DNA from: a virus
Reading direction: 5' to 3' (one strand)
Virus record (IMG/VR): IMGVR_UViG_3300045988_083839
Location: 1-42,878 of that record
Length of the DNA stretch: 42,878 nucleotides
Shown: one piece after another, positions 1 through 42,878 of the stretch
Layout: each line of letters begins with the position of its first letter
Position numbering within the stretch: position 1 is the first letter of the stretch
Position numbers and translations under genes: made by a program
Notes under the pieces: generated by a model
Database searches by the model: none
Told to the model about the DNA's origin: nothing
What the model saw: only the letters and a program-made list of their open reading frames with translations

Positions 1-55
1 ATGGTTCTGTCTGCCATCTTCAAAGCTCTGGCGAAAATCTGCTCCGGTGTATTCC
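1..55. repeat. Terminal overlap copy 1 (identical to 42824-42878)
   Basis: The string atggttctgtctgccatcttcaaagctctggcgaaaatctgctccggtgtattcc occurs at both window ends. Confidence 0.97.
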
Positions 56-368
56 ACGCCTTTTCCAAGTCAAGGAAGTACTGGCGGTACTGACGACCTT
101 TCTCGGTTCTCTGTATCATGCAAATCTGCTTCGCCATATCTACAGAAATCTGATAGTCAAGCAACTCTCTTGTCACTTCCCTGGAACCTTCAATTCGAAC
201 CTGCTCATTTTTGAGCGGGTTGAAATCTTTCCCTATTTCAAATCCATACTCTGCCATTCTCGGAAACCAATCCTTGAAAGCTGTTTTGATTTCCAATCCT
301 TCATGCAACTCTCTAGCCGACACAGTTGGTTCTTTTGTGCTGTAATTGATTCTCATTAAATCATTCAT
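1..368 (-). CDS. Antirepressor, N-terminal part (AntA-like); continues across the circular junction into 42430-42823
   Basis: My translation from ATG 368 gives MNDLMRINYSTKEPTVSARELHEGLEIKTAFKDWFPRMAEYGFEIGKDFNPL...EKAWNTPEQIFARALKMADRT. It joins in frame to ORF 42430..42846 (368+394 nt = 254 codons). An in-frame TAG lies just upstream of ATG 368. Confidence 0.75.
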   Translation of the reverse strand, partial: MNDLMRINYSTKEPTVSARELHEGLEIKTAFKDWFPRMAEYGFEIGKDFNPLKNEQVRIEGSREVTRELLDYQISVDMAKQICMIQRTEKGRQYRQYFLDLEKAWNTPEQIFARALKMADRT

Positions 369-388
369 TTTCTACACCGTCCTTGTAA

Positions 389-404
389 TTTAGTTTTCTA
401 AACT
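389..404. promoter_or_regulatory. Operator-like palindrome O3 (TTTAG-TTTT-CTAAA) upstream of the antirepressor gene
   Basis: Same TTTAG-N4-CTAAA dyad as 632-647 and 691-704. The 22-nt block 389-410 matches 691-712 with 2 mismatches. It overlaps the cro-like stop and lies 21 nt upstream of the ant ATG. Confidence 0.6.
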
Positions 405-613
405 TTTTCTGTAAAAAAATAAATGGGAATTTCTTTTTGACTTAGTCCTAGAATTTCACAAGCCCTGAAAATTTCATCTTGGGAAAATTCCAATTTATTA
501 TTTAATCTCTGACTTAAAGAAACTCGACCAATTCCGAGTTTATCTGCAAAATTATCTTGGGTTTCGCAAACTTCACGAATTTTTCCCCTCAGCATTCTGT
601 AATCCCATGCCAT
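398..613 (-). CDS. Cro-like XRE-family HTH regulator (71 aa)
   Basis: MAWDYRMLRGKIREVCETQDNFADKLGIGRVSLSQRLNN has an HTH pattern. GGAGGTG lies 8 nt before ATG 613. The gene is divergent from the CI-like gene. Confidence 0.7.
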   Translation of the reverse strand: MAWDYRMLRGKIREVCETQDNFADKLGIGRVSLSQRLNNKLEFSQDEIFRACEILGLSQKEIPIYFFTEKV

Positions 614-631
614 TTTTATCACCTCCGTTCA

Positions 632-647
632 GTTTAGTTATCTAAAC
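632..647. promoter_or_regulatory. Operator-like palindrome O1 (GTTTAG-TTAT-CTAAAC)
   Basis: Perfect 6+6 inverted repeat between the candidate lytic -10 and the cro-like RBS. Confidence 0.6.
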
Positions 648-690
648 ACCATTATGTTATCACTCTGCTTGCGCTTTGTCAATACTGTTT

Positions 691-706
691 TTTAGTTTTC
701 AAAACT
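691..706. promoter_or_regulatory. Operator-like palindrome O2 (TTTAG-TTTT-CAAAA / AGTTTTCAAAACT)
   Basis: Dyad just upstream of the candidate lytic -35. Near-identical to the 389-410 block. Confidence 0.55.
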
Positions 707-783
707 TTTTGTTAAAATATATAATTGAAATGTTGCGTTTTCTGAACATATATGCTAATATAAAGTTACTGGAGGTATAATTT

Positions 784-1287
784 ATGAGCACACTGGCTGA
801 TAGGTTAAAAGAAGGAATGTCTCTTCGAGGATTACGGCAAGCTGATATTGTTGAAAAAACTGGCATTAACAAAGGAGCTTTAAGTTCATACATTTCCGGC
901 AGATACCAACCAAAACAAAATAATATTTTTCTGCTGGCTAAGGCCCTGGATGTCAATGAAGCTTGGTTAATGGGGGCTAATGTCCCAATGGAACGCGCAA
1001 CTATGGCCGATATTGACGAATATAAAAATAAGATGATAGAATTTTCAAACCGTTGGAACATTCAATATTTTGAAAAAAAGATGCTTGAGTCATTCTCTCG
1101 CCTTTCTGATTCAAATAAAGAAAAAGCCATCAGCTACACAGAAAATCTATTGAGCATCCAGCAAATGGAAGAAGAACAGGCTCATCTCATCCCCCGGGCA
1201 GCTCATGAGCGTACCGATATCGAAGTAACTGACGAAATGCGCCAGTACGATGATGAACTCATGAGGAATGATGATGTATGGAAATAG
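784..1287 (+). CDS. CI-like XRE-family repressor (167 aa)
   Basis: The N-terminal HTH (LRQADIVEKTGINKGALSSYISGRYQPK) is followed by a C-terminal extension. GGAGGT lies 7 nt before the ATG. First gene of the plus-strand lysogeny operon. Confidence 0.75.
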   Translation: MSTLADRLKEGMSLRGLRQADIVEKTGINKGALSSYISGRYQPKQNNIFLLAKALDVNEAWLMGANVPMERATMADIDEYKNKMIEFSNRWNIQYFEKKMLESFSRLSDSNKEKAISYTENLLSIQQMEEEQAHLIPRAAHERTDIEVTDEMRQYDDELMRNDDVWK

Positions 1288-1300
1288 AGGTTGATATAGA

Positions 1301-1762
1301 TTGAATTATGAAGAATTGTTGATGGAGGCAGATTCCTCCGGCATTAAAGTCAAAGAGCTGCCTCTTCAGTCAGGGGACGGTCAATGCCTGGGAAATCGAA
1401 TCGCTATTCGAAATGGATTAACCTCTGTAAAAAAAGCAGACGTTCTGGCCGAGGAACTGGAGCACTGTTATATTAATGTTGGGAATATCTTGGACCAGGA
1501 TAAGATAGGCAGCCGGAAGCAGGAACGCACTGCACGGCTCCGGGCCTACAATCGGCGCATCGGCCTGACGAGAATTATAGATGGATACAAAGCACACTGT
1601 CGCAGCCGCTACGAACTGGCTGAGTTTCTGGGCGTGAGCGAGGACACTCTCTCTGAAGCGTTAGAGTTGTACCGGGAGAAATACGGCTGTTACGTTGAAA
1701 TAGATAATTACATTGTGATGTTCGAACCGTCTCTGGCGGTTATGGAGAAATTTAATAAATAA
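1301..1762 (+). CDS. ImmA/IrrE-like (DUF955-like) putative repressor-cleaving metalloprotease partner
   Basis: Lies immediately downstream of the repressor. The LAEELEHCYINVG segment sits where ImmA has HExxH, but the first His is replaced by Glu. TTG start with GAGGT 8 nt upstream. Confidence 0.5.
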   Translation: MNYEELLMEADSSGIKVKELPLQSGDGQCLGNRIAIRNGLTSVKKADVLAEELEHCYINVGNILDQDKIGSRKQERTARLRAYNRRIGLTRIIDGYKAHCRSRYELAEFLGVSEDTLSEALELYREKYGCYVEIDNYIVMFEPSLAVMEKFNK

Positions 1763-1773
1763 GGGGGTTTGTT

Positions 1774-2799
1774 ATGAGAATTTCAAAATTATTGTTATTA
1801 TCAGTTGGGCTGTCGTTAGCTTCTACCATACCGACTCTTGCCGGATGGGAACAGATGGAGGATGGAGGATGGAAATACAAAGATGACTCCACTGGACAAT
1901 ACTACTCTTCTGGTTGGCAATGGATTGATAGTGACGGAGATGGCTTGTCAGAAAGTTACTACTTTGATATTGGTGGCAGGTTACTGACAAACACAACCAC
2001 GCCAGATAATTATAAGGTAAATGAAAATGGCGCATGGATTGTTGATGGAACTGTTCAAACAAAAAATGTGGACGAACAACCAACTAAATCTATAGATACC
2101 TCTGAAGCAAGTTCTGCCCGTCAAGAAGAAACCAGGGCAGCTTTTCTCTCCACATATGGTGAATACCTAAATAAAATTGCTTCTTTGGCAAAAGAAAATA
2201 ATCATATCTCTGTTTTAAATGAAATGGAAAAAATTAATTATGTTAAAATGGTTGATGCCCTTCCATCTAATGAATTTTGTTATATGACTGATAATTCTAC
2301 AGGACTTAAGGTCAGACCTGATTATTTGTACTATGGAAGTTTGACTGATGGAATTGCAAACGGAACAGGTAATATGTACATTACCTATTCTAAATTTTCC
2401 AAATCCACATTTCGATATGGTTACTTTGTCGGAGAATGGAAAGATGATGCTCCCAATGGAAAAGGGGAAGAGCATTTTTATTCCAATAATTCACCAAACA
2501 AAATTCACAACATAGGAAACTATGTGAATTGGTATCAGGATGGTGATATGACAAGCATCTATTACGACAACGAGCAAGCTCTACAAAACACTTATAAATA
2601 TAAAGTAATAGACAAACTCCCAGTAGGAATTGATAAAAAGGTAAACGGACGCAAAGAGGTATGTACAGTTGTTGCCTATCCTGAAGAAAACAAGAGTCGA
2701 GCATACTTGACATTCTACGATACAGCACAATCCGTTCTTCATTATAATTTGCATGATGGAAATCTTGCAAATGCTTATGGATATTGGAGAACACGATAA
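1774..2799 (+). CDS. Secreted moron protein: signal peptide, cell-wall-binding-type repeats, MORN-like repeats
   Basis: MRISKLLLLSVGLSLASTIPTLA reads as a signal peptide. GWKYKD...YYSSGWQWID...YYFDIGG are choline/cell-wall-binding-like repeats. YYGSLTDGIANGTG and YFVGEWKDDAPNGKG are MORN-like. The gene is AT-rich. Confidence 0.6.
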   Translation: MRISKLLLLSVGLSLASTIPTLAGWEQMEDGGWKYKDDSTGQYYSSGWQWIDSDGDGLSESYYFDIGGRLLTNTTTPDNYKVNENGAWIVDGTVQTKNVDEQPTKSIDTSEASSARQEETRAAFLSTYGEYLNKIASLAKENNHISVLNEMEKINYVKMVDALPSNEFCYMTDNSTGLKVRPDYLYYGSLTDGIANGTGNMYITYSKFSKSTFRYGYFVGEWKDDAPNGKGEEHFYSNNSPNKIHNIGNYVNWYQDGDMTSIYYDNEQALQNTYKYKVIDKLPVGIDKKVNGRKEVCTVVAYPEENKSRAYLTFYDTAQSVLHYNLHDGNLANAYGYWRTR

Positions 2800-2820
2800 T
2801 TAACTTCTAAAAACAAAAAA

Positions 2821-2849
2821 CCGCCCCTGCGCCAACAGGAACGGCTTTT
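2821..2849 (+). terminator. Candidate intrinsic terminator after the moron gene
   Basis: Imperfect stem ccgcccctg/caggaacgg followed by cttttg. Confidence 0.45.
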
Positions 2850-2963
2850 GTATAGATTTTCTCTTGCCGGATTACTCCAGGAAGATATACTCTACACCCA
2901 AATAAAGTATATCATTTCTGGAACGTCCTGGCAAGGGGCGTATTTTTTATACTCAATTTACTG

Positions 2964-2977
2964 TTGCGATACCGCAA
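2964..2977. promoter_or_regulatory. Palindrome TTGCGATACCGCAA (copy 1, one mismatch), 23 nt upstream of the int ATG
   Basis: Member of the TTGCGA-NN-TCGCAA family. It is preceded by the hairpin 2923-2941 plus ATTTTTTATACT. Confidence 0.5.
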
Positions 2978-2999
2978 CACCACCAGAAAGGATGATATT

Positions 3000-4070
3000 A
3001 TGGCAAAAGCAAAGAAACTGAAATCGGGGAGCTGGAGGTGCCTGGTATATGATTACACAGATGATGCCGGGAAGCGACACTATAAATCATTTACGTGCGA
3101 CGATCCCTCTCCAAAAGGAAAAAGAAAAGCAGAAATGATGGCTGCTGAATATGCAACAACCGAAAAGAATAACAAACTGTTAAATATGAAAAACCAAAAT
3201 ATTACACTAGGTGAAGCATGGGATATGTACATTGAAAACCGCTCTTCTGTCTTATCGCCCGGAACAGTTCGTGAATATAAGCGTTCTCGAAAAACTGACC
3301 TAAAAACATTGATGCCTATGCGGCTTTCGGATATTACCTTAGATGATATCCAAATCGCTATTAATGCTGAGGCCCTGAATCATTCTGCAAAAACAGTGAG
3401 AAACATCCATGGCTTATTATCTGCCGTTATGGGAACTTATCGCCCTAGTCTTTCTTTGAAAACAGACTTGCCTAAGCCCACTCGCCCAGAACTATACATT
3501 CCCAGTGATGCAGAAATCAAAATTCTTCTGAAATATCTAAGTGGAAATGAAATGGAAATTCCTGTCTTGTTGGCTGCATTCGGACCTATGAGAAGAGGTG
3601 AAATATGCGCACTCTGTTATGAAGATATTCATGGAAATACAATCCATGTTCATGCAGCTCTGGCACAAGATGAAAATAAACAATGGGTGATAAAACCGCC
3701 AAAAACTTTTTCATCCGACAGGTATATAGAATTTCCTGAGTTTATTATTAAAAAAATTGGAAAAGGAACTGGGCAAATTGTGCAAATGTCTCCTAATGCT
3801 CTTTCTTCCAGATTTTATCATATTCTAAAAAATGCAGGGCTGCCCCATTTTCGTTTCCATGACCTCCGCCATTATTCAGCTTCTATCCAGCATGCTCTGG
3901 GCATTCCTGATGTCTATATCATGCAGCGCGGTGGATGGTCGTCCGATGCCACTCTAAAAAATGTATACCGCCATGCTATGGATGATCAAGCACAAGAGAT
4001 GAATAATATAGCAAATTCGCATTTTGAAAACCTATGCAACACGAAATGCAACACGAACATTGAAAAGTAA
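3000..4070 (+). CDS. int: Tyrosine recombinase / phage integrase
   Basis: The C-terminal catalytic pattern is GLPHFRFHDLRHYSAS...GGWSSDATLKNVYRH. AAAGGA RBS before ATG 3000. The 2964 ORF extension was rejected. Confidence 0.93.
   Translation: MAKAKKLKSGSWRCLVYDYTDDAGKRHYKSFTCDDPSPKGKRKAEMMAAEYATTEKNNKLLNMKNQNITLGEAWDMYIENRSSVLSPGTVREYKRSRKTDLKTLMPMRLSDITLDDIQIAINAEALNHSAKTVRNIHGLLSAVMGTYRPSLSLKTDLPKPTRPELYIPSDAEIKILLKYLSGNEMEIPVLLAAFGPMRRGEICALCYEDIHGNTIHVHAALAQDENKQWVIKPPKTFSSDRYIEFPEFIIKKIGKGTGQIVQMSPNALSSRFYHILKNAGLPHFRFHDLRHYSASIQHALGIPDVYIMQRGGWSSDATLKNVYRHAMDDQAQEMNNIANSHFENLCNTKCNTNIEK
4032..4057 (+). repeat. 26-bp direct repeat copy 1 (2x ATGCAACACGAA), candidate integrase arm-type sites
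   Basis: ctatgcaacacgaaatgcaacacgaa is identical to 4248-4273. It overlaps the last codons of int. Confidence 0.6.
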
Positions 4071-4100
4071 CGTATCTAAGCCATTTTTAGCGATTTTACA

Positions 4101-4125
4101 GCAGGTTCAAATCCTGTTACTCCGA
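4101..4125 (+). other. tRNA 3'-end-like segment (T-arm, 3' acceptor strand, A73): candidate attP core
   Basis: GCAGG-TTCAAAT-CCTGT followed by TACTCCG-A. No matching 5' half lies upstream, so this is a fragment and not a gene. C1-G72/A73 is reminiscent of tRNA-Pro (weak). Confidence 0.6.
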
Positions 4126-4135
4126 CTAAATAAGA

Positions 4136-4187
4136 AGCCTTGTTTTATATGGGATATAATGAAAACCCGCATAAAACAAGGCTTTTT
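4136..4187 (+). terminator. Long hairpin plus T-run downstream of int / attP core
   Basis: agccttgttttat (4136-4148) pairs perfectly with ataaaacaaggct (4171-4183), followed by tttt. Confidence 0.6.
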
Positions 4188-4194
4188 CGTTGCT

Positions 4195-4244
4195 TCATTT
4201 TTCCTATACTGCTTTCATTTTTCGTAAAAAAGCGTCATTTTTCA
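4195..4244 (+). repeat. Three phased TCATTTTTC boxes (4195, 4215, 4235; exact 20-bp period)
   Basis: The motif recurs at two helical turns between the hairpin and the second arm repeat. Possible Xis/IHF-type or bending sites. Confidence 0.5.
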
Positions 4245-4247
4245 AAA

Positions 4248-4273
4248 CTATGCAACACGAAATGCAACACGAA
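4248..4273 (+). repeat. 26-bp direct repeat copy 2 (2x ATGCAACACGAA)
   Basis: Identical to 4032-4057. The two copies bracket the tRNA-like core. Confidence 0.6.
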
Positions 4274-4316
4274 ATTTCGATTTTAATATAAGGAAGAAAT
4301 AGATATTTATAATGAC

Positions 4317-5165
4317 CTATTTCGCCAACCCAGGCCACCGCAGCGCCCCATCTGCATCCGGCGTCAATGTGACCGGCTCAGTCAGCATCCGGCCCTCATC
4401 ATCCATGATGTACCACTTGTCATCAATCGTCTGCTGCCCCTTTACCATAGCTCCATCCGCTCCCAGATAGTACCAATGGCCATTGTAGCAGTACCAGGTG
4501 TCATGAACCATCATTCCGGCACCGTCAAACCAGTACCAGCACCCCTCATCCTCGTACCAGTCATTGACGACACAATGGTCGTTATCCAGGTAAAACCGCC
4601 AGCCGGCATCTTCCTGCTGCCAGCCGGATTTCCCCAGTTTTGACCATGGCGGCAGGCCATAGCCCAATATCTTGCTGTCGTTCCGGCTGTAGGATTTTCT
4701 ACATACTCCACCGCCGTTTTCCACCACCCCCGAAGCTCCGGAAGTGTTGCCCTCAATGGTCTTTACCCGCGTGGCCGTTACCCCCGCAACGATGCCGGTA
4801 TGGTATGCTCGCTTCCCGTTGGTAAAAAATATCACCGCTCCCGGCTCCGGAGTGCAACTAAAACAGCCGGCTTTTTTAAACTGTTCTACGCCCGTCGGAC
4901 AGTAGTGGTATAGATTGCCACATAATAGCATCTTGGCTGTCTCCAGGCCAAACGCCTGCACAAATACTTCTGAAACGAACATGGCGCACCAAGGCTGCCC
5001 CTGATAGTTGCCGCCGGTATGCTCCCGGTAATCCCTAGCAAAACAGGTATAGTTGTTACTGCCTGCGTTGGCCGTAAAATCGTCCAGATGGGCATTACTT
5101 CGCTTTTCCAAGTAGCCGACCCATTTGGCGGCCTGGTCGATTAACTTCTTTACTGTATTTTCCAT
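4317..5165 (-). CDS. Endolysin: N-terminal CHAP/NlpC-P60-type amidase/peptidase plus C-terminal cell-wall-binding repeats
   Basis: Catalytic-type motifs are GQPWCAMFVS (Cys), AYHTGIVAG (His) and IEGNTS. The C-terminus has GWxxxxxxWYY-type repeats. AGAGGAGA RBS before ATG 5165. Confidence 0.85.
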   Translation of the reverse strand: MENTVKKLIDQAAKWVGYLEKRSNAHLDDFTANAGSNNYTCFARDYREHTGGNYQGQPWCAMFVSEVFVQAFGLETAKMLLCGNLYHYCPTGVEQFKKAGCFSCTPEPGAVIFFTNGKRAYHTGIVAGVTATRVKTIEGNTSGASGVVENGGGVCRKSYSRNDSKILGYGLPPWSKLGKSGWQQEDAGWRFYLDNDHCVVNDWYEDEGCWYWFDGAGMMVHDTWYCYNGHWYYLGADGAMVKGQQTIDDKWYIMDDEGRMLTEPVTLTPDADGALRWPGLAK

Positions 5166-5229
5166 ATACTTTTCTCCTCTTAAAATGTATGTGCCCCCAC
5201 CATTACACATACAAAAACATTTGTTTTCA

Positions 5230-5258
5230 TTGACAAATATTATTATATGTGTTATTAT
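5230..5258 (+). promoter_or_regulatory. Strong sigma-70-type promoter for hicAB
   Basis: TTGACA (5230-5235), 17-nt spacer, TGT-TATTAT (5250-5258). Confidence 0.65.
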
Positions 5259-5279
5259 ATAATTGTCAGGAGGTACAAT

Positions 5280-5477
5280 ATGAAAAGCTATTCTTCAAGA
5301 GAGGTCTTGAAAATGCTGAAAGCCGACGGATGGTATGAAGTAAATGTAGTGGGCAGCCACCATCAATTCAAACATCCAACTAAAAAAGGGCGTGTTACTT
5401 TAAAACATCCTGACAAAGACATCCCTCGGAAGACGCTTGATAGTATTGAAAGACAGTCCGGGCTACTATTTCGGTAG
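5280..5477 (+). CDS. hicA: HicA mRNA-interferase toxin (65 aa)
   Basis: MKSYSSREVLKMLKADGWYEVNVVGSHHQFKHPTKKGRVTLKHP is the classic HicA/YcfA pattern. AGGAGGT RBS. Confidence 0.85.
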   Translation: MKSYSSREVLKMLKADGWYEVNVVGSHHQFKHPTKKGRVTLKHPDKDIPRKTLDSIERQSGLLFR

Positions 5478-5517
5478 CCCCGGACACTCCCTTCTGATAA
5501 TAATTGGAGGTATTGCC

Positions 5518-5919
5518 ATGAAAAAAGTAGAACGCTATTTCTACCCCGCAATTTTCACTTATGAACCAGATCAGGAAATCGCCGTTACTTTTCCTGATTT
5601 AGATTGCGCAACAAGCGGCATAAATGAAGATGATGCTCTTCTCTCTGCTCGAGAATTACTTGGCTGCGTCTTAAACGGTTTAGAAGAAGATGATGAGGAA
5701 ATCCCTTCTCCTACTCCCTTACCGAAAGTAGAACTTGCACCAAATGAAAGAGTGGTACTGATTGATGTTTATATGCCATCTGTTCGTATGGCTCAAATGA
5801 ACCGTTCTGTCAACCGAACTGTCACACTTCCTGCATGGCTAAATGCTGTTGCTTTGGAACACAATGTAAACTTCTCGCAGGTATTACAGGAAGCATTAAA
5901 ATCACAGCTTCATGTTTAA
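5518..5919 (+). CDS. hicB: HicB antitoxin
   Basis: YPAIFTYEPDQEIAVTFPDLDCATSGINEDDALLSARELL is a HicB N-domain pattern. The C-terminal DNA-binding-like tail is NRTVTLPAWLN. GGAGGT RBS before ATG 5518. Confidence 0.8.
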   Translation: MKKVERYFYPAIFTYEPDQEIAVTFPDLDCATSGINEDDALLSARELLGCVLNGLEEDDEEIPSPTPLPKVELAPNERVVLIDVYMPSVRMAQMNRSVNRTVTLPAWLNAVALEHNVNFSQVLQEALKSQLHV

Positions 5920-5927
5920 TTTATGTA

Positions 5928-5958
5928 TGCCCCCGGATTTTTCTCCAGGGGCATTTTT
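5928..5958 (+). terminator. Intrinsic terminator after hicB
   Basis: tgcccccgga / tccaggggca stem followed by ttttt. Confidence 0.75.
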
Positions 5959-5970
5959 ATGCTACATATG

Positions 5971-5984
5971 TTGCGACGTCGCAA
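5971..5984. promoter_or_regulatory. Palindrome TTGCGACGTCGCAA (copy 2, perfect)
   Basis: Lies 13 nt downstream of the hicB terminator T-run (TTTTTATGCT-N7-palindrome). Confidence 0.5.
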
Positions 5985-5985
5985 A

Positions 5986-6252
5986 TTACATAGGATAACA
6001 GACGTTTTCCCACTTTTTGTAAGCATCAAAGTACAGTTCCTTCTTGTCGCCGTTGTAGGTCAGTTCGTAGTACATGCCATCTGATACCGGAGTACTGAGC
6101 AGGGCCTTATGATTCTGCAGGCTCTTACAGTACCAGACTACAAATACGTCATCCGCGGCCAGATCTTCTCCTGAATCGGTCTTGTCCTTTTTCTGGTTGT
6201 GATACTCTGATACTCTTGCTTTGCAAATATTTAAAAATTCCTGACTTCCCAT
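5986..6252 (-). CDS. Small conserved phage protein (88 aa), function unknown
   Basis: GGAGAAAG RBS before ATG 6252. The MGSQEFLNICKARVSEYHN...YELTYNGDKKELYFDAYKK family is often seen next to DUF2829 genes (from memory). Confidence 0.55.
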   Translation of the reverse strand: MGSQEFLNICKARVSEYHNQKKDKTDSGEDLAADDVFVVWYCKSLQNHKALLSTPVSDGMYYELTYNGDKKELYFDAYKKWENVCYPM

Positions 6253-6265
6253 AACTTTCTCCTTC

Positions 6266-6778
6266 CTACTCTGCAAACATCCAATCCTCTGCCAGCATAT
6301 CCGCCTGACTGGCAAGCCATCCCATCTGTATGCCGCTTGTGCCAACAAATGAAATGGATTTATTTCCAATAGCATCATGCTCACAATTTACAACATCTCC
6401 TGCCGCATTCTTGTAGCTGATATTGGATGCCAATTCAATATATTGATTTTTTCCGTTCCATCCCTGCCGCTTAACCCTCATGCCTCGCTTCATCATTTTA
6501 ATGGCTGTTCCAAAATCGAAGGCAGCCACACCACCCAACACAGGAGTGTTTTCCTCTGTTGCAAAGATCCATTCGTCAGACAGGATATTCTTCAGAGTAT
6601 ATTCAACCCTCTGCGTTTCCCGAATATCAAGCACATCACCGGGCTTGTCTGCATCCTGCGGGCGGCAATGCATCATAATGGTTTCTTTTTCTGCGTCCCA
6701 ACACCAATATCCGCCCCATGACGGCAACTTAACCTTTGCGCCAGATTTCATTTTTTCAAAAGCTTCTGAAAATTTCAT
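6266..6778 (-). CDS. Tandem DUF2829 (Tad2-like) protein, candidate signalling-nucleotide sponge / anti-defence
   Basis: The C-terminal half FDFGTAIKMMKRGMRVKRQGWNGKNQYIEL...WLASQADMLAEDWMF is the canonical DUF2829 signature. The N-terminal half MKFSEAFEKMKSGAKVKLPSWGG...ILSDEWIF is a second, shorter copy. Confidence 0.7.
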   Translation of the reverse strand: MKFSEAFEKMKSGAKVKLPSWGGYWCWDAEKETIMMHCRPQDADKPGDVLDIRETQRVEYTLKNILSDEWIFATEENTPVLGGVAAFDFGTAIKMMKRGMRVKRQGWNGKNQYIELASNISYKNAAGDVVNCEHDAIGNKSISFVGTSGIQMGWLASQADMLAEDWMFAE

Positions 6779-6849
6779 AGTTCAATTCCTTTCTTATCAA
6801 AAAATACCCGGCATAACCCGGCCGGGTGCGGGAGATCCGGATCACCTCC

Positions 6850-7083
6850 TTACCGGGCTGCTGCCTCCGGGATGCCTGCGATGGATGTCGCTACAGACAG
6901 AATGCCAGACAGTACAGTTGCACTGCCTACCATCTGCCAGTTAACATCCCCCATCACAGCCGCTGTTCCAATTGTGGCCACAAACGTCTGTGCCATGGTT
7001 TTGACCGCTCTGATTCCTGCTGCCTTAATCCATGCCACAGTATCCACATCCGGACGAAAAACGCAATTTTTAAGCATATTCAT
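6850..7083 (-). CDS. Holin (r1t-type-like small membrane protein)
   Basis: 77 aa with the motif RAVKTMAQTFVATIG...W...SATVLSGILSVATSIAGIPE and two hydrophobic segments. It sits in the lysis region. Confidence 0.65.
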   Translation of the reverse strand: MNMLKNCVFRPDVDTVAWIKAAGIRAVKTMAQTFVATIGTAAVMGDVNWQMVGSATVLSGILSVATSIAGIPEAAAR

Positions 7084-7424
7084 TCCTCTCTTTCTGCCGG
7101 TTCTTCCGGCATTTCTAACAATGTATCTTTTAATTTTGTTGCTACATCATTACCGCCCAACGTGTGGTATGCATCATACATCCGCTTTACATTCTCTTTG
7201 CCATATATCGGGCAGTACTGCTTGTCCTGGTAATGGTTGTAGGCCTGTATGATGCGGTCACGGAGAAGAGCCTGCATTCCCTCGTGCAGGGCTGTATTTC
7301 GCTCTGCTTCGGCTTTTTGTCTTTTGGTAAGCTGACGATAGCCCCAACCCAAAAGGGCGGATATGGCTAAAAATAGCCACTCCACCCAGTGTAAAAAAAT
7401 GTACTGTACAATGTCTGTCAGCAT
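7080..7424 (-). CDS. N-terminally membrane-anchored protein upstream of holin, function unknown
   Basis: The TM segment is IFLHWVEWLFLAISALLGWGY. AGGAGGT RBS before ATG 7424. ATGA overlap with the holin start. Confidence 0.6.
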   Translation of the reverse strand: MLTDIVQYIFLHWVEWLFLAISALLGWGYRQLTKRQKAEAERNTALHEGMQALLRDRIIQAYNHYQDKQYCPIYGKENVKRMYDAYHTLGGNDVATKLKDTLLEMPEEPAEREE

Positions 7425-7452
7425 TACAGTACCTCCTGTCAATTTTTAATCA

Positions 7453-7656
7453 TTAATCGTGGTCACAATCCTTGTGTCCAGGACCACCCTCCTTATGTCC
7501 AGACTGAACAATATGGGGCTTTCCGGGAGTTGCGCCTCCGGTGTACTCATGTCCCTCGCCGGTGCTTAATACCTGGTTTTTCAGCGGCTCGCTGTCTTTT
7601 CCAACTGCTGGGCCTGCGTTTACGTAAGGGGTTTCAGATTTGTGTTTGATACTCAT
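7453..7656 (-). CDS. Small Gly/His-rich protein (67 aa), unknown
   Basis: AAAGGA RBS before ATG 7656. The product MSIKHKSETPYVNAG...GHKEGGPGHKDCDHD is low-complexity. Confidence 0.4.
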   Translation of the reverse strand: MSIKHKSETPYVNAGPAVGKDSEPLKNQVLSTGEGHEYTGGATPGKPHIVQSGHKEGGPGHKDCDHD

Positions 7657-7712
7657 GGTTTGTCCTTTCTGCCGCGTGACGGTGCGGCGCCGGTGTATAT
7701 TTAATAATGTAG

Positions 7713-8786
7713 TTACTTTTTGATTAGAGTCCAATACATAACTCGCAGTCCTGGATTTCCACTGATGTAAAGTTTTCCCTTCATCGTGACCTTGCTGAGT
7801 GATATATCATAATACGTCAAATTTGGGGTGGTAGGATATACATCGCCTGATTGAAATGTTGCTCGCACAGTGGGCGTACTGTCTTTAGGATCATCGTAAT
7901 AATAGATTCCAAAACTACAATTAACACTACTGTATGCAGGGTCTATATTACAGTAAACGCGTAATGTATCATACTGCCCAAGGTTGTATTCTTTATTTGT
8001 TTTGATAACGGCACTCGTATTCCACCAAAGACTACCACCTGAGATTCCACATTTGTCCGGAATGGAAAAACCGTCTATGTTTCCACTGTTTTGCGAAAGA
8101 TCCTTGCTGTAAATAACAGTCTCCTTGGCTACATATCCCTCAAACGTACCCATCACTCCACACAGTGCTACTCCTTTTTTTACCCTGTCAGCGGTAATGC
8201 CAAGAGCCTTCGCCACCTCAGCAAGTGTCTGGTATACCCAGCTGTTACCTGTTCCATCCGGGAGGTAATACCCTTCTGGAATGTAAAAATATAATCCCTG
8301 AGAATTCACGCCATTACTCAGAGCTTTCGTAGCTGCAGTTTTTTGGTTTGGAATGGGCTCAATAATCACATTGCCAGTCATATATTGATTGGCTGTCCAA
8401 AGAGTATGTCTTGACAGTTTGGGTACTACTTTCTGCTCACCAAGTGTTGATATGCCCTGGTCAACATAACCATTTCCGTTGTGGTATCCCTCTGGAATCA
8501 TTACCTTGTCATTAATCTCCAATCTGGATGTCCATGCTCCTCTCTGGGTCACTGTAGGGCCGTAAACCTCCCCGGATCCATCATGATACCCTTCCGGGAC
8601 GGTAACATGATCATTCATACCAACTGCAGCTCCCCAGTTTTCGCGATCGACCATCGTTCCCTCTTCAATATCGCCCTCACTGTTCATAAACGTGTAAGGA
8701 CTTTTTACGTATTCGGCGGAAGCTGTAATTTCATCCAGATTTCCACCCCCACCTCCGCCGGAAATGGGAAACAAAATATCACTCAT
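7713..8786 (-). CDS. Tail fiber / receptor-binding protein
   Basis: Follows the baseplate genes. It has an N-terminal Gly run and repeated V/IPEGYH(D/N)G(S/N)G motifs. ATGA coupling to the upstream gene. Confidence 0.65.
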   Translation of the reverse strand: MSDILFPISGGGGGGNLDEITASAEYVKSPYTFMNSEGDIEEGTMVDRENWGAAVGMNDHVTVPEGYHDGSGEVYGPTVTQRGAWTSRLEINDKVMIPEGYHNGNGYVDQGISTLGEQKVVPKLSRHTLWTANQYMTGNVIIEPIPNQKTAATKALSNGVNSQGLYFYIPEGYYLPDGTGNSWVYQTLAEVAKALGITADRVKKGVALCGVMGTFEGYVAKETVIYSKDLSQNSGNIDGFSIPDKCGISGGSLWWNTSAVIKTNKEYNLGQYDTLRVYCNIDPAYSSVNCSFGIYYYDDPKDSTPTVRATFQSGDVYPTTPNLTYYDISLSKVTMKGKLYISGNPGLRVMYWTLIKK

Positions 8787-9196
8787 GTGCTACTCACCCC
8801 CACAAGTTTAATTTTAAAATCAGACGTTGGTTTCTTTTTGGGGCAATAAAAAATTGCCTGTCCATTTTGCGCTACGCCAAACTTGACCATGGCTGCCATT
8901 TTCTCCCAGGTTTCAATAGATGATAATGGTGTGCTGGATGTAACTGCAGACATTACGCGGATAATATCCGTTGATTTCATTCCAGGCACAGATACTGTTT
9001 GACTATATGGAGCTGAGGAACCTACCCAGCGAGACGCATATAGGGTAATCTCCACTACTCGGTCTGCTTTGGCTGCCGCAGTCTCAACCTCTTTCATTTT
9101 TTTATCAATCTTGTCCATATTGCCGTTGAGCACGCTGATATCAACAAGGTCTGTTGGATCTGGTTTTGCCAGATTGTAATTTCCGGTATATTTCAC
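8783..9196 (-). CDS. Tail fiber-associated protein (137 aa)
   Basis: GTG 9196 with GGAGGTG 5 nt upstream and a GTGA overlap with the upstream stop. The N-terminus KYTGNYNLAKPDPTDLVDISVLNGNMDKID is typical of fiber N-termini. Confidence 0.55.
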   Translation of the reverse strand: MKYTGNYNLAKPDPTDLVDISVLNGNMDKIDKKMKEVETAAAKADRVVEITLYASRWVGSSAPYSQTVSVPGMKSTDIIRVMSAVTSSTPLSSIETWEKMAAMVKFGVAQNGQAIFYCPKKKPTSDFKIKLVGVSST

Positions 9197-9726
9197 GATT
9201 TCACCTCCCTGATAGTTTGCCAGGTATACCCAGATGCTCTCTGCCATGTCATCTTTGCTACATCCTGCCATGTATTGTAGATATACTCATATATCACTTC
9301 CAGATGAGCAGGCTTAACATCCTCAATAGCTGATTTTAATCCCGTCATATTTTCCGGGATGCCAAGCTGACCCACGAAGCGGATATAAAATCTGCTGTTG
9401 GCGTTATCCTCAATTACCTCCACCTCAGCACCAGAAAACTTTTCTGCTACATCCTTGATCATCTGCTTTGTTGTAGTTCCGGTTCCGGACAACTTCGCCA
9501 AAATCTGCTCCTGGCGGGAAGTATCACTTAGGGAACCGTCTGTCTTAATACCAAGGATTGTCTCCCATCTGGAAAGCAGTGTTGTAGCCAGCTGAGGAAA
9601 ACACTGATTGACTGTCACTTTAAGCCCTGCATCCAGCTTATCCGTCTCCTCTGATAACACATTTTGCAATGTGGTCATCGTTTCGTTGTCCTGGTAATAA
9701 TCTGGCAGTAATTTAATCAGTTCCAA
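9193..9726 (-). CDS. XkdU/DUF2313-like baseplate/tail protein
   Basis: LLPDYYQDNETMTTLQNVLSEE...LSRWETILGI is a DUF2313 pattern. TTG start with a GGAGG 9 nt upstream. Confidence 0.75.
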   Translation of the reverse strand: MELIKLLPDYYQDNETMTTLQNVLSEETDKLDAGLKVTVNQCFPQLATTLLSRWETILGIKTDGSLSDTSRQEQILAKLSGTGTTTKQMIKDVAEKFSGAEVEVIEDNANSRFYIRFVGQLGIPENMTGLKSAIEDVKPAHLEVIYEYIYNTWQDVAKMTWQRASGYTWQTIREVKS

Positions 9727-10747
9727 CCATGCTCACCTCCGATAACGATACTGTCCCCTTAACCGGGATTTGCTTGGCTCCAATCATGACATTCCCGTTT
9801 TTACCGTTAATCAGCAGCGTGTCAAAATCCTCCACACCAAGGATGTCCAGCAACAAATTTCCGATTTTTGCATAGCTTACACGGTAATTCTCAAAAATCA
9901 TGTCCTTTAAAAACTCATCCAGCGCTGCCTCAAAGTCCTGCTTTATCTCTGACGCTGTACGGCTTTTATCTAACAGAATATTGGCTGTCACATTAATTGT
10001 GAGAGCCTGTGGCGATTGTACTGTTACCGTGGCCCCAATAGGGCGCACTGTATCGATATAGGACTGCACTTTTGGTACAATCCCGCTGGATATCGCTTTT
10101 TTATCATCCACAACCAGAACTGTCACGGTTCCAGGGCCGCCATCAAGCGGTATTGCCTTGGCTGCCCCAGTCCCTGGCACCTCCAGAGCCCACTGGATGT
10201 AATGATTTGCATTTCCGGATGTGACCGGAAGCCGTGCTTTAATGTAAAACCGCTGCCTTAATGCCTCATCGCTCTCCGTGTCTGTTCCTGGCGTGATAAT
10301 ATCAGTCAGGCTTGCTGTAATCCCTACGATGCCATTTGTAATAGGCTGCAGCTGGCCGGAATATTGGTTTCCCTTATCTCCTGCCGTTGTACAGATTGCG
10401 TGGTAAACATTTGTGCTGTCCATCCGGTCGATCCGGTACACTAGCTCATTTATCCCCCATAAACTCCCAACCGGCACAGATGCAGACGTCTCTACCTTAC
10501 GCATTGCTGCCGTTGCAGGTTTGCGGATAATGCCCCACCCTCCAACTGCTCTGTCCAGATATTCCCCAACAGCGGTATCCGGAAGAACCAAGTCAAGGAA
10601 ATTATCCAGCTGAAATCCCATCTGGGTAAGAAAATAAGCGCATGGAGCAATCGCATCAAAAATCACACTGCCCTCGCGCTTATCTACGTCATTTTTAACT
10701 CTATCAAGAAGAGCCCGCACCAGCTCCTCATACGTCATTTTTGTCAT
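9713..10747 (-). CDS. Baseplate J-like protein (XkdT-like)
   Basis: Size, position and sequence pattern match the baseplate J/gp47 family. Confidence 0.8.
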   Translation of the reverse strand: MTKMTYEELVRALLDRVKNDVDKREGSVIFDAIAPCAYFLTQMGFQLDNFLDLVLPDTAVGEYLDRAVGGWGIIRKPATAAMRKVETSASVPVGSLWGINELVYRIDRMDSTNVYHAICTTAGDKGNQYSGQLQPITNGIVGITASLTDIITPGTDTESDEALRQRFYIKARLPVTSGNANHYIQWALEVPGTGAAKAIPLDGGPGTVTVLVVDDKKAISSGIVPKVQSYIDTVRPIGATVTVQSPQALTINVTANILLDKSRTASEIKQDFEAALDEFLKDMIFENYRVSYAKIGNLLLDILGVEDFDTLLINGKNGNVMIGAKQIPVKGTVSLSEVSMVGTD

Positions 10748-11127
10748 ATCTTGCCCTCCGTTGTCACCCTGATATCTCCGTAAATACTGGACACATCAAA
10801 AGAGCAGTGACAGGAATCGCCGGAAAAAGAAAACTCAAAGCCATCTACTGACTGAATTCTGTCATCGCGCATAAGCAACTCCTCCACCATCCGGCGAAGC
10901 TCTGCCCGGACATAAGAACGATCCTCTCCTATCAGTTGTTTCCATGCAATCCCATACTGAAAACTATAGATTGGGTATTCATATTGCTCTGTCGATAGAG
11001 CTTTATAAATACTCTGTTTCAGAGCCTCCATACCGTCTACAAAGCCCGCAATCTGCGTATCTGACATTTTATACGTCCTATCTATATAAGACTGCTCCTT
11101 GACCGTCAAATCAATCGTCAATGCCAT
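10744..11127 (-). CDS. XkdS/DUF2634-like baseplate protein
   Basis: IKQSIYKALSTEQYEYPIYSFQYGI pattern. Syntenic with PBSX xkdS. Confidence 0.7.
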   Translation of the reverse strand: MALTIDLTVKEQSYIDRTYKMSDTQIAGFVDGMEALKQSIYKALSTEQYEYPIYSFQYGIAWKQLIGEDRSYVRAELRRMVEELLMRDDRIQSVDGFEFSFSGDSCHCSFDVSSIYGDIRVTTEGKI

Positions 11128-11405
11128 CAGGGCACCTCCTTAATCTGGTAAGGCTTGCCAACAATCTCCAGAATATAATACTCATGCCCGCCGTCATTGC
11201 GCAAAAGCCTTACTTTATCTCCTGGGGTCAGCTTTTTTACCATGTTGCCGGATATCATGGACATTGGGACTGGAAGCTGCCCAACCATTACGGCGGTTCC
11301 GGTATAGGTCCCAATCAGAACAGCGGACGGTTTCCTGTTTTTCATGTAGTTATCAACTACAGTCTTTATCAGCTCAAAAAATTGAGTCATTACAATCTTA
11401 TCCAT
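11127..11405 (-). CDS. XkdR/DUF2577-like baseplate protein
   Basis: 92 aa, in the syntenic position between the XkdQ-like and XkdS-like genes. Confidence 0.6.
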
Positions 11406-12351
11406 CTGCCATCACCTCCACTGTCATTTTGTGAACCGGAAGAAAATCATGCGTTACCTTTTTTACAATCAGCCGCCGATTTAAGTCAATGTCCGCAATA
11501 CTGCCATAGATACTGTTTCCTGCGCGCACCCGAAGGTCTCCCAAGCACTCCAGTTTCAATGTCTCCTGCTCGTGATTATAGAGTTTTAAAAGGTTATTTG
11601 CCCGTTCCTGCGCCTTGGCTGCGTTATCAATCCCGGATGGAGAGGATTCCAGGTATTGCAGTAGCCCATACCGGTTCACGGCAGTCTGTTCAACGGACAT
11701 CCCCACATCTATTTTTCCGGATGCCTCGTCCTTCCAGACAACTTTGATTTTGTTGTAATACTCCTCATCAATGGATTTTTCCCAACTATATCCAGTGCAC
11801 AGACTATCATCCCCCAGTACCAGAGGTAGTTGCAGGTTGCGCATATTCCACAGGCACACTTTTCCATATTCATCCCGCAGGCAAAAATACTCCTGTGTGC
11901 CTATCAGGGTGTCTGATACCGCCTGCGTAACATGATCAATCCACGTCTTTTCATAGTCTGCAATGGTCGGCAAAACAAAACCTGAATCCTCTATGGTCCC
12001 AGGCGTAAGAGATAGAGCGGTACACATATTTGATACAAGATTCTTAAGGGTGCCGCCCTCTAAAACAACAATATCTTTGTTTTTTGTGTACCGAAGTTGG
12101 TCGTAAGCCTTAACGGTAATTGTCCCTGTCTCGTCTCCAGATACCTTAAAAACAGAGCCAAAAAAGATACCGTCAGCCTGATTGTTGTCTGTAAGTCTAA
12201 CGACATCTCCGTTTTGCAAAGTAAGGCCATTTTTGAGGTAGGACACCTCTAAGCTGCTCGCTCCATTATTAAGAGCATCTGTCCAGGATATATCCTTACA
12301 CATATCGGAGATATCGTAGATGCTCCCCTGGCTCTCAACCAGTAATTCCAT
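11398..12351 (-). CDS. XkdQ-like (late control D / baseplate hub-like) protein
   Basis: 317 aa, syntenic after the LysM protein and tape measure. Confidence 0.65.
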
Positions 12352-12363
12352 GACCTCACCTCC

Positions 12364-13029
12364 TTAAGCCGGGATCGTCAAAATCTGGCCATCATAAATC
12401 AGGTTTGGATTTTTAATGGCTGGATTCGCTGCGGCTATTTTGGGATACAGGCTGCCATTGCCATAATACCGCTTTGCCAGCCCCCACAGCGTATCCCCTG
12501 ACTGTACCGTATGGGTTTTGTCATCTGTTACCGCCGGATTGCTTTCCGGCTCCTTTGGGGCTTCCTCCTGCTTGATAGCGGTGCTCTCCGTGGTTGGCAC
12601 TGCTACATACCGCTTACCCGGAGCTTTATACTCCTGCAGCTTAATAGTCAGATACTTATCCCCTTCCTCACCGGCTTTCTCTACTGCCTCCACGCTTTTC
12701 ACAAGGACCATCATACTGATGTCATCTGTAATGTCATTGGAGGCAATAAAACGCACCGGCTGGAGTTCCTTTTGCGCTCTCCGGAACATCTTTTCGTAGT
12801 AATCTGCATCTGCCCTCGCTCCGGATTCCATATAGTGATACCTCTGACTGGGGAACTCTGCCTCAAAACTGATAGTTTCTAACTCACTATATACAGGTAT
12901 GGAGACCTGCCCGGTGCCAAGCACCTGGTAAGTCTCCACATTCATGCTTCGTTCTCGCTTTAGTTCCTCTGGATTAACCGGGAGCTTGTACTTTTTGCCC
13001 TTGAATTTAAAATAAATTGAATAGCTCAT
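12364..13029 (-). CDS. LysM-domain tail protein (XkdP-like)
   Basis: The C-terminal LysM is HTVQSGDTLWGLAKRYYGNGSLYPKIAAANP...IYDGQILTIP. Confidence 0.8.
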   Translation of the reverse strand: MSYSIYFKFKGKKYKLPVNPEELKRERSMNVETYQVLGTGQVSIPVYSELETISFEAEFPSQRYHYMESGARADADYYEKMFRRAQKELQPVRFIASNDITDDISMMVLVKSVEAVEKAGEEGDKYLTIKLQEYKAPGKRYVAVPTTESTAIKQEEAPKEPESNPAVTDDKTHTVQSGDTLWGLAKRYYGNGSLYPKIAAANPAIKNPNLIYDGQILTIPA

Positions 13030-14906
13030 TATACAGGCACCCCCTCCGGAGCTGTGGCTATGATGTCCTTTAACTCGTTGACCACATGCGTCATTACACT
13101 GTCAGTATCAGTCTCTTTTGTGATGGGGCCAGAAAATTCTACACGGATATTTGGTGCAAGGGTATTCTGGGCGATACGTGCAACATAGTCACGTTCTGCC
13201 AGTTTCCGCATCCACTCAATATCTTCGCTGTCAGCCTCTACTTTTACGGCTCCTCCCTTTCCAGTGCCTTTTACGACCGCTGGATTTCCGGCGGTAAAAA
13301 ACTGAGAATAATCCATACCGCCGGCATCCGGATTTATACCAGATATGCCAGAAAAATTCCAATTATCCACAAAACCACCAAGCGCTTTGCCTGCGTTTAA
13401 TCCGCCTTGAATTGCTCCAATGGTACTCTTAGAATCCATTCTAAACGCATCCAAAGAAACATAATTTGAATCCTTAAATCCATCTGCAAAATTTTGACCT
13501 CTGGAAATAAATTGCCCCACCGCTCCCGCCAAATTGCTTCCAAAAACAGCATCAATTGCCTCTGCAATGGATTTTATAACATTTAAAACACTGATGCTCA
13601 TATTGACAAATAAGTTGACAATTGATGCAAGGGGATTGGTAAAAACATTCGCCAAAAACTCTGCAAACGAAACAAATAAATTCCACAAACTCGCTACGAT
13701 ATTATACCCCAGTGCATAAAACGTTCCAAGCAAACCGCCAATAAAACTAAACGTTGTACTAAAAGAAACCCCCGCAGAATTTAATGCCATGATAACCATC
13801 CCGATTAGACCGACAATCAAAAGCAATGGCCAATGCGCGAGCATAGTTGCTCCGGCTGCCAAAAACATTTTTGACGCCCAAAGTCCTGCCATAATAATTG
13901 CTACGGAGAAAAATGTTTGAACAATTGGCCCACCTGCAACAATAGCATCCACTAGCGTATTAAAACCGCCAGACACAAAAGAAAGTCCTGCATTCCAGCC
14001 GTCTAAAATCTGTCCGAAGCTAGAGCTATTTAGCATTCCGCTCACTTTTTCAAACCCGCCGCCAAATGTTTCAAGGAAGCTATTGAGCATCATGGTGCCA
14101 ACATCTCCAAAAGTCATTGGCATTGTATTGAATTTTTCCTCAATATCACCTGCCGCCTGGAACATAGCATTTTTGACGATGTCAGCTGTGATAAGTCCCT
14201 GAGAGGACAGTTCTTTCAGCTCTCCCTTGCTCTTTCCCATATACTGAGCAATGGCGTCTGCTACCATGGGCGCATTTTCCATCACAGAACGGAATTCATC
14301 GCCCTGCAATCGTCCGGCAGCCATAGCCTGTGTAAGCTGTAAGAATGCAGAATTTTGTTCTGCTGTACCGGCTCTGGAAACCTTAAGGGATTTTGTCAAA
14401 AGTTCTGTAAATGCAACTGCTTCCTGGTTGCTTCCAAAACTATCCCCGGCAAGCATCCGAAGCTTTGCAACAGCTCCAGCCATATCATTGTAGCCTCCAC
14501 GAGACCGCCTGGCCGCTGCAAAAATATCACCCCGAAGTGCCGCCCCTTCTTCCGGTGTCGAAGTTATCATATTGAGCCTGGCATTAGAATTTGTATAAGT
14601 ATCTATGGCGCCCATTGCACTTTTTAGGGCCGCCAGGCCAAGCGCACTGCGGACAAGGGTTTTAAGAGTCCCGTTTGTCTTTTCTGCGCTTTTCTGGAAC
14701 CTATCCATGCTTTTGCTTGCTCTGTCAAATGTGGGAGCCGCTGTCTGTGCCGCTTTCCCAGAGTTTTTTATAGATTTTTCTACCTTATCAGCTGCCTTAG
14801 AGGTCGAAAGCATCCGGTCTGTTGCACGGTCTGTTTTCTGGATAATTTTTTGAATTTGGGAGCTGTAGCCGTCCATAAGCTTAAACATGGTACTTAATGT
14901 GGCCAT
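13029..14906 (-). CDS. Tape measure protein
   Basis: 625 aa, alpha-helical and Gly/Ala-rich with a hydrophobic central segment. Lies directly after the chaperone frameshift pair. Confidence 0.85.
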   Translation of the reverse strand: MATLSTMFKLMDGYSSQIQKIIQKTDRATDRMLSTSKAADKVEKSIKNSGKAAQTAAPTFDRASKSMDRFQKSAEKTNGTLKTLVRSALGLAALKSAMGAIDTYTNSNARLNMITSTPEEGAALRGDIFAAARRSRGGYNDMAGAVAKLRMLAGDSFGSNQEAVAFTELLTKSLKVSRAGTAEQNSAFLQLTQAMAAGRLQGDEFRSVMENAPMVADAIAQYMGKSKGELKELSSQGLITADIVKNAMFQAAGDIEEKFNTMPMTFGDVGTMMLNSFLETFGGGFEKVSGMLNSSSFGQILDGWNAGLSFVSGGFNTLVDAIVAGGPIVQTFFSVAIIMAGLWASKMFLAAGATMLAHWPLLLIVGLIGMVIMALNSAGVSFSTTFSFIGGLLGTFYALGYNIVASLWNLFVSFAEFLANVFTNPLASIVNLFVNMSISVLNVIKSIAEAIDAVFGSNLAGAVGQFISRGQNFADGFKDSNYVSLDAFRMDSKSTIGAIQGGLNAGKALGGFVDNWNFSGISGINPDAGGMDYSQFFTAGNPAVVKGTGKGGAVKVEADSEDIEWMRKLAERDYVARIAQNTLAPNIRVEFSGPITKETDTDSVMTHVVNELKDIIATAPEGVPV

Positions 14907-14917
14907 TCTGTCACCTC

Positions 14918-15483
14918 CTAAATTTTACTTGCCAGTATCTTTTCCTCCTCTGCCCTAAGGTCAATACTGGCAAAAATAAACGCCCGCTCCTGCTGGCTCA
15001 TACTGTCCAGCTCAGATGGGCGAATGTGAAGTCTTTGCAGAGCGAAATGGGCATAATTAAATTCTACGTCACCCTGCTTTATTCGTTTTTTGCTTCTTCA
15101 ATATCATCGTTGATGTCCATATCAAATCCGGAAAGCTTCTGAATCTCTTCCAGAAGTGTTGCATACTCTCCAGCGTATAACATAACAGAAAGAAGCTTGG
15201 AAGCGCCAAGAACACCATAGCATTTCTGGAGCTCTGCATTGTTAAGTGGTGGTTCTACCACTGCTGCAGCTGTAAGCTCCTGATTGTACTGGATGCGATT
15301 AAAAATCTCTACTCCCTGTTTGTCCACCTTGCGGTGCTTTTTCATCAAATCTTCATTTTCCGCCTGCGTAATTGGGCGAATCACAAAAGGAACCGGCTCT
15401 CCGTTCTCCTGGAACCGGTCAGAAATAATAACTTCCTTGTTTTCAGTTTTGACAGGGTTTAAAAATGCACTTAAACTTCCCAT
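14918..15483 (-). CDS. Tail assembly chaperone, -1 frameshift-extended product
   Basis: After slippage at A_AAA_AAC the -1 frame stays open for 55 codons (RIKQGDVEFNYAHFALQRLHIRPSELDSMSQQERAFIFASIDLRAEEEKILASKI*). It ends at TAG 14918-14920, inside the tape-measure RBS. Confidence 0.7.
15079..15483 (-). CDS. Tail assembly chaperone (XkdN-like), zero-frame product
   Basis: 134 aa between the tube and tape measure genes. It ends ...DIEEAKNE*. Confidence 0.75.
   Translation of the reverse strand: MGSLSAFLNPVKTENKEVIISDRFQENGEPVPFVIRPITQAENEDLMKKHRKVDKQGVEIFNRIQYNQELTAAAVVEPPLNNAELQKCYGVLGASKLLSVMLYAGEYATLLEEIQKLSGFDMDINDDIEEAKNE
15085..15091 (-). promoter_or_regulatory. Programmed -1 ribosomal frameshift slippery heptamer A_AAA_AAC
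   Basis: The plus strand reads gtttttt. The heptamer is in the zero frame as GCA AAA AAC, two codons before the chaperone stop. Confidence 0.7.
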
Positions 15484-15496
15484 AATCTAATCTCCT

Positions 15497-15979
15497 TTAC
15501 CTCATATTTTCCGGGAATACATAGGATTCCAGGTTGTCTACATCGTCAAAAGTAAAATCTGTATCCGATGAATTTAAGTCCTCGCTACCATCTTCCAGAT
15601 ATACAACAGGAACCTTTGAGAGGATGCAGTTGCGCATTACCACAACTCTGCGGCCAATCGTCGAACTGGAATCCTCATTTGTGGTCTGGATGCTGATAGA
15701 TGGAGTTTTTCCTTCATCGATGTACTTCTGGTAAATCGCAAGGGTAGCGGGACTGACGTTGTAAATACCTAAAGTTCCCTTGCCTTCAGCTCCTACAACC
15801 TTATGCTGCTTCATTCGATGCCCTAACAGCTTTTTGGCGATAACAGTAAACTCGATGCTTGCTTCAACCTTTGCGAGCTCGAAAAAATACCGGTTCTCGC
15901 CATCAATAGTGATGTAGGCGCTTCCCTCGCTGCCTGTTACCAGATCAGCAATTTTTGTATAATTATTACCTTTTCCCAT
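15497..15979 (-). CDS. Tail tube protein (XkdM-like)
   Basis: 160 aa directly after the sheath gene, with an XkdM-like sequence pattern. Confidence 0.8.
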   Translation of the reverse strand: MGKGNNYTKIADLVTGSEGSAYITIDGENRYFFELAKVEASIEFTVIAKKLLGHRMKQHKVVGAEGKGTLGIYNVSPATLAIYQKYIDEGKTPSISIQTTNEDSSSTIGRRVVVMRNCILSKVPVVYLEDGSEDLNSSDTDFTFDDVDNLESYVFPENMR

Positions 15980-15989
15980 GGTCTACCTC

Positions 15990-17039
15990 CTACTGTAAAT
16001 TGACCGTCATGTAGAGCTTTTCTGCACTGTCCACGGGTTCAACATAGATATCTACCAACATTGCATCAATATCGTCGCCTGGAGCAACCGTAATATCATC
16101 TGGGTTAAAATTATCAATCGCAGACATATTCTGGAGGCTTGAAAAATAATCCACCAGCGCAGACTTAAACAGCAGCCTACCGTCTGTATTGTTGTTGATT
16201 TTACCCATGTAGTTGCTTTTAAAAATGGATGCAATATCATTCGCAATATTGTCCAGGGTGCGAATTACGCGGTTTTTAGACAGGTCTTTTGACTTCTCCG
16301 GAGTAAACGTAGTCAGGGAGTTAATGTCGTATACAACTGTCACATTCTGGGCACTGTCTACGTCAAAAATCAGCTTGCCTGCCTTTACCGCAGTTTCTTT
16401 TTCGGTTTTGGTCATGCGCGGATCCACGTCAATCGCGCCTGTATATTTCATTCCGGTGTTTGATGTGGTCATGCTGGCTCCTGCAGTTGCTCCGGCTACC
16501 CACGCAGTAGCTTCAGCAGCTGCCAGCTTACTGCCATCTGCCATCACAACACCCTGCGCCACATTAATAACACCCTCATAGTCTCCAACATGGTTCGCGA
16601 GTACCGCCTGACACTTTACTCCCTCATCCTCTCTCATGGTTTTAATCCAGGATGCGATTGCGGTTTTATTTGCTGTAGCCGTTCCTGGGGTTGTGTCATA
16701 CGGATAGCACAGCACGTCAAATTTGACCGTCTTTAACTTTGCCAGTGCCTTGTTGATGGAATCTGTGGTGTGGGAATCCGGAAGCTTATAAATCAGCACT
16801 GTTTTGGCCTTTTTCAGGGCCTCAACGACCAGCTTCTTATCAGAAGCAACTGCCCCCTCTGGATATCCCTGCTCGGTTACAGTAACCGTGTACAGATTCT
16901 CATCTTCACCCACTGTCATTTCCTGCAAAATGACAACGACTCCTCTGTCCCCCGGAGTGATAGACAGCGGCTCACTGGTTTTGATATTGATATAGGCTCC
17001 GGGCAAAACCTTATTCTGGGTTTCCCATGTTCCTGCCAT
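15990..17039 (-). CDS. Contractile tail sheath protein (XkdK-like)
   Basis: 349 aa. The N-terminus MAGTWETQNKVLPGAYINIKT is typical of sheath proteins. Confidence 0.85.
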   Translation of the reverse strand: MAGTWETQNKVLPGAYINIKTSEPLSITPGDRGVVVILQEMTVGEDENLYTVTVTEQGYPEGAVASDKKLVVEALKKAKTVLIYKLPDSHTTDSINKALAKLKTVKFDVLCYPYDTTPGTATANKTAIASWIKTMREDEGVKCQAVLANHVGDYEGVINVAQGVVMADGSKLAAAEATAWVAGATAGASMTTSNTGMKYTGAIDVDPRMTKTEKETAVKAGKLIFDVDSAQNVTVVYDINSLTTFTPEKSKDLSKNRVIRTLDNIANDIASIFKSNYMGKINNNTDGRLLFKSALVDYFSSLQNMSAIDNFNPDDITVAPGDDIDAMLVDIYVEPVDSAEKLYMTVNLQ

Positions 17040-17042
17040 GGT

Positions 17043-17456
17043 TTATACCTCCTTAATTTTTTCAGACTGAATCATGGTCTGCATCTGTGGTGTAGTATCG
17101 TTTTTAAATTCCCGATAATCCACATCACACAAAAAATGCAGCACCTTATCCTCAATTTTCGAGTTCCTGTTTTTAAATTTAAAGCCAGGAATCGCGAATT
17201 CTCTCGCTAAATCCTGACCAACATTCCAACATTCTTCCTGGATTTCTGCCTTCCCCTGGTTCTCTGGAAAGTAAAGGATGTCCAGGCTTACCGCATTTTT
17301 TAACCGTCCATTAATCCCTCTGGAATGCTCCTGCTCATAGATGTGCACCAAAAAGCATGGAGTTGTAAACCCCTGCGGGACGTCCTCGCGGTATGTTTTA
17401 CAGGGCTTTACAGTTTTTAAACCGCTTGCAATAGCCTCATATAATCTTTCAATCAT
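17043..17456 (-). CDS. Tail completion/terminator-like protein (XkdJ-like)
   Basis: Syntenic position. ATG 17456 overlaps the upstream stop. Confidence 0.5.
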   Translation of the reverse strand: MIERLYEAIASGLKTVKPCKTYREDVPQGFTTPCFLVHIYEQEHSRGINGRLKNAVSLDILYFPENQGKAEIQEECWNVGQDLAREFAIPGFKFKNRNSKIEDKVLHFLCDVDYREFKNDTTPQMQTMIQSEKIKEV

Positions 17457-17952
17457 GCTTTTTCTGTATTGCCTCCACTTCTTTCTTGAACAGAGCAATC
17501 ATCCGTCTGTTTACATAGTTCTGGGTCTTCTCTAATACATATGTGCCCTTTACAAATCCTTTTATCGGGCCGCCCTTTTTCGTGATAATCCTGTGTCCAT
17601 AATTCCAGTAAGACGCATACTCCTCGGCATTGACAAGCTCCGTCTCTAAACCACCTGCAGTACGCCTTGTCGGCAGCTTATGCCAATTTTCTTTGAGTTT
17701 TCCACCCACACCAGGAACGCTTACCTCAAAGCTAACGATTTTTCCAGCATCGGGACCATTCTTCACAGTAAAGGTGACTGGATTGGGATGCGCTCCGATA
17801 GGTGTCCTTCTCTGTGCATATTCAACGCCATCATTCACTGCTGTATTAAGCACCTTTTTGTCTACCTGCTGGATATCGTCCAGCATAGCCATCAGTTCTT
17901 TACGGTACTGGTCAATGGCCGCTTTATTGCGTCTGTAATTACTGCTACTCAT
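17449..17952 (-). CDS. HK97 gp10-like head-tail joining protein
   Basis: The pattern NKAAIDQYRKELMAMLDDIQQVDKKVLNTAVNDGVEYAQRRTPIG fits the gp10 family. Confidence 0.65.
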   Translation of the reverse strand: MSSSNYRRNKAAIDQYRKELMAMLDDIQQVDKKVLNTAVNDGVEYAQRRTPIGAHPNPVTFTVKNGPDAGKIVSFEVSVPGVGGKLKENWHKLPTRRTAGGLETELVNAEEYASYWNYGHRIITKKGGPIKGFVKGTYVLEKTQNYVNRRMIALFKKEVEAIQKKHD

Positions 17953-18284
17953 GCGTTATCCTCTCTCTTAACCTCGCACTGCCACTGGTAAGTATAAGAG
18001 TGACACTCGCCCAGGGTAAGCTCGACAGTTTTTCCGGTGCGCATCGTCACAGTAATCCTATCCCCCTCCTGCACATCTGCTTCCAGGCCACAAAATAGCG
18101 TGTGACTGTTTTGGATGGACGGGTTTGGAGTACCGACAGCAGCCTGCCCTGAAGAACTGTAGCGGCAGGGGATATTCTCCCCCACCGTAAAAAGCTCATT
18201 GCGTATGTATCCGCCTTTTTCTACCTCGTGCCAGCGCTGCACAGTCATCCTGGCATCGTACATCACTGCATATGGATTAAGCAT
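17949..18284 (-). CDS. Head closure / head-tail adaptor protein
   Basis: 111 aa, syntenic between the gp6-like and gp10-like genes. Confidence 0.6.
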   Translation of the reverse strand: MLNPYAVMYDARMTVQRWHEVEKGGYIRNELFTVGENIPCRYSSSGQAAVGTPNPSIQNSHTLFCGLEADVQEGDRITVTMRTGKTVELTLGECHSYTYQWQCEVKREDNA

Positions 18285-18630
18285 AACCTCTCAACCTCCT
18301 GTGTCTTTTAAGAGCCGCTTTATCACTTGCATTAAGCTCATAAATGCTTGCCCTGGTATTCCCTTCGGTCTGCGCCCAGGTAATCGTACCATCGCCCTCT
18401 TTTAGGCTGGCCACTTCCGGATGATACCCGGAACCGTTGACTGCCTCGTAATCGATAATACCTTTTACCTTTTTCCGGACAACCGGCTCCAGAACATCCG
18501 GAATGCGCTCAGGATGGAGATTGCAATAATCGCACACAGAGAGAATGACGTCTGACACAAGCAATTCTTTTTCGCCCGGATAAAGCCCCAGGTTGCTTTC
18601 CACAGCTTTCTGCATTTCGGCTGCTGTCAT
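18277..18630 (-). CDS. gp6-like head-tail connector protein
   Basis: 117 aa. The N-terminus is MTAAEMQKAVESNLGLYPGEKELLVSDVILSVCDYCNL. Confidence 0.65.
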   Translation of the reverse strand: MTAAEMQKAVESNLGLYPGEKELLVSDVILSVCDYCNLHPERIPDVLEPVVRKKVKGIIDYEAVNGSGYHPEVASLKEGDGTITWAQTEGNTRASIYELNASDKAALKRHRRLRGYA

Positions 18631-18642
18631 GCCTCATCCCTC

Positions 18643-18804
18643 CTATTTTTTAATCAGCCCCGCATCCCGAAGGGATTTAAGCAGGGCATTAAACTCTTCC
18701 TTTGTAGGTGTAGCTCCAGCTGCATCCTTGACAGCTGCGCCTGTGCGCTCCTCAAAAAGTTCCCGGATTTTCGGCGGGATTCCGTTCATATCAAAATCTG
18801 CCAT
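18643..18804 (-). CDS. Small protein (53 aa), unannotated in the ORF track
   Basis: My translation is MADFDMNGIPPKIRELFEERTGAAVKDAAGATPTKEEFNALLKSLRDAGLIKK*. AAGGTGAG RBS. It fills the capsid-connector gap. Confidence 0.55.
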   Translation of the reverse strand: MADFDMNGIPPKIRELFEERTGAAVKDAAGATPTKEEFNALLKSLRDAGLIKK

Positions 18805-18812
18805 AACTCACC

Positions 18813-19763
18813 TTATCCTTTCAGGCCAGTGATTACGCCGTGCATAAATGCAGGACCATGATCCAGACCAAACTGACCGAAAATCTGTCCCTCTTCAGAT
18901 GCGCCGGTTTTTGCAAGCTCTTCGTAGAAGAAATTGCCTTTCCCCGGTACCGGCTGGAACACCGGAGCCATTACAGACAGCTCAGCAGCCAGAACGGCGG
19001 TCTGCGGCATAAAACGGTCAAGAGCAATACCGATGTTTCCGAAGTCCGTCTCAATCTGCTTGATATTTGTTCCTCCGATATTTCTGTCAGTCGGTGCGTA
19101 GGAGTAAATATCGGTGATGATCTGCTTTTGAGTGCTGCCCACATACAGAACCATATTGGAGAAGATTGCTCCTGCATCGTACATAGTCTTAAAGAGCTGC
19201 TGCATCAGCGCTTTGGTCAAGGCTGCACTCTTGCCATCTACTTTTGTGCCGCCCTCGCCTCCGCAAAGAGCCAGCAGGCCTCTGGTCTTGCTCGCCACAT
19301 CTGCGCTGGTTGCTTTTGCGTACACGCCGTTGATGATGGTGTACTCGATATCGCGGGCAATCTTTTCCAGCTTTCTTGCAATCTGCCAATCCTTTTCGGT
19401 GGACTGCACATTGTTTTTCTGTCCAGCGGTATTCAGTCCGCTCATTCTTCCACGGTTGGACTCCTTAACGTAGGAAATGGATACCTTCTCGTGGAAAATC
19501 TGGGTTACATTGGTGTTCTGGGTTCTCACGATTTCCTCGGCCTGCGGTGCGGTCAGGGATGCAGTCTCAGTGATTGCTGGCTGTGCTGCCGCCGGAAGAG
19601 AATACTGAGAATCGGTCGGGAACTCAAAATTATCAGTCTGCACGCCGCCGGTCAAACCGCCAATAGCGGAAAGAATCGGGGTGTTCGTAGTATCAGCAGT
19701 AAATAAATCTCCTGCATAGTTGGGTAAATTCCAGGTCGTACCTGTTCCTTTCTGATTTGCCAT
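18813..19763 (-). CDS. Major capsid protein
   Basis: 316 aa directly after the scaffold gene. The N-terminus WNLPNYAGDLFTADTTNTPILSAIGG is a capsid-family pattern. Confidence 0.85.
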   Translation of the reverse strand: MANQKGTGTTWNLPNYAGDLFTADTTNTPILSAIGGLTGGVQTDNFEFPTDSQYSLPAAAQPAITETASLTAPQAEEIVRTQNTNVTQIFHEKVSISYVKESNRGRMSGLNTAGQKNNVQSTEKDWQIARKLEKIARDIEYTIINGVYAKATSADVASKTRGLLALCGGEGGTKVDGKSAALTKALMQQLFKTMYDAGAIFSNMVLYVGSTQKQIITDIYSYAPTDRNIGGTNIKQIETDFGNIGIALDRFMPQTAVLAAELSVMAPVFQPVPGKGNFFYEELAKTGASEEGQIFGQFGLDHGPAFMHGVITGLKG

Positions 19764-19769
19764 TATTCG

Positions 19770-20399
19770 TTATTCCTCACTTTCTGCCTGTTCCAGGCGA
19801 AATAATTCATTTCTTGCTGCAATCCGGTCAGCCAGCCTTGTTGCAGGATCCTTAATCAGCTTTTCCAGTTCTTCTCTACGTCCAGAAGAACCTCCCTCCT
19901 GCGGCGGGGTCTTGCCATTATTGCCCGGTGTCTTTCCGGAAATCGGAGAGGTAAACAGTTCTTTGTAGGTCTCTTTTACCGTTTTTAACTGCTCAGACAG
20001 TCCAGACACTGTGCCATCATCTGCCAGAATCAGCTTGGTACGGTCGAATTTATCCGCTACCAGCTCCGGGTACTTGCAGTCCTTTAACTGGTCTTTGATA
20101 GCGCCAGTCAGACGCATATCGCGGATTTTGTCCTCATACTCTTTCTTGGTTGCCTTATTCGCGTCCTCCAGCTCGGTGATTTTTGTCTGAAGGGCTTCAT
20201 TGTCCTTAGCTTCGTCCTTCAGGGTCTTTAACTGTTTATCCCGGTCAGCCACCTGCTTTTCCAGATCTGCCTTTGCTGTGTTCACCTCATCAAACCGGGA
20301 CTTGGGGATAAATCCTTTCATCTCGTTTGTGTAGATGTCGATTACAGCCGTTGCCTGCTCTTCAGTCAGGCCTTTTGCAATTAATTCTTCTTTTTTCAT
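19770..20399 (-). CDS. Scaffolding protein (GP20-like)
   Basis: Charged coiled-coil protein. The N-terminus MKKEELIAKGLTEEQATAVIDIYTNEMKGFIPKSRFDEV is typical. Confidence 0.8.
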   Translation of the reverse strand: MKKEELIAKGLTEEQATAVIDIYTNEMKGFIPKSRFDEVNTAKADLEKQVADRDKQLKTLKDEAKDNEALQTKITELEDANKATKKEYEDKIRDMRLTGAIKDQLKDCKYPELVADKFDRTKLILADDGTVSGLSEQLKTVKETYKELFTSPISGKTPGNNGKTPPQEGGSSGRREELEKLIKDPATRLADRIAARNELFRLEQAESEE

Positions 20400-20426
20400 G
20401 GTTTCATTCCTTTCATCTTCACTTGT

Positions 20427-20454
20427 TGTCCCGGTCGTGTCCGGTGATGTCCCG
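20427..20454. repeat. Three phased TGTCC(C)GG boxes in the scaffold-gene leader
   Basis: tgtcccgg (20427), tgtccgg (20438) and tgtcccg (20448) recur at a 10-11 bp period. Confidence 0.5.
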
Positions 20455-20515
20455 TTCTTTATCGTCTGCGGTACCGGAAAGACGACATAAAAATAACACC
20501 CGGTTTCCCGCGTGC

Positions 20516-20546
20516 CTATGACTAAATCTATGACTATCTATGACTA
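20516..20546. repeat. Three tandem CTATGACTA boxes
   Basis: Exact 9-mers at 20516, 20528 and 20538, in the 154-nt intergenic region upstream of the scaffold gene. Confidence 0.7.
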
Positions 20547-20553
20547 ATTTTTA

Positions 20554-21033
20554 TTAAACTACCTCTTTCCAAATTTCTGGGCCAACTCCAAACGCCCCCG
20601 GCTCCCAGACGTTATTATCCACCATGGATTCCCACTTCTTGCTGCTGTGGGTACACTTGGAACCTTTCTGATATGGCACTGGCGGAATACCGTTGTACGG
20701 CTCCCACGCCGGATATTCTTCCTGCGGCTCCGGTTCTGGTTCCGAAACGACTGTACCGCCGCTCTCTACCGTTTCTTTGATTTTCTGGACGGTCGCGTTC
20801 AGAGAGGTAACGGTCGCGTTCAGTGCACTCTGCTGCTTTGCCAGCTCATTAATCTGGGTCTGCAGCGGCGCGTTGGACTGCTCTGGATCCGCATTTGCCT
20901 GCGCCAGTGCAACCAGTTCCTTTCTCTGCTCCTCGGTGATGTCATTCCGCACCCAGAGGGTATCAATTTTCTTTAACATATCGACCAGAGCATATCGCTT
21001 TGAGCTAATTACATTCTTTACAATCTCGTACAT
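20554..21033 (-). CDS. Fiber-accessory protein with coiled coil and C-terminal carbohydrate-binding-like (CBM5/12-like) motif
   Basis: PYQKGSKCTHSSKKWESMVDNNVWEPG resembles the CBM5/12 aromatic motif. The gene starts immediately after the stop of the 1095-aa gene. Confidence 0.45.
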   Translation of the reverse strand: MYEIVKNVISSKRYALVDMLKKIDTLWVRNDITEEQRKELVALAQANADPEQSNAPLQTQINELAKQQSALNATVTSLNATVQKIKETVESGGTVVSEPEPEPQEEYPAWEPYNGIPPVPYQKGSKCTHSSKKWESMVDNNVWEPGAFGVGPEIWKEVV

Positions 21034-24000
21034 TTATACCTCCAAAACTGCGGCGCTGATAGCCGCGATTTTACTGTCTACATAGGATTTTGTATCTACG
21101 GTGTAGGTCAGCTCCATGTTACAGCCGCCTGTGTTGGTGACTTCGGTGGTTCCTGCGTACATCGTGAGGGCGTTGAGCTGTGCTTGCTCAGATGGGGAGA
21201 GGGGGATAGTCTCGGATTCCTTCGTTTTATACACAAGTTCTGTCGGATTAACTTTCAACCATTCTTTAAACTGGCTCACAGTTGTGATTTCTCTGTTTGG
21301 CGGTCTGAAATATTTCACTCCAAGAGTAATATGGTCGCAATAGTATCCAACTTTATCCTTATGAGTAGAATTATAAACATAATCTTGATTTATAAATCTA
21401 GTGCACAAACTTGTCTGATTCCCGCCTGACGCATCTTTAAAAAGAGATGTGAGCACAATTCCTTCCTTTTCTTGCTGAGTTGCATCATTTATCGAATAGT
21501 TGATATCCCCCAACATAATAGTATTATGCTGATACACCCAATACCACACTCCATCCACCTTTTCCAGCTTATCCCACTTGGTAAACGGGCGAGGCGGTGT
21601 TAAGGTGATAGACTGCTGCTCTGTGCCACCTTTAATCGTGACGGTCACAGGCTGGTCGGTTATCTCGATGGGCTGTTCCCAGTCAGGGGAGGGGGAAGGG
21701 AAACCACCGGAGTAGGGTTCATAGGCGGTGGCAGAAGCTCCTCGCTCAAGCTGGATATTTTTTACACTCAAAGTCTCTCCGACTACATCATTATCTCCCG
21801 TAAACGGAATACCAATTCTAAATGGCGAATCGACCTTGAATGTTATGTTTCTGGATAACGTCTTGTTATTTTTTATCAGATAATTTTTGTAATAATCATT
21901 AAAAGCACAAGAATCCACGCTATACGATAATGGTTCTACGGTCAAAAGAATAGTCATTTTTTGCGCTACACTATTTTTTGTCTTATCAGCGGAAAAAGTA
22001 TATTCTCCGGCAGGATACTCCTTGGAAAACATAATGTAACTACTGCCCCAAGTGTCTGCTAGAGTACAATCAATAAGATTATCTTTTATTTCAAAAGTTC
22101 CTTTTGAAAAGGTTGTTTCACCTTTTATATCAAACAGATTCTTCCCACTCGTTCGCACCTGTTCCGTCTTGCCCCACATGGCAAACCGAACAACCGGCAC
22201 CCTCGAACTGTCAGTTACCTTTATACCCCCCCCCGAGATTTTCTGACTAATTAGGGCTGACTGGATATTCACCAGCTTGGCATTGAGTCTTTCTTCCATG
22301 TTCCGGATATAGGTTCCGGTATCTGCCACATAGCTCGCTTCCATGTGTGCCCCAGCATCGTTTGTGATAACGGTGGTCGGATAGTTGGTGTGGAGGGCTT
22401 CGTAAGCGGCGAGTTCTTCCGGGGTGAGGTCGCGCTCGATGGGGGCGGCAAGGACGTATTGAGTAATTACTGGGCTTCCAGAATCGCTTTTTGTTTTAAG
22501 CAGTTCTTTCAACTCAGAACCATTACTAACTCCCCATTTTGCTGAGTTGAAACCAAACGTTTTTCCGGTGTTATTTGAAAATGTTACATTACCATAGTTT
22601 GATAACAGGCCACCATCAATTCTTAACCCGGCTAACCCATCACTCCTCATATTAACAACTATTGTTGGCAGCCAACTATCACTCATCAGCTCTGTCCCAT
22701 CGAAAACATACTTTCCTACCCTCTGCACATACTTCCCACGCCCCAAGTCAATCTCATCGCAAATCCACTGCTGACCGTTTTGGTCAGTGTAGTTGCCGTC
22801 TTTCGTCACTGGCACACCGGGGAGACCGTTCGGGGTGGCGAGGGTGAGGGATTGAGGCTCTGCGCCATTAACTGTTACCGTAATACTTCCGCTCTCACCG
22901 GCATTCACAATCGGCACTGGATTTTCCACACTCGGCGTCCCATCCTGCATACTCTTCCCGAACACGCTCAGCCCCTCAAACAACTTGTCGGAGCTGTCCG
23001 TCAGAGTCATGGTCTCACCCTGCGCGGTCTCAATAATGGCATCCGCTTTGCCCTGATGCAGGGTGACAATCTCTCGCCCTGTGACCTGTGCATCCGCAGC
23101 CTGCCCAGACTGGGTGAGGGTTGGATCCGTTTTCGTCTGGGCATCTCCCAGTTCCACGTTACCGTCCGCGCCAACCACAAGGGCTTTCCCTGCGTTGTCT
23201 GCTCCCTGCTGCTTGTCAACCTTGTCCTCAATCGCCTGTTTATTCGCCGCAATCTGCTCCCGGTCTGCCACAATTCCAGCAGCCGCATCCTGCACCCTCT
23301 TGGTCTGTGTATCGCCCTCTGTGGTAACTGCCTGAATGGCTTCTGCCTTAGCCTCGGCAACGTCACTGACTGCCTGTGTGCCTGCCTGCTGCACCGCTGT
23401 GGTCTGTCTCTGCCCCTCTGCAGAAACTGCTCCCACAGCCGCCTCCTGAGCCTGTCCAACGGCATTAATCGCGCCCTGGGCGGTCTGTTCGAACTGCGTG
23501 GCTGTATTTTCTACCGCCTGCCGGTCCGCTGCTACTGCCTGCCTGTCAGTATCCACCGCTTCCCGTATCTGCTCCACTAATCTGTGGGTCTCGCTTACCT
23601 CAACCCGGTCTCGCTCCACCTCTTCCATGGCTGCCTCTGCTCCTGCCTCAGCACTCTCAGCGGCGGTCTGTGCCTCTTTTGCGGCGGTACTGGAACGTTC
23701 TGCTGCCTGTGCGCTTTCTTCGGCTTTCTGGGCATTCTGAGCGGTCTCTGTTGCCATCTGAGATACTGCCTGCTTATCTTTGGCAACTGCTGCCGCATCC
23801 TGCTTTACCTGCTCGGCAACCTGCCCGGCTCCGGCAATCTCACCCTCAATTTTACCGGCTGCTTCTTCCGCTGCTTTCTGGGCGGCTTCAGCTCCTTCTC
23901 TTGCCGTCTCTGCCCGGTCTGCGGATGCATTTACCGCCTCAATGGCTTCCCGGAAGAGTTCTGCATCTTCTGGTGTGTCATGCTCTTCCGGCTTCGGTCT

Positions 24001-24321
24001 GCGCTTTACCTGCACAGAGATTCGCTTAATGGTTTTGCCGGATGTCTTATCCGCCAGGTAGATCCATGCGTAAATCTCATAGGTCGCGCCTGCTGCCTGA
24101 TTTTCCAACAGGCTATCCGGAATGACTACCTCTGTCACGCCGTCCTTGGTGGTACCTACTCTGGTAATGGCATCCCCGGACTGTTCTGTTAATGCGAAAT
24201 GGATTTCTACCGCTGTGGGCAGTTTCAATCCTTCTATCCGTAATCTCTGCCCGTAGTCCCACTGCCAGAGGCCAGTAGCGCGGGCATAGTCGCTGTTATC
24301 TGTAAATACTGCTGTTATCAT
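21034..24321 (-). CDS. Large fiber/receptor-binding-like structural protein (BppU-N-like N-terminus, long Ala/Glu coiled coil, C-terminal beta-rich domains)
   Basis: 1095 aa. The N-terminal ~110 aa resemble a BppU_N Ig-like domain. Residues ~130-400 are an AEAAQKAAEEA-type coiled coil. The C-terminus carries IQLERGASATAYEPY-type fiber motifs. Confidence 0.6.
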   Translation of the reverse strand: MITAVFTDNSDYARATGLWQWDYGQRLRIEGLKLPTAVEIHFALTEQSGDAITRVGTTKDGVTEVVIPDSLLENQAAGATYEIYAWIYLADKTSGKTIKRISVQVKRRPKPEEHDTPEDAELFREAIEAVNASADRAETAREGAEAAQKAAEEAAGKIEGEIAGAGQVAEQVKQDAAAVAKDKQAVSQMATETAQNAQKAEESAQAAERSSTAAKEAQTAAESAEAGAEAAMEEVERDRVEVSETHRLVEQIREAVDTDRQAVAADRQAVENTATQFEQTAQGAINAVGQAQEAAVGAVSAEGQRQTTAVQQAGTQAVSDVAEAKAEAIQAVTTEGDTQTKRVQDAAAGIVADREQIAANKQAIEDKVDKQQGADNAGKALVVGADGNVELGDAQTKTDPTLTQSGQAADAQVTGREIVTLHQGKADAIIETAQGETMTLTDSSDKLFEGLSVFGKSMQDGTPSVENPVPIVNAGESGSITVTVNGAEPQSLTLATPNGLPGVPVTKDGNYTDQNGQQWICDEIDLGRGKYVQRVGKYVFDGTELMSDSWLPTIVVNMRSDGLAGLRIDGGLLSNYGNVTFSNNTGKTFGFNSAKWGVSNGSELKELLKTKSDSGSPVITQYVLAAPIERDLTPEELAAYEALHTNYPTTVITNDAGAHMEASYVADTGTYIRNMEERLNAKLVNIQSALISQKISGGGIKVTDSSRVPVVRFAMWGKTEQVRTSGKNLFDIKGETTFSKGTFEIKDNLIDCTLADTWGSSYIMFSKEYPAGEYTFSADKTKNSVAQKMTILLTVEPLSYSVDSCAFNDYYKNYLIKNNKTLSRNITFKVDSPFRIGIPFTGDNDVVGETLSVKNIQLERGASATAYEPYSGGFPSPSPDWEQPIEITDQPVTVTIKGGTEQQSITLTPPRPFTKWDKLEKVDGVWYWVYQHNTIMLGDINYSINDATQQEKEGIVLTSLFKDASGGNQTSLCTRFINQDYVYNSTHKDKVGYYCDHITLGVKYFRPPNREITTVSQFKEWLKVNPTELVYKTKESETIPLSPSEQAQLNALTMYAGTTEVTNTGGCNMELTYTVDTKSYVDSKIAAISAAVLEV

Positions 24322-24332
24322 GTTTACCTCCG

Positions 24333-24346
24333 TTGCGATATCGCAA
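24333..24346. promoter_or_regulatory. Palindrome TTGCGATATCGCAA (copy 3, perfect)
   Basis: Lies between terminator 24366-24384 and the GGAGG RBS of the 1095-aa gene (minus strand: TTTTTATACC-N7-palindrome-CGGAGG). Confidence 0.5.
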
Positions 24347-24365
24347 TAAAAAGGGTATAAAAATA

Positions 24366-24384
24366 CCAGGGATAAATTCCCTGG
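24366..24384 (-). terminator. Intrinsic terminator after the YjcQ-like gene
   Basis: Minus strand reads CCAGGGA-ATTTA-TCCCTGG followed by TATTTTTAT. Confidence 0.7.
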
Positions 24385-24385
24385 C

Positions 24386-24727
24386 TTAAATGAACGGTAT
24401 TAAGTCTTTTATCGTTTGCAATGTATCCAATGCTTTTTTCATTGAAGAATTCTCCGCCAAATACTCAATCCCTGGCGGCGTTATTCTCAATTTATTGTAT
24501 TGAAGCTTTACTTGCACCTCTGGATTTCCCATGATTTTTTTAGATATCACACCTGTAATGTAACCATACTCTGATAAGTTCTGAAAAATATAGTTCCAGT
24601 ATGATTCGTTGATACCAAGTGCTTCCGGAGAAAGCAGTTCTGGATCTGGAGCAATTCCCTTTTTCAAGCATTTGTATAAATAGTCAAGAATCTTTGCGGC
24701 TATCACAAAATAATCATCTCTGGCCAT
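24386..24727 (-). CDS. YjcQ-like winged-helix protein
   Basis: DYFVIAAKILDYLYKCLKKGI...YGYITGV...ITPPGIEYLAENS is a YjcQ-family pattern. GAGGAG RBS 6 nt before ATG 24727. Confidence 0.6.
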   Translation of the reverse strand: MARDDYFVIAAKILDYLYKCLKKGIAPDPELLSPEALGINESYWNYIFQNLSEYGYITGVISKKIMGNPEVQVKLQYNKLRITPPGIEYLAENSSMKKALDTLQTIKDLIPFI

Positions 24728-24983
24728 GTACATCTCCTCTTAATAAAATTTTATGGTAAATTTCTGTTACTGCCTGTATTAATTCCTTATCATTCAGCAC
24801 TTCCTCATCTGCCTCATCAAAAGGCTCATATGATGCGCATATCTCAGGCATATCATCTAACATATCAAGCCACTCTTCATCCTTTAAATCTAACATTGCT
24901 TCTGGAAAATCGTATGAAAAATCATTGCAGTTATATTCTCCATCTATGAGCTGTCGCATCATTTCCAATAATTTTTCTTTCAT
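24714..24983 (-). CDS. Acidic small protein, candidate immunity protein for the MuF C-terminal toxin
   Basis: 89 aa and highly acidic. ATGA overlap with the MuF stop. Confidence 0.5.
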   Translation of the reverse strand: MKEKLLEMMRQLIDGEYNCNDFSYDFPEAMLDLKDEEWLDMLDDMPEICASYEPFDEADEEVLNDKELIQAVTEIYHKILLRGDVHGQR

Positions 24984-26491
24984 TTACTCCCCCAACCCTT
25001 CTTCGGTTTATTTCTGACTACAATCGAAACCACTTCTTCGGTCTGCTCATTCTGAATTGCAGCTATTCCATTATAAAACTTTACTGTTCTTCCCCCTTCT
25101 TCCAAATAATTCACGGAAGAATCCAGCACCTTTAATAATTCATCTTCGGTAAAAGCCTTCTTTCCCCTTCCTGTTTTCTGTCCAAGATAGCGGTTTAATG
25201 AATGATCCGTAAATTCATATCCTTTATCCTTAAATCGGTAATATGTGCTCCGCATCTTACTTCTGTATTCTTCTGAGTAAGATTCTTTTTCCATAATTTT
25301 TGAAATGGTTGCAAATTCCCTCTTCTTAGCGTTCCACTTCTCACTATCAGTATACTTCATTGTTTGGAAAGAATCCAGAGTTTCAGGCGCATCCTTACCC
25401 AGTATTTTTCGGTATCTTTGGAACTGCTCATTATCTGCCTTTTTATTTCGCTGCTTCCGCTCTGCCAGGCGCTTATCTGGATTCTTCTCAACATACTGCT
25501 CGTGCCACTGCTTGTAGGTCATATCTGCCGGGACTTCATAGGTTTTCCCTGTTTCTGGGTCTCTGGCCACTCTGGCCATTCCATTGGTCGGCGTATCGGC
25601 ATAATGTGGGACATCTGTACAGCGACAAAGCGGGTGGAACGGCGGCATATTGACACCTGTGATTTCCTTCCCAACCTCGTACACATTGCCGTCCAGTTCT
25701 CCGCAAATCTCACAAGTCTTACTGTCGAGAGTTGCTAAAATCTCGTACTTTTCCACCCCATCCTCTTTGTATCCTGCGTGAGTAGCCTCGCTTATCAGGA
25801 AGGATGACTCTGTATGCAGCAGCCGGTATGCATCAAACTTTTTCGACTGCATCTTTTTGGCAAACTCTCTTGTCAGGGTGGACGGGTGTTTGCCCTGAAT
25901 TAGCATTGTGGTCACTGCCTCTGTCAGCTGCGTTTGCAGATGGTCTTTCTGTTTCCAAATCCTGGAAGAGAATGCCGCACCATTAAACGGATATTCCAGC
26001 AACTTTTCCACTGTTCGAGGTTCCACCTGCGCAAAAGCCTGATGAAATCCGTGATACTGGTCGATACTGTACCATGTCCGGTAATAAGTATCCTCGTAGA
26101 CCTCCTGCATGGTTCTTTCTGATTCTGCCTGATAATCAATCGCGTAGAGCTGTCTGAGAATCGCATCCACCTGCATCTCCAGAGCCTGATAACGGGTCAC
26201 TCTGGCCTTTAAGGACATATTATTAACCTGTTGGTTATATTTTCCAATGTTATCCATAGCAAGCGCAATAAAATCATTAAGCTCTCCCAGCTCCTCTGCA
26301 TTAAGCCGCTTCTGAGCTGCTGCGAAGGATAAGCCGTTTTCCTCTGCATACCTAAAATAGAAAGCCTCTATCGTCTTTTGCAACTCCCTCTTTGTCTGGT
26401 TAAATACTTTTTCCAACCGCTTAAAGTATTGATTAACCTGCATCTCTCCGGCCTTGTACATAGCCTCCTGCCGCTTCTGCCAGTAATCCAC
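24980..26491 (-). CDS. MuF / SPP1 gp7-like minor head protein with a ~200-aa C-terminal toxin-like extension
   Basis: The MuF core includes CEICGELDGNVYEV...PPFHPLCRCT. The C-terminus YEFTDHSLNRYLGQK...FTEDELLKVL...GRTVKFYNGIAAIQNEQTEEVVSIV resembles DUF4258/RelE-like (BECR) toxin modules. GTG start overlaps the portal stop. Confidence 0.7.
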   Translation of the reverse strand: MDYWQKRQEAMYKAGEMQVNQYFKRLEKVFNQTKRELQKTIEAFYFRYAEENGLSFAAAQKRLNAEELGELNDFIALAMDNIGKYNQQVNNMSLKARVTRYQALEMQVDAILRQLYAIDYQAESERTMQEVYEDTYYRTWYSIDQYHGFHQAFAQVEPRTVEKLLEYPFNGAAFSSRIWKQKDHLQTQLTEAVTTMLIQGKHPSTLTREFAKKMQSKKFDAYRLLHTESSFLISEATHAGYKEDGVEKYEILATLDSKTCEICGELDGNVYEVGKEITGVNMPPFHPLCRCTDVPHYADTPTNGMARVARDPETGKTYEVPADMTYKQWHEQYVEKNPDKRLAERKQRNKKADNEQFQRYRKILGKDAPETLDSFQTMKYTDSEKWNAKKREFATISKIMEKESYSEEYRSKMRSTYYRFKDKGYEFTDHSLNRYLGQKTGRGKKAFTEDELLKVLDSSVNYLEEGGRTVKFYNGIAAIQNEQTEEVVSIVVRNKPKKGWGSK

Positions 26492-27954
26492 TACTCCTCA
26501 CCGCCCTCTGGGAACATGTCAGATAGCTCAGCCTTCTCTGCCTCGCGCTGGGCATTTAACCGGGTAAGTTCCTCTGTTGCATCCTCTGTCCACGGATGAT
26601 TTTTCACAATCGTCTCATCTGAGATGATGCCCTTGGATGCTGCACAGTCAGTAATTGCCTGGCTCTCGTTAATAGCGATATCTCGGTTAAACGTCACATC
26701 AATTTTGCAATCTGGATAACTTCCGGCTCCTGTCAGCTCCAAATATCTGCGCACAAACCAAAACAACTCCCCCATGCCCGACTTAAAAGCATTTTCCAGA
26801 CGATTGCACTTAAGATCCAGTCCGGAATAAATAAATTTAAGGGCGATACCAGACGGACTATTGCCCAGCCTGTCACTGTTTTTATCGACCCCCTGCCCGA
26901 AATCGTAGATATCTTTTTTCAGCGCCTCAAAGTCCTCCTTGGCTGCCGTGATGTCAATGGGTGTGCTTAGCGCTTCTGCACCGCCATCCTCATCCAGGGA
27001 GATAGCCCGGAAGTAGTTTAAATCCCGCATAAACTCACCCAGGTCATTACCTCCGTACCCCTTCAATGCGTAAACAATGGAGCTGAGTTCATCAAGCATG
27101 TTTGCCACATCTGAGCGGCCCTTATCATATCCATCAATCAGGGTTTTGATGAATTTAAGGTCCGGCAGCTCATAGTCGTTGTTTTTAAACGGCACAAATG
27201 GTACCTTCCCCCAGCTCTCCGGAAGACCACCTACCAGAAAATGCTCCTGGAACTCGCCGTCCTCTGTGACCGCATCCAGATACCTCTCTGCATCCAGACG
27301 CAAATCCCATCCTTCTCCCTCAGAATCAGAAACATAATAGGCTACACCATCCGCGGTCCAATACTCTACTTTGGTAACAGTCTTTTGCTCCTGCCCCTCA
27401 ATGACATCCAAATTGTAAAACCAGATGAATCCGCTCATTTCCTCGTGATCATTATCTGTCCAAAGTGGAATTGCCTCCTCCGGCCTGACAATCATTGTCT
27501 TAAACTGCCCTGCCTCATTGATGTATGGATGCAGCCAGGAAATGCCTCCGTTACTGGCCGACACACCAAGGCGCATCAGGCGATTACTCTGGAAGGATTC
27601 CCCAAGGGTTGTCTGCACCTGCTCTAAAAACTCTTCGGATTCCTCGCAAGTGAGCGTATATGGCTTGGATAACAGGTAATTCACCTTATCTTCCACCAGA
27701 ATATACATAAATCCGTGCGCTCTCTTGTTGTTGGGCTTTGCGTTATCAATTATCTTTTCGATTTCTCCGGTTGCCTCATTTTCCCGGTACCTATACTTCT
27801 TCCGGTTCATGATTTCCGGGTTGTCCACACGATAATATGCATCGCCGTCCATCATCCATTTACGCTCTGCCGATTTTACAAATTCATCCATGTACAGTCG
27901 GCACAGCTGCATATTTGTCATCCGGTTTTTATCCGGGTTAAATAATATATCCAT
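26491..27954 (-). CDS. Portal protein (SPP1 gp6-like)
   Basis: 487 aa between terL and MuF. GAGGTG RBS. Confidence 0.85.
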   Translation of the reverse strand: MDILFNPDKNRMTNMQLCRLYMDEFVKSAERKWMMDGDAYYRVDNPEIMNRKKYRYRENEATGEIEKIIDNAKPNNKRAHGFMYILVEDKVNYLLSKPYTLTCEESEEFLEQVQTTLGESFQSNRLMRLGVSASNGGISWLHPYINEAGQFKTMIVRPEEAIPLWTDNDHEEMSGFIWFYNLDVIEGQEQKTVTKVEYWTADGVAYYVSDSEGEGWDLRLDAERYLDAVTEDGEFQEHFLVGGLPESWGKVPFVPFKNNDYELPDLKFIKTLIDGYDKGRSDVANMLDELSSIVYALKGYGGNDLGEFMRDLNYFRAISLDEDGGAEALSTPIDITAAKEDFEALKKDIYDFGQGVDKNSDRLGNSPSGIALKFIYSGLDLKCNRLENAFKSGMGELFWFVRRYLELTGAGSYPDCKIDVTFNRDIAINESQAITDCAASKGIISDETIVKNHPWTEDATEELTRLNAQREAEKAELSDMFPEGGEE

Positions 27955-27964
27955 CTATTGCACC

Positions 27965-29428
27965 TCATTTTAAAATCCGGATGCCCGGTTTCATTCTGAT
28001 AATCGTCATGCATAGGTAGCGTAATCCATCGAGACAATGGTCATGCTCTTTCACCGGCTTATCCTCGCCCTTTTCCGCTGCTTTTGCATCCCAAATATAG
28101 GACGCGAACTCTTTTATCAGGTTATCGCAGTTTTTATCAATCAAAATAGCACCCTGGTTCAGTAGTGTAGCCACAAACCGGATGCCATCTAAAACATCAT
28201 TTTTTGCTTTTTTGACCTTAAAGCCGTCTTTTTCCAACTGAGCTTTAAAGGATGCAGCCGCAGGATCCAGTACCACAAAACGGATACTCTCGCCATGCAG
28301 CCAGTCTTTTAAATCCCTGGAAAATTCTGCATCTGTCTTTTGCCTGCCTTTATCTCTGCCGGAGTAATAATACTCCCGCCGGCAGTACCATTTCTTGTCC
28401 GTGCCTTGCTGCCACAAAAGGAAGGCGGTCGGGTTCTGAGTGCCGTAGTCGCAGCTGACATACTTATCACCAATCCAGAAATCATGCCCTGTCCTAGCTT
28501 TGTATGCAGCCGCCAGAGCCTCAGTATCCACGGTATGCTTGTCGGGGTCAAACATATCATAGATAACACCCTCAGCCATCGCCCAGAGCCCCATGATATA
28601 ACGCTTGAAAAAGACACCGGTATACATGCTCCGATACCTGTCCTTAATCTCTTCTGACAGGCTCAGATTATCGTCCATGGTAAAATGGACATACAGTAAT
28701 TTTTTGAGGTCTGGTTCCTTTCCTGCGGCCTCTGCTTCAGCTTTTATCCTGGCAACCTTTTTCTTGCCCAGGTAGCCAATGGCCTTGTCAATCCAGTTTA
28801 CCTTGAACCAGTGATAGGGCCCATCCGGGTTACAGTTAAACCAGTATTTTGACCCAGTCACAGAACAACGGCCTGTTGCCTGATTGACAAAGCTCTCTGG
28901 CATCAGCGCTACCTCATCACAGAACAGGCCCGCCAGAGTAATACCCTGTATCAGGTCCTGGCTGCGCTCGTCCTTGCCGCCAAAAATGTAAAAATAGTTG
29001 GTGACTGCTCCGCGGCTTATTTCCACCAGATTATCTGCCCGGTGGTCTACAACCTGATACCCGCGACTTTTTAACATCAGTTTCAGCCAAAACAGCACAT
29101 TGCGGCGAAATGAGCCGATGGTCTTACCGCACATGGCGAAGTTTTGGCCGTTAAAGGCACTCATGGCCCACATCACAAACGACAGCGACATGCATACCGT
29201 TTTTCCGGAACGAATCGCCCCATCTGCTATGATGCCGTCATAATCCTTCACAGGACTGTTTGGAGTCCACCAGGTAAGAATTTGCTTCTGCCGGCGCGAG
29301 AACGGTTGAAACTGAAAGACCTGCACCTTTTTCAGGATGCCACGCTTCCCTTTTAGGCTTTCTACTTTGCTTTTTATCTGCTCAATCTTGTCTCGAATCA
29401 TCTGCATCACTCCACAGCTCTCCAGCAT
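27965..29428 (-). CDS. terL: Terminase large subunit
   Basis: Walker A-like GAIRSGKT and Walker B-like LFCDE are present, with a C-terminal nuclease region. The start is ambiguous (ATG 29428, 29407 or 29401; 29401 has the best GGAG spacing). Confidence 0.88.
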   Translation of the reverse strand: MLESCGVMQMIRDKIEQIKSKVESLKGKRGILKKVQVFQFQPFSRRQKQILTWWTPNSPVKDYDGIIADGAIRSGKTVCMSLSFVMWAMSAFNGQNFAMCGKTIGSFRRNVLFWLKLMLKSRGYQVVDHRADNLVEISRGAVTNYFYIFGGKDERSQDLIQGITLAGLFCDEVALMPESFVNQATGRCSVTGSKYWFNCNPDGPYHWFKVNWIDKAIGYLGKKKVARIKAEAEAAGKEPDLKKLLYVHFTMDDNLSLSEEIKDRYRSMYTGVFFKRYIMGLWAMAEGVIYDMFDPDKHTVDTEALAAAYKARTGHDFWIGDKYVSCDYGTQNPTAFLLWQQGTDKKWYCRREYYYSGRDKGRQKTDAEFSRDLKDWLHGESIRFVVLDPAAASFKAQLEKDGFKVKKAKNDVLDGIRFVATLLNQGAILIDKNCDNLIKEFASYIWDAKAAEKGEDKPVKEHDHCLDGLRYLCMTIIRMKPGIRILK

Positions 29429-30155
29429 CAGCGTTTAGTGCTTCCAGGAATCCGTCATCCTCTATCTCAGCCTCCTGGCCGCCCAGCTTAAGGGCCTGCA
29501 AATCAAGCCGCATTAGTTCGATTTCTAGGCGAGCATCATCCACGCCATACCGGTGCAACGAATCAATGGCAGCCTGCTTTCGGGCCTGTACACGGGTCAG
29601 CGCGTCCTCTATGTTCTGGATCTGCCCCAGCGTTGCACGGTTCTCACTTAAATCCGTTATTTCGCCTTTTTCAATTCCGATTTTTTCAATTCCGATTTTT
29701 TTTGAAACTGTTGTAAAATCAGCCTGCCGCAGATTCTCGATACGTTTTAACATCCGGCGTTCCCGGACAGTCAAGAGCTGTATCTCCTGGAGAAGAAGCT
29801 GCTCTTTGTCCAGCGAAACTGCCTCGGCCAGCCGGCGCTCATCGGAATCCAGGCAATCAAAAAAGAGAGTTTCAAACTCTCCTGTCGTTACTGCATTTTT
29901 ATTCTGTTCAGGCGCCCCATAACCGGCTGCATTCTGATTTCCTGGCTGACCGCCTTTTTTACGTTTGGAACGTTCCGTATTCTTTCGGAGCGTTCCATTC
30001 AATTTCTGGTCCCATTTATCCTTAGATTTCCATCCTCGAATCGTTCCCGATGATAAATTTAGTTGACTTGCAATCTCAACTAAATCAATGCTTCCACCGG
30101 CTTTCTTAAATATTTCAAAGGCTTTGTCCCGATTAGGATCCCTGGCTCTTCCCAC
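29382..30155 (-). CDS. terS: Terminase small subunit
   Basis: N-terminal HTH (IASQLNLSSGTIRGWKSKDKW) and the GGQPGNQNA motif. GTG start with a GAGGTGG RBS. Confidence 0.8.
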   Translation of the reverse strand: MGRARDPNRDKAFEIFKKAGGSIDLVEIASQLNLSSGTIRGWKSKDKWDQKLNGTLRKNTERSKRKKGGQPGNQNAAGYGAPEQNKNAVTTGEFETLFFDCLDSDERRLAEAVSLDKEQLLLQEIQLLTVRERRMLKRIENLRQADFTTVSKKIGIEKIGIEKGEITDLSENRATLGQIQNIEDALTRVQARKQAAIDSLHRYGVDDARLEIELMRLDLQALKLGGQEAEIEDDGFLEALNADAGELWSDADDSRQD

Positions 30156-30197
30156 TCACCACCACCTCTCATTCGTTTGTTTTTTGGGGTATAGAAA

Positions 30198-30219
30198 AGA
30201 GCCGCACGGTGGCGGCTCT
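30198..30219 (-). terminator. Intrinsic terminator closing the two-gene AT-rich cassette
   Basis: Minus strand reads AGAGCCGC-CACCGT-GCGGCTCT followed by TTTCT. Confidence 0.75.
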
Positions 30220-30246
30220 GGTCGTTGCATCAACTGTTATTTTTTA

Positions 30247-30876
30247 TCAAAAATCCTCTTCATCCAACATCTCCAGAAGTCTTGTAACAGCATAAATATT
30301 AAACAGTTGAAAAATTGTAGAAATAAAACTAAATGTCCTCCATAATATTATTCCAATAAAAACAAAATAAATTACAATTAAAGCTATTGCACTTATGTTA
30401 TTTACTATCAAATTTGAAAATAGTAAGAAATTATCTGGGATGCAAAACATAATTACTTTTATAATTAGTGTGAATGTTATTGCTGTAATATACAATAGCA
30501 TTAAATATACAAAATGCTCATTAATGTCTTGTAATCTACTTTTTTCTCCTCCTTCATAAGTCTTCACATCATTTAGAAGTTGAAGTAACATATGTTTATT
30601 CATAAAAGCCTGCAACAATGCATATCCCGTAAAAATCACGCCCAAAAGCGCTAGCATTACATTTAATGCATCATCTATAACTTGTCGAAAAACTATCACT
30701 GTGTCTGTATGTATTCCAACTATACTTCCCAAAACGCAGCAAACTATTATCAATATCCATCGTGATTTTTTATACTTTTTTTCGACTCTAAGACCCTTAA
30801 TTGCTTTTAAAAGTAATTGCTCAGAGGGTTCAGACTTAAGCAACTGCTCAATATTATCAATATTTAAATTATTCAT
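30247..30876 (-). CDS. Multi-pass membrane protein (209 aa, 4-5 predicted TM helices), unknown; cassette gene B
   Basis: Hydrophobic segments are WILIIVCCVLGSIVGI, VMLALLGVIFTGYALLQAF, FVYLMLLYITAITFTLIIKVIMFCI and AIALIVIYFVFIGIILW. Acidic tail is EMLDEEDF. GGAGGGGGAAG RBS. Very AT-rich. Confidence 0.75.
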   Translation of the reverse strand: MNNLNIDNIEQLLKSEPSEQLLLKAIKGLRVEKKYKKSRWILIIVCCVLGSIVGIHTDTVIVFRQVIDDALNVMLALLGVIFTGYALLQAFMNKHMLLQLLNDVKTYEGGEKSRLQDINEHFVYLMLLYITAITFTLIIKVIMFCIPDNFLLFSNLIVNNISAIALIVIYFVFIGIILWRTFSFISTIFQLFNIYAVTRLLEMLDEEDF

Positions 30877-30898
30877 AATTCTTCCCCCTCCAAATGTT

Positions 30899-31882
30899 TT
30901 ATTTCCCTTTGCGAATAAACTGAACTATCTTGTCTTGATTCTTTTGATATATCCTATTGTTTTCCTCACTAGTATATTTTATACTATCTATTTCTTTTCC
31001 CTGTTTAATCATACTGTATAATTCCGTTTTTCTTTCCCCTTCTGGAATGGTCATTTTTCTCCTATCTGATATTTCATGATACTTTATAGTAGACTCCCCT
31101 TTTCTTCCTGGATATTTGGCCACCACAACAGGTTCCACCGTTCCTTCTGCAGCCTCGACCACTTCTATAACGCCATTTATATTCTTTGGAGATCGATATG
31201 TTACTGACCCTCGGTCACTACCAATTCTTCTACGCAATTCCTTAGTAACGCCATCCATTATACCAGATAATTCTATATCCCCATCACCATTTAATGGGTA
31301 AAACTTCAATGTCAGCGTTGAAATTTTTTCAACTTGCTTCAATACTTCTATCATACCACCCTTGGGAGGTATTCCTACAATGCTAACAAGAGGAACTGGA
31401 AGCAACTCTCTATCTTGCTCCATCCTTATATGATTTTCCCTTACAATAAATGTATCCAAAACATATTTAGCTGTCGAGCGAAAACTATCTAAAGATGGGC
31501 TTCCTTTCTGATTCTCAACCAATATCATCCTGTGATTTTTTAAATAAATAACAAATGTGGAAAATGGAGCAGTTGGATAAATATCATTTCTTTCAACAAG
31601 ATTTCCATATTCATCAAACATAGATTTGACTTCAAGGACTGTACTTTTAACAATCAATCCCGTCAAAATATATTCCATATCTGAATCCTGCTGAACTTCA
31701 ACATCTAAAAATAAATATGTGTTATCTCCTTGGCTTCTTGTAATACCACTTTTAAAAGCCGGCATTACAATAGTGTCAAAATAATCCAGCAATGGACTTT
31801 CCGTTTCATTTTCCATGAAAACCACATTAAAATTGGCCACGGATACCTTTTTCTCATTAATAGCAGTTCTATTTTTATCCAT
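30899..31882 (-). CDS. Soluble 327-aa protein of unknown function; cassette gene A
   Basis: ATG 31882 is preceded by GGAGAG. The longer ORF start at 31924 overlaps the -10 box. I could not recognise any P-loop, cyclase, TIR or nuclease motif. Confidence 0.75.
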   Translation of the reverse strand: MDKNRTAINEKKVSVANFNVVFMENETESPLLDYFDTIVMPAFKSGITRSQGDNTYLFLDVEVQQDSDMEYILTGLIVKSTVLEVKSMFDEYGNLVERNDIYPTAPFSTFVIYLKNHRMILVENQKGSPSLDSFRSTAKYVLDTFIVRENHIRMEQDRELLPVPLVSIVGIPPKGGMIEVLKQVEKISTLTLKFYPLNGDGDIELSGIMDGVTKELRRRIGSDRGSVTYRSPKNINGVIEVVEAAEGTVEPVVVAKYPGRKGESTIKYHEISDRRKMTIPEGERKTELYSMIKQGKEIDSIKYTSEENNRIYQKNQDKIVQFIRKGK

Positions 31883-31912
31883 ATCGCACTCTCCAATCCG
31901 ACATTTTTCTAC

Positions 31913-31921
31913 ATTATACCA
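31913..31921 (-). promoter_or_regulatory. Extended -10 promoter (TGGTATAAT) of the two-gene cassette
   Basis: Minus strand reads CATGTGGTATAATGTAG, about 30 nt upstream of ATG 31882. Confidence 0.6.
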
Positions 31922-32083
31922 CATGCCGTACTGGAAAATCTTTCCAAATATGTTCTTATGTATTTGTATATTATGTTGCGTAGCTTACAAACATTCTTTT
32001 CTACATTTGTATTTTAGAACATTTGTTCGATTTTTGTAAAATACCAATAAGTTATGACTATCTATTTTTCCATAACAAAAAGA

Positions 32084-32101
32084 CACCCTCTCACGAGGAT
32101 G
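32084..32101 (-). terminator. Intrinsic terminator of the structured RNA
   Basis: Minus strand reads CATCCTC-GTGA-GAGGGTG (GNRA loop) followed by TCTTTTTGTT. Confidence 0.7.
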
Positions 32102-32245
32102 CCTCTCTGTCGTGTCTGGAATGTCTGGGTGGAGATCCCGAAACCAGAACTATGATGGTCTTTAGGTTTCCCATGGCACCGTCAAACCAAAGCCCCCACC
32201 AGGCTGTAACACCTGGCAGGAGTATATTGAAAAGGAGGATCACAA

Positions 32246-32314
32246 TCGACACATCCGGAATCGAACCGGAGACCAGGGTGAAAGCCCGCCACCTACCACT
32301 GGTGGTATATGCCG
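32246..32314 (-). ncRNA. Embedded non-canonical tRNA-like cloverleaf (69 nt, loop CUUUCAC)
   Basis: Acceptor CGGCATA/TGTGTCG has two G-U pairs. D-arm is CACC-AGTGGTA-GGTG. The anticodon-like stem CGGG/CCTG has only 4 bp, with a 7-nt loop CTTTCAC. T-arm is TCCGG-TTCGATT-CCGGA. The variable region is 2-3 nt and no CCA is encoded. Confidence 0.45.
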
Positions 32315-32478
32315 TTGCTGCCCTGGAGGCTAACCAGGGCGATAATCGAAAGACGTATTATGTACTAGCCCAGGTGTGGGCCAATTGACCGCAGGCTGTG
32401 ACACCGGGCGGTCGAAAATCACATTGAGGGGATAATCCAGAAGCCGCTGGCTGGATGCCTTTGGCTTCATGATATAGA

Positions 32479-32970
32479 TTAACATATTTCTTCGGGACAT
32501 TGGGGGACATTTTCCAATTTTTTAAAATATCTTTGAATTCGTTTTTTAACGTTCTCATCCGTATATTTTATTTTTCGATTTGGATATTCATTGTTCATGT
32601 ATTCCGCTGTTTTTACAAATGTCAATCCATCAATAAAATAAAATCTAAACATCGTTCTCAGTTCTGATTTCTGGATACTGTCTATGTATTCCTCTGCTTG
32701 GCAAGTCAGCTCCAAAAGTTCCGCTTCTTTTGCCTCCAACAACGCCCTGTACCGCATTCTCGCGTTTTTCTTGCGGGTATACTCCCGATCCGGAATCCCA
32801 GTAATCTTAATCGGCCCGATTGTCAAATCCTTCCTGCTCCCTGTTACGGTATCTGCTACAATCGGCGGTTTCTCCAGGAACTTGTCCAGCTTCATGATTC
32901 TCTGCCGTAAATCCTTTATCTCTTCTTTCATCTCGCAATACTGTATCAGCACCTCCTTATCCAACGGCAT
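32479..32970 (-). CDS. Late-gene transcriptional activator candidate (sigma-70 region-4-like; DUF1492/RinA/ArpU-type analogue)
   Basis: The N-terminal coiled coil is followed by SELRTMFRFYFIDGLTFVKTAEYM, a sigma r4-type HTH. It sits at the early/late boundary. TGATG coupling to the upstream small ORF. Confidence 0.55.
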   Translation of the reverse strand: MPLDKEVLIQYCEMKEEIKDLRQRIMKLDKFLEKPPIVADTVTGSRKDLTIGPIKITGIPDREYTRKKNARMRYRALLEAKEAELLELTCQAEEYIDSIQKSELRTMFRFYFIDGLTFVKTAEYMNNEYPNRKIKYTDENVKKRIQRYFKKLENVPQCPEEIC

Positions 32971-33149
32971 CACCTCCTAACTCTTCCAGTTTCATCTCTA
33001 ATTGCTATCCGTCCAACAATTTCCACATTGCACTCTCTGGCAGCAGCCTTCATCAGCCGAATTACCAGTTCCACATTGTCCGGCTGCTTGTCTGCCCTGT
33101 GGATCGCTTTCCCAGCTGTCGGGTCAGGGTAGCCTTCTGCGTTCTTCAT
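32970..33149 (-). CDS. Small conserved protein (59 aa), unannotated in the ORF track
   Basis: My translation is MKNAEGYPDPTAGKAIHRADKQPDNVELVIRLMKAAARECNVEIVGRIAIRDETGRVRR*. I recall the MxNxEGYxDPTA family from Clostridia phages and ICEs. Confidence 0.6.
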   Translation of the reverse strand: MKNAEGYPDPTAGKAIHRADKQPDNVELVIRLMKAAARECNVEIVGRIAIRDETGRVRR

Positions 33150-33525
33150 CTCTCTCCATCCTCCTCAAATGCTTCACAACTTCATCCGCCGAAACGTGTA
33201 CATCCCTGGCAATCTCCTCGATTTTCCATCCAGCCCGGTACAGCGCACCTATCTTACCCACATCAACAGGCTTATTTGCCTCATAGACGGGCTTTTTCTC
33301 TTTACTCGACTTTCTTACCCTTGGCGGTGGTAAAACCAGCTCACAACCCCTTAACGGTTCTCCTAGCACCCTTTCCAGTTCGCTTATGTTGTCGTAATTG
33401 GGATTATATCTTTTGTGTTCCCAATCAGATATTGACTGATAGCACACACCGACAGCCAGCCCTAGTTCCGCTTGGGTCATTCCTTTTTGCTTGCGCAGCT
33501 CTTTAATCTTGTCACCAAGATCCAT
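33124..33525 (-). CDS. XRE-type HTH regulator with a second C-terminal HTH-like domain
   Basis: LGDKIKELRKQKGMTQAELGLAVGVCYQSISDWEHKR is the XRE HTH. The C-terminal IGALYRAGWKIEEIARDVHVSADEVVKHL is HTH-like. GGAGGAGGGG RBS. Confidence 0.7.
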   Translation of the reverse strand: MDLGDKIKELRKQKGMTQAELGLAVGVCYQSISDWEHKRYNPNYDNISELERVLGEPLRGCELVLPPPRVRKSSKEKKPVYEANKPVDVGKIGALYRAGWKIEEIARDVHVSADEVVKHLRRMERDEERRRLP

Positions 33526-33527
33526 TA

Positions 33528-33749
33528 TCACCCCTCCTCCAGCACTTGCCTGTGAACCTCTTCCAGTTCACACATTTTCGTACAGTCTATTTCAGCTTCA
33601 TTCCAGCTGCAATCATCGCAGTCCTTGCAGCCTTCATAATTTGTCTCTTCTGCCATTCGCCTACACTCCCGCAGGTCTGCAACCATCTCATCCGTCACAC
33701 TCACCCGGACTTCCATATGCGGCGCTGGGAAGAACTTAATCTTTTTCAT
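33528..33749 (-). CDS. Small Cys-rich protein (73 aa)
   Basis: Carries the cysteine cluster EGCKDCDDCSWNEAEIDCTKMC. Confidence 0.5.
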   Translation of the reverse strand: MKKIKFFPAPHMEVRVSVTDEMVADLRECRRMAEETNYEGCKDCDDCSWNEAEIDCTKMCELEEVHRQVLEEG

Positions 33750-33794
33750 TTCTTTCCTGCCCCCTTAAACTTATAAACATCATTCCGCTGCCGT

Positions 33795-34022
33795 TTAATC
33801 TGCGCCCGAAGGCGGTTCTGTTTTTTCGCTCTGCTCTTGCTCATCTCCAGACATCTCCTTATAAAATCGAATCACCCCCATCAGCCCCGCAAAATCCAGT
33901 TCCTTATCGCACTGGCAATGGAACACTCTCTTTCCGTCTTTGTAAATTGTCACATGCAGGTTTGTTGTCTGTACAATCTGTAATCCACCCAGACACATAG
34001 TCTGCGGCAATCTATCGCTCAT
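33795..34022 (-). CDS. Hypothetical protein (75 aa)
   Basis: ATG 34022 forms an ATGA overlap with the upstream small ORF. Confidence 0.5.
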   Translation of the reverse strand: MSDRLPQTMCLGGLQIVQTTNLHVTIYKDGKRVFHCQCDKELDFAGLMGVIRFYKEMSGDEQEQSEKTEPPSGAD

Positions 34023-34156
34023 CGGCTTCCCTCCCAACAATCACAGCTATCCTCGTACATAGTGTATTCACCATATCCATCGGACTCCTCATTGCTACAT
34101 GCAAAATCTATATCATCGTATTTATGCCATCTACAGGTTCCACATTGTTCTCTCAT
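34019..34156 (-). CDS. Small Cys-rich protein (45 aa), unannotated in the ORF track
   Basis: My translation is MREQCGTCRWHKYDDIDFACSNEESDGYGEYTMYEDSCDCWEGSR*. ATGA overlaps at both ends. Confidence 0.5.
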   Translation of the reverse strand: MREQCGTCRWHKYDDIDFACSNEESDGYGEYTMYEDSCDCWEGSR

Positions 34157-35901
34157 TTTCGCTCTCCCTTCTGAATCGACTTCAAAAATTCCACCAGCTC
34201 CGTCTCTGAATTCGGGAACCGGTTATATCTCTCATGCCTGCTCCATCTGCCATAGGCTCCAGACGGATGCTCATCCGGCTCCGGGCCTCCAACCAGATGC
34301 AGATACGAGGATTCATAGTCCATTTTTGAAAATGGGCTATAATTGTCATACACCTCTGCAATCAGCCGCGCCCCGTTGTCGAAATCATATTTGTAATACC
34401 GGCAGCCGATGTGCTCATCTTCATACCACAGCCCCCAGGATTTGTAATCCCTCAGCCACTCTTTCCGCTGGTCATTGTTTCGCATCAGCGGCAAGGGAGG
34501 CTGTTCCGGTTCATCTGGTTCCGGCTCTTCCAGGTCATGCAGCATCCTGGCCAGTGCTCCCACCAGAATTTTCTTTTTCCGGAGTAGTTTTTGCGGAAGA
34601 AGCTCCACCTTATTGACCTTTATCATTTTTTCCAGATAACCTTTCTCTTTTTCCAGCATTTCGCGAAGCAGCTCCATGTCTGTGAGTTCTTGTTCCTCCT
34701 CTGGTGCTTCCGGCTCATCCTGTTGCGATGTCGCAATTTCCTCCAGCTCATCCTCGCTGCTATTTTCGCAGCACTCAGAGGGAGTTTGCTGCATTTTTGC
34801 AGCGGCCTCCAAAGCAACCTCATTCCACATGCCCTGTATTGATGCGCACAGATAAAACCATTCTGCATTTCCCAGGCATTTACCTGCGCCGTCCCATATC
34901 TGGATATATTCCGGAAACAGATTGATGTGTGCCACGCCTCCTTGAACCGGATCCCCCAAATACCATGTACCGTGAAACCGCTCTTTTAGTTGTTTTTCAG
35001 ATTCTGTCACCAAAAGGACGCGGTTTTCATAATCATCCTTAAACCAATTTTTAAAGCGCTCAATCAGGAATCTGGCAAATGCATTACAATATACCCTTCG
35101 CGTGTCATAATCCATTACAGAGGCTTCCTGTACCTCTTCCTCCGGTTCTTCCGGGGCAAGCTCAGAAACATCCATCTGGAAGCTTACAGGCGCTTCTGAC
35201 GGCTCCTGAACCGGTTCTTCTGGCTCCAGGAACTCTGTGATTTCCATTTGTCCCTCTAAGGGATAATACGGCACTTCCTTTGGCTTTCGCATCTCTCGAA
35301 TCTGCGCTACAGTCATGTCTGGAGTTACCTGCTCCAACTGCTCAGAGTTTAGAGACAGCATCTCCTGCAGCTGCGCTTTTCCGAAATCCTGATAACGGCT
35401 GTCCAATACCGGGCTATTCCCGCCCCTGGAGAATTTATCATTTCTGGATATGTAACGGGATGTGGTTGATTTTGAAAGACCGAACCGGTCCGAAGCATAA
35501 TCCCAGATACTTTCATATCCTGCTTCCCGATATAGCTGCCTGTCTCTGATGTGTTTAAGATAATACCCAATCGCTATGACGTTCTGAGCAGCTGATACCA
35601 GATTGCTCTTGATAAAGGATTCTGTATCCTCCAGATTCAATTTTTCATACCATGCAGATACCGGCGCTTCTGGTTCGCATACGGCAGCAGGTTGCTGTTC
35701 TGGCCCGTTCTCTGGCCTGTTGGCAGAGCTATAGCATTCCATCCGACATTCTCCGTGCTTTTCGCATTCCCAGCAGCAGCTATGCGTACAGTCAGTTCCA
35801 TCTCCGGGGATTAATTTGTCTTTGTCTGTCAATGTACACTGGTATTCCTCGCGGTGCAGACACTTTCCAGATTTTCCTGGCTCCTCTCTCATCTCATTCA
35901 T
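34153..35901 (-). CDS. Large multidomain early protein (582 aa): N-terminal Cys cluster, ParB/KorB-like HTH region, two unknown C-terminal domains
   Basis: GAGGAGG RBS before ATG 35901. The Cys cluster is CTHSCCWECEKHGECRMEC. The HTH-like region is AIGYYLKHIRDRQLYREAGYESIWDYASDRFGLSKSTTSRYI. Confidence 0.55.
   Translation of the reverse strand: MNEMREEPGKSGKCLHREEYQCTLTDKDKLIPGDGTDCTHSCCWECEKHGECRMECYSSANRPENGPEQQPAAVCEPEAPVSAWYEKLNLEDTESFIKSNLVSAAQNVIAIGYYLKHIRDRQLYREAGYESIWDYASDRFGLSKSTTSRYISRNDKFSRGGNSPVLDSRYQDFGKAQLQEMLSLNSEQLEQVTPDMTVAQIREMRKPKEVPYYPLEGQMEITEFLEPEEPVQEPSEAPVSFQMDVSELAPEEPEEEVQEASVMDYDTRRVYCNAFARFLIERFKNWFKDDYENRVLLVTESEKQLKERFHGTWYLGDPVQGGVAHINLFPEYIQIWDGAGKCLGNAEWFYLCASIQGMWNEVALEAAAKMQQTPSECCENSSEDELEEIATSQQDEPEAPEEEQELTDMELLREMLEKEKGYLEKMIKVNKVELLPQKLLRKKKILVGALARMLHDLEEPEPDEPEQPPLPLMRNNDQRKEWLRDYKSWGLWYEDEHIGCRYYKYDFDNGARLIAEVYDNYSPFSKMDYESSYLHLVGGPEPDEHPSGAYGRWSRHERYNRFPNSETELVEFLKSIQKGERK
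34723..34736. promoter_or_regulatory. Palindrome TTGCGATGTCGCAA (copy 4, perfect, intragenic)
   Basis: Same 6+2+6 dyad as 5971 and 24333. It lies inside the 582-aa CDS. Confidence 0.35.
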
Positions 35902-35973
35902 GATTTCCTCCTCTTGTGAATCGACTTCAAAATTATCGATTTTCCTCCTGTAGCATCCTCTCTTCAATGTGCT

Positions 35974-36198
35974 TCACTCCGCATTACCCTTTCTTGCCCT
36001 GAAATCCATGATCGCAATTAAATCCGAAACTAAATTTCTCGCAAGGAAGCAGTTATGTTTTTTCATGAGTTGCTTCCCCTCATTAACAATCTCTTCCCAT
36101 CCGACACTATCAGATATATCTGGAAGGCTATCCCGGTATTTCATCCAGAACCCATTGTATATATCCGTAAACACGGAAGATACTTCTTTGTTTGTCAT
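35974..36198 (-). CDS. Hypothetical protein (74 aa)
   Basis: GGAGAGGAAAG RBS. First gene downstream of the origin region. Confidence 0.5.
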   Translation of the reverse strand: MTNKEVSSVFTDIYNGFWMKYRDSLPDISDSVGWEEIVNEGKQLMKKHNCFLARNLVSDLIAIMDFRARKGNAE

Positions 36199-36204
36199 AG
36201 TTCT

Positions 36205-36508
36205 TTCCTCTCCAGTTACATTGAGTTACAATGATTTGTAACCATTTCATACCCCTCAAACCCGCATAAAATATAGGTTTCTTCTTGTCGGTTACAAAGT
36301 TACAAGGTTACAACACTTTTTTCCCTATACGCGCGAGACACATATATTATTAATTTTTCATTCATATATATCTCCCTATATAGGCTTATAAAAAACTTGT
36401 AACTTTTGTAACCTTGTAACCGTACCCCTCAAACCCGCATAAAACCTAGGTTTTTCGGTTACAAATCGATTCAAAATTTTTTAACCTTTCCATAAAAATC
36501 TGTAACCC
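36205..36508. promoter_or_regulatory. Candidate origin of replication (iterons plus AT-rich core)
   Basis: GTTACA(A) sits at 36215, 36225, 36291, 36299, 36307 and 36448. The inverted TTGTAAC sits at 36236, 36397, 36406 and 36414, with TGTAAC at 36501. AT-rich core spans 36314-36396. A 22-bp direct repeat tacccctcaaacccgcataaaa occurs at 36250 and 36423. Confidence 0.65.
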
Positions 36509-38344
36509 TTAATTAAATGGAAGCTCTCCATCTTCAACCGAAACAAATTCATTTGGTGAATTTTCGGCCATATTAATGCAGGCGCACCTGACCGCCTTTC
36601 CGTTTACCTTTGCGGATTTATACAGGTTATCACGCCCCTTTGAGAGGCGTCCAGACTGGTCTAACCATGATAGCAGCGCTCTTGGACTATAGCCTCCATC
36701 ATCGCAAATACGTTCAAACACGCTCTTAATAATGCGAACCTCGTCACCAGAGACAGATCCGAAGCATGGGTCAGAATTTGTTTCGAATTTAGCTGCATTA
36801 CTGACATAAAAATCATGAACGTATTCATATCCTCTGGCTCCTACGTCTACAGCCTCTTTTGTATGAAGGTACGGCTCTATATCTTCGGCAGTCAACGCCC
36901 TTCCATCACAGAAAATCCACTCCGTAGCTAATGCATCCGCTGTCAGAAGAATCGCTGCTGCCATAGTCTGTTTTTCTGTGCTGGATGCCCCTATGCTCCG
37001 ATAAAACTGTTTGTAAAGAGCAGCGGCCTTCTCTTTGGCTTGTTCTGTAGACATGAATGCCATAAACAACTTACCGGCATGTCCATAATTGGATCGAATT
37101 ACCTCCAGAACTTCTATCGCATCCTCAAACAATGCTTCCCGACATTCAATTTCTATAATACGGTTTATTGCACCTGCTCCAGACGAAGCATGAGTGATAG
37201 GGGATTCTCCGGAAGTGATGGTGCAATTCTTCCATGTAGGCGTCTTTTGCAGTCCTCCCGTTTTGGAACCTCTCGTTTTTCCTATTCCTTCACACAACAT
37301 GTATACGGTCTGTTCGAATGATTTTTTATCTTTTACTAACTGAAATTCATCCAATATCAGAGGTAAATTATTCACAAACCCGGCCAACTGCTCCAACCCT
37401 ACCAGCGTCCCATTGAATGTCTGAAGGTACCCAGCTCCATCGTTCGGGTCACCCCAAACAGATACTGCTAAAAGCTGCGCGACCGTTTTTCCTGTTCCGG
37501 AGCCTCCCCAAAAATGCAACATAAAGTTAAGTTTACCGATTGTTTTAATGATGATAGATGCAAAGGATGCCGCCAGCGCTATTCTGGCTGCTGAATCTGT
37601 CTTTCTGACAGACTTAGTAATTTCAAGCCACTTTTCAAATTCTCCACATGAGTGGACTGATTCAAATATCTTTCTAAAATTCTCCTGCCCATCAAATTCC
37701 AGATTCTCCATATACGGACTAAACATTCCGTTGGAAGTCCATCCAAGATGGCTTACAGATTGTGCTTCTGGGATTGTATTATGGTTTAAATCCTCTAAAT
37801 CCTGCAAGTACTCCACTAGAAAAGCAGCGTTTTTATCCGAAACAGAAATGTCTTTGTCTGCCAGTTTTTTTATTTCCCTGGAACTAAATAACGTGCTCTT
37901 ATTCGCAATTACTTCTCGCCATCCACGGAAATCCCTCCGAAACATGATTCGCAGCCGTACAGTCCCGTCATCAATGTTTACCAGACGCTGCACTGGAAGA
38001 ATCGGATGTACGCAAGCAACGTCCATTCCCTGGTTATCATTCCGACGTAAAATTCCGTCATCATTTGCAAACCAGTCTCCGGTCAGCAGCTCTATCGGCT
38101 GATCCTTAAAGTTTGTTAGGTTATTTACTACGCTACTTAGGCCGCTTCTATGCTCTTCGTGCTGCTTCATATAGGCTTTTACCATTGCTCCAAAGCGCTT
38201 AAAACCTACGCGCTCCGCATTTGCATTCAAATCATTATAGAGCTGCAGATACGCGAATCCGTCATCTTTCTTCTCAAACAGGAGGCGATATGGAGCTTCT
38301 GTATTAAATTCTTCTTTTGTAAACTCCTTTAATGAAGTGCTCAT
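36509..38344 (-). CDS. SF3-type replicative helicase (DUF927/VirE/P4-alpha C-terminal-like)
   Basis: Walker A is HFWGGSGTGKT and Walker B is LPLILDEF. It has a large N-terminal domain and lies adjacent to the iterons. Confidence 0.75.
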   Translation of the reverse strand: MSTSLKEFTKEEFNTEAPYRLLFEKKDDGFAYLQLYNDLNANAERVGFKRFGAMVKAYMKQHEEHRSGLSSVVNNLTNFKDQPIELLTGDWFANDDGILRRNDNQGMDVACVHPILPVQRLVNIDDGTVRLRIMFRRDFRGWREVIANKSTLFSSREIKKLADKDISVSDKNAAFLVEYLQDLEDLNHNTIPEAQSVSHLGWTSNGMFSPYMENLEFDGQENFRKIFESVHSCGEFEKWLEITKSVRKTDSAARIALAASFASIIIKTIGKLNFMLHFWGGSGTGKTVAQLLAVSVWGDPNDGAGYLQTFNGTLVGLEQLAGFVNNLPLILDEFQLVKDKKSFEQTVYMLCEGIGKTRGSKTGGLQKTPTWKNCTITSGESPITHASSGAGAINRIIEIECREALFEDAIEVLEVIRSNYGHAGKLFMAFMSTEQAKEKAAALYKQFYRSIGASSTEKQTMAAAILLTADALATEWIFCDGRALTAEDIEPYLHTKEAVDVGARGYEYVHDFYVSNAAKFETNSDPCFGSVSGDEVRIIKSVFERICDDGGYSPRALLSWLDQSGRLSKGRDNLYKSAKVNGKAVRCACINMAENSPNEFVSVEDGELPFN

Positions 38345-38871
38345 TCAAGTTTTCTCATCTCCTCCCAGTCTTTTTTCGTTCCGAACGCCAGCGTTTGATA
38401 GTGATATTTATTCTTCTCTTTCATGTTTATGGCAGTCACCCATTCATCGGAAAACGGTTCTAACCCCGGAAGAATCTCATCCAGCATTCTAAGCACCGCA
38501 CAAGCCTCTCCAATGCGTTTCATCCTCCACATAAGCATTTCCCTGTCTGCATCTTTTTGAGCGATTCTCTGGCGTTGTAGCGCTTCCCTTCTCCGCTGTG
38601 ATGCCAGTCTGCTACACGGACTATATGTACCGCCCAGAATGCGGAAGGCGTCCCTAAAAGAAACGTCTTCCATTTTCTGAACAAATGCAAAAATATCTCC
38701 ATTTGCCCCGCAGGCATGACAGTGAAAGTCTTTTTCGTAAACTTTGAGAGATGGAGTCCGATCGCCCTGATGGAACGGACAGGAAATGAACCCTGACCTG
38801 TTTGGAATCAACCCATATCTCTCTACAATCTCTTTCATACTGTACTGAGCTTTAATTTCTTCTACCGTCAT
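38341..38871 (-). CDS. CHC2 (DnaG-type) zinc-finger protein
   Basis: The finger is ISCPFHQGDRTPSLKVYEKDFHCHACGANGDIFAF. I recognise no Toprim region. Confidence 0.7.
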   Translation of the reverse strand: MTVEEIKAQYSMKEIVERYGLIPNRSGFISCPFHQGDRTPSLKVYEKDFHCHACGANGDIFAFVQKMEDVSFRDAFRILGGTYSPCSRLASQRRREALQRQRIAQKDADREMLMWRMKRIGEACAVLRMLDEILPGLEPFSDEWVTAINMKEKNKYHYQTLAFGTKKDWEEMRKLE

Positions 38872-39301
38872 ATTCCAGCAACTCCAATATCCTGCGCCCA
38901 GTGCTTCTTTTATCGCAAAATAAAAATTCCACTCCATAAGCAATATGAGCTCTGTATATTTCATTCATCAGAGAACGACCAGAAACTTTTGAGTATGGAT
39001 TTTTCCATGCAGCCACATCTTTGATAGAATGAATTTTCCCTCCGTGCTCACAAAGAACAATCATCTTAATACCGTCTGCTTTAGATCTTCGTATTTCTCT
39101 CCAAAATCGGCTCTGGTCACTACTGCATAGGTTTTGTGTCAGCTCTATCAGGTCTTTCTTCCGGTCTACAGTGATGGTCATTTTTTCGGAATCCATATAG
39201 TCACCCGTGTCCAGTTTTTCGATTTTATATGGGATATTATGCTTATCGAAATATTCAATAATCCTTTGATTCGCCTTTTCTCGGCTATCACAAATAATCA
39301 A
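38852..39301 (-). CDS. ERCC4-type (Mus81/Hef-like) nuclease, candidate junction resolvase
   Basis: ICDSRE...LDTGDY...VDRKKDLIEL matches the ERCC4 GDx(n)ERKxxxD logic. TTG start with an AGGAGGG RBS. Confidence 0.6.
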   Translation of the reverse strand: MIICDSREKANQRIIEYFDKHNIPYKIEKLDTGDYMDSEKMTITVDRKKDLIELTQNLCSSDQSRFWREIRRSKADGIKMIVLCEHGGKIHSIKDVAAWKNPYSKVSGRSLMNEIYRAHIAYGVEFLFCDKRSTGRRILELLEYDGRRN

Positions 39302-39312
39302 CCAAATCCCTC

Positions 39313-39714
39313 CTAGTTAAATAGCAGCTCATCGTCCTCAACATCATCTGGAATGTTCACAAATCCATCAGCGTCAGTCTTTGGAGGGATACTGGAGCCA
39401 TTATTGCTCTTGCTTCCGCAGAAATTCACTTTGTCAATCAGGCAGATGGTCCGGCTCTTTTTGTCCCCATCCTTTTCCCATTCCTCTGTGACCATATGCC
39501 CCTCAATAAGAATTTCCTGACCTTTTCGGAAATATTTATCCAGAAATTCTGCCGTCTGTCTCCATGCCTTGCATCTCATAAAGCATCTTGTTTCAACTTC
39601 CTTGTATTTCTCTGACCAGGCGATCGTAAATTCTGTATTAGCCACATCACTCTGAGTTCGTCTCAGTTCAATATCTGCAGTTAATCTGCCCTGTAAAATC
39701 ATCTTATTTATCAT
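39313..39714 (-). CDS. ssb: Single-stranded DNA-binding protein
   Basis: The OB-fold N-terminus is MINKMILQGRLTADIELR. The acidic tail is DDVEDDELLFN. GAGGAG RBS. Confidence 0.8.
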   Translation of the reverse strand: MINKMILQGRLTADIELRRTQSDVANTEFTIAWSEKYKEVETRCFMRCKAWRQTAEFLDKYFRKGQEILIEGHMVTEEWEKDGDKKSRTICLIDKVNFCGSKSNNGSSIPPKTDADGFVNIPDDVEDDELLFN

Positions 39715-40219
39715 TGCTATTCTCCTCACTGTCCTGTTCTTTTTTTACTCGCTTCATACACTCTAAACAAAGTTCACGACCGCAGTTTCGCTTCGATATC
39801 TCAGCCAGTTCTTCCGGATTCTTCCCTGCAGAAGCTATGATTTCCTTTCCACAATCCGTGCAGAAGATTTTTTTCATAGACGGAACCTTTGGCCGGATGC
39901 GCAATGCTTCGACCGTCTCTCCAAACGCCTTTACCTTTGCAGAATAAACTGTTATGTATTTGCCAATCCAGTCCTCTATGTATGGGGAATCGTAAATTTT
40001 TGCAATTGTCTTACAGTTTGTCACATTCAAAATCATTGGCTTTACGCCTTTATCCGTGAAATGCGCAACTGTGCATGTCTCTTTTTTGTTATTATTGACA
40101 TTGTATACATCTTCCTGTCCTACAGACTTAATCTGCAGCGTCAAGTCCTGTCCTGGCTGAAGTGCATATGAGCCAAGATAATCAGGATTTTCTAATTTCT
40201 TCCAGTGCGTCTTATCCAT
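39704..40219 (-). CDS. Hypothetical protein with C-terminal zinc ribbon
   Basis: The ribbon is CTDCGKEI...CGRELCLEC. It sits between the nuclease and SSB genes. Confidence 0.5.
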   Translation of the reverse strand: MDKTHWKKLENPDYLGSYALQPGQDLTLQIKSVGQEDVYNVNNNKKETCTVAHFTDKGVKPMILNVTNCKTIAKIYDSPYIEDWIGKYITVYSAKVKAFGETVEALRIRPKVPSMKKIFCTDCGKEIIASAGKNPEELAEISKRNCGRELCLECMKRVKKEQDSEENSNDK

Positions 40220-40997
40220 CAATATCCTCCTCCAACAACTCTGTCACCATGTTTTCCGGACCCTCGTATCCGTACCAATTCCCAGTTTTCTTACACTGGT
40301 GATAAATCCCAATCAATTCCCGGAATTTATCGTAGCCCTGCTGAACGAACTCCGGCGTGCAAATATATACTCGAACCGCATAGGGTGGCTTCTTTTCCTG
40401 GGCGACAAATGCAAATCTGTACTGTTCGAACGTGTTCTGAAACACACCCTCTGTATACATACCTGCCTGGAATTTGTATCCATATTTCCTACAGGACCGC
40501 TCAAAGTGCCCATCTTCGCAGGAATCTGTTGTTTTATAGTCAACGATATATTTCTCACCATTCCATTCAGAAATGCAATCTACCCGACATTTACACGCTT
40601 CCCCGGTTAAATCATCCTTCCAGAAAAATGACTGCTCAACAGTTCCAGACAGAAGCGCTGCCGCTACCTCATTTTCCTTTACAGTTTTTGCCATTTCTGC
40701 GATTACTTCATAATCATCTCTGGAAATAATTTCCTTATCTGAAAACGCAGATGCGAACTCTTCCCACTCTTTTCGTCCGGCCACTGTTCTCCTATTTACA
40801 TCCGGAGCAATAGCGAATTCTGAAAAGAAGCTGTTCGGCTCCAAAATAGCTTTATGTGTCGCTCTTCCAAATGCAAGAGCCTTGCTGTCAGAGTCCGGAT
40901 GCTCCTGCGACCATTTAAAGTGCAGCGGGCTCTTTGCTATCTTCCACAACTCTGACCGGCTGATTCCGTATGCAGCCCTATATTCATTTTGCGTCAC
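40212..40997 (-). CDS. PD-(D/E)XK nuclease (RecB/Cas4-like phage exonuclease)
   Basis: Motifs are VDCI...YIVDYKT and QAGMY. GTG 40997 has an AAGGAGG 9 nt upstream. Confidence 0.7.
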   Translation of the reverse strand: MTQNEYRAAYGISRSELWKIAKSPLHFKWSQEHPDSDSKALAFGRATHKAILEPNSFFSEFAIAPDVNRRTVAGRKEWEEFASAFSDKEIISRDDYEVIAEMAKTVKENEVAAALLSGTVEQSFFWKDDLTGEACKCRVDCISEWNGEKYIVDYKTTDSCEDGHFERSCRKYGYKFQAGMYTEGVFQNTFEQYRFAFVAQEKKPPYAVRVYICTPEFVQQGYDKFRELIGIYHQCKKTGNWYGYEGPENMVTELLEEDIDG

Positions 40998-41196
40998 GAC
41001 GTCTCTCCTCCTTATCAAAAACCACCCTGTCAACGGATTCCAAAATGATTAAACTGACCAGATCCTTCATGGATAAAGTGCATTCGTTATAAATTTCAAT
41101 CAATGCATTATACGCCTCCGGAGAAACCCGGATAACTTGACTGGTTTCTACCGGCTCTCGGTTCCTTGCTGGAACATGAATCATACCATCCTTCAC
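40984..41196 (-). CDS. Hypothetical protein (70 aa)
   Basis: GTG start with AAGGAGG 8 nt upstream. GTGA overlap with the upstream ORF. Confidence 0.5.
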   Translation of the reverse strand: MKDGMIHVPARNREPVETSQVIRVSPEAYNALIEIYNECTLSMKDLVSLIILESVDRVVFDKEERRRDAK

Positions 41197-41354
41197 TCTT
41201 CTTCCTCCTTATACCAGTTCCCGGAGTAGTACCACTTCACAAACTCCTCTCGCTCATCTTTTGTACCATTTGCGCAACGCTCCAAAGCGTATCTAAAAGC
41301 CTTGTCATCATCTACTACAGTTCCTTCTTCAGGTCCAAGTCCAATGTACGGCAT
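41193..41354 (-). CDS. Small protein (53 aa), unannotated in the ORF track
   Basis: My translation is MPYIGLGPEEGTVVDDDKAFRYALERCANGTKDEREEFVKWYYSGNWYKEEEE*. GGAGGAGAAAGA RBS. Confidence 0.5.
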   Translation of the reverse strand: MPYIGLGPEEGTVVDDDKAFRYALERCANGTKDEREEFVKWYYSGNWYKEEEE

Positions 41355-41515
41355 TCTTTCTCCTCCAGTTCAACTCCCAATATGGCAGCTATCACATCAC
41401 AAGGAGCCCAATTGTCCTTCTGTGCGTTCAAACATCTTCCTGCTGCATTAATTCGCTCCATGAGCATTAAGAGCTCTTCTGACGGATTTTCTGGAGTAAA
41501 TGTTTCTTTTACCAT
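41315..41515 (-). CDS. Hypothetical protein (66 aa)
   Basis: GAGGAGG RBS 6 nt before the ATG. Confidence 0.55.
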   Translation of the reverse strand: MVKETFTPENPSEELLMLMERINAAGRCLNAQKDNWAPCDVIAAILGVELEEKECRTLDLDLKKEL

Positions 41516-41559
41516 TGCAATCCTCCTCTAAATCCCCTATAATAAAGGTGTATTGTTTT

Positions 41560-41877
41560 TTATTTCATCGCCCTGGGAGTTGCCGCTCCTGGGGTTTCTT
41601 TTTTTAACTGTTGGATTAATTTCTCCAGCTTTTTCGGCTGGTCAATGTACGCACTGTACTCTTTGTGTAAATCCCATCCGGGCTCCCACCCATGCTCATG
41701 CACATCAACCTCCACCGATGCCACATGACCGTAAAACCTGAAGAATGCTGTCGGGTGATTCCCGGTGCGTTCCTTCGTACTTTCCTGCAGGCCGTTAATC
41801 TGCAAGCATAAATCCAGCACCTTACAAATCTGCTGGCGTCTGCGCTTCTCAATTTTGTTTTTCATTCGTTTATTCAT
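41560..41877 (-). CDS. Hypothetical protein (105 aa), basic N-terminus
   Basis: GAGAGGAGGAG RBS. Confidence 0.55.
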   Translation of the reverse strand: MNKRMKNKIEKRRRQQICKVLDLCLQINGLQESTKERTGNHPTAFFRFYGHVASVEVDVHEHGWEPGWDLHKEYSAYIDQPKKLEKLIQQLKKETPGAATPRAMK

Positions 41878-41890
41878 GATTCTCCTCCTC

Positions 41891-42106
41891 TCAAAACACC
41901 ACCGGAACCCACGTAGTCAGTGAAAATACAAAAATCACTGTCCCCAACAGGCTCCATAAAAATTTGTTTTCAGCCCGCAGGCTACTGTTAATCCGCTCCA
42001 GCTTCTCCAGCTCCGCCAGCAACACCGGATCCACTATTGGTCCGGGACCGACGGTAACAGCTGCATAGCTCAGTGCCGGACGGGGCGCATCTTTAAACTT
42101 CACCAT
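41891..42106 (-). CDS. Small C-terminally membrane-anchored protein (71 aa)
   Basis: The C-terminal TM is FLWSLLGTVIFVFSLTTWVPVVF. GAGGAGG RBS. Confidence 0.55.
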   Translation of the reverse strand: MVKFKDAPRPALSYAAVTVGPGPIVDPVLLAELEKLERINSSLRAENKFLWSLLGTVIFVFSLTTWVPVVF

Positions 42107-42120
42107 GGTAGTTTCCTCCT

Positions 42121-42405
42121 CTACATCACAATAAACTCTTTTATCTCTTTACTGGTCAATGTCCGTCCCAGAACAATACTGGCTGCCTGAATCGGTGTCA
42201 GCTTCAGCACTTTGGCTGCCGCCCATAACTCTCCCAGAGTGAAATTCTCCGGCCGTTCCCGACGTGTTTGTATGGTCCTGGCTGTCCTTCCCATCTTCGC
42301 CGCCAGCAGCTCCTCGCTGACGGCGTATAGTTCCATGTTACTGCTGATACAGGAACGAACTACCCGGCTGGCCTCTTCGGTCGAATTTGGCTTTAATTTT
42401 GGCAT
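42121..42405 (-). CDS. Small HTH-like protein (94 aa)
   Basis: LAAKMGRTARTIQTRRERPENFTLGEL is an HTH-like segment. GGGGAGGTG RBS. Confidence 0.5.
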   Translation of the reverse strand: MPKLKPNSTEEASRVVRSCISSNMELYAVSEELLAAKMGRTARTIQTRRERPENFTLGELWAAAKVLKLTPIQAASIVLGRTLTSKEIKEFIVM

Positions 42406-42429
42406 AATATATACACCTCCCCTGAAGAC

Positions 42430-42878
42430 TTATCCCACAAATCTTTCTGATTGATTCGTACTCAAGAACCGGTTGATAAAATACTGCTGTCCTTTTCCGG
42501 TCACTTTGGTGGTCTTTGTAACTCTCATGCTACCGTCTGGATTGCTGATAGTACTTTCCTTGACCTCAAACAGTCCCATTTCCATGCTACGCTGTGTGGG
42601 CATATTCTTACTGGATCCGCCCTTAATAAGAAAGCCCTCATTTCGAAGCATTTCAAACAATCGTTTCTGACCTGTGTCTACGCCATTCTGTTTCAGGATT
42701 TTTGCAAGATCCCCTACTAAAATAGAGGTCTGACTGCAAGCAACTGCATCCGCAAAAATTTCCTTCGGGCGCATCCTGCCCACATCTTTTAGGAGTCCCT
42801 CATTCTGCTGTTTTAAGGATTCTATGGTTCTGTCTGCCATCTTCAAAGCTCTGGCGAAAATCTGCTCCGGTGTATTCC
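42430..42878 (-). CDS. Antirepressor, C-terminal part (KilAC-like); N-terminal part is 1-368 across the junction
   Basis: ILVGDLAKILKQNGVDTGQKRLFEMLRNEGFLIK...PTQRSMEMGLFEVKE is the KilAC-domain pattern. The frame is continuous with 1-368. Confidence 0.75.
   Translation of the reverse strand, partial: NTPEQIFARALKMADRTIESLKQQNEGLLKDVGRMRPKEIFADAVACSQTSILVGDLAKILKQNGVDTGQKRLFEMLRNEGFLIKGGSSKNMPTQRSMEMGLFEVKESTISNPDGSMRVTKTTKVTGKGQQYFINRFLSTNQSERFVG
42824..42878. repeat. Terminal overlap copy 2 (identical to 1-55)
   Basis: Exact 55-nt match to the window start. This looks like an assembly k-mer overlap or circular permutation. Confidence 0.97.

What the first reader, a model, noticed from the sequence alone, without database searches (positions are those of the whole stretch)
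30198..31924. Self-contained AT-rich two-gene moron (327-aa soluble protein plus 209-aa multi-TM protein) between the late activator and terS: candidate undescribed defence/abortive-infection system
**Seen in sequence**
- Composition drops abruptly. For example, 30361-30420 has 11 G/C of 60 by hand count, against 37 of 60 at 32281-32340 next door.
- The two genes have their own extended -10 promoter (TGGTATAAT, 31913-31921) and strong RBSs.
- They have their own intrinsic terminator (30198-30219).
- This promoter-genes-terminator moron interrupts the normally tight late-regulator-to-terS junction.

**Inference**
- Gene A (30899-31882) shows no P-loop, cyclase, TIR, HEPN or nuclease motif that I can recognise.
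- Gene B has 4-5 TM helices and an acidic tail.
- A soluble partner plus a small polytopic membrane protein is the architecture of several abortive-infection systems: Kiwa KwaA/KwaB, and the TM effectors of CBASS, Pycsar and Thoeris.
- The gene order is reversed relative to Kiwa, and I cannot establish homology to any named system.
- A constitutive promoter inside a prophage fits a lysogen-expressed superinfection-immunity function.
Basis: partly seen in the sequence, partly recalled or inferred. Interest (0 to 1): 0.82.

Follow-up and report, generated by a model that had tools for sequence, protein, structure and literature searches.

The report
RexAB-type exclusion cassette in gut prophage
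The AT-rich two-gene insert upstream of the terminase genes is real, and it is most likely a very distant relative of phage lambda's RexA/RexB abortive-infection system, belonging to a large uncharacterised family in prophages of human-gut Lachnospiraceae.

Summary
Window 30198-31924 has 33.0% GC against 44.8% overall and is the lowest-GC 1.7 kb in the window. It carries an extended -10 box, two strong ribosome-binding sites, two tightly spaced genes and a hairpin/T-run.

- **Gene A (327 aa):** no sequence-family hit. Its AlphaFold model has one significant PDB match, lambda RexA (8TWQ, Foldseek E 2e-7). Weaker hits are CENP-N/CHL4 and an RdgC-like protein, the fold group published for RexA.
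- **Gene B (209 aa):** a four-helix membrane protein, as RexB is, but homology to RexB is not shown.
- **The pair is a unit:** every intact A in about 23 distinct loci has a B homologue 0-36 nt downstream. dN/dS is 0.06 for A and 0.16 for B.
- **It moves:** it sits upstream of unrelated terS types, inside a tail module, and directly after CI-type repressors in two distant branches, as rexAB does in lambda.
- **The site is a cargo hotspot:** sister phages have swapped only the two coding sequences for another soluble + membrane pair.
- **The terminator is a backbone feature,** not the cassette's own.

Verdict: a candidate defence cassette, but of the known RexAB type. It is a new, sequence-unrelated variant. 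Function is untested.

The parts
31888..31960 (-). Promoter/leader block holding the -10 box and the ribosome-binding site. It is shared by different cargoes at this site.
   Evidence: It is 97% identical upstream of A+B (L027), of a 304+195-aa pair (L055-57) and of a 278-aa gene (L105-107). Backbone homology with the sister phages runs up to 31888. Homology with the L001-6 cassette starts at 31951.
31913..31921 (-). Extended -10 promoter element TGGTATAAT, with no clear -35.
   Evidence: Read directly in the sequence. TG-n-TATAAT or TATAAT lies at -36 to -44 from the A start codon in at least 10 distinct loci. Activity is not tested.
31889..31894 (-). Ribosome-binding site GGAGAG of gene A, 6 nt before the ATG at 31882.
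   Evidence: Sequence. Homologue alignments start at this methionine.
30899..31882 (-). Gene A: a 327-aa cytoplasmic protein with a RexA/RdgC/CHL4-type fold. Inferred to be the sensor or activator.
   Evidence: - No Pfam, PHROG, NCBIfam or PADLOC hit.
- AlphaFold2 model: pLDDT 81, pTM 0.82.
- Foldseek against PDB: 8twq_B lambda RexA, E 2e-7, probability 1.00, the only hit at E <= 1e-3. CENP-N is at ranks 2, 15 and 38.
- An RdgC-like protein is at rank 8 in BFVD.
- The family has 648 representatives at 50% identity.
- dN/dS is 0.06-0.07.
30884..30891 (-). Ribosome-binding site GGAGGGGG of gene B.
   Evidence: Sequence. The A stop and the B start are 22 nt apart.
30247..30876 (-). Gene B: a 209-aa membrane protein with four transmembrane helices. 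Its topology is inferred as N-in/C-in, with a conserved cytoplasmic central loop (EKSRLQDINE) and an acidic tail. Inferred to be the membrane effector.
   Evidence: - Hydropathy peaks at 43-61, 70-88, 128-146 and 161-179.
- AlphaFold2 helices at 33-54, 59-91, 114-145 and 156-208.
- Conserved columns are listed.
- It always lies immediately downstream of A.
- dN/dS is 0.15-0.17.
- No detectable homology to RexB.
30198..30219 (-). Intrinsic-terminator hairpin plus T-run that ends the cassette transcript. It is a backbone element of the early/late boundary, not part of the mobile unit.
   Evidence: Found by the scan. An equivalent hairpin with a different stem sequence and a T-run is present in phages with empty or differently filled sites. 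Backbone homology with the sister phages resumes at 30218.
29382..30155 (-). terS (small terminase), the downstream flank of the hotspot.
   Evidence: PF10668 E 9.5e-17, phrog_1889 E 1e-73, NF040601 E 3e-67.
32479..32973 (-). Putative late transcriptional regulator, the upstream flank of the hotspot.
   Evidence: phrog_36 'transcriptional regulator', E 4.5e-13. Homologues flank the same site in other phages.

Best explanation
The cassette is a RexAB-type two-component phage-exclusion (abortive-infection) module carried as a moron by a temperate Lachnospiraceae phage.

**Shown**
- Gene A has the RexA fold.
- Gene B is a 4-TM protein encoded 22 nt downstream on the same strand.
- The two genes are inherited and moved together under purifying selection.
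- The unit is dispensable cargo at a hotspot.

**Inferred, by analogy with lambda RexAB, Sbash gp30/31, CarolAnn gp44/43, P. putida RexABpp and V. cholerae Sucellos**
- The genes are transcribed in the lysogen from the extended -10 promoter.
- A is a cytoplasmic dimer that binds DNA non-specifically and senses a product or DNA-protein intermediate of a superinfecting phage.
- Activated A engages the conserved cytoplasmic loop of B.
- B oligomerises or opens as a channel or pore. The membrane depolarises, ATP falls, growth stops, and the infection aborts before progeny are made.
For: **Fold of A**
- The only significant PDB match is lambda RexA 8twq_B: E 2e-7, probability 1.00, 334 aligned columns. 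The next hit has E 0.026.
- That next hit and two others are CENP-N, the CHL4 orthologue. A BFVD hit is an RdgC-like 'recombination-associated protein'.
- Adams et al. 2024 describe exactly this RexA/RdgC/IML3-CHL4 fold group (PMC11077077).
- The model's element order fits their description. It has seven N-terminal strands with helices, then a four-strand/helix central domain, then C-terminal helices.

**Partner**
- B has four TM helices, like RexB, Sbash gp31, CarolAnn gp43 and PP_5644 (PMC6426596, PMC12894663).
- The order is soluble gene then membrane gene, as in rexA-rexB.

**Unit**
- All intact A genes in L001-L044 have a 4-TM B homologue at -19 to +36 nt.
- The exceptions are decayed copies: L028, L041 and L042.

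**Lambda-like context in distant branches**
- Klebsiella P2-like phage 4LV2017 has cI, then an A-like gene (349 aa), then an unannotated 201-aa 4-TM ORF, then int.
- A 24%-GC contig has an HTH_3+Peptidase_S24 repressor, then an A-like gene, then a 203-aa B homologue with E 7e-23.

**Accessory and mobile**
- Cassette GC is 27-33% in every locus against 32-51% in the flanks.
- It lies upstream of PF10668-type and PF03592-type terS with several TerL types, and also between the tape measure and DUF6711.
- Related phages have empty sites of 184-515 nt.
- The window is a temperate phage with an integrase, and the pair also sits in an Enterocloster chromosome.

**Selection:** dN/dS is 0.06-0.17.
Against: - There is no sequence-level link to any characterised Rex system.
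  - Pfam RexA and RexB models do not match.
  - hhalign of the A family against the RexA family gives probability 0.2%.
  - hhalign of the A family against CarolAnn gp44 gives 0.1%.
  - hhalign of the B family against the RexB family gives 0.1%.
- The DUF4747 mark on some A homologues is only 'faint' and is not reproduced by hmmscan.
- The Foldseek TM-score to 8TWQ is low (0.29/0.33, rmsd 13 A).
- B gave no significant structural match. Four-helix membrane proteins are common.
- No expression, DNA-binding, interaction, toxicity or exclusion data exist for this family.
- Lambda RexA also has a role in the lysis-lysogeny switch that is not defence.
- In phage Butters the soluble protein, not the membrane protein, is the effector.
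Confidence: 0.6

Rival explanations
1. It is a Rex-type pair with Butters-like polarity. The soluble RexA-fold protein A is the antiviral effector, for example by binding phage DNA or replication intermediates. B only tethers or sequesters A at the membrane until infection releases it.
For: - In mycobacteriophage Butters, gp30 (soluble) is the effector and gp31 (4 TM) modulates it (PMC7542560; summarised in PMC12894663).
- RexA-fold proteins bind DNA (PMC11077077).
- A is more strongly constrained than B: dN/dS 0.06 against 0.16.
Against: - B is never lost where A is intact.
- B's most conserved parts are a cytoplasmic loop and the end of TM4. This fits an effector that is gated as well as it fits an anchor.
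- Four of the five systems summarised in PMC12894663 use the membrane protein as effector. Sucellos needs both genes, and SclB is modelled there as a pore.
Confidence: 0.1
2. It is a phage-development function rather than defence. A is a RexA/RdgC-fold DNA-binding protein, and with B it tunes the lysogeny-lysis transition or the switch to late transcription and packaging. Any exclusion would be a by-product.
For: - Lambda RexA biases the CI/Cro switch independently of RexB, and Adams et al. raise the possibility that exclusion is a by-product (PMC11077077).
- Distant members sit directly after CI repressors.
- In the window the cassette sits at the early/late boundary next to the late regulator.
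Against: - Closely related phages with the same backbone lack A+B and carry unrelated cargo or nothing at this site. It is therefore not needed for development.
- The same pair also occurs inside a tail module.
- The AT-rich composition and cassette swapping are typical of accessory or defence cargo.
Confidence: 0.12
3. It is a defence or toxin system that is mechanistically unrelated to Rex. On this view the RexA-like fold reflects a generic DNA-binding scaffold or a Foldseek coincidence, and B is an independent pore or SLATT-like effector.
For: - No sequence homology to any Rex protein.
- Low TM-score to 8TWQ.
- A weak SLATT_4 match for B, E 0.027.
- No PADLOC hit.
Against: - RexA is the single significant hit among 350,542 PDB chains. 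It happens to be the one protein known to work with a downstream 4-TM partner in prophages.
- The weaker hits fall in RexA's published fold group.
- cI-A-B synteny matches lambda.
- SLATT_4 appears in only 4 of 31 B homologues, far below its cut-off of 55 bits.
Confidence: 0.1
4. It is an ordinary phage membrane function that happens to lie next to an unrelated soluble gene. Examples would be a holin or antiholin, or a superinfection-exclusion protein that blocks DNA entry.
For: B is a small polytopic membrane protein with a charged C-terminus. Prophage Sie proteins are often small membrane proteins (general knowledge).
Against: - The lysis module is elsewhere: a CHAP endolysin lies at 4317-5210.
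- B is strictly coupled to A, with 0-36 nt spacing, across roughly 50% sequence divergence.
- The pair is absent from sister phages, which still must lyse.
Confidence: 0.05

Closest known systems
Phage lambda RexA/RexB (PF15969/PF15968; PDB 8TWQ for RexA)
   Same: - A has the RexA fold: Foldseek E 2e-7, the only significant PDB hit.
- The order is soluble gene first, then a 4-TM membrane gene, on the same strand and closely spaced.
- It is carried by a temperate phage.
- In distant A-family branches the pair follows the CI repressor exactly as in lambda.
   Different: - No sequence or profile similarity.
- A is 327 aa against 279. B is 209 aa against 144, with a soluble N-terminal extension of about 36 aa and an acidic tail.
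- In the window the pair is not in the immunity region. It sits at the late-regulator/terS boundary with its own -10 box.
- The host is Clostridia, not Enterobacterales.
- Function is untested.
Actinobacteriophage Rex-like systems: Sbash gp30/gp31, CarolAnn gp44/gp43 (and Toast, Blino), Butters gp30/gp31
   Same: - A prophage-borne soluble protein plus a 4-TM protein.
- Sbash 30/31 also have their own promoter and lie away from the repressor, near tail genes. This is like the tail-module copies of A+B (PMC6426596).
- The central cytoplasmic loop of the membrane partner matters in Sbash gp31. In B that loop is the most conserved soluble segment.
   Different: - No detectable similarity of A to gp44 or of B to gp43.
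- The soluble partners are about 370 aa.
- The hosts are Actinobacteria.
- Their link to RexA in the 2019-2020 papers rested on weak HHpred matches to DUF4747. For the A family the DUF4747 signal is only faint.
Pseudomonas putida RexABpp (PP_5643/PP_5644) and Vibrio cholerae Sucellos (SclA/SclB)
   Same: - Both were recognised as RexAB-type mainly by predicted structure, although Pfam RexA/RexB do not match. That is the situation here (PMC12894663; bioRxiv 10.1101/2024.07.02.601686).
- Sucellos has its own promoter, needs both genes, and kills or arrests infected cells.
   Different: Whether either belongs to the A/B family is untested. The Klebsiella and low-GC branches are candidates.
- PP_5643 reaches RexA by HHpred (98%). 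The A family does not reach RexA by hhalign.
   Same: A small 4-TM protein plus a soluble protein of about 310 aa.
   Different: - No PADLOC KwaA or KwaB hit for the window proteins or for nine homologues.
- The gene order is opposite.
- No Kiwa chain appears among the top 50 PDB structural matches.

Membership tests
Lambda RexAB sensu stricto (Pfam RexA PF15969 + RexB PF15968) | The soluble partner matches the RexA profile. | tested here: not met
   - Pfam finds nothing for A or for 32 A homologues, while lambda RexA scores E 1e-97 on PF15969.
- hhalign of the A family against the RexA family gives probability 0.2%.
Lambda RexAB sensu stricto (Pfam RexA PF15969 + RexB PF15968) | The membrane partner matches the RexB profile. 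| tested here: not met
   - No Pfam hit for B.
- hhalign of the B family against four RexB sequences gives probability 0.1%.
- Only a short shared F-Q-L-[YF]-N motif at the end of TM4 was seen.
RexAB-type systems (structural/architectural class: lambda, Sbash, CarolAnn, RexABpp, Sucellos) | The soluble partner has the RexA two-domain fold, related to RdgC and IML3/CHL4. | tested here: met
   - Foldseek against PDB: 8twq_B, E 2e-7, probability 1.00, the sole hit at E <= 1e-3. CENP-N is at ranks 2, 15 and 38.
- An RdgC-like protein is at rank 8 in BFVD.
- The secondary-structure order is consistent with the published RexA description.
- Caveat: TM-score is 0.29-0.33 and no per-domain superposition was possible.
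RexAB-type systems (structural/architectural class: lambda, Sbash, CarolAnn, RexABpp, Sucellos) | A four-TM membrane protein is encoded immediately downstream on the same strand, and the two genes are inherited together. | tested here: met
   - Four TM helices.
- A B homologue lies at -19 to +36 nt in every locus with an intact A.
- This also holds in distant branches.
RexAB-type systems (structural/architectural class: lambda, Sbash, CarolAnn, RexABpp, Sucellos) | Carried by a temperate phage or prophage and expressed in the lysogen, either from its own promoter or together with the repressor. | tested here: inconclusive
   - Prophage carriage is shown: an integrase in the window and a copy in the Enterocloster chromosome.
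- A conserved -10 box lies upstream.
- cI-adjacent copies exist.
- Expression in lysogens cannot be tested with these tools.
RexAB-type systems (structural/architectural class: lambda, Sbash, CarolAnn, RexABpp, Sucellos) | Both genes are required for exclusion of heterologous phage, and the membrane partner causes depolarisation or growth arrest when triggered. | not testable with these tools
   This needs cloning, phage challenge and membrane-potential assays.
RexAB-type systems (structural/architectural class: lambda, Sbash, CarolAnn, RexABpp, Sucellos) | The soluble partner dimerises and binds DNA non-specifically. | not testable with these tools
No multimer or DNA modelling is available.
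DUF4747 (PF15931), the domain weakly linked by HHpred to RexA, Sbash gp30 and CarolAnn gp44 | Match to the PF15931 profile. | tested here: inconclusive
   - A precomputed PF15931 mark is present on 14 of the 120 listed A homologues, but it is graded 'faint'.
- It is not reproduced by hmmscan at E <= 1-10 on those proteins or on the alignment members.
Sucellos (SclA/SclB) | Sequence similarity to SclA and SclB. | not testable with these tools
   The sequences are not in the accessible collections, and the name was not found in the held supplement.
Kiwa (KwaA + KwaB/DUF4868) | Match to the KwaA and KwaB models, with the membrane gene first. | tested here: not met
   No PADLOC hit at E <= 1 for A, B or nine homologues. 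The gene order is soluble gene first.
CBASS/Pycsar/Thoeris-type TM effectors (SLATT and relatives) | A signal-generating partner (cyclase or TIR) and a SLATT or other named effector domain. | tested here: not met
   - No cyclase or TIR family in A.
- SLATT_4 scores E 0.027 (14 bits against a cut-off of 55) and appears in only 4 of 31 B homologues.

The most novel reading that the evidence does not exclude
The junction between the late regulator and terS in this group of Lachnospiraceae phages may be a fixed expression frame. It would consist of a conserved extended -10 promoter/leader on one side and a conserved terminator hairpin on the other. Many mutually unrelated 'soluble ~300-340 aa + 3-4-TM ~190-245 aa' pairs would be swapped into it as alternative alleles. 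A+B would then be one of a hidden radiation of Rex-type modules with different trigger specificities.

What the evidence shows so far:
- Only the two coding sequences differ between the window and its sister phages.
- The same leader precedes three different cargoes.
- At least four other soluble + TM pairs occupy the site. One of them is remotely related to A: hhalign probability 62%, E 7.5e-5.
Probability: 0.35. Interest if true: 0.65.

Novelty: new variant of a known kind. Interest (0 to 1): 0.5.

Why it matters
- **Taxonomic reach.** The papers read here describe six RexAB-type systems, all in Proteobacteria or Actinobacteria. A January 2026 paper counted five (PMC12894663), and Sucellos adds a sixth. 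This family would extend the type to Clostridia of the human gut.
- **Missed by current tools.** The family is large: 648 representatives at 50% identity. Pfam and PADLOC do not detect it, so gut-phage defence inventories probably miss it.
- **A handle on an old problem.** How RexA activates RexB is still unresolved 70 years after Benzer's observation. A large, diverse family of strictly coupled A/B pairs gives material for co-variation and complex modelling of the sensor-effector interface. The conserved central loop of B is an obvious candidate contact.
- **A natural comparison.** The hotspot, with exchangeable cargo between a shared leader and a shared terminator, offers a ready-made experiment on specificity.
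- **Limit.** Without any phenotype the function remains an inference.

Tried and rejected
**Family libraries**
- Pfam, PHROGs, NCBIfam and PADLOC on A and B found nothing usable. The same holds for nine homologues and for distant family members.

**Sequence searches against solved structures**
- Profiles A1, A4 and A2 against PDB sequences gave only noise.

**Sequence bridges to Rex proteins**
- All of these hhalign comparisons were null:
  - A1 against lambda RexA.
  - A2 against lambda RexB.
  - A4 against a 19-sequence RexA alignment.
  - A4 against CarolAnn gp44.
  - A6 against four RexB sequences.
- The DUF4747 lead from precomputed marks turned out to be 'faint' and not reproducible.

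**Other leads on B**
- The SLATT lead was rejected: 4 of 31 members, 14 bits.
- Foldseek of the B model against BFVD found nothing significant.

**Nucleotide and RNA searches**
- megablast of the region against GenBank phages found no match.
- Rfam and tRNA scans of the window found nothing, including in the GC-rich non-coding stretch 32100-32480.

**Technical failures**
- The search for related loci with the diverse alignment A4 failed for lack of a conserved stretch. A1 was used instead.
- RNAalifold on a MAFFT alignment of the terS-upstream hairpins failed because the stems were not aligned in register. The hairpins were folded one by one instead.

**Sucellos:** its sequences could not be obtained.

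**Hypotheses considered and rejected**
- A packaging accessory of terS. The pair also sits in tail modules and next to cI, and sister phages lack it.
- A holin. The lysis genes are elsewhere.
Full report
**1. The observation**

Region 30198-31924 lies on the minus strand between terS and a putative late regulator. terS is at 29382-30155 and matches PF10668, phrog_1889 and NF040601. The regulator is at 32479-32973 and matches phrog_36.

The segment is 33.0% GC against 44.8% for the window, z = -3.6. It contains the lowest-GC 1.7 kb of the whole window.

TGGTATAAT lies at 31913-31921. GGAGAG lies 6 nt before the ATG at 31882, and GGAGGGGG lies before the ATG at 30876. The consensus scan finds the hairpin/T-run at 30219-30198.

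The longest ORF of A starts at 31924, inside the -10 box. Homologues and the ribosome-binding site favour 31882, giving 327 aa. B has four hydrophobic helices, not five.

The window is a temperate phage. It carries:
- a tyrosine integrase at 2964-4070;
- an HTH protein at 784-1287;
- a CHAP endolysin at 4317-5210;
- a DUF927 primase at 36509-38344.

**2. What the proteins are**

Neither protein hits Pfam, PHROGs, NCBIfam or PADLOC.

A has more than 351 close relatives in the 5.8-billion-protein collection. A profile search finds 648 representatives at 50% identity. B has 48 word-index relatives.

An AlphaFold2 model of A (pLDDT 81, pTM 0.82) was compared with 350,542 PDB chains.
- One match is significant: 8twq_B, lambda RexA, with E 2e-7, probability 1.00 and 334 aligned columns.
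- The next hit has E 0.026 and is CENP-N in the human CCAN. CENP-N recurs at ranks 15 and 38.
- In BFVD the model matches five uncharacterised phage proteins (E 2.5e-11 to 2e-6). At rank 8 it matches a 'recombination-associated protein'.

Adams et al. (PMC11077077) describe RexA as follows:
- a split seven-stranded globular domain plus a four-stranded dimerisation domain;
- homologous in fold to RdgC and to IML3/CHL4, and CHL4 is the yeast CENP-N;
- crystallised in a closed state that must rotate about a hinge to bind DNA.

The secondary hits therefore fall in RexA's own fold group. The order of elements in the model fits. A different domain orientation may explain the low global TM-score of 0.29-0.33, but I could not test this per domain.

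At the sequence level nothing links A to RexA or to CarolAnn gp44, or B to RexB or gp43. The DUF4747 mark that first pointed to Rex is only 'faint' and is not reproducible.

**3. The pair as a unit**

I examined 44 loci from metagenomes, genomes and one GenBank phage. In all of them, every intact A is followed on the same strand by a 4-TM B homologue at -19 to +36 nt.

The only exceptions are a frameshifted B (L028), a split A (L041) and an A remnant (L042).

dN/dS is 0.06-0.07 for A and 0.15-0.17 for B.

Genome hits are all Lachnospiraceae, Clostridia or Bacillota: Sporofaciens, Roseburia, Dorea, Faecalimonas and Enterocloster.

**4. Mobility and context**

The identical A protein (P0002) sits in front of PF10668-type and PF03592-type terS genes. 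Those phages have different TerL, portal and replication modules.

Other alleles do the same. One group lies between a tape-measure-like gene and DUF6711 in the tail module.

Cassette GC is 27-33% everywhere, against 32-51% in the flanks.

Two distant branches reproduce the lambda immunity-region layout:
- Klebsiella P2-like phage 4LV2017 has cI, then an A-like protein of 349 aa (tblastn E 3e-11; E 1e-21 to the A profile). Next comes an unannotated 201-aa 4-TM ORF, then int. The 201-aa ORF aligns to the B profile at hhalign E 0.0026.
- A 24%-GC contig has an HTH_3+Peptidase_S24 repressor, then an A-like protein (P0314), then a 203-aa B homologue with E 7e-23.

**5. The site is a hotspot**

I collected 80 IMG/VR loci with related terS genes. 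In these the interval between the late-regulator homologue and terS takes two forms:
- It is 184-515 nt when empty.
- It is 0.7-2.6 kb when filled with low-GC cargo of many kinds.

Several of these cargoes are again soluble + 3-4-TM pairs: 304+195, 304+200, 333+245 and 340+187 aa. The 333-aa protein aligns to the A family at hhalign probability 62%, E 7.5e-5.

Sister phages L055-57 have terS 93-95% identical to the window's. They match the window down to 31888 and again from 30218. Only the two coding sequences are exchanged, here for the 304+195 pair.

The promoter/leader is 97% identical in front of three different cargoes.

The hairpin/T-run about 40 nt before terS is present in empty and filled sites alike. 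Its stems differ in sequence but still pair. The terminator is therefore a backbone element, not the cassette's own.

The block the window shares with the L001-6 cassette runs from 31951 to 30254, that is, promoter plus A plus B.

**6. Mechanism**

Shown:
- A has the RexA fold.
- B is a 4-TM partner.
- The two genes are strictly coupled.
- The unit is accessory, mobile cargo in temperate phages.

Inferred from characterised RexAB-type systems (PMC6426596, PMC6426606, PMC12894663, bioRxiv 10.1101/2024.07.02.601686):
- The genes are expressed in the lysogen.
- A senses a component of the infecting phage.
- A activates B, and B compromises the membrane and aborts infection.

B's positive-inside pattern puts both termini and the conserved loop (residues 93-119, EKSRLQDINE) in the cytoplasm. 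That loop is a plausible contact for A. [quoted passage not shown]

Rivals are Butters-type polarity, a switch-modulating rather than defensive role, a system unrelated to Rex, and an ordinary membrane function. They are listed with their tests.

**7. Novelty and verdict**

The finding is real, and the defence candidacy is reasonable. It is not a new kind of system, though. It is a sequence-unrelated variant of the RexAB type.

Three things appear to be new. They do not appear in the papers I could search.
- **Taxonomic setting:** gut Clostridia.
- **Family size:** 648 representatives at 50% identity.
- **Exchange frame:** the cargo-swapping site at the early/late boundary.

Whether the family overlaps Sucellos or RexABpp could not be tested. 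No phenotype exists.

Noticed in passing
L055 3421-4912, L057 2577-4068 (sister phages of the window); also L130 3313-4795, L103 3165-4917, L114 1589-3187, L069 3515-4933: The same slot between late regulator and terS holds other two-gene pairs: a soluble protein of about 300-340 aa followed by a 3-4-TM protein of about 190-245 aa. Most have no detectable similarity to A or B. The exception is L103's 333-aa protein (hhalign to the A family: probability 62%, E 7.5e-5). Other occupants include single genes of 253-703 aa.
   Followed up: partly
window 30156-30219 and the equivalent ~70 nt upstream of terS in L002, L007, L055, L064, L068, L089, L091, L103, L105: A GC-rich hairpin (different stem sequences, all still pairing) plus a T-run is conserved about 40 nt upstream of terS, whether the site is empty or filled. 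It is followed by a conserved leader, AAAAAC(A/G)AAACGAATGAGAGGTGGTGG. There is no room for a standard promoter between the hairpin and terS. How late transcription reaches terS is unexplained: it could be read-through, antitermination, or an unusual late promoter overlapping the T-run.
   Followed up: partly
window 32100-32480: This non-coding stretch has 53-54% GC and lies between the late regulator and the cassette promoter. It holds a 12-bp terminator-like hairpin at 32222-32193 (-) and a promoter-like site at 32040-32011 (-). It is 88-93% conserved in sister phages. No Rfam family or tRNA was found.
   Followed up: partly
L022 4540-5145 (= NC_047818.1 complement 1244-1849), Klebsiella phage 4LV2017: An unannotated 201-aa ORF with four TM helices lies between the A-like gp02 and the integrase. 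It completes a cI / A-like / 4-TM trio arranged like lambda cI-rexA-rexB.
   Followed up: yes
gene B residues 188-196 (window about 30289-30315) and lambda RexB residues 134-138: Both families have a conserved F-Q-L-[YF]-N motif at the cytoplasmic end of TM4. In RexB, Q135, L136 and N138 are invariant. In B, L191 and F192 are invariant and N193 nearly so. The motif is too short to be significant, and hhalign does not align the two families.
   Followed up: partly
gene A residues 196-202 (window about 31277-31297): The invariant motif P-L-N-G-D-G-D resembles an EF-hand calcium loop. There is a weak match to CaBP1 (E 0.36), but the motif lacks the canonical Gly6 and Glu12, and some homologues have a two-residue deletion there. 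The strongly conserved L-K-N-H-R-M...E-N-Q-K-G-S-P motif (residues 114-129) precedes the long helix and could correspond to a hinge.
   Followed up: no
L028 (Sporofaciens musculi), L041 (Roseburia MAG), L042 (Lachnospiraceae MAG): These are decayed copies: B split in two by a frameshift, A split in two, and a 107-aa A remnant without B.
   Followed up: no
L059 ~4700-4785 and L101 ~4900-4990: tRNA-like sequences (GGTTCAAATCC, GGGTTCAAGCCC T-arm motifs) lie directly upstream of terS in phages whose site otherwise looks empty. tRNA genes may be another kind of occupant of the slot.
   Followed up: no
BFVD entries A0A8S5S8L2 and A0A8S5S8H0 (Siphoviridae sp. ctylc9): The best viral structural match of A (E 2.5e-11) and the fifth-ranked, non-significant match of B (E 0.4) come from the same uncultured phage. 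This hints at a further A-like/B-like pair beyond sequence detection. Whether the two genes are adjacent was not checked.
   Followed up: no
window 21034-24321 (-), 24386-25500, 36001-36500: A 1095-aa ORF has no Pfam hit and includes a 58-60% GC stretch at 23001-24000. Two further low-GC patches (35-39% GC) lie elsewhere in the window and may be other morons.
   Followed up: no

What the first reader, a model, noticed from the sequence alone, without database searches (positions are those of the whole stretch)
32076..32478. ~400-nt GC-rich, ORF-free, highly structured RNA with its own terminator between the late regulator and the AT-rich cassette
**Seen in sequence**
- The stretch lies between the stop of the late-activator gene (32479) and a GNRA-capped terminator (32084-32101, followed by a U-run on the minus strand).
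- It has no RBS-supported ORF, and it is GC-rich in a phage whose accessory DNA is AT-rich.
- On the minus strand it is packed with short perfect helices:
  - ATCCAG/CTGGAT
  - GACCGC/GCGGTC
  - GCCCA-CACC-TGGGC
  - GCCCTGG-TTAGCCT-CCAGGGC
  - CCAGG-TGTTACAG-CCTGG
  - GGTTT/AAACC
- The motif GGTGTYACAGCCTG is duplicated (rc of 32393-32406 and of 32201-32214).
- A GGTTCGATTCC T-loop is present.
- A single-stranded-looking GATCCTCCTTTT (32230-32241) resembles the 16S 3' anti-Shine-Dalgarno end.

**Inference**
- Large ornate prophage RNAs are known (ROOL, GOLLD), but I cannot tell by eye whether this belongs to one of them.
- If it does not, it is a new large phage ncRNA class.
Basis: partly seen in the sequence, partly recalled or inferred. 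Interest (0 to 1): 0.8.

Follow-up and report, generated by a model that had tools for sequence, protein, structure and literature searches.

The report
Phage late-operon leader carrying a tRNA
The roughly 400-base "structured RNA" is the non-coding leader of this gut phage's late operon, built from separable modules: a hairpin conserved across many related phages and present here twice, an odd tRNA-Glu-like gene in a slot where relatives carry ordinary tRNAs, and a terminator. It is not one new giant RNA.

Summary
The sequence features are real, but the region is not one ornate RNA.

- **What it is.** It is the predicted leader of the late operon, about 394 nt on the minus strand. It runs from a start near 32470 to an intrinsic terminator at 32076-32105.
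- **Promoter.** It overlaps the 3' end of the regulator gene: direct repeats ATGTCCC at 32491-32510, then an extended -10 at 32476-32484.
- **Leader contents.** A 5' hairpin (P1), two copies of a hairpin called P2 here, two small hairpins, and a 69-nt near-canonical tRNA-Glu(UUC). Close relatives carry a normal tRNA-Lys or tRNA-Met in exactly the same flanks.
- **P2 hairpin.** It has an 11-bp stem and a UGUYACAS loop. It covaries strongly (97% paired, 6 of 11 pairs compensatory). It is absent from Rfam 15. It sits 60-100 nt downstream of the regulator's stop codon in most related Lachnospiraceae phages.
- **Modularity.** Homology to other phages starts at the predicted start site and ends after hp2 or after the terminator.
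- **Mechanism (inferred).** P2 is most likely a cis-acting element of the late transcript. My best guess is that it helps RNA polymerase read through the terminators that insulate inserted cargo. RNA stability or processing is the main rival.
- **Known families.** No match to ROOL, GOLLD, tmRNA or introns.

The parts
32479..32973 (-). Late regulator gene (164 aa); context, not part of the RNA
   Evidence: Matches phrog_36 'transcriptional regulator' at 4.5e-13. No Pfam family, including none of ConAn1's PF17362. The AF2 model (pLDDT 87) shows a coiled coil, a beta-hairpin and three C-terminal helices, with no PDB match.
32491..32510 (-). Two direct repeats, ATGTCCCCCA and ATGTCCCGAA, 10 nt apart, inside the 3' end of the regulator gene. 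Candidate binding site of the regulator.
   Evidence: The only such copy in the window. Relatives have different repeat units at the same place while the encoded C-termini differ. The arrangement matches that shown for Ltr activators (PMC3753634).
32476..32484 (-). Extended -10 element TGTTAATCT of the predicted late promoter. It overlaps the regulator's TAA stop codon.
   Evidence: A TGnTAnnnT element sits at the same distance from the repeats in nearly all relatives, while neighbouring bases vary. It is present in 53 of 55 independently sampled loci.
32468..32470 (-). Predicted transcription start; start of the conserved leader (GAAGCC...)
   Evidence: It lies 6-8 nt after the -10. BLAST homology to eight contigs with unrelated upstream DNA begins exactly at 32468.
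32440..32468 (-). P1, a 5'-terminal hairpin (GAAGCC...GGCTTC)
   Evidence: Predicted by RNAalifold. A 5'-proximal hairpin of varying sequence is present in 26 diverse leaders, with mean z of -1.68. Two single-sequence breaks occur in the close subfamily.
32387..32414 (-). hp1, the degenerate copy of the P2 hairpin (loop UGUCACAG)
   Evidence: Scores 41 bits with model R1. The stem substitutions seen in relatives are all wobble-compatible.
32364..32385 (-). hpA, a small hairpin (GGCCCA-CACC-TGGGCT)
   Evidence: Predicted by RNAalifold. Three one-sided changes keep pairing.
32320..32340 (-). hpB, a small hairpin (GCCCTGG-TTAGCCT-CCAGGGC)
   Evidence: Invariant in 15 unique relatives, so structure is neither supported nor contradicted.
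32246..32314 (-). Near-canonical tRNA-Glu(UUC) gene, 69 nt. Anticodon at 32280-32282; no encoded CCA.
   Evidence: ARAGORN calls it at 90% threshold but not at the default. The best Rfam tRNA-clan score is 18 bits. The slot holds tRNA-Lys(ttt) or tRNA-Met(cat) in relatives. All three stem substitutions keep pairing and the anticodon is invariant.
32230..32241 (-). C-rich, anti-Shine-Dalgarno-like tract GATCCTCCTTTT upstream of hp2
   Evidence: Invariant in the subfamily. A CCTCC-type tract precedes P2 in most leaders. Its function is unknown.
32193..32222 (-). hp2, the canonical copy of the family-wide P2 hairpin (11-bp stem, loop UGUUACAG)
   Evidence: Scores 50 bits with model R1. Across the family, 97.3% of cells are paired, 6 of 11 pairs have compensatory changes, and G-U pairs are frequent.
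32106..32192 (-). 3' leader module, including a TCTGG...CCAGA hairpin (32144-32148 with 32115-32119)
   Evidence: Shared with L001, L002 and several metagenome contigs. Its last part is shared with L012, L013, L027, L030, L031, L047 and L051. It is absent in L003 and L078.
32076..32105 (-). Intrinsic terminator: 11-bp stem, GTGA (GNRA) loop, T-run
   Evidence: Predicted at -16.7 kcal/mol. The same terminator, with a compensatory A-U to C-G change and a GAGA loop, occurs in seven other loci. Homology to four contigs ends at 32074-32077.
30198..30219 (-). Second intrinsic terminator, after the AT-rich cassette and just before terS; context
   Evidence: Found. With no second copy of the promoter repeats, late transcripts would have to pass it.

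Best explanation
The interval is the 5' leader of the phage's single late operon, on the minus strand.

**Shown or strongly indicated by comparison**
- A late promoter overlaps the end of the regulator gene. It consists of two direct repeats at 32491-32510 and an extended -10 at 32476-32484, with a start near 32470.
- The transcript begins with a 5' hairpin (P1).
- It carries a hairpin, P2, that is conserved as an RNA structure across a large family of Lachnospiraceae phages. P2 is present here twice, as hp1 and hp2.
- Between the two copies lies an inserted block of about 216 nt. It brings hp1 itself, two small hairpins and a cargo slot for a tRNA gene. In this phage the slot holds a slightly non-canonical tRNA-Glu(UUC).
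- A conserved GNRA-capped intrinsic terminator at 32076-32105 ends the leader.
- Next comes a separately promoted AT-rich cassette with its own terminator, then terS and about 26 kb of late genes.

**Inferred**
- The regulator binds the repeats and switches the promoter on, as shown for Ltr activators of Gram-positive phages.
- Transcripts that stop at the terminator give a roughly 394-nt RNA. RNase P and RNase Z would cut it to release the tRNA.
- P2 acts in cis on the late transcript.

**Most likely role of P2 (about 35-40%)**
P2 makes late transcription read through the terminators that insulate cargo inserted between the promoter and terS, as put, EAR or conAn2 RNAs do. The next most likely role (about 30%) is protection or processing of the late mRNA.
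For: **Promoter**
- There is only one repeat pair in the window.
- Relatives carry repeat units of at least 10 different sequences, followed by TGnTAnnnT at a fixed spacing.
- Sequence conservation of the leader begins exactly at 32468 in eight contigs whose upstream DNA is unrelated.

**P2 hairpin**
- It lies 59-100 nt after the regulator's stop codon in about 50 of 74 loci.
- 97.3% of cells are paired, 6 of 11 pairs have compensatory changes, and there are many G-U pairs that would be A-C on the other strand.
- The covariance model hits the window only at hp1 and hp2.
- In a sample found through P2 alone, 53 of 55 loci have the -10 and 49 of 55 have direct repeats upstream.

**tRNA slot**
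- About 30 of the 77 regulator loci have a same-strand tRNA just downstream.
- The flanks are identical around tRNA-Glu-like, tRNA-Lys or tRNA-Met.
- ARAGORN calls tRNA-Glu(ttc) at 90% threshold.
- Stem substitutions keep pairing.

**Modularity:**

**Terminators in the path of late transcription**
- They lie at 32076-32105 and 30198-30219, with further intergenic ones at about 24363, 20493 and 6804.
- 30 of 41 P2 leaders have a terminator before the first large ORF.
Against: - There are no transcript data. The start site, termination and processing are all predictions.
- P2 also occurs in leaders with no terminator before terS (L008, L053, L037).
- The association with terminators is weak: 30 of 41 loci with P2 against 10 of 21 without.
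- The regulator has no detectable similarity to Q, to ConAn1 or to any solved structure.
- Within the close subfamily the extra hairpins show only one-sided changes and no compensatory ones.
- The tRNA fails the default ARAGORN threshold and Rfam's tRNA threshold. It has a 4-bp anticodon stem, or 5 bp with a G.G mismatch. It has a 2-3-nt variable loop and no nucleotide at position 26. It may therefore not be charged or decoded.
Confidence: 0.7

Rival explanations
1. The identity of the region is as above, but P2 and the 5' hairpin P1 act on RNA fate rather than on RNA polymerase. They would protect the late mRNA from 5'-end-dependent decay or direct its processing. In this phage, the copy downstream of the tRNA (hp2) would protect the new 5' end left by RNase Z.
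For: - A 5'-terminal hairpin occurs in nearly all of 26 diverse leaders.
- P2 occurs in the terS 5' UTR even where no terminator follows.
- The window lineage has a P2 copy on each side of the tRNA.
- From my own knowledge, 5' stem-loops stabilise mRNAs in Firmicutes.
Against: - In most loci with a tRNA, the tRNA lies downstream of the single P2 (L004, L009, L023, L033). After tRNA excision the hairpin would therefore be lost from the late mRNA.
- A strictly conserved 8-nt loop sequence is not needed for a simple protective hairpin.
Confidence: 0.3
2. The whole roughly 400 nt is one large structured ncRNA of a new class, comparable to ROOL or GOLLD. The tRNA-like fold would be one of its domains.
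For: - The fold is better than shuffles (z = -3.7).
- The leader core is 84-95% identical in phages that differ elsewhere.
- Variation is concentrated in predicted linkers.
Against: - No Rfam match.
- No long-range helices are predicted in the centroid or in the alignment fold.
- The tRNA domain is replaced by unrelated tRNAs.
- The 216-nt block and the 3' module are each absent in close relatives.
- Only about 30 nt are shared across the wider family.
Confidence: 0.06
3. The inverted repeat P2 works as DNA. It would be a protein-binding palindrome, a packaging (pac/cos) signal next to terS, or a recombination linker that explains the mosaic borders.
For: - It lies upstream of terS.
- Module borders fall next to it.
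- The loop contains the near-palindrome GTGTCAC.
Against: - Stem positions covary, with compensatory changes and frequent G-U or U-G pairs in one orientation only. This is the signature of a folded single strand, not of a duplex binding site.
- Its distance is fixed to the promoter, not to terS. The distance to terS ranges from about 45 nt to more than 2 kb.
Confidence: 0.07
4. The tRNA-like element is a decaying pseudogene or a non-decoding mimic, for example a decoy or nuclease-resistant substitute aimed at host anticodon nucleases. It would not be a working tRNA-Glu.
For: - It falls below the default ARAGORN threshold and the Rfam threshold.
- It has a shortened anticodon stem and variable loop.
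- The alternative cargos read Lys(UUU) and initiator-like Met(CAU). From my own knowledge these classes are known anticodon-nuclease targets. Phage tRNAs that evade such defences are documented (PMC10264068, PMC11555353).
Against: - It is 98% identical across six variants, against roughly 85-95% for the whole leader.
- Every stem change keeps pairing, and the anticodon and U33 are invariant.
- This argues against neutral decay. It does not separate decoding from mimicry.
Confidence: 0.35
5. The T-loop is a fragment of a host tRNA gene at the phage attachment site, or the interval encodes a small protein.
For: Phages often integrate into tRNA genes. Several ORFs of 33-121 aa overlap the interval.
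Against: - The cloverleaf is complete, not just a 3' half.
- The integrase is at 2964-4070, about 28 kb away.
- The ORFs lack ribosome-binding sites, as read from the sequence. They are broken by indels and by the tRNA swap in relatives.
- A possible leaderless ORF from the ATG at 32468-32470 is not kept in frame, and the ATG is absent in many leaders.
Confidence: 0.02

Closest known systems
Late promoters controlled by Ltr activators (RinA, LtrC, ArpU, DUF1492) of Gram-positive temperate phages (PMC3753634, PMC3152322)
   Same: - A small activator gene lies directly upstream of terS.
- Short direct repeats at or just after the end of the activator gene serve as its binding site.
- Repeat sequence and activator are exchanged together, while the DNA downstream is a separate module.
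   Different: - The regulator here matches only phrog_36 and none of the named Pfam or NCBIfam families.
- Searching that paper for 'leader' and 'tRNA' found no occurrences.
Lambda and Stx-phage late leader: PR' promoter, short RNA ending at tR' (6S RNA, StxS), Q antitermination (PMC7547250)
   Same: - The promoter sits right after the late regulator gene.
- A terminator lies a few hundred nt downstream, giving a short by-product RNA.
- One long late operon lies beyond it.
- From my own knowledge, Stx phages also carry tRNA genes and morons (stx) in this same interval.
   Different: - No similarity of the regulator to Q proteins was found.
- The repeats lie at about -42 to -24, like an activator site.
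- It is not shown that the promoter is constitutive or that termination is overcome.
RNA-based processive antiterminators: HK022 put (PMC9378689), Bacillus EAR, and conAn2 with ConAn1 (PMC8191782)
   Same: - The RNA is promoter-proximal and cis-acting, with essential stem-loops and a GC-rich tract.
- It lies upstream of several terminators.
- conAn is likewise a small protein gene followed by a 260-600-bp structured, ORF-free intergenic region in a Gram-positive mobile element.
   Different: - No sequence or model match to any of them.
- ConAn1's domain PF17362 is absent.
- The setting is a phage late operon, not a conjugation operon.
- Antitermination activity is untested.
Phage-encoded tRNAs, for codon compensation or for evasion of tRNA-targeting defences (PMC10264068, PMC11555353)
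   Same: A cargo tRNA sits in a phage. The anticodons seen in this slot across relatives read mostly A/U-rich codons (Glu UUC, Lys UUU, Ile UAU, Met CAU). Anticodon-arm variants are present.
   Different: The tRNA is embedded inside a conserved leader between two copies of a regulatory hairpin. The window's copy is below standard detection thresholds.
ROOL and GOLLD large prophage RNAs
   Same: Prophage location, non-coding, a tRNA nearby.
   Different: No covariance-model match even at E<=10. The region is smaller, modular, and has no long-range architecture.

Membership tests
ROOL / GOLLD / raiA / tmRNA / group I and II introns (Rfam 15) | Match to the family covariance model | tested here: not met
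   No hits at gathering score in the whole window. None of these families appears at E<=10 in 31800-32700. ARAGORN finds no tmRNA.
tRNA | 7-bp acceptor stem, and a T-arm with a TTCGANT loop | tested here: met
   C1-G68 to A7-U62 are all paired. The T-arm is TCCGG-TTCGATT-CCGGA.
tRNA | D-arm with GG, and a 7-nt anticodon loop with U33 and a purine at position 37 | tested here: met
   The D-loop is AGTGGTA. The anticodon loop is CUUUCAC, anticodon UUC.
tRNA | 5-bp anticodon stem, nucleotide 26, and a variable loop of at least 4 nt | tested here: not met
   The stem is 4 bp, or 5 with a G.G mismatch. There is no spacer after the D-stem. The variable loop is 2-3 nt, and the total is 69 nt.
tRNA | Detection at standard thresholds | tested here: not met
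   ARAGORN at default finds none; at 90% it calls tRNA-Glu. The best Rfam tRNA-clan score is 18.2 bits, for tRNA-Sec (gathering score 47). The tRNA model itself has a gathering score of 29.
tRNA | Processing, CCA addition and aminoacylation | not testable with these tools
   Needs Northern blots or tRNA-seq.
Intrinsic terminator | GC-rich hairpin followed directly by a U-run | tested here: met
   The site at 32076-32105 has an 11-bp stem at -16.7 kcal/mol, followed by TTTTT. It is conserved with a compensatory change in seven loci.
Ltr-type late promoter (PMC3753634) | Direct repeats at or just after the end of the activator gene, upstream of the terS promoter | tested here: met
   The repeats lie at 32491-32510 with the -10 at 32476-32484. 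The same layout, with other repeat units, occurs in relatives.
Ltr-type late promoter (PMC3753634) | Activator belongs to the RinA, LtrC, ArpU or DUF1492 families and binds the repeats | tested here: inconclusive
   Only phrog_36 matches. There is no Pfam or NCBIfam match. Binding is not testable here.
Lambda-type Q antitermination leader | Q-family regulator | tested here: not met
   Foldseek of the AF2 model against the PDB gave no match with E<=0.001.
Lambda-type Q antitermination leader | Promoter next to the regulator gene, a terminator within a few hundred nt, and late genes beyond | tested here: met
   The start is near 32470, terminators lie at 32076-32105 and 30198-30219, and terS starts at 30155.
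conAn bipartite antitermination (PMC8191782) | ConAn1 protein with domain PF17362 encoded just upstream of the RNA region | tested here: not met
   A Pfam scan of the regulator at E<=10 does not list PF17362.
HK022 put / EAR | A specific two-stem-loop RNA that alone modifies RNA polymerase | tested here: inconclusive
   A P1 plus P2 two-hairpin layout is present. No family of any kind matched the P1/P2 part of the leader at E<=10. Activity is not testable here.

The most novel reading that the evidence does not exclude
P2 may be a new kind of cis-acting antitermination RNA for Gram-positive phage late operons. It consists of the 11-bp stem, the UGUYACAS loop and the upstream C-rich tract, working together with the 5' hairpin P1.

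It would load onto RNA polymerase that starts at the activator-dependent late promoter. That polymerase could then ignore the terminators that insulate tRNAs and morons inserted between the promoter and terS. This would explain why the interval is a cargo hot spot, and why one hairpin is shared by phages whose regulators have at least 10 different DNA specificities.
Probability: 0.25. Interest if true: 0.75.

Novelty: new variant of a known kind. Interest (0 to 1): 0.45.

Why it matters
- **Late gene control.** Late-gene control in temperate phages of gut Clostridia is almost unstudied. This analysis gives a concrete, testable layout: activator repeats, an extended -10, a structured leader, and cargo bounded by terminators. 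It matches the S. aureus Ltr model at the promoter and resembles the lambda PR'-tR' layout downstream.
- **A candidate RNA motif.** The conserved hairpin is absent from Rfam 15 and is found in over a hundred viral contigs and in Lachnospiraceae genomes. It offers a handle on how a 26-kb late operon is read through internal terminators.
- **tRNA cargo.** Glu-like, Lys or initiator-like Met genes occupy identical flanks. This is a clean natural example of tRNA cargo exchange and bears on the debate over codon supply versus counter-defence.
- **Annotation.** Leaders of this kind should not be filed as giant ncRNAs.

Tried and rejected
- **Rfam.** Scanned at gathering score (whole window and 20 loci) and at E<=10 (31800-32700). 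Only true tRNAs in relatives were found.
- **Phage GenBank blastn.** A search with the interval gave no match.
- **Leaderless small ORF.** An ORF from the conserved ATG at the start site stays in frame in some leaders. A poly-C length change breaks it in L043, an early stop breaks it in L011, and the ATG is missing in L008, L053 and L054.
- **Anti-SD tract pairing with the terS ribosome-binding site.** Complementarity is short and not kept across leader types (reading).
- **Target for the P2 loop.** No complement of the loop occurs elsewhere in the window above chance.
- **Regulator identity.** Pfam, NCBIfam, AF2 plus Foldseek against the PDB, and tblastn against phages gave only 'hypothetical protein' and a prefoldin-like coiled coil. 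pLS20 could not be fetched for a direct ConAn1 comparison.
- **attP.** Rejected because the integrase lies 28 kb away.
- **Aligning P1 across the family.** MAFFT with RNAalifold failed because the sequences differ too much. P1 was shown only by per-sequence folding.
- **Terminator association.** The trend with P2 is weak: 30 of 41 against 10 of 21.
- **AT-rich cassette.** Its proteins match nothing in Pfam, PHROGs or PADLOC.
Full report
**Setting.** The window is a temperate siphophage of the gut Lachnospiraceae type.
- The integrase is at 2964-4070, and replication genes lie at about 36-41 kb.
- A small regulator sits at 32479-32973 on the minus strand and matches only phrog_36.
- Next comes the interval in question, then an AT-rich two-gene cassette (30247-31924, GC 0.32).
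- After that come terS (start 30155), terL and the structural and lysis genes down to about 4.3 kb, all on the minus strand.
- Homologues of the regulator are 'hypothetical proteins' of Clostridium fessum and Enterocloster.

**Checking the observation.**
- The interval has GC 0.531 against 0.448 for the window, the 95th percentile of windows of that size.
- It folds better than shuffles on the minus strand (z -3.7; plus strand -2.15).
- It holds no Rfam family at gathering score or at E<=10, and no tRNA or tmRNA by default ARAGORN.
- The terminator is real: an 11-bp stem, a GTGA loop and a T-run.
- No ORF survives comparison with relatives. There are 1-, 2- and 4-nt indels between the window and L001, and a whole block is replaced in L002.

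**Relatives show modules, not one fold.** I fetched 77 viral contigs that encode a relative of the regulator. Further loci came from DNA patterns. Four results matter.
1. *The tRNA slot.* In L002 and its relatives a canonical tRNA-Lys(ttt) replaces the T-loop-containing block 32246-32314, base for base. In L081, L085, L087, L090, L091 and L096 an initiator-like tRNA-Met(cat) replaces it. The flanks are identical in all cases.
2. *The inserted block.* L014, L016 and L017 have the same 5' hairpin and the same hp2 but lack 32224-32439.
3. *The 3' module.* L003 and L078 diverge right after hp2 and run into terS.
4. *The breakpoints.* BLAST homology to eight contigs with unrelated upstream DNA starts exactly at 32468. 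It ends either at about 32187 (just after hp2) or at 32074-32077 (just after the terminator).

A single ornate RNA would not be assembled and disassembled in this way.

**The promoter.**
- The last codons of the regulator gene contain ATGTCCCCCA and ATGTCCCGAA (32491-32510). This is the only such pair in the window.
- Eleven nt later comes TGTTAATCT, an extended -10 that overlaps the stop codon.
- Relatives have other repeat units at the same place: ATGTTCG, ATGTCGG, ATATCG x3, ATTCG x3, GTCGGAA, TTTGTTC, CGTGTC, ATGACA and more. Each is followed by TGnTAnnnT at the same spacing, while the encoded C-termini differ. The constraint is therefore on the DNA.
- This is the layout shown experimentally for the Ltr activators RinA, LtrC and ArpU. 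[quoted passage not shown]
- The predicted start is near 32470.

**The conserved hairpin (P2).**
- The duplicated GGTGTYACAGCCTG is the loop and inner stem of a hairpin. It lies 59-100 nt after the regulator's stop codon in about 50 of 74 loci.
- On 41 distinct sequences, 97.3% of cells in the 11-bp stem are paired. Six pairs show compensatory changes. G-U and U-G pairs are frequent. Sliding the partner by one column drops pairing to 44-49%.
- This is an RNA hairpin on the sense strand of the late transcript, not a duplex-DNA palindrome.
- A covariance model hits the window only at hp2 (50 bits) and hp1 (41 bits); the next best site scores 11.9 bits.
- In a sample found through the P2 core alone (109 viral contigs, 63 unique contexts), 55 have the extended stem. 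Of these, 53 have the -10, 49 have direct repeats upstream, and 18 have a same-strand tRNA within 450 nt downstream.
- Genome hits with this context are in Blautia, Hungatella, Enterocloster, Lachnoclostridium, Fusicatenibacter and other Lachnospiraceae. The remaining hits look like chance.
- The upstream genes in these loci are diverse small proteins with a coiled-coil N-terminal half and a sigma-region-4-like C-terminal helix-turn-helix, judged by eye from their sequences. P2 is thus shared across regulators of many DNA specificities.

**Other leader elements.**
- A 5'-terminal hairpin (P1) of varying sequence starts within a few nt of the predicted start in 26 diverse leaders (mean z -1.68).
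- In the window the better pairing is GAAGCC/GGCTTC.
- A CCTCC-type tract usually lies between P1 and P2.
- hp1 and hpA show only wobble-compatible one-sided changes, and hpB never varies.
- The 3' module ends in a terminator whose sequence is conserved in seven other loci, with an A-U to C-G compensatory change and a GNRA loop.

**The tRNA-like element.**
- At 90% threshold ARAGORN calls 32246-32314 tRNA-Glu(ttc), 69 nt.
- It has a 7-bp acceptor stem, U8, an AGTGGTA D-loop, a CUUUCAC anticodon loop and a TTCGATT T-loop.
- It departs from the norm in three ways. The anticodon stem is 4 bp (or 5 with a G.G mismatch). There is no nucleotide 26. The variable loop is 2-3 nt.
- Six variants differ at four columns. 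Three are in stems and keep pairing (G.U to G-C, U.G to U-A, G.U to A-U). One is loop position 32. The anticodon is invariant.
- About 30 of the 77 regulator loci carry a tRNA at this place: Met, Ile(tat), Lys, Val, Asn, Arg, Leu.
- The block is a tRNA cargo slot. Whether this copy decodes, or serves as a processing signal or decoy, cannot be told here.

**Mechanism.**
- *Shown by comparison.* The promoter, leader, cargo and terminator architecture, and the RNA-level conservation of P2.
- *Inferred.* Only one copy of the promoter repeats exists in the window. Late transcripts must therefore pass the terminators at 32076-32105 and 30198-30219 to reach terS. They must then pass further intergenic terminator-like hairpins at about 24363, 20493 and 6804.
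- *Family pattern.* 30 of 41 distinct P2 leaders have a terminator before the first large ORF, against 10 of 21 leaders without P2. The trend is weak.
- *Preferred reading, about 35-40%.* P2 is a cis-acting element that makes late transcription terminator-resistant. Precedents are put RNA (PMC9378689), EAR and conAn2 (PMC8191782), and the Q system, where the terminated PR' leader is a short RNA (PMC7547250).
- *Main rival, about 30%.* RNA stability or processing.
- *What does not fit.* The regulator shows no similarity to Q or ConAn1. P2 also occurs where no terminator follows.

**Verdict.** The region is a composite late-operon leader with a tRNA cargo slot. The kind is known, but this variant contains an undescribed, well-supported hairpin motif and an unusual tRNA.

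Noticed in passing
window 30247-32040 (-); L001 about 3900-4060; L084 and L093 (alignment): The AT-rich cassette has its own promoter (tGgTATAAT at about 31913-31921) and its own terminator (30198-30219). Its probable start codon is at 31880-31882, not the listed 31924. Different cargo genes sit behind the same conserved 5' UTR (AAAATGTCGGATTGGAGAGT) in relatives, for example a ParA-like ATPase in L001. This looks like a moron or defence hot spot. The window's two proteins (341 aa, and a 209-aa membrane protein with a weak SLATT hit) match nothing in Pfam, PHROGs or PADLOC.
   Followed up: partly
L081, L085, L087, L090, L091, L096 compared with L082, L083, L084, L089: The tRNA-Met(cat) and tRNA-Lys(ttt) in the slot share one body, which resembles a bacterial initiator tRNA. 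They differ only at five positions: four in the anticodon stem-loop, and position 72. This is an apparent anticodon switch. The Met form has C instead of the universal U at position 33.
   Followed up: partly
L006 3733-3804; L148; L227: ARAGORN reports tRNAs with abnormal anticodon loops in the same leader position in other phages: 'tRNA-???' with anticodon cgag or cg.
   Followed up: no
L003, L004 (about 820-880), L009 (about 3260-3320), L090: Just upstream of terS, after a terminator, lies a second pair of direct repeats (TTGTGGAT, 11 nt apart) followed by TATAGACT. It could be a second regulator site or a terminase or pac site. The window's terS region lacks it.
   Followed up: no
window 32479-32973 (-): The regulator's AF2 model (pLDDT 87) is a long coiled coil with a beta-hairpin, prefoldin-like, plus three C-terminal helices. 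It has no significant PDB match and no Pfam family, although more than 1000 homologues exist.
   Followed up: partly
window about 24363, 20493 and 6804 (-): Clean terminator-like hairpins with T-runs sit in intergenic gaps inside the late operon.
   Followed up: no
L043 about 3500-3560: A run of 10 C in the leader's C-rich tract, against 4-5 in relatives. This may be a slippage-prone tract.
   Followed up: no
L044 3570-3600: Leaders that lack P2 by the model may carry a diverged hairpin at the same place (GGCCCGGCTGTTACGCTGGGCC).
   Followed up: no
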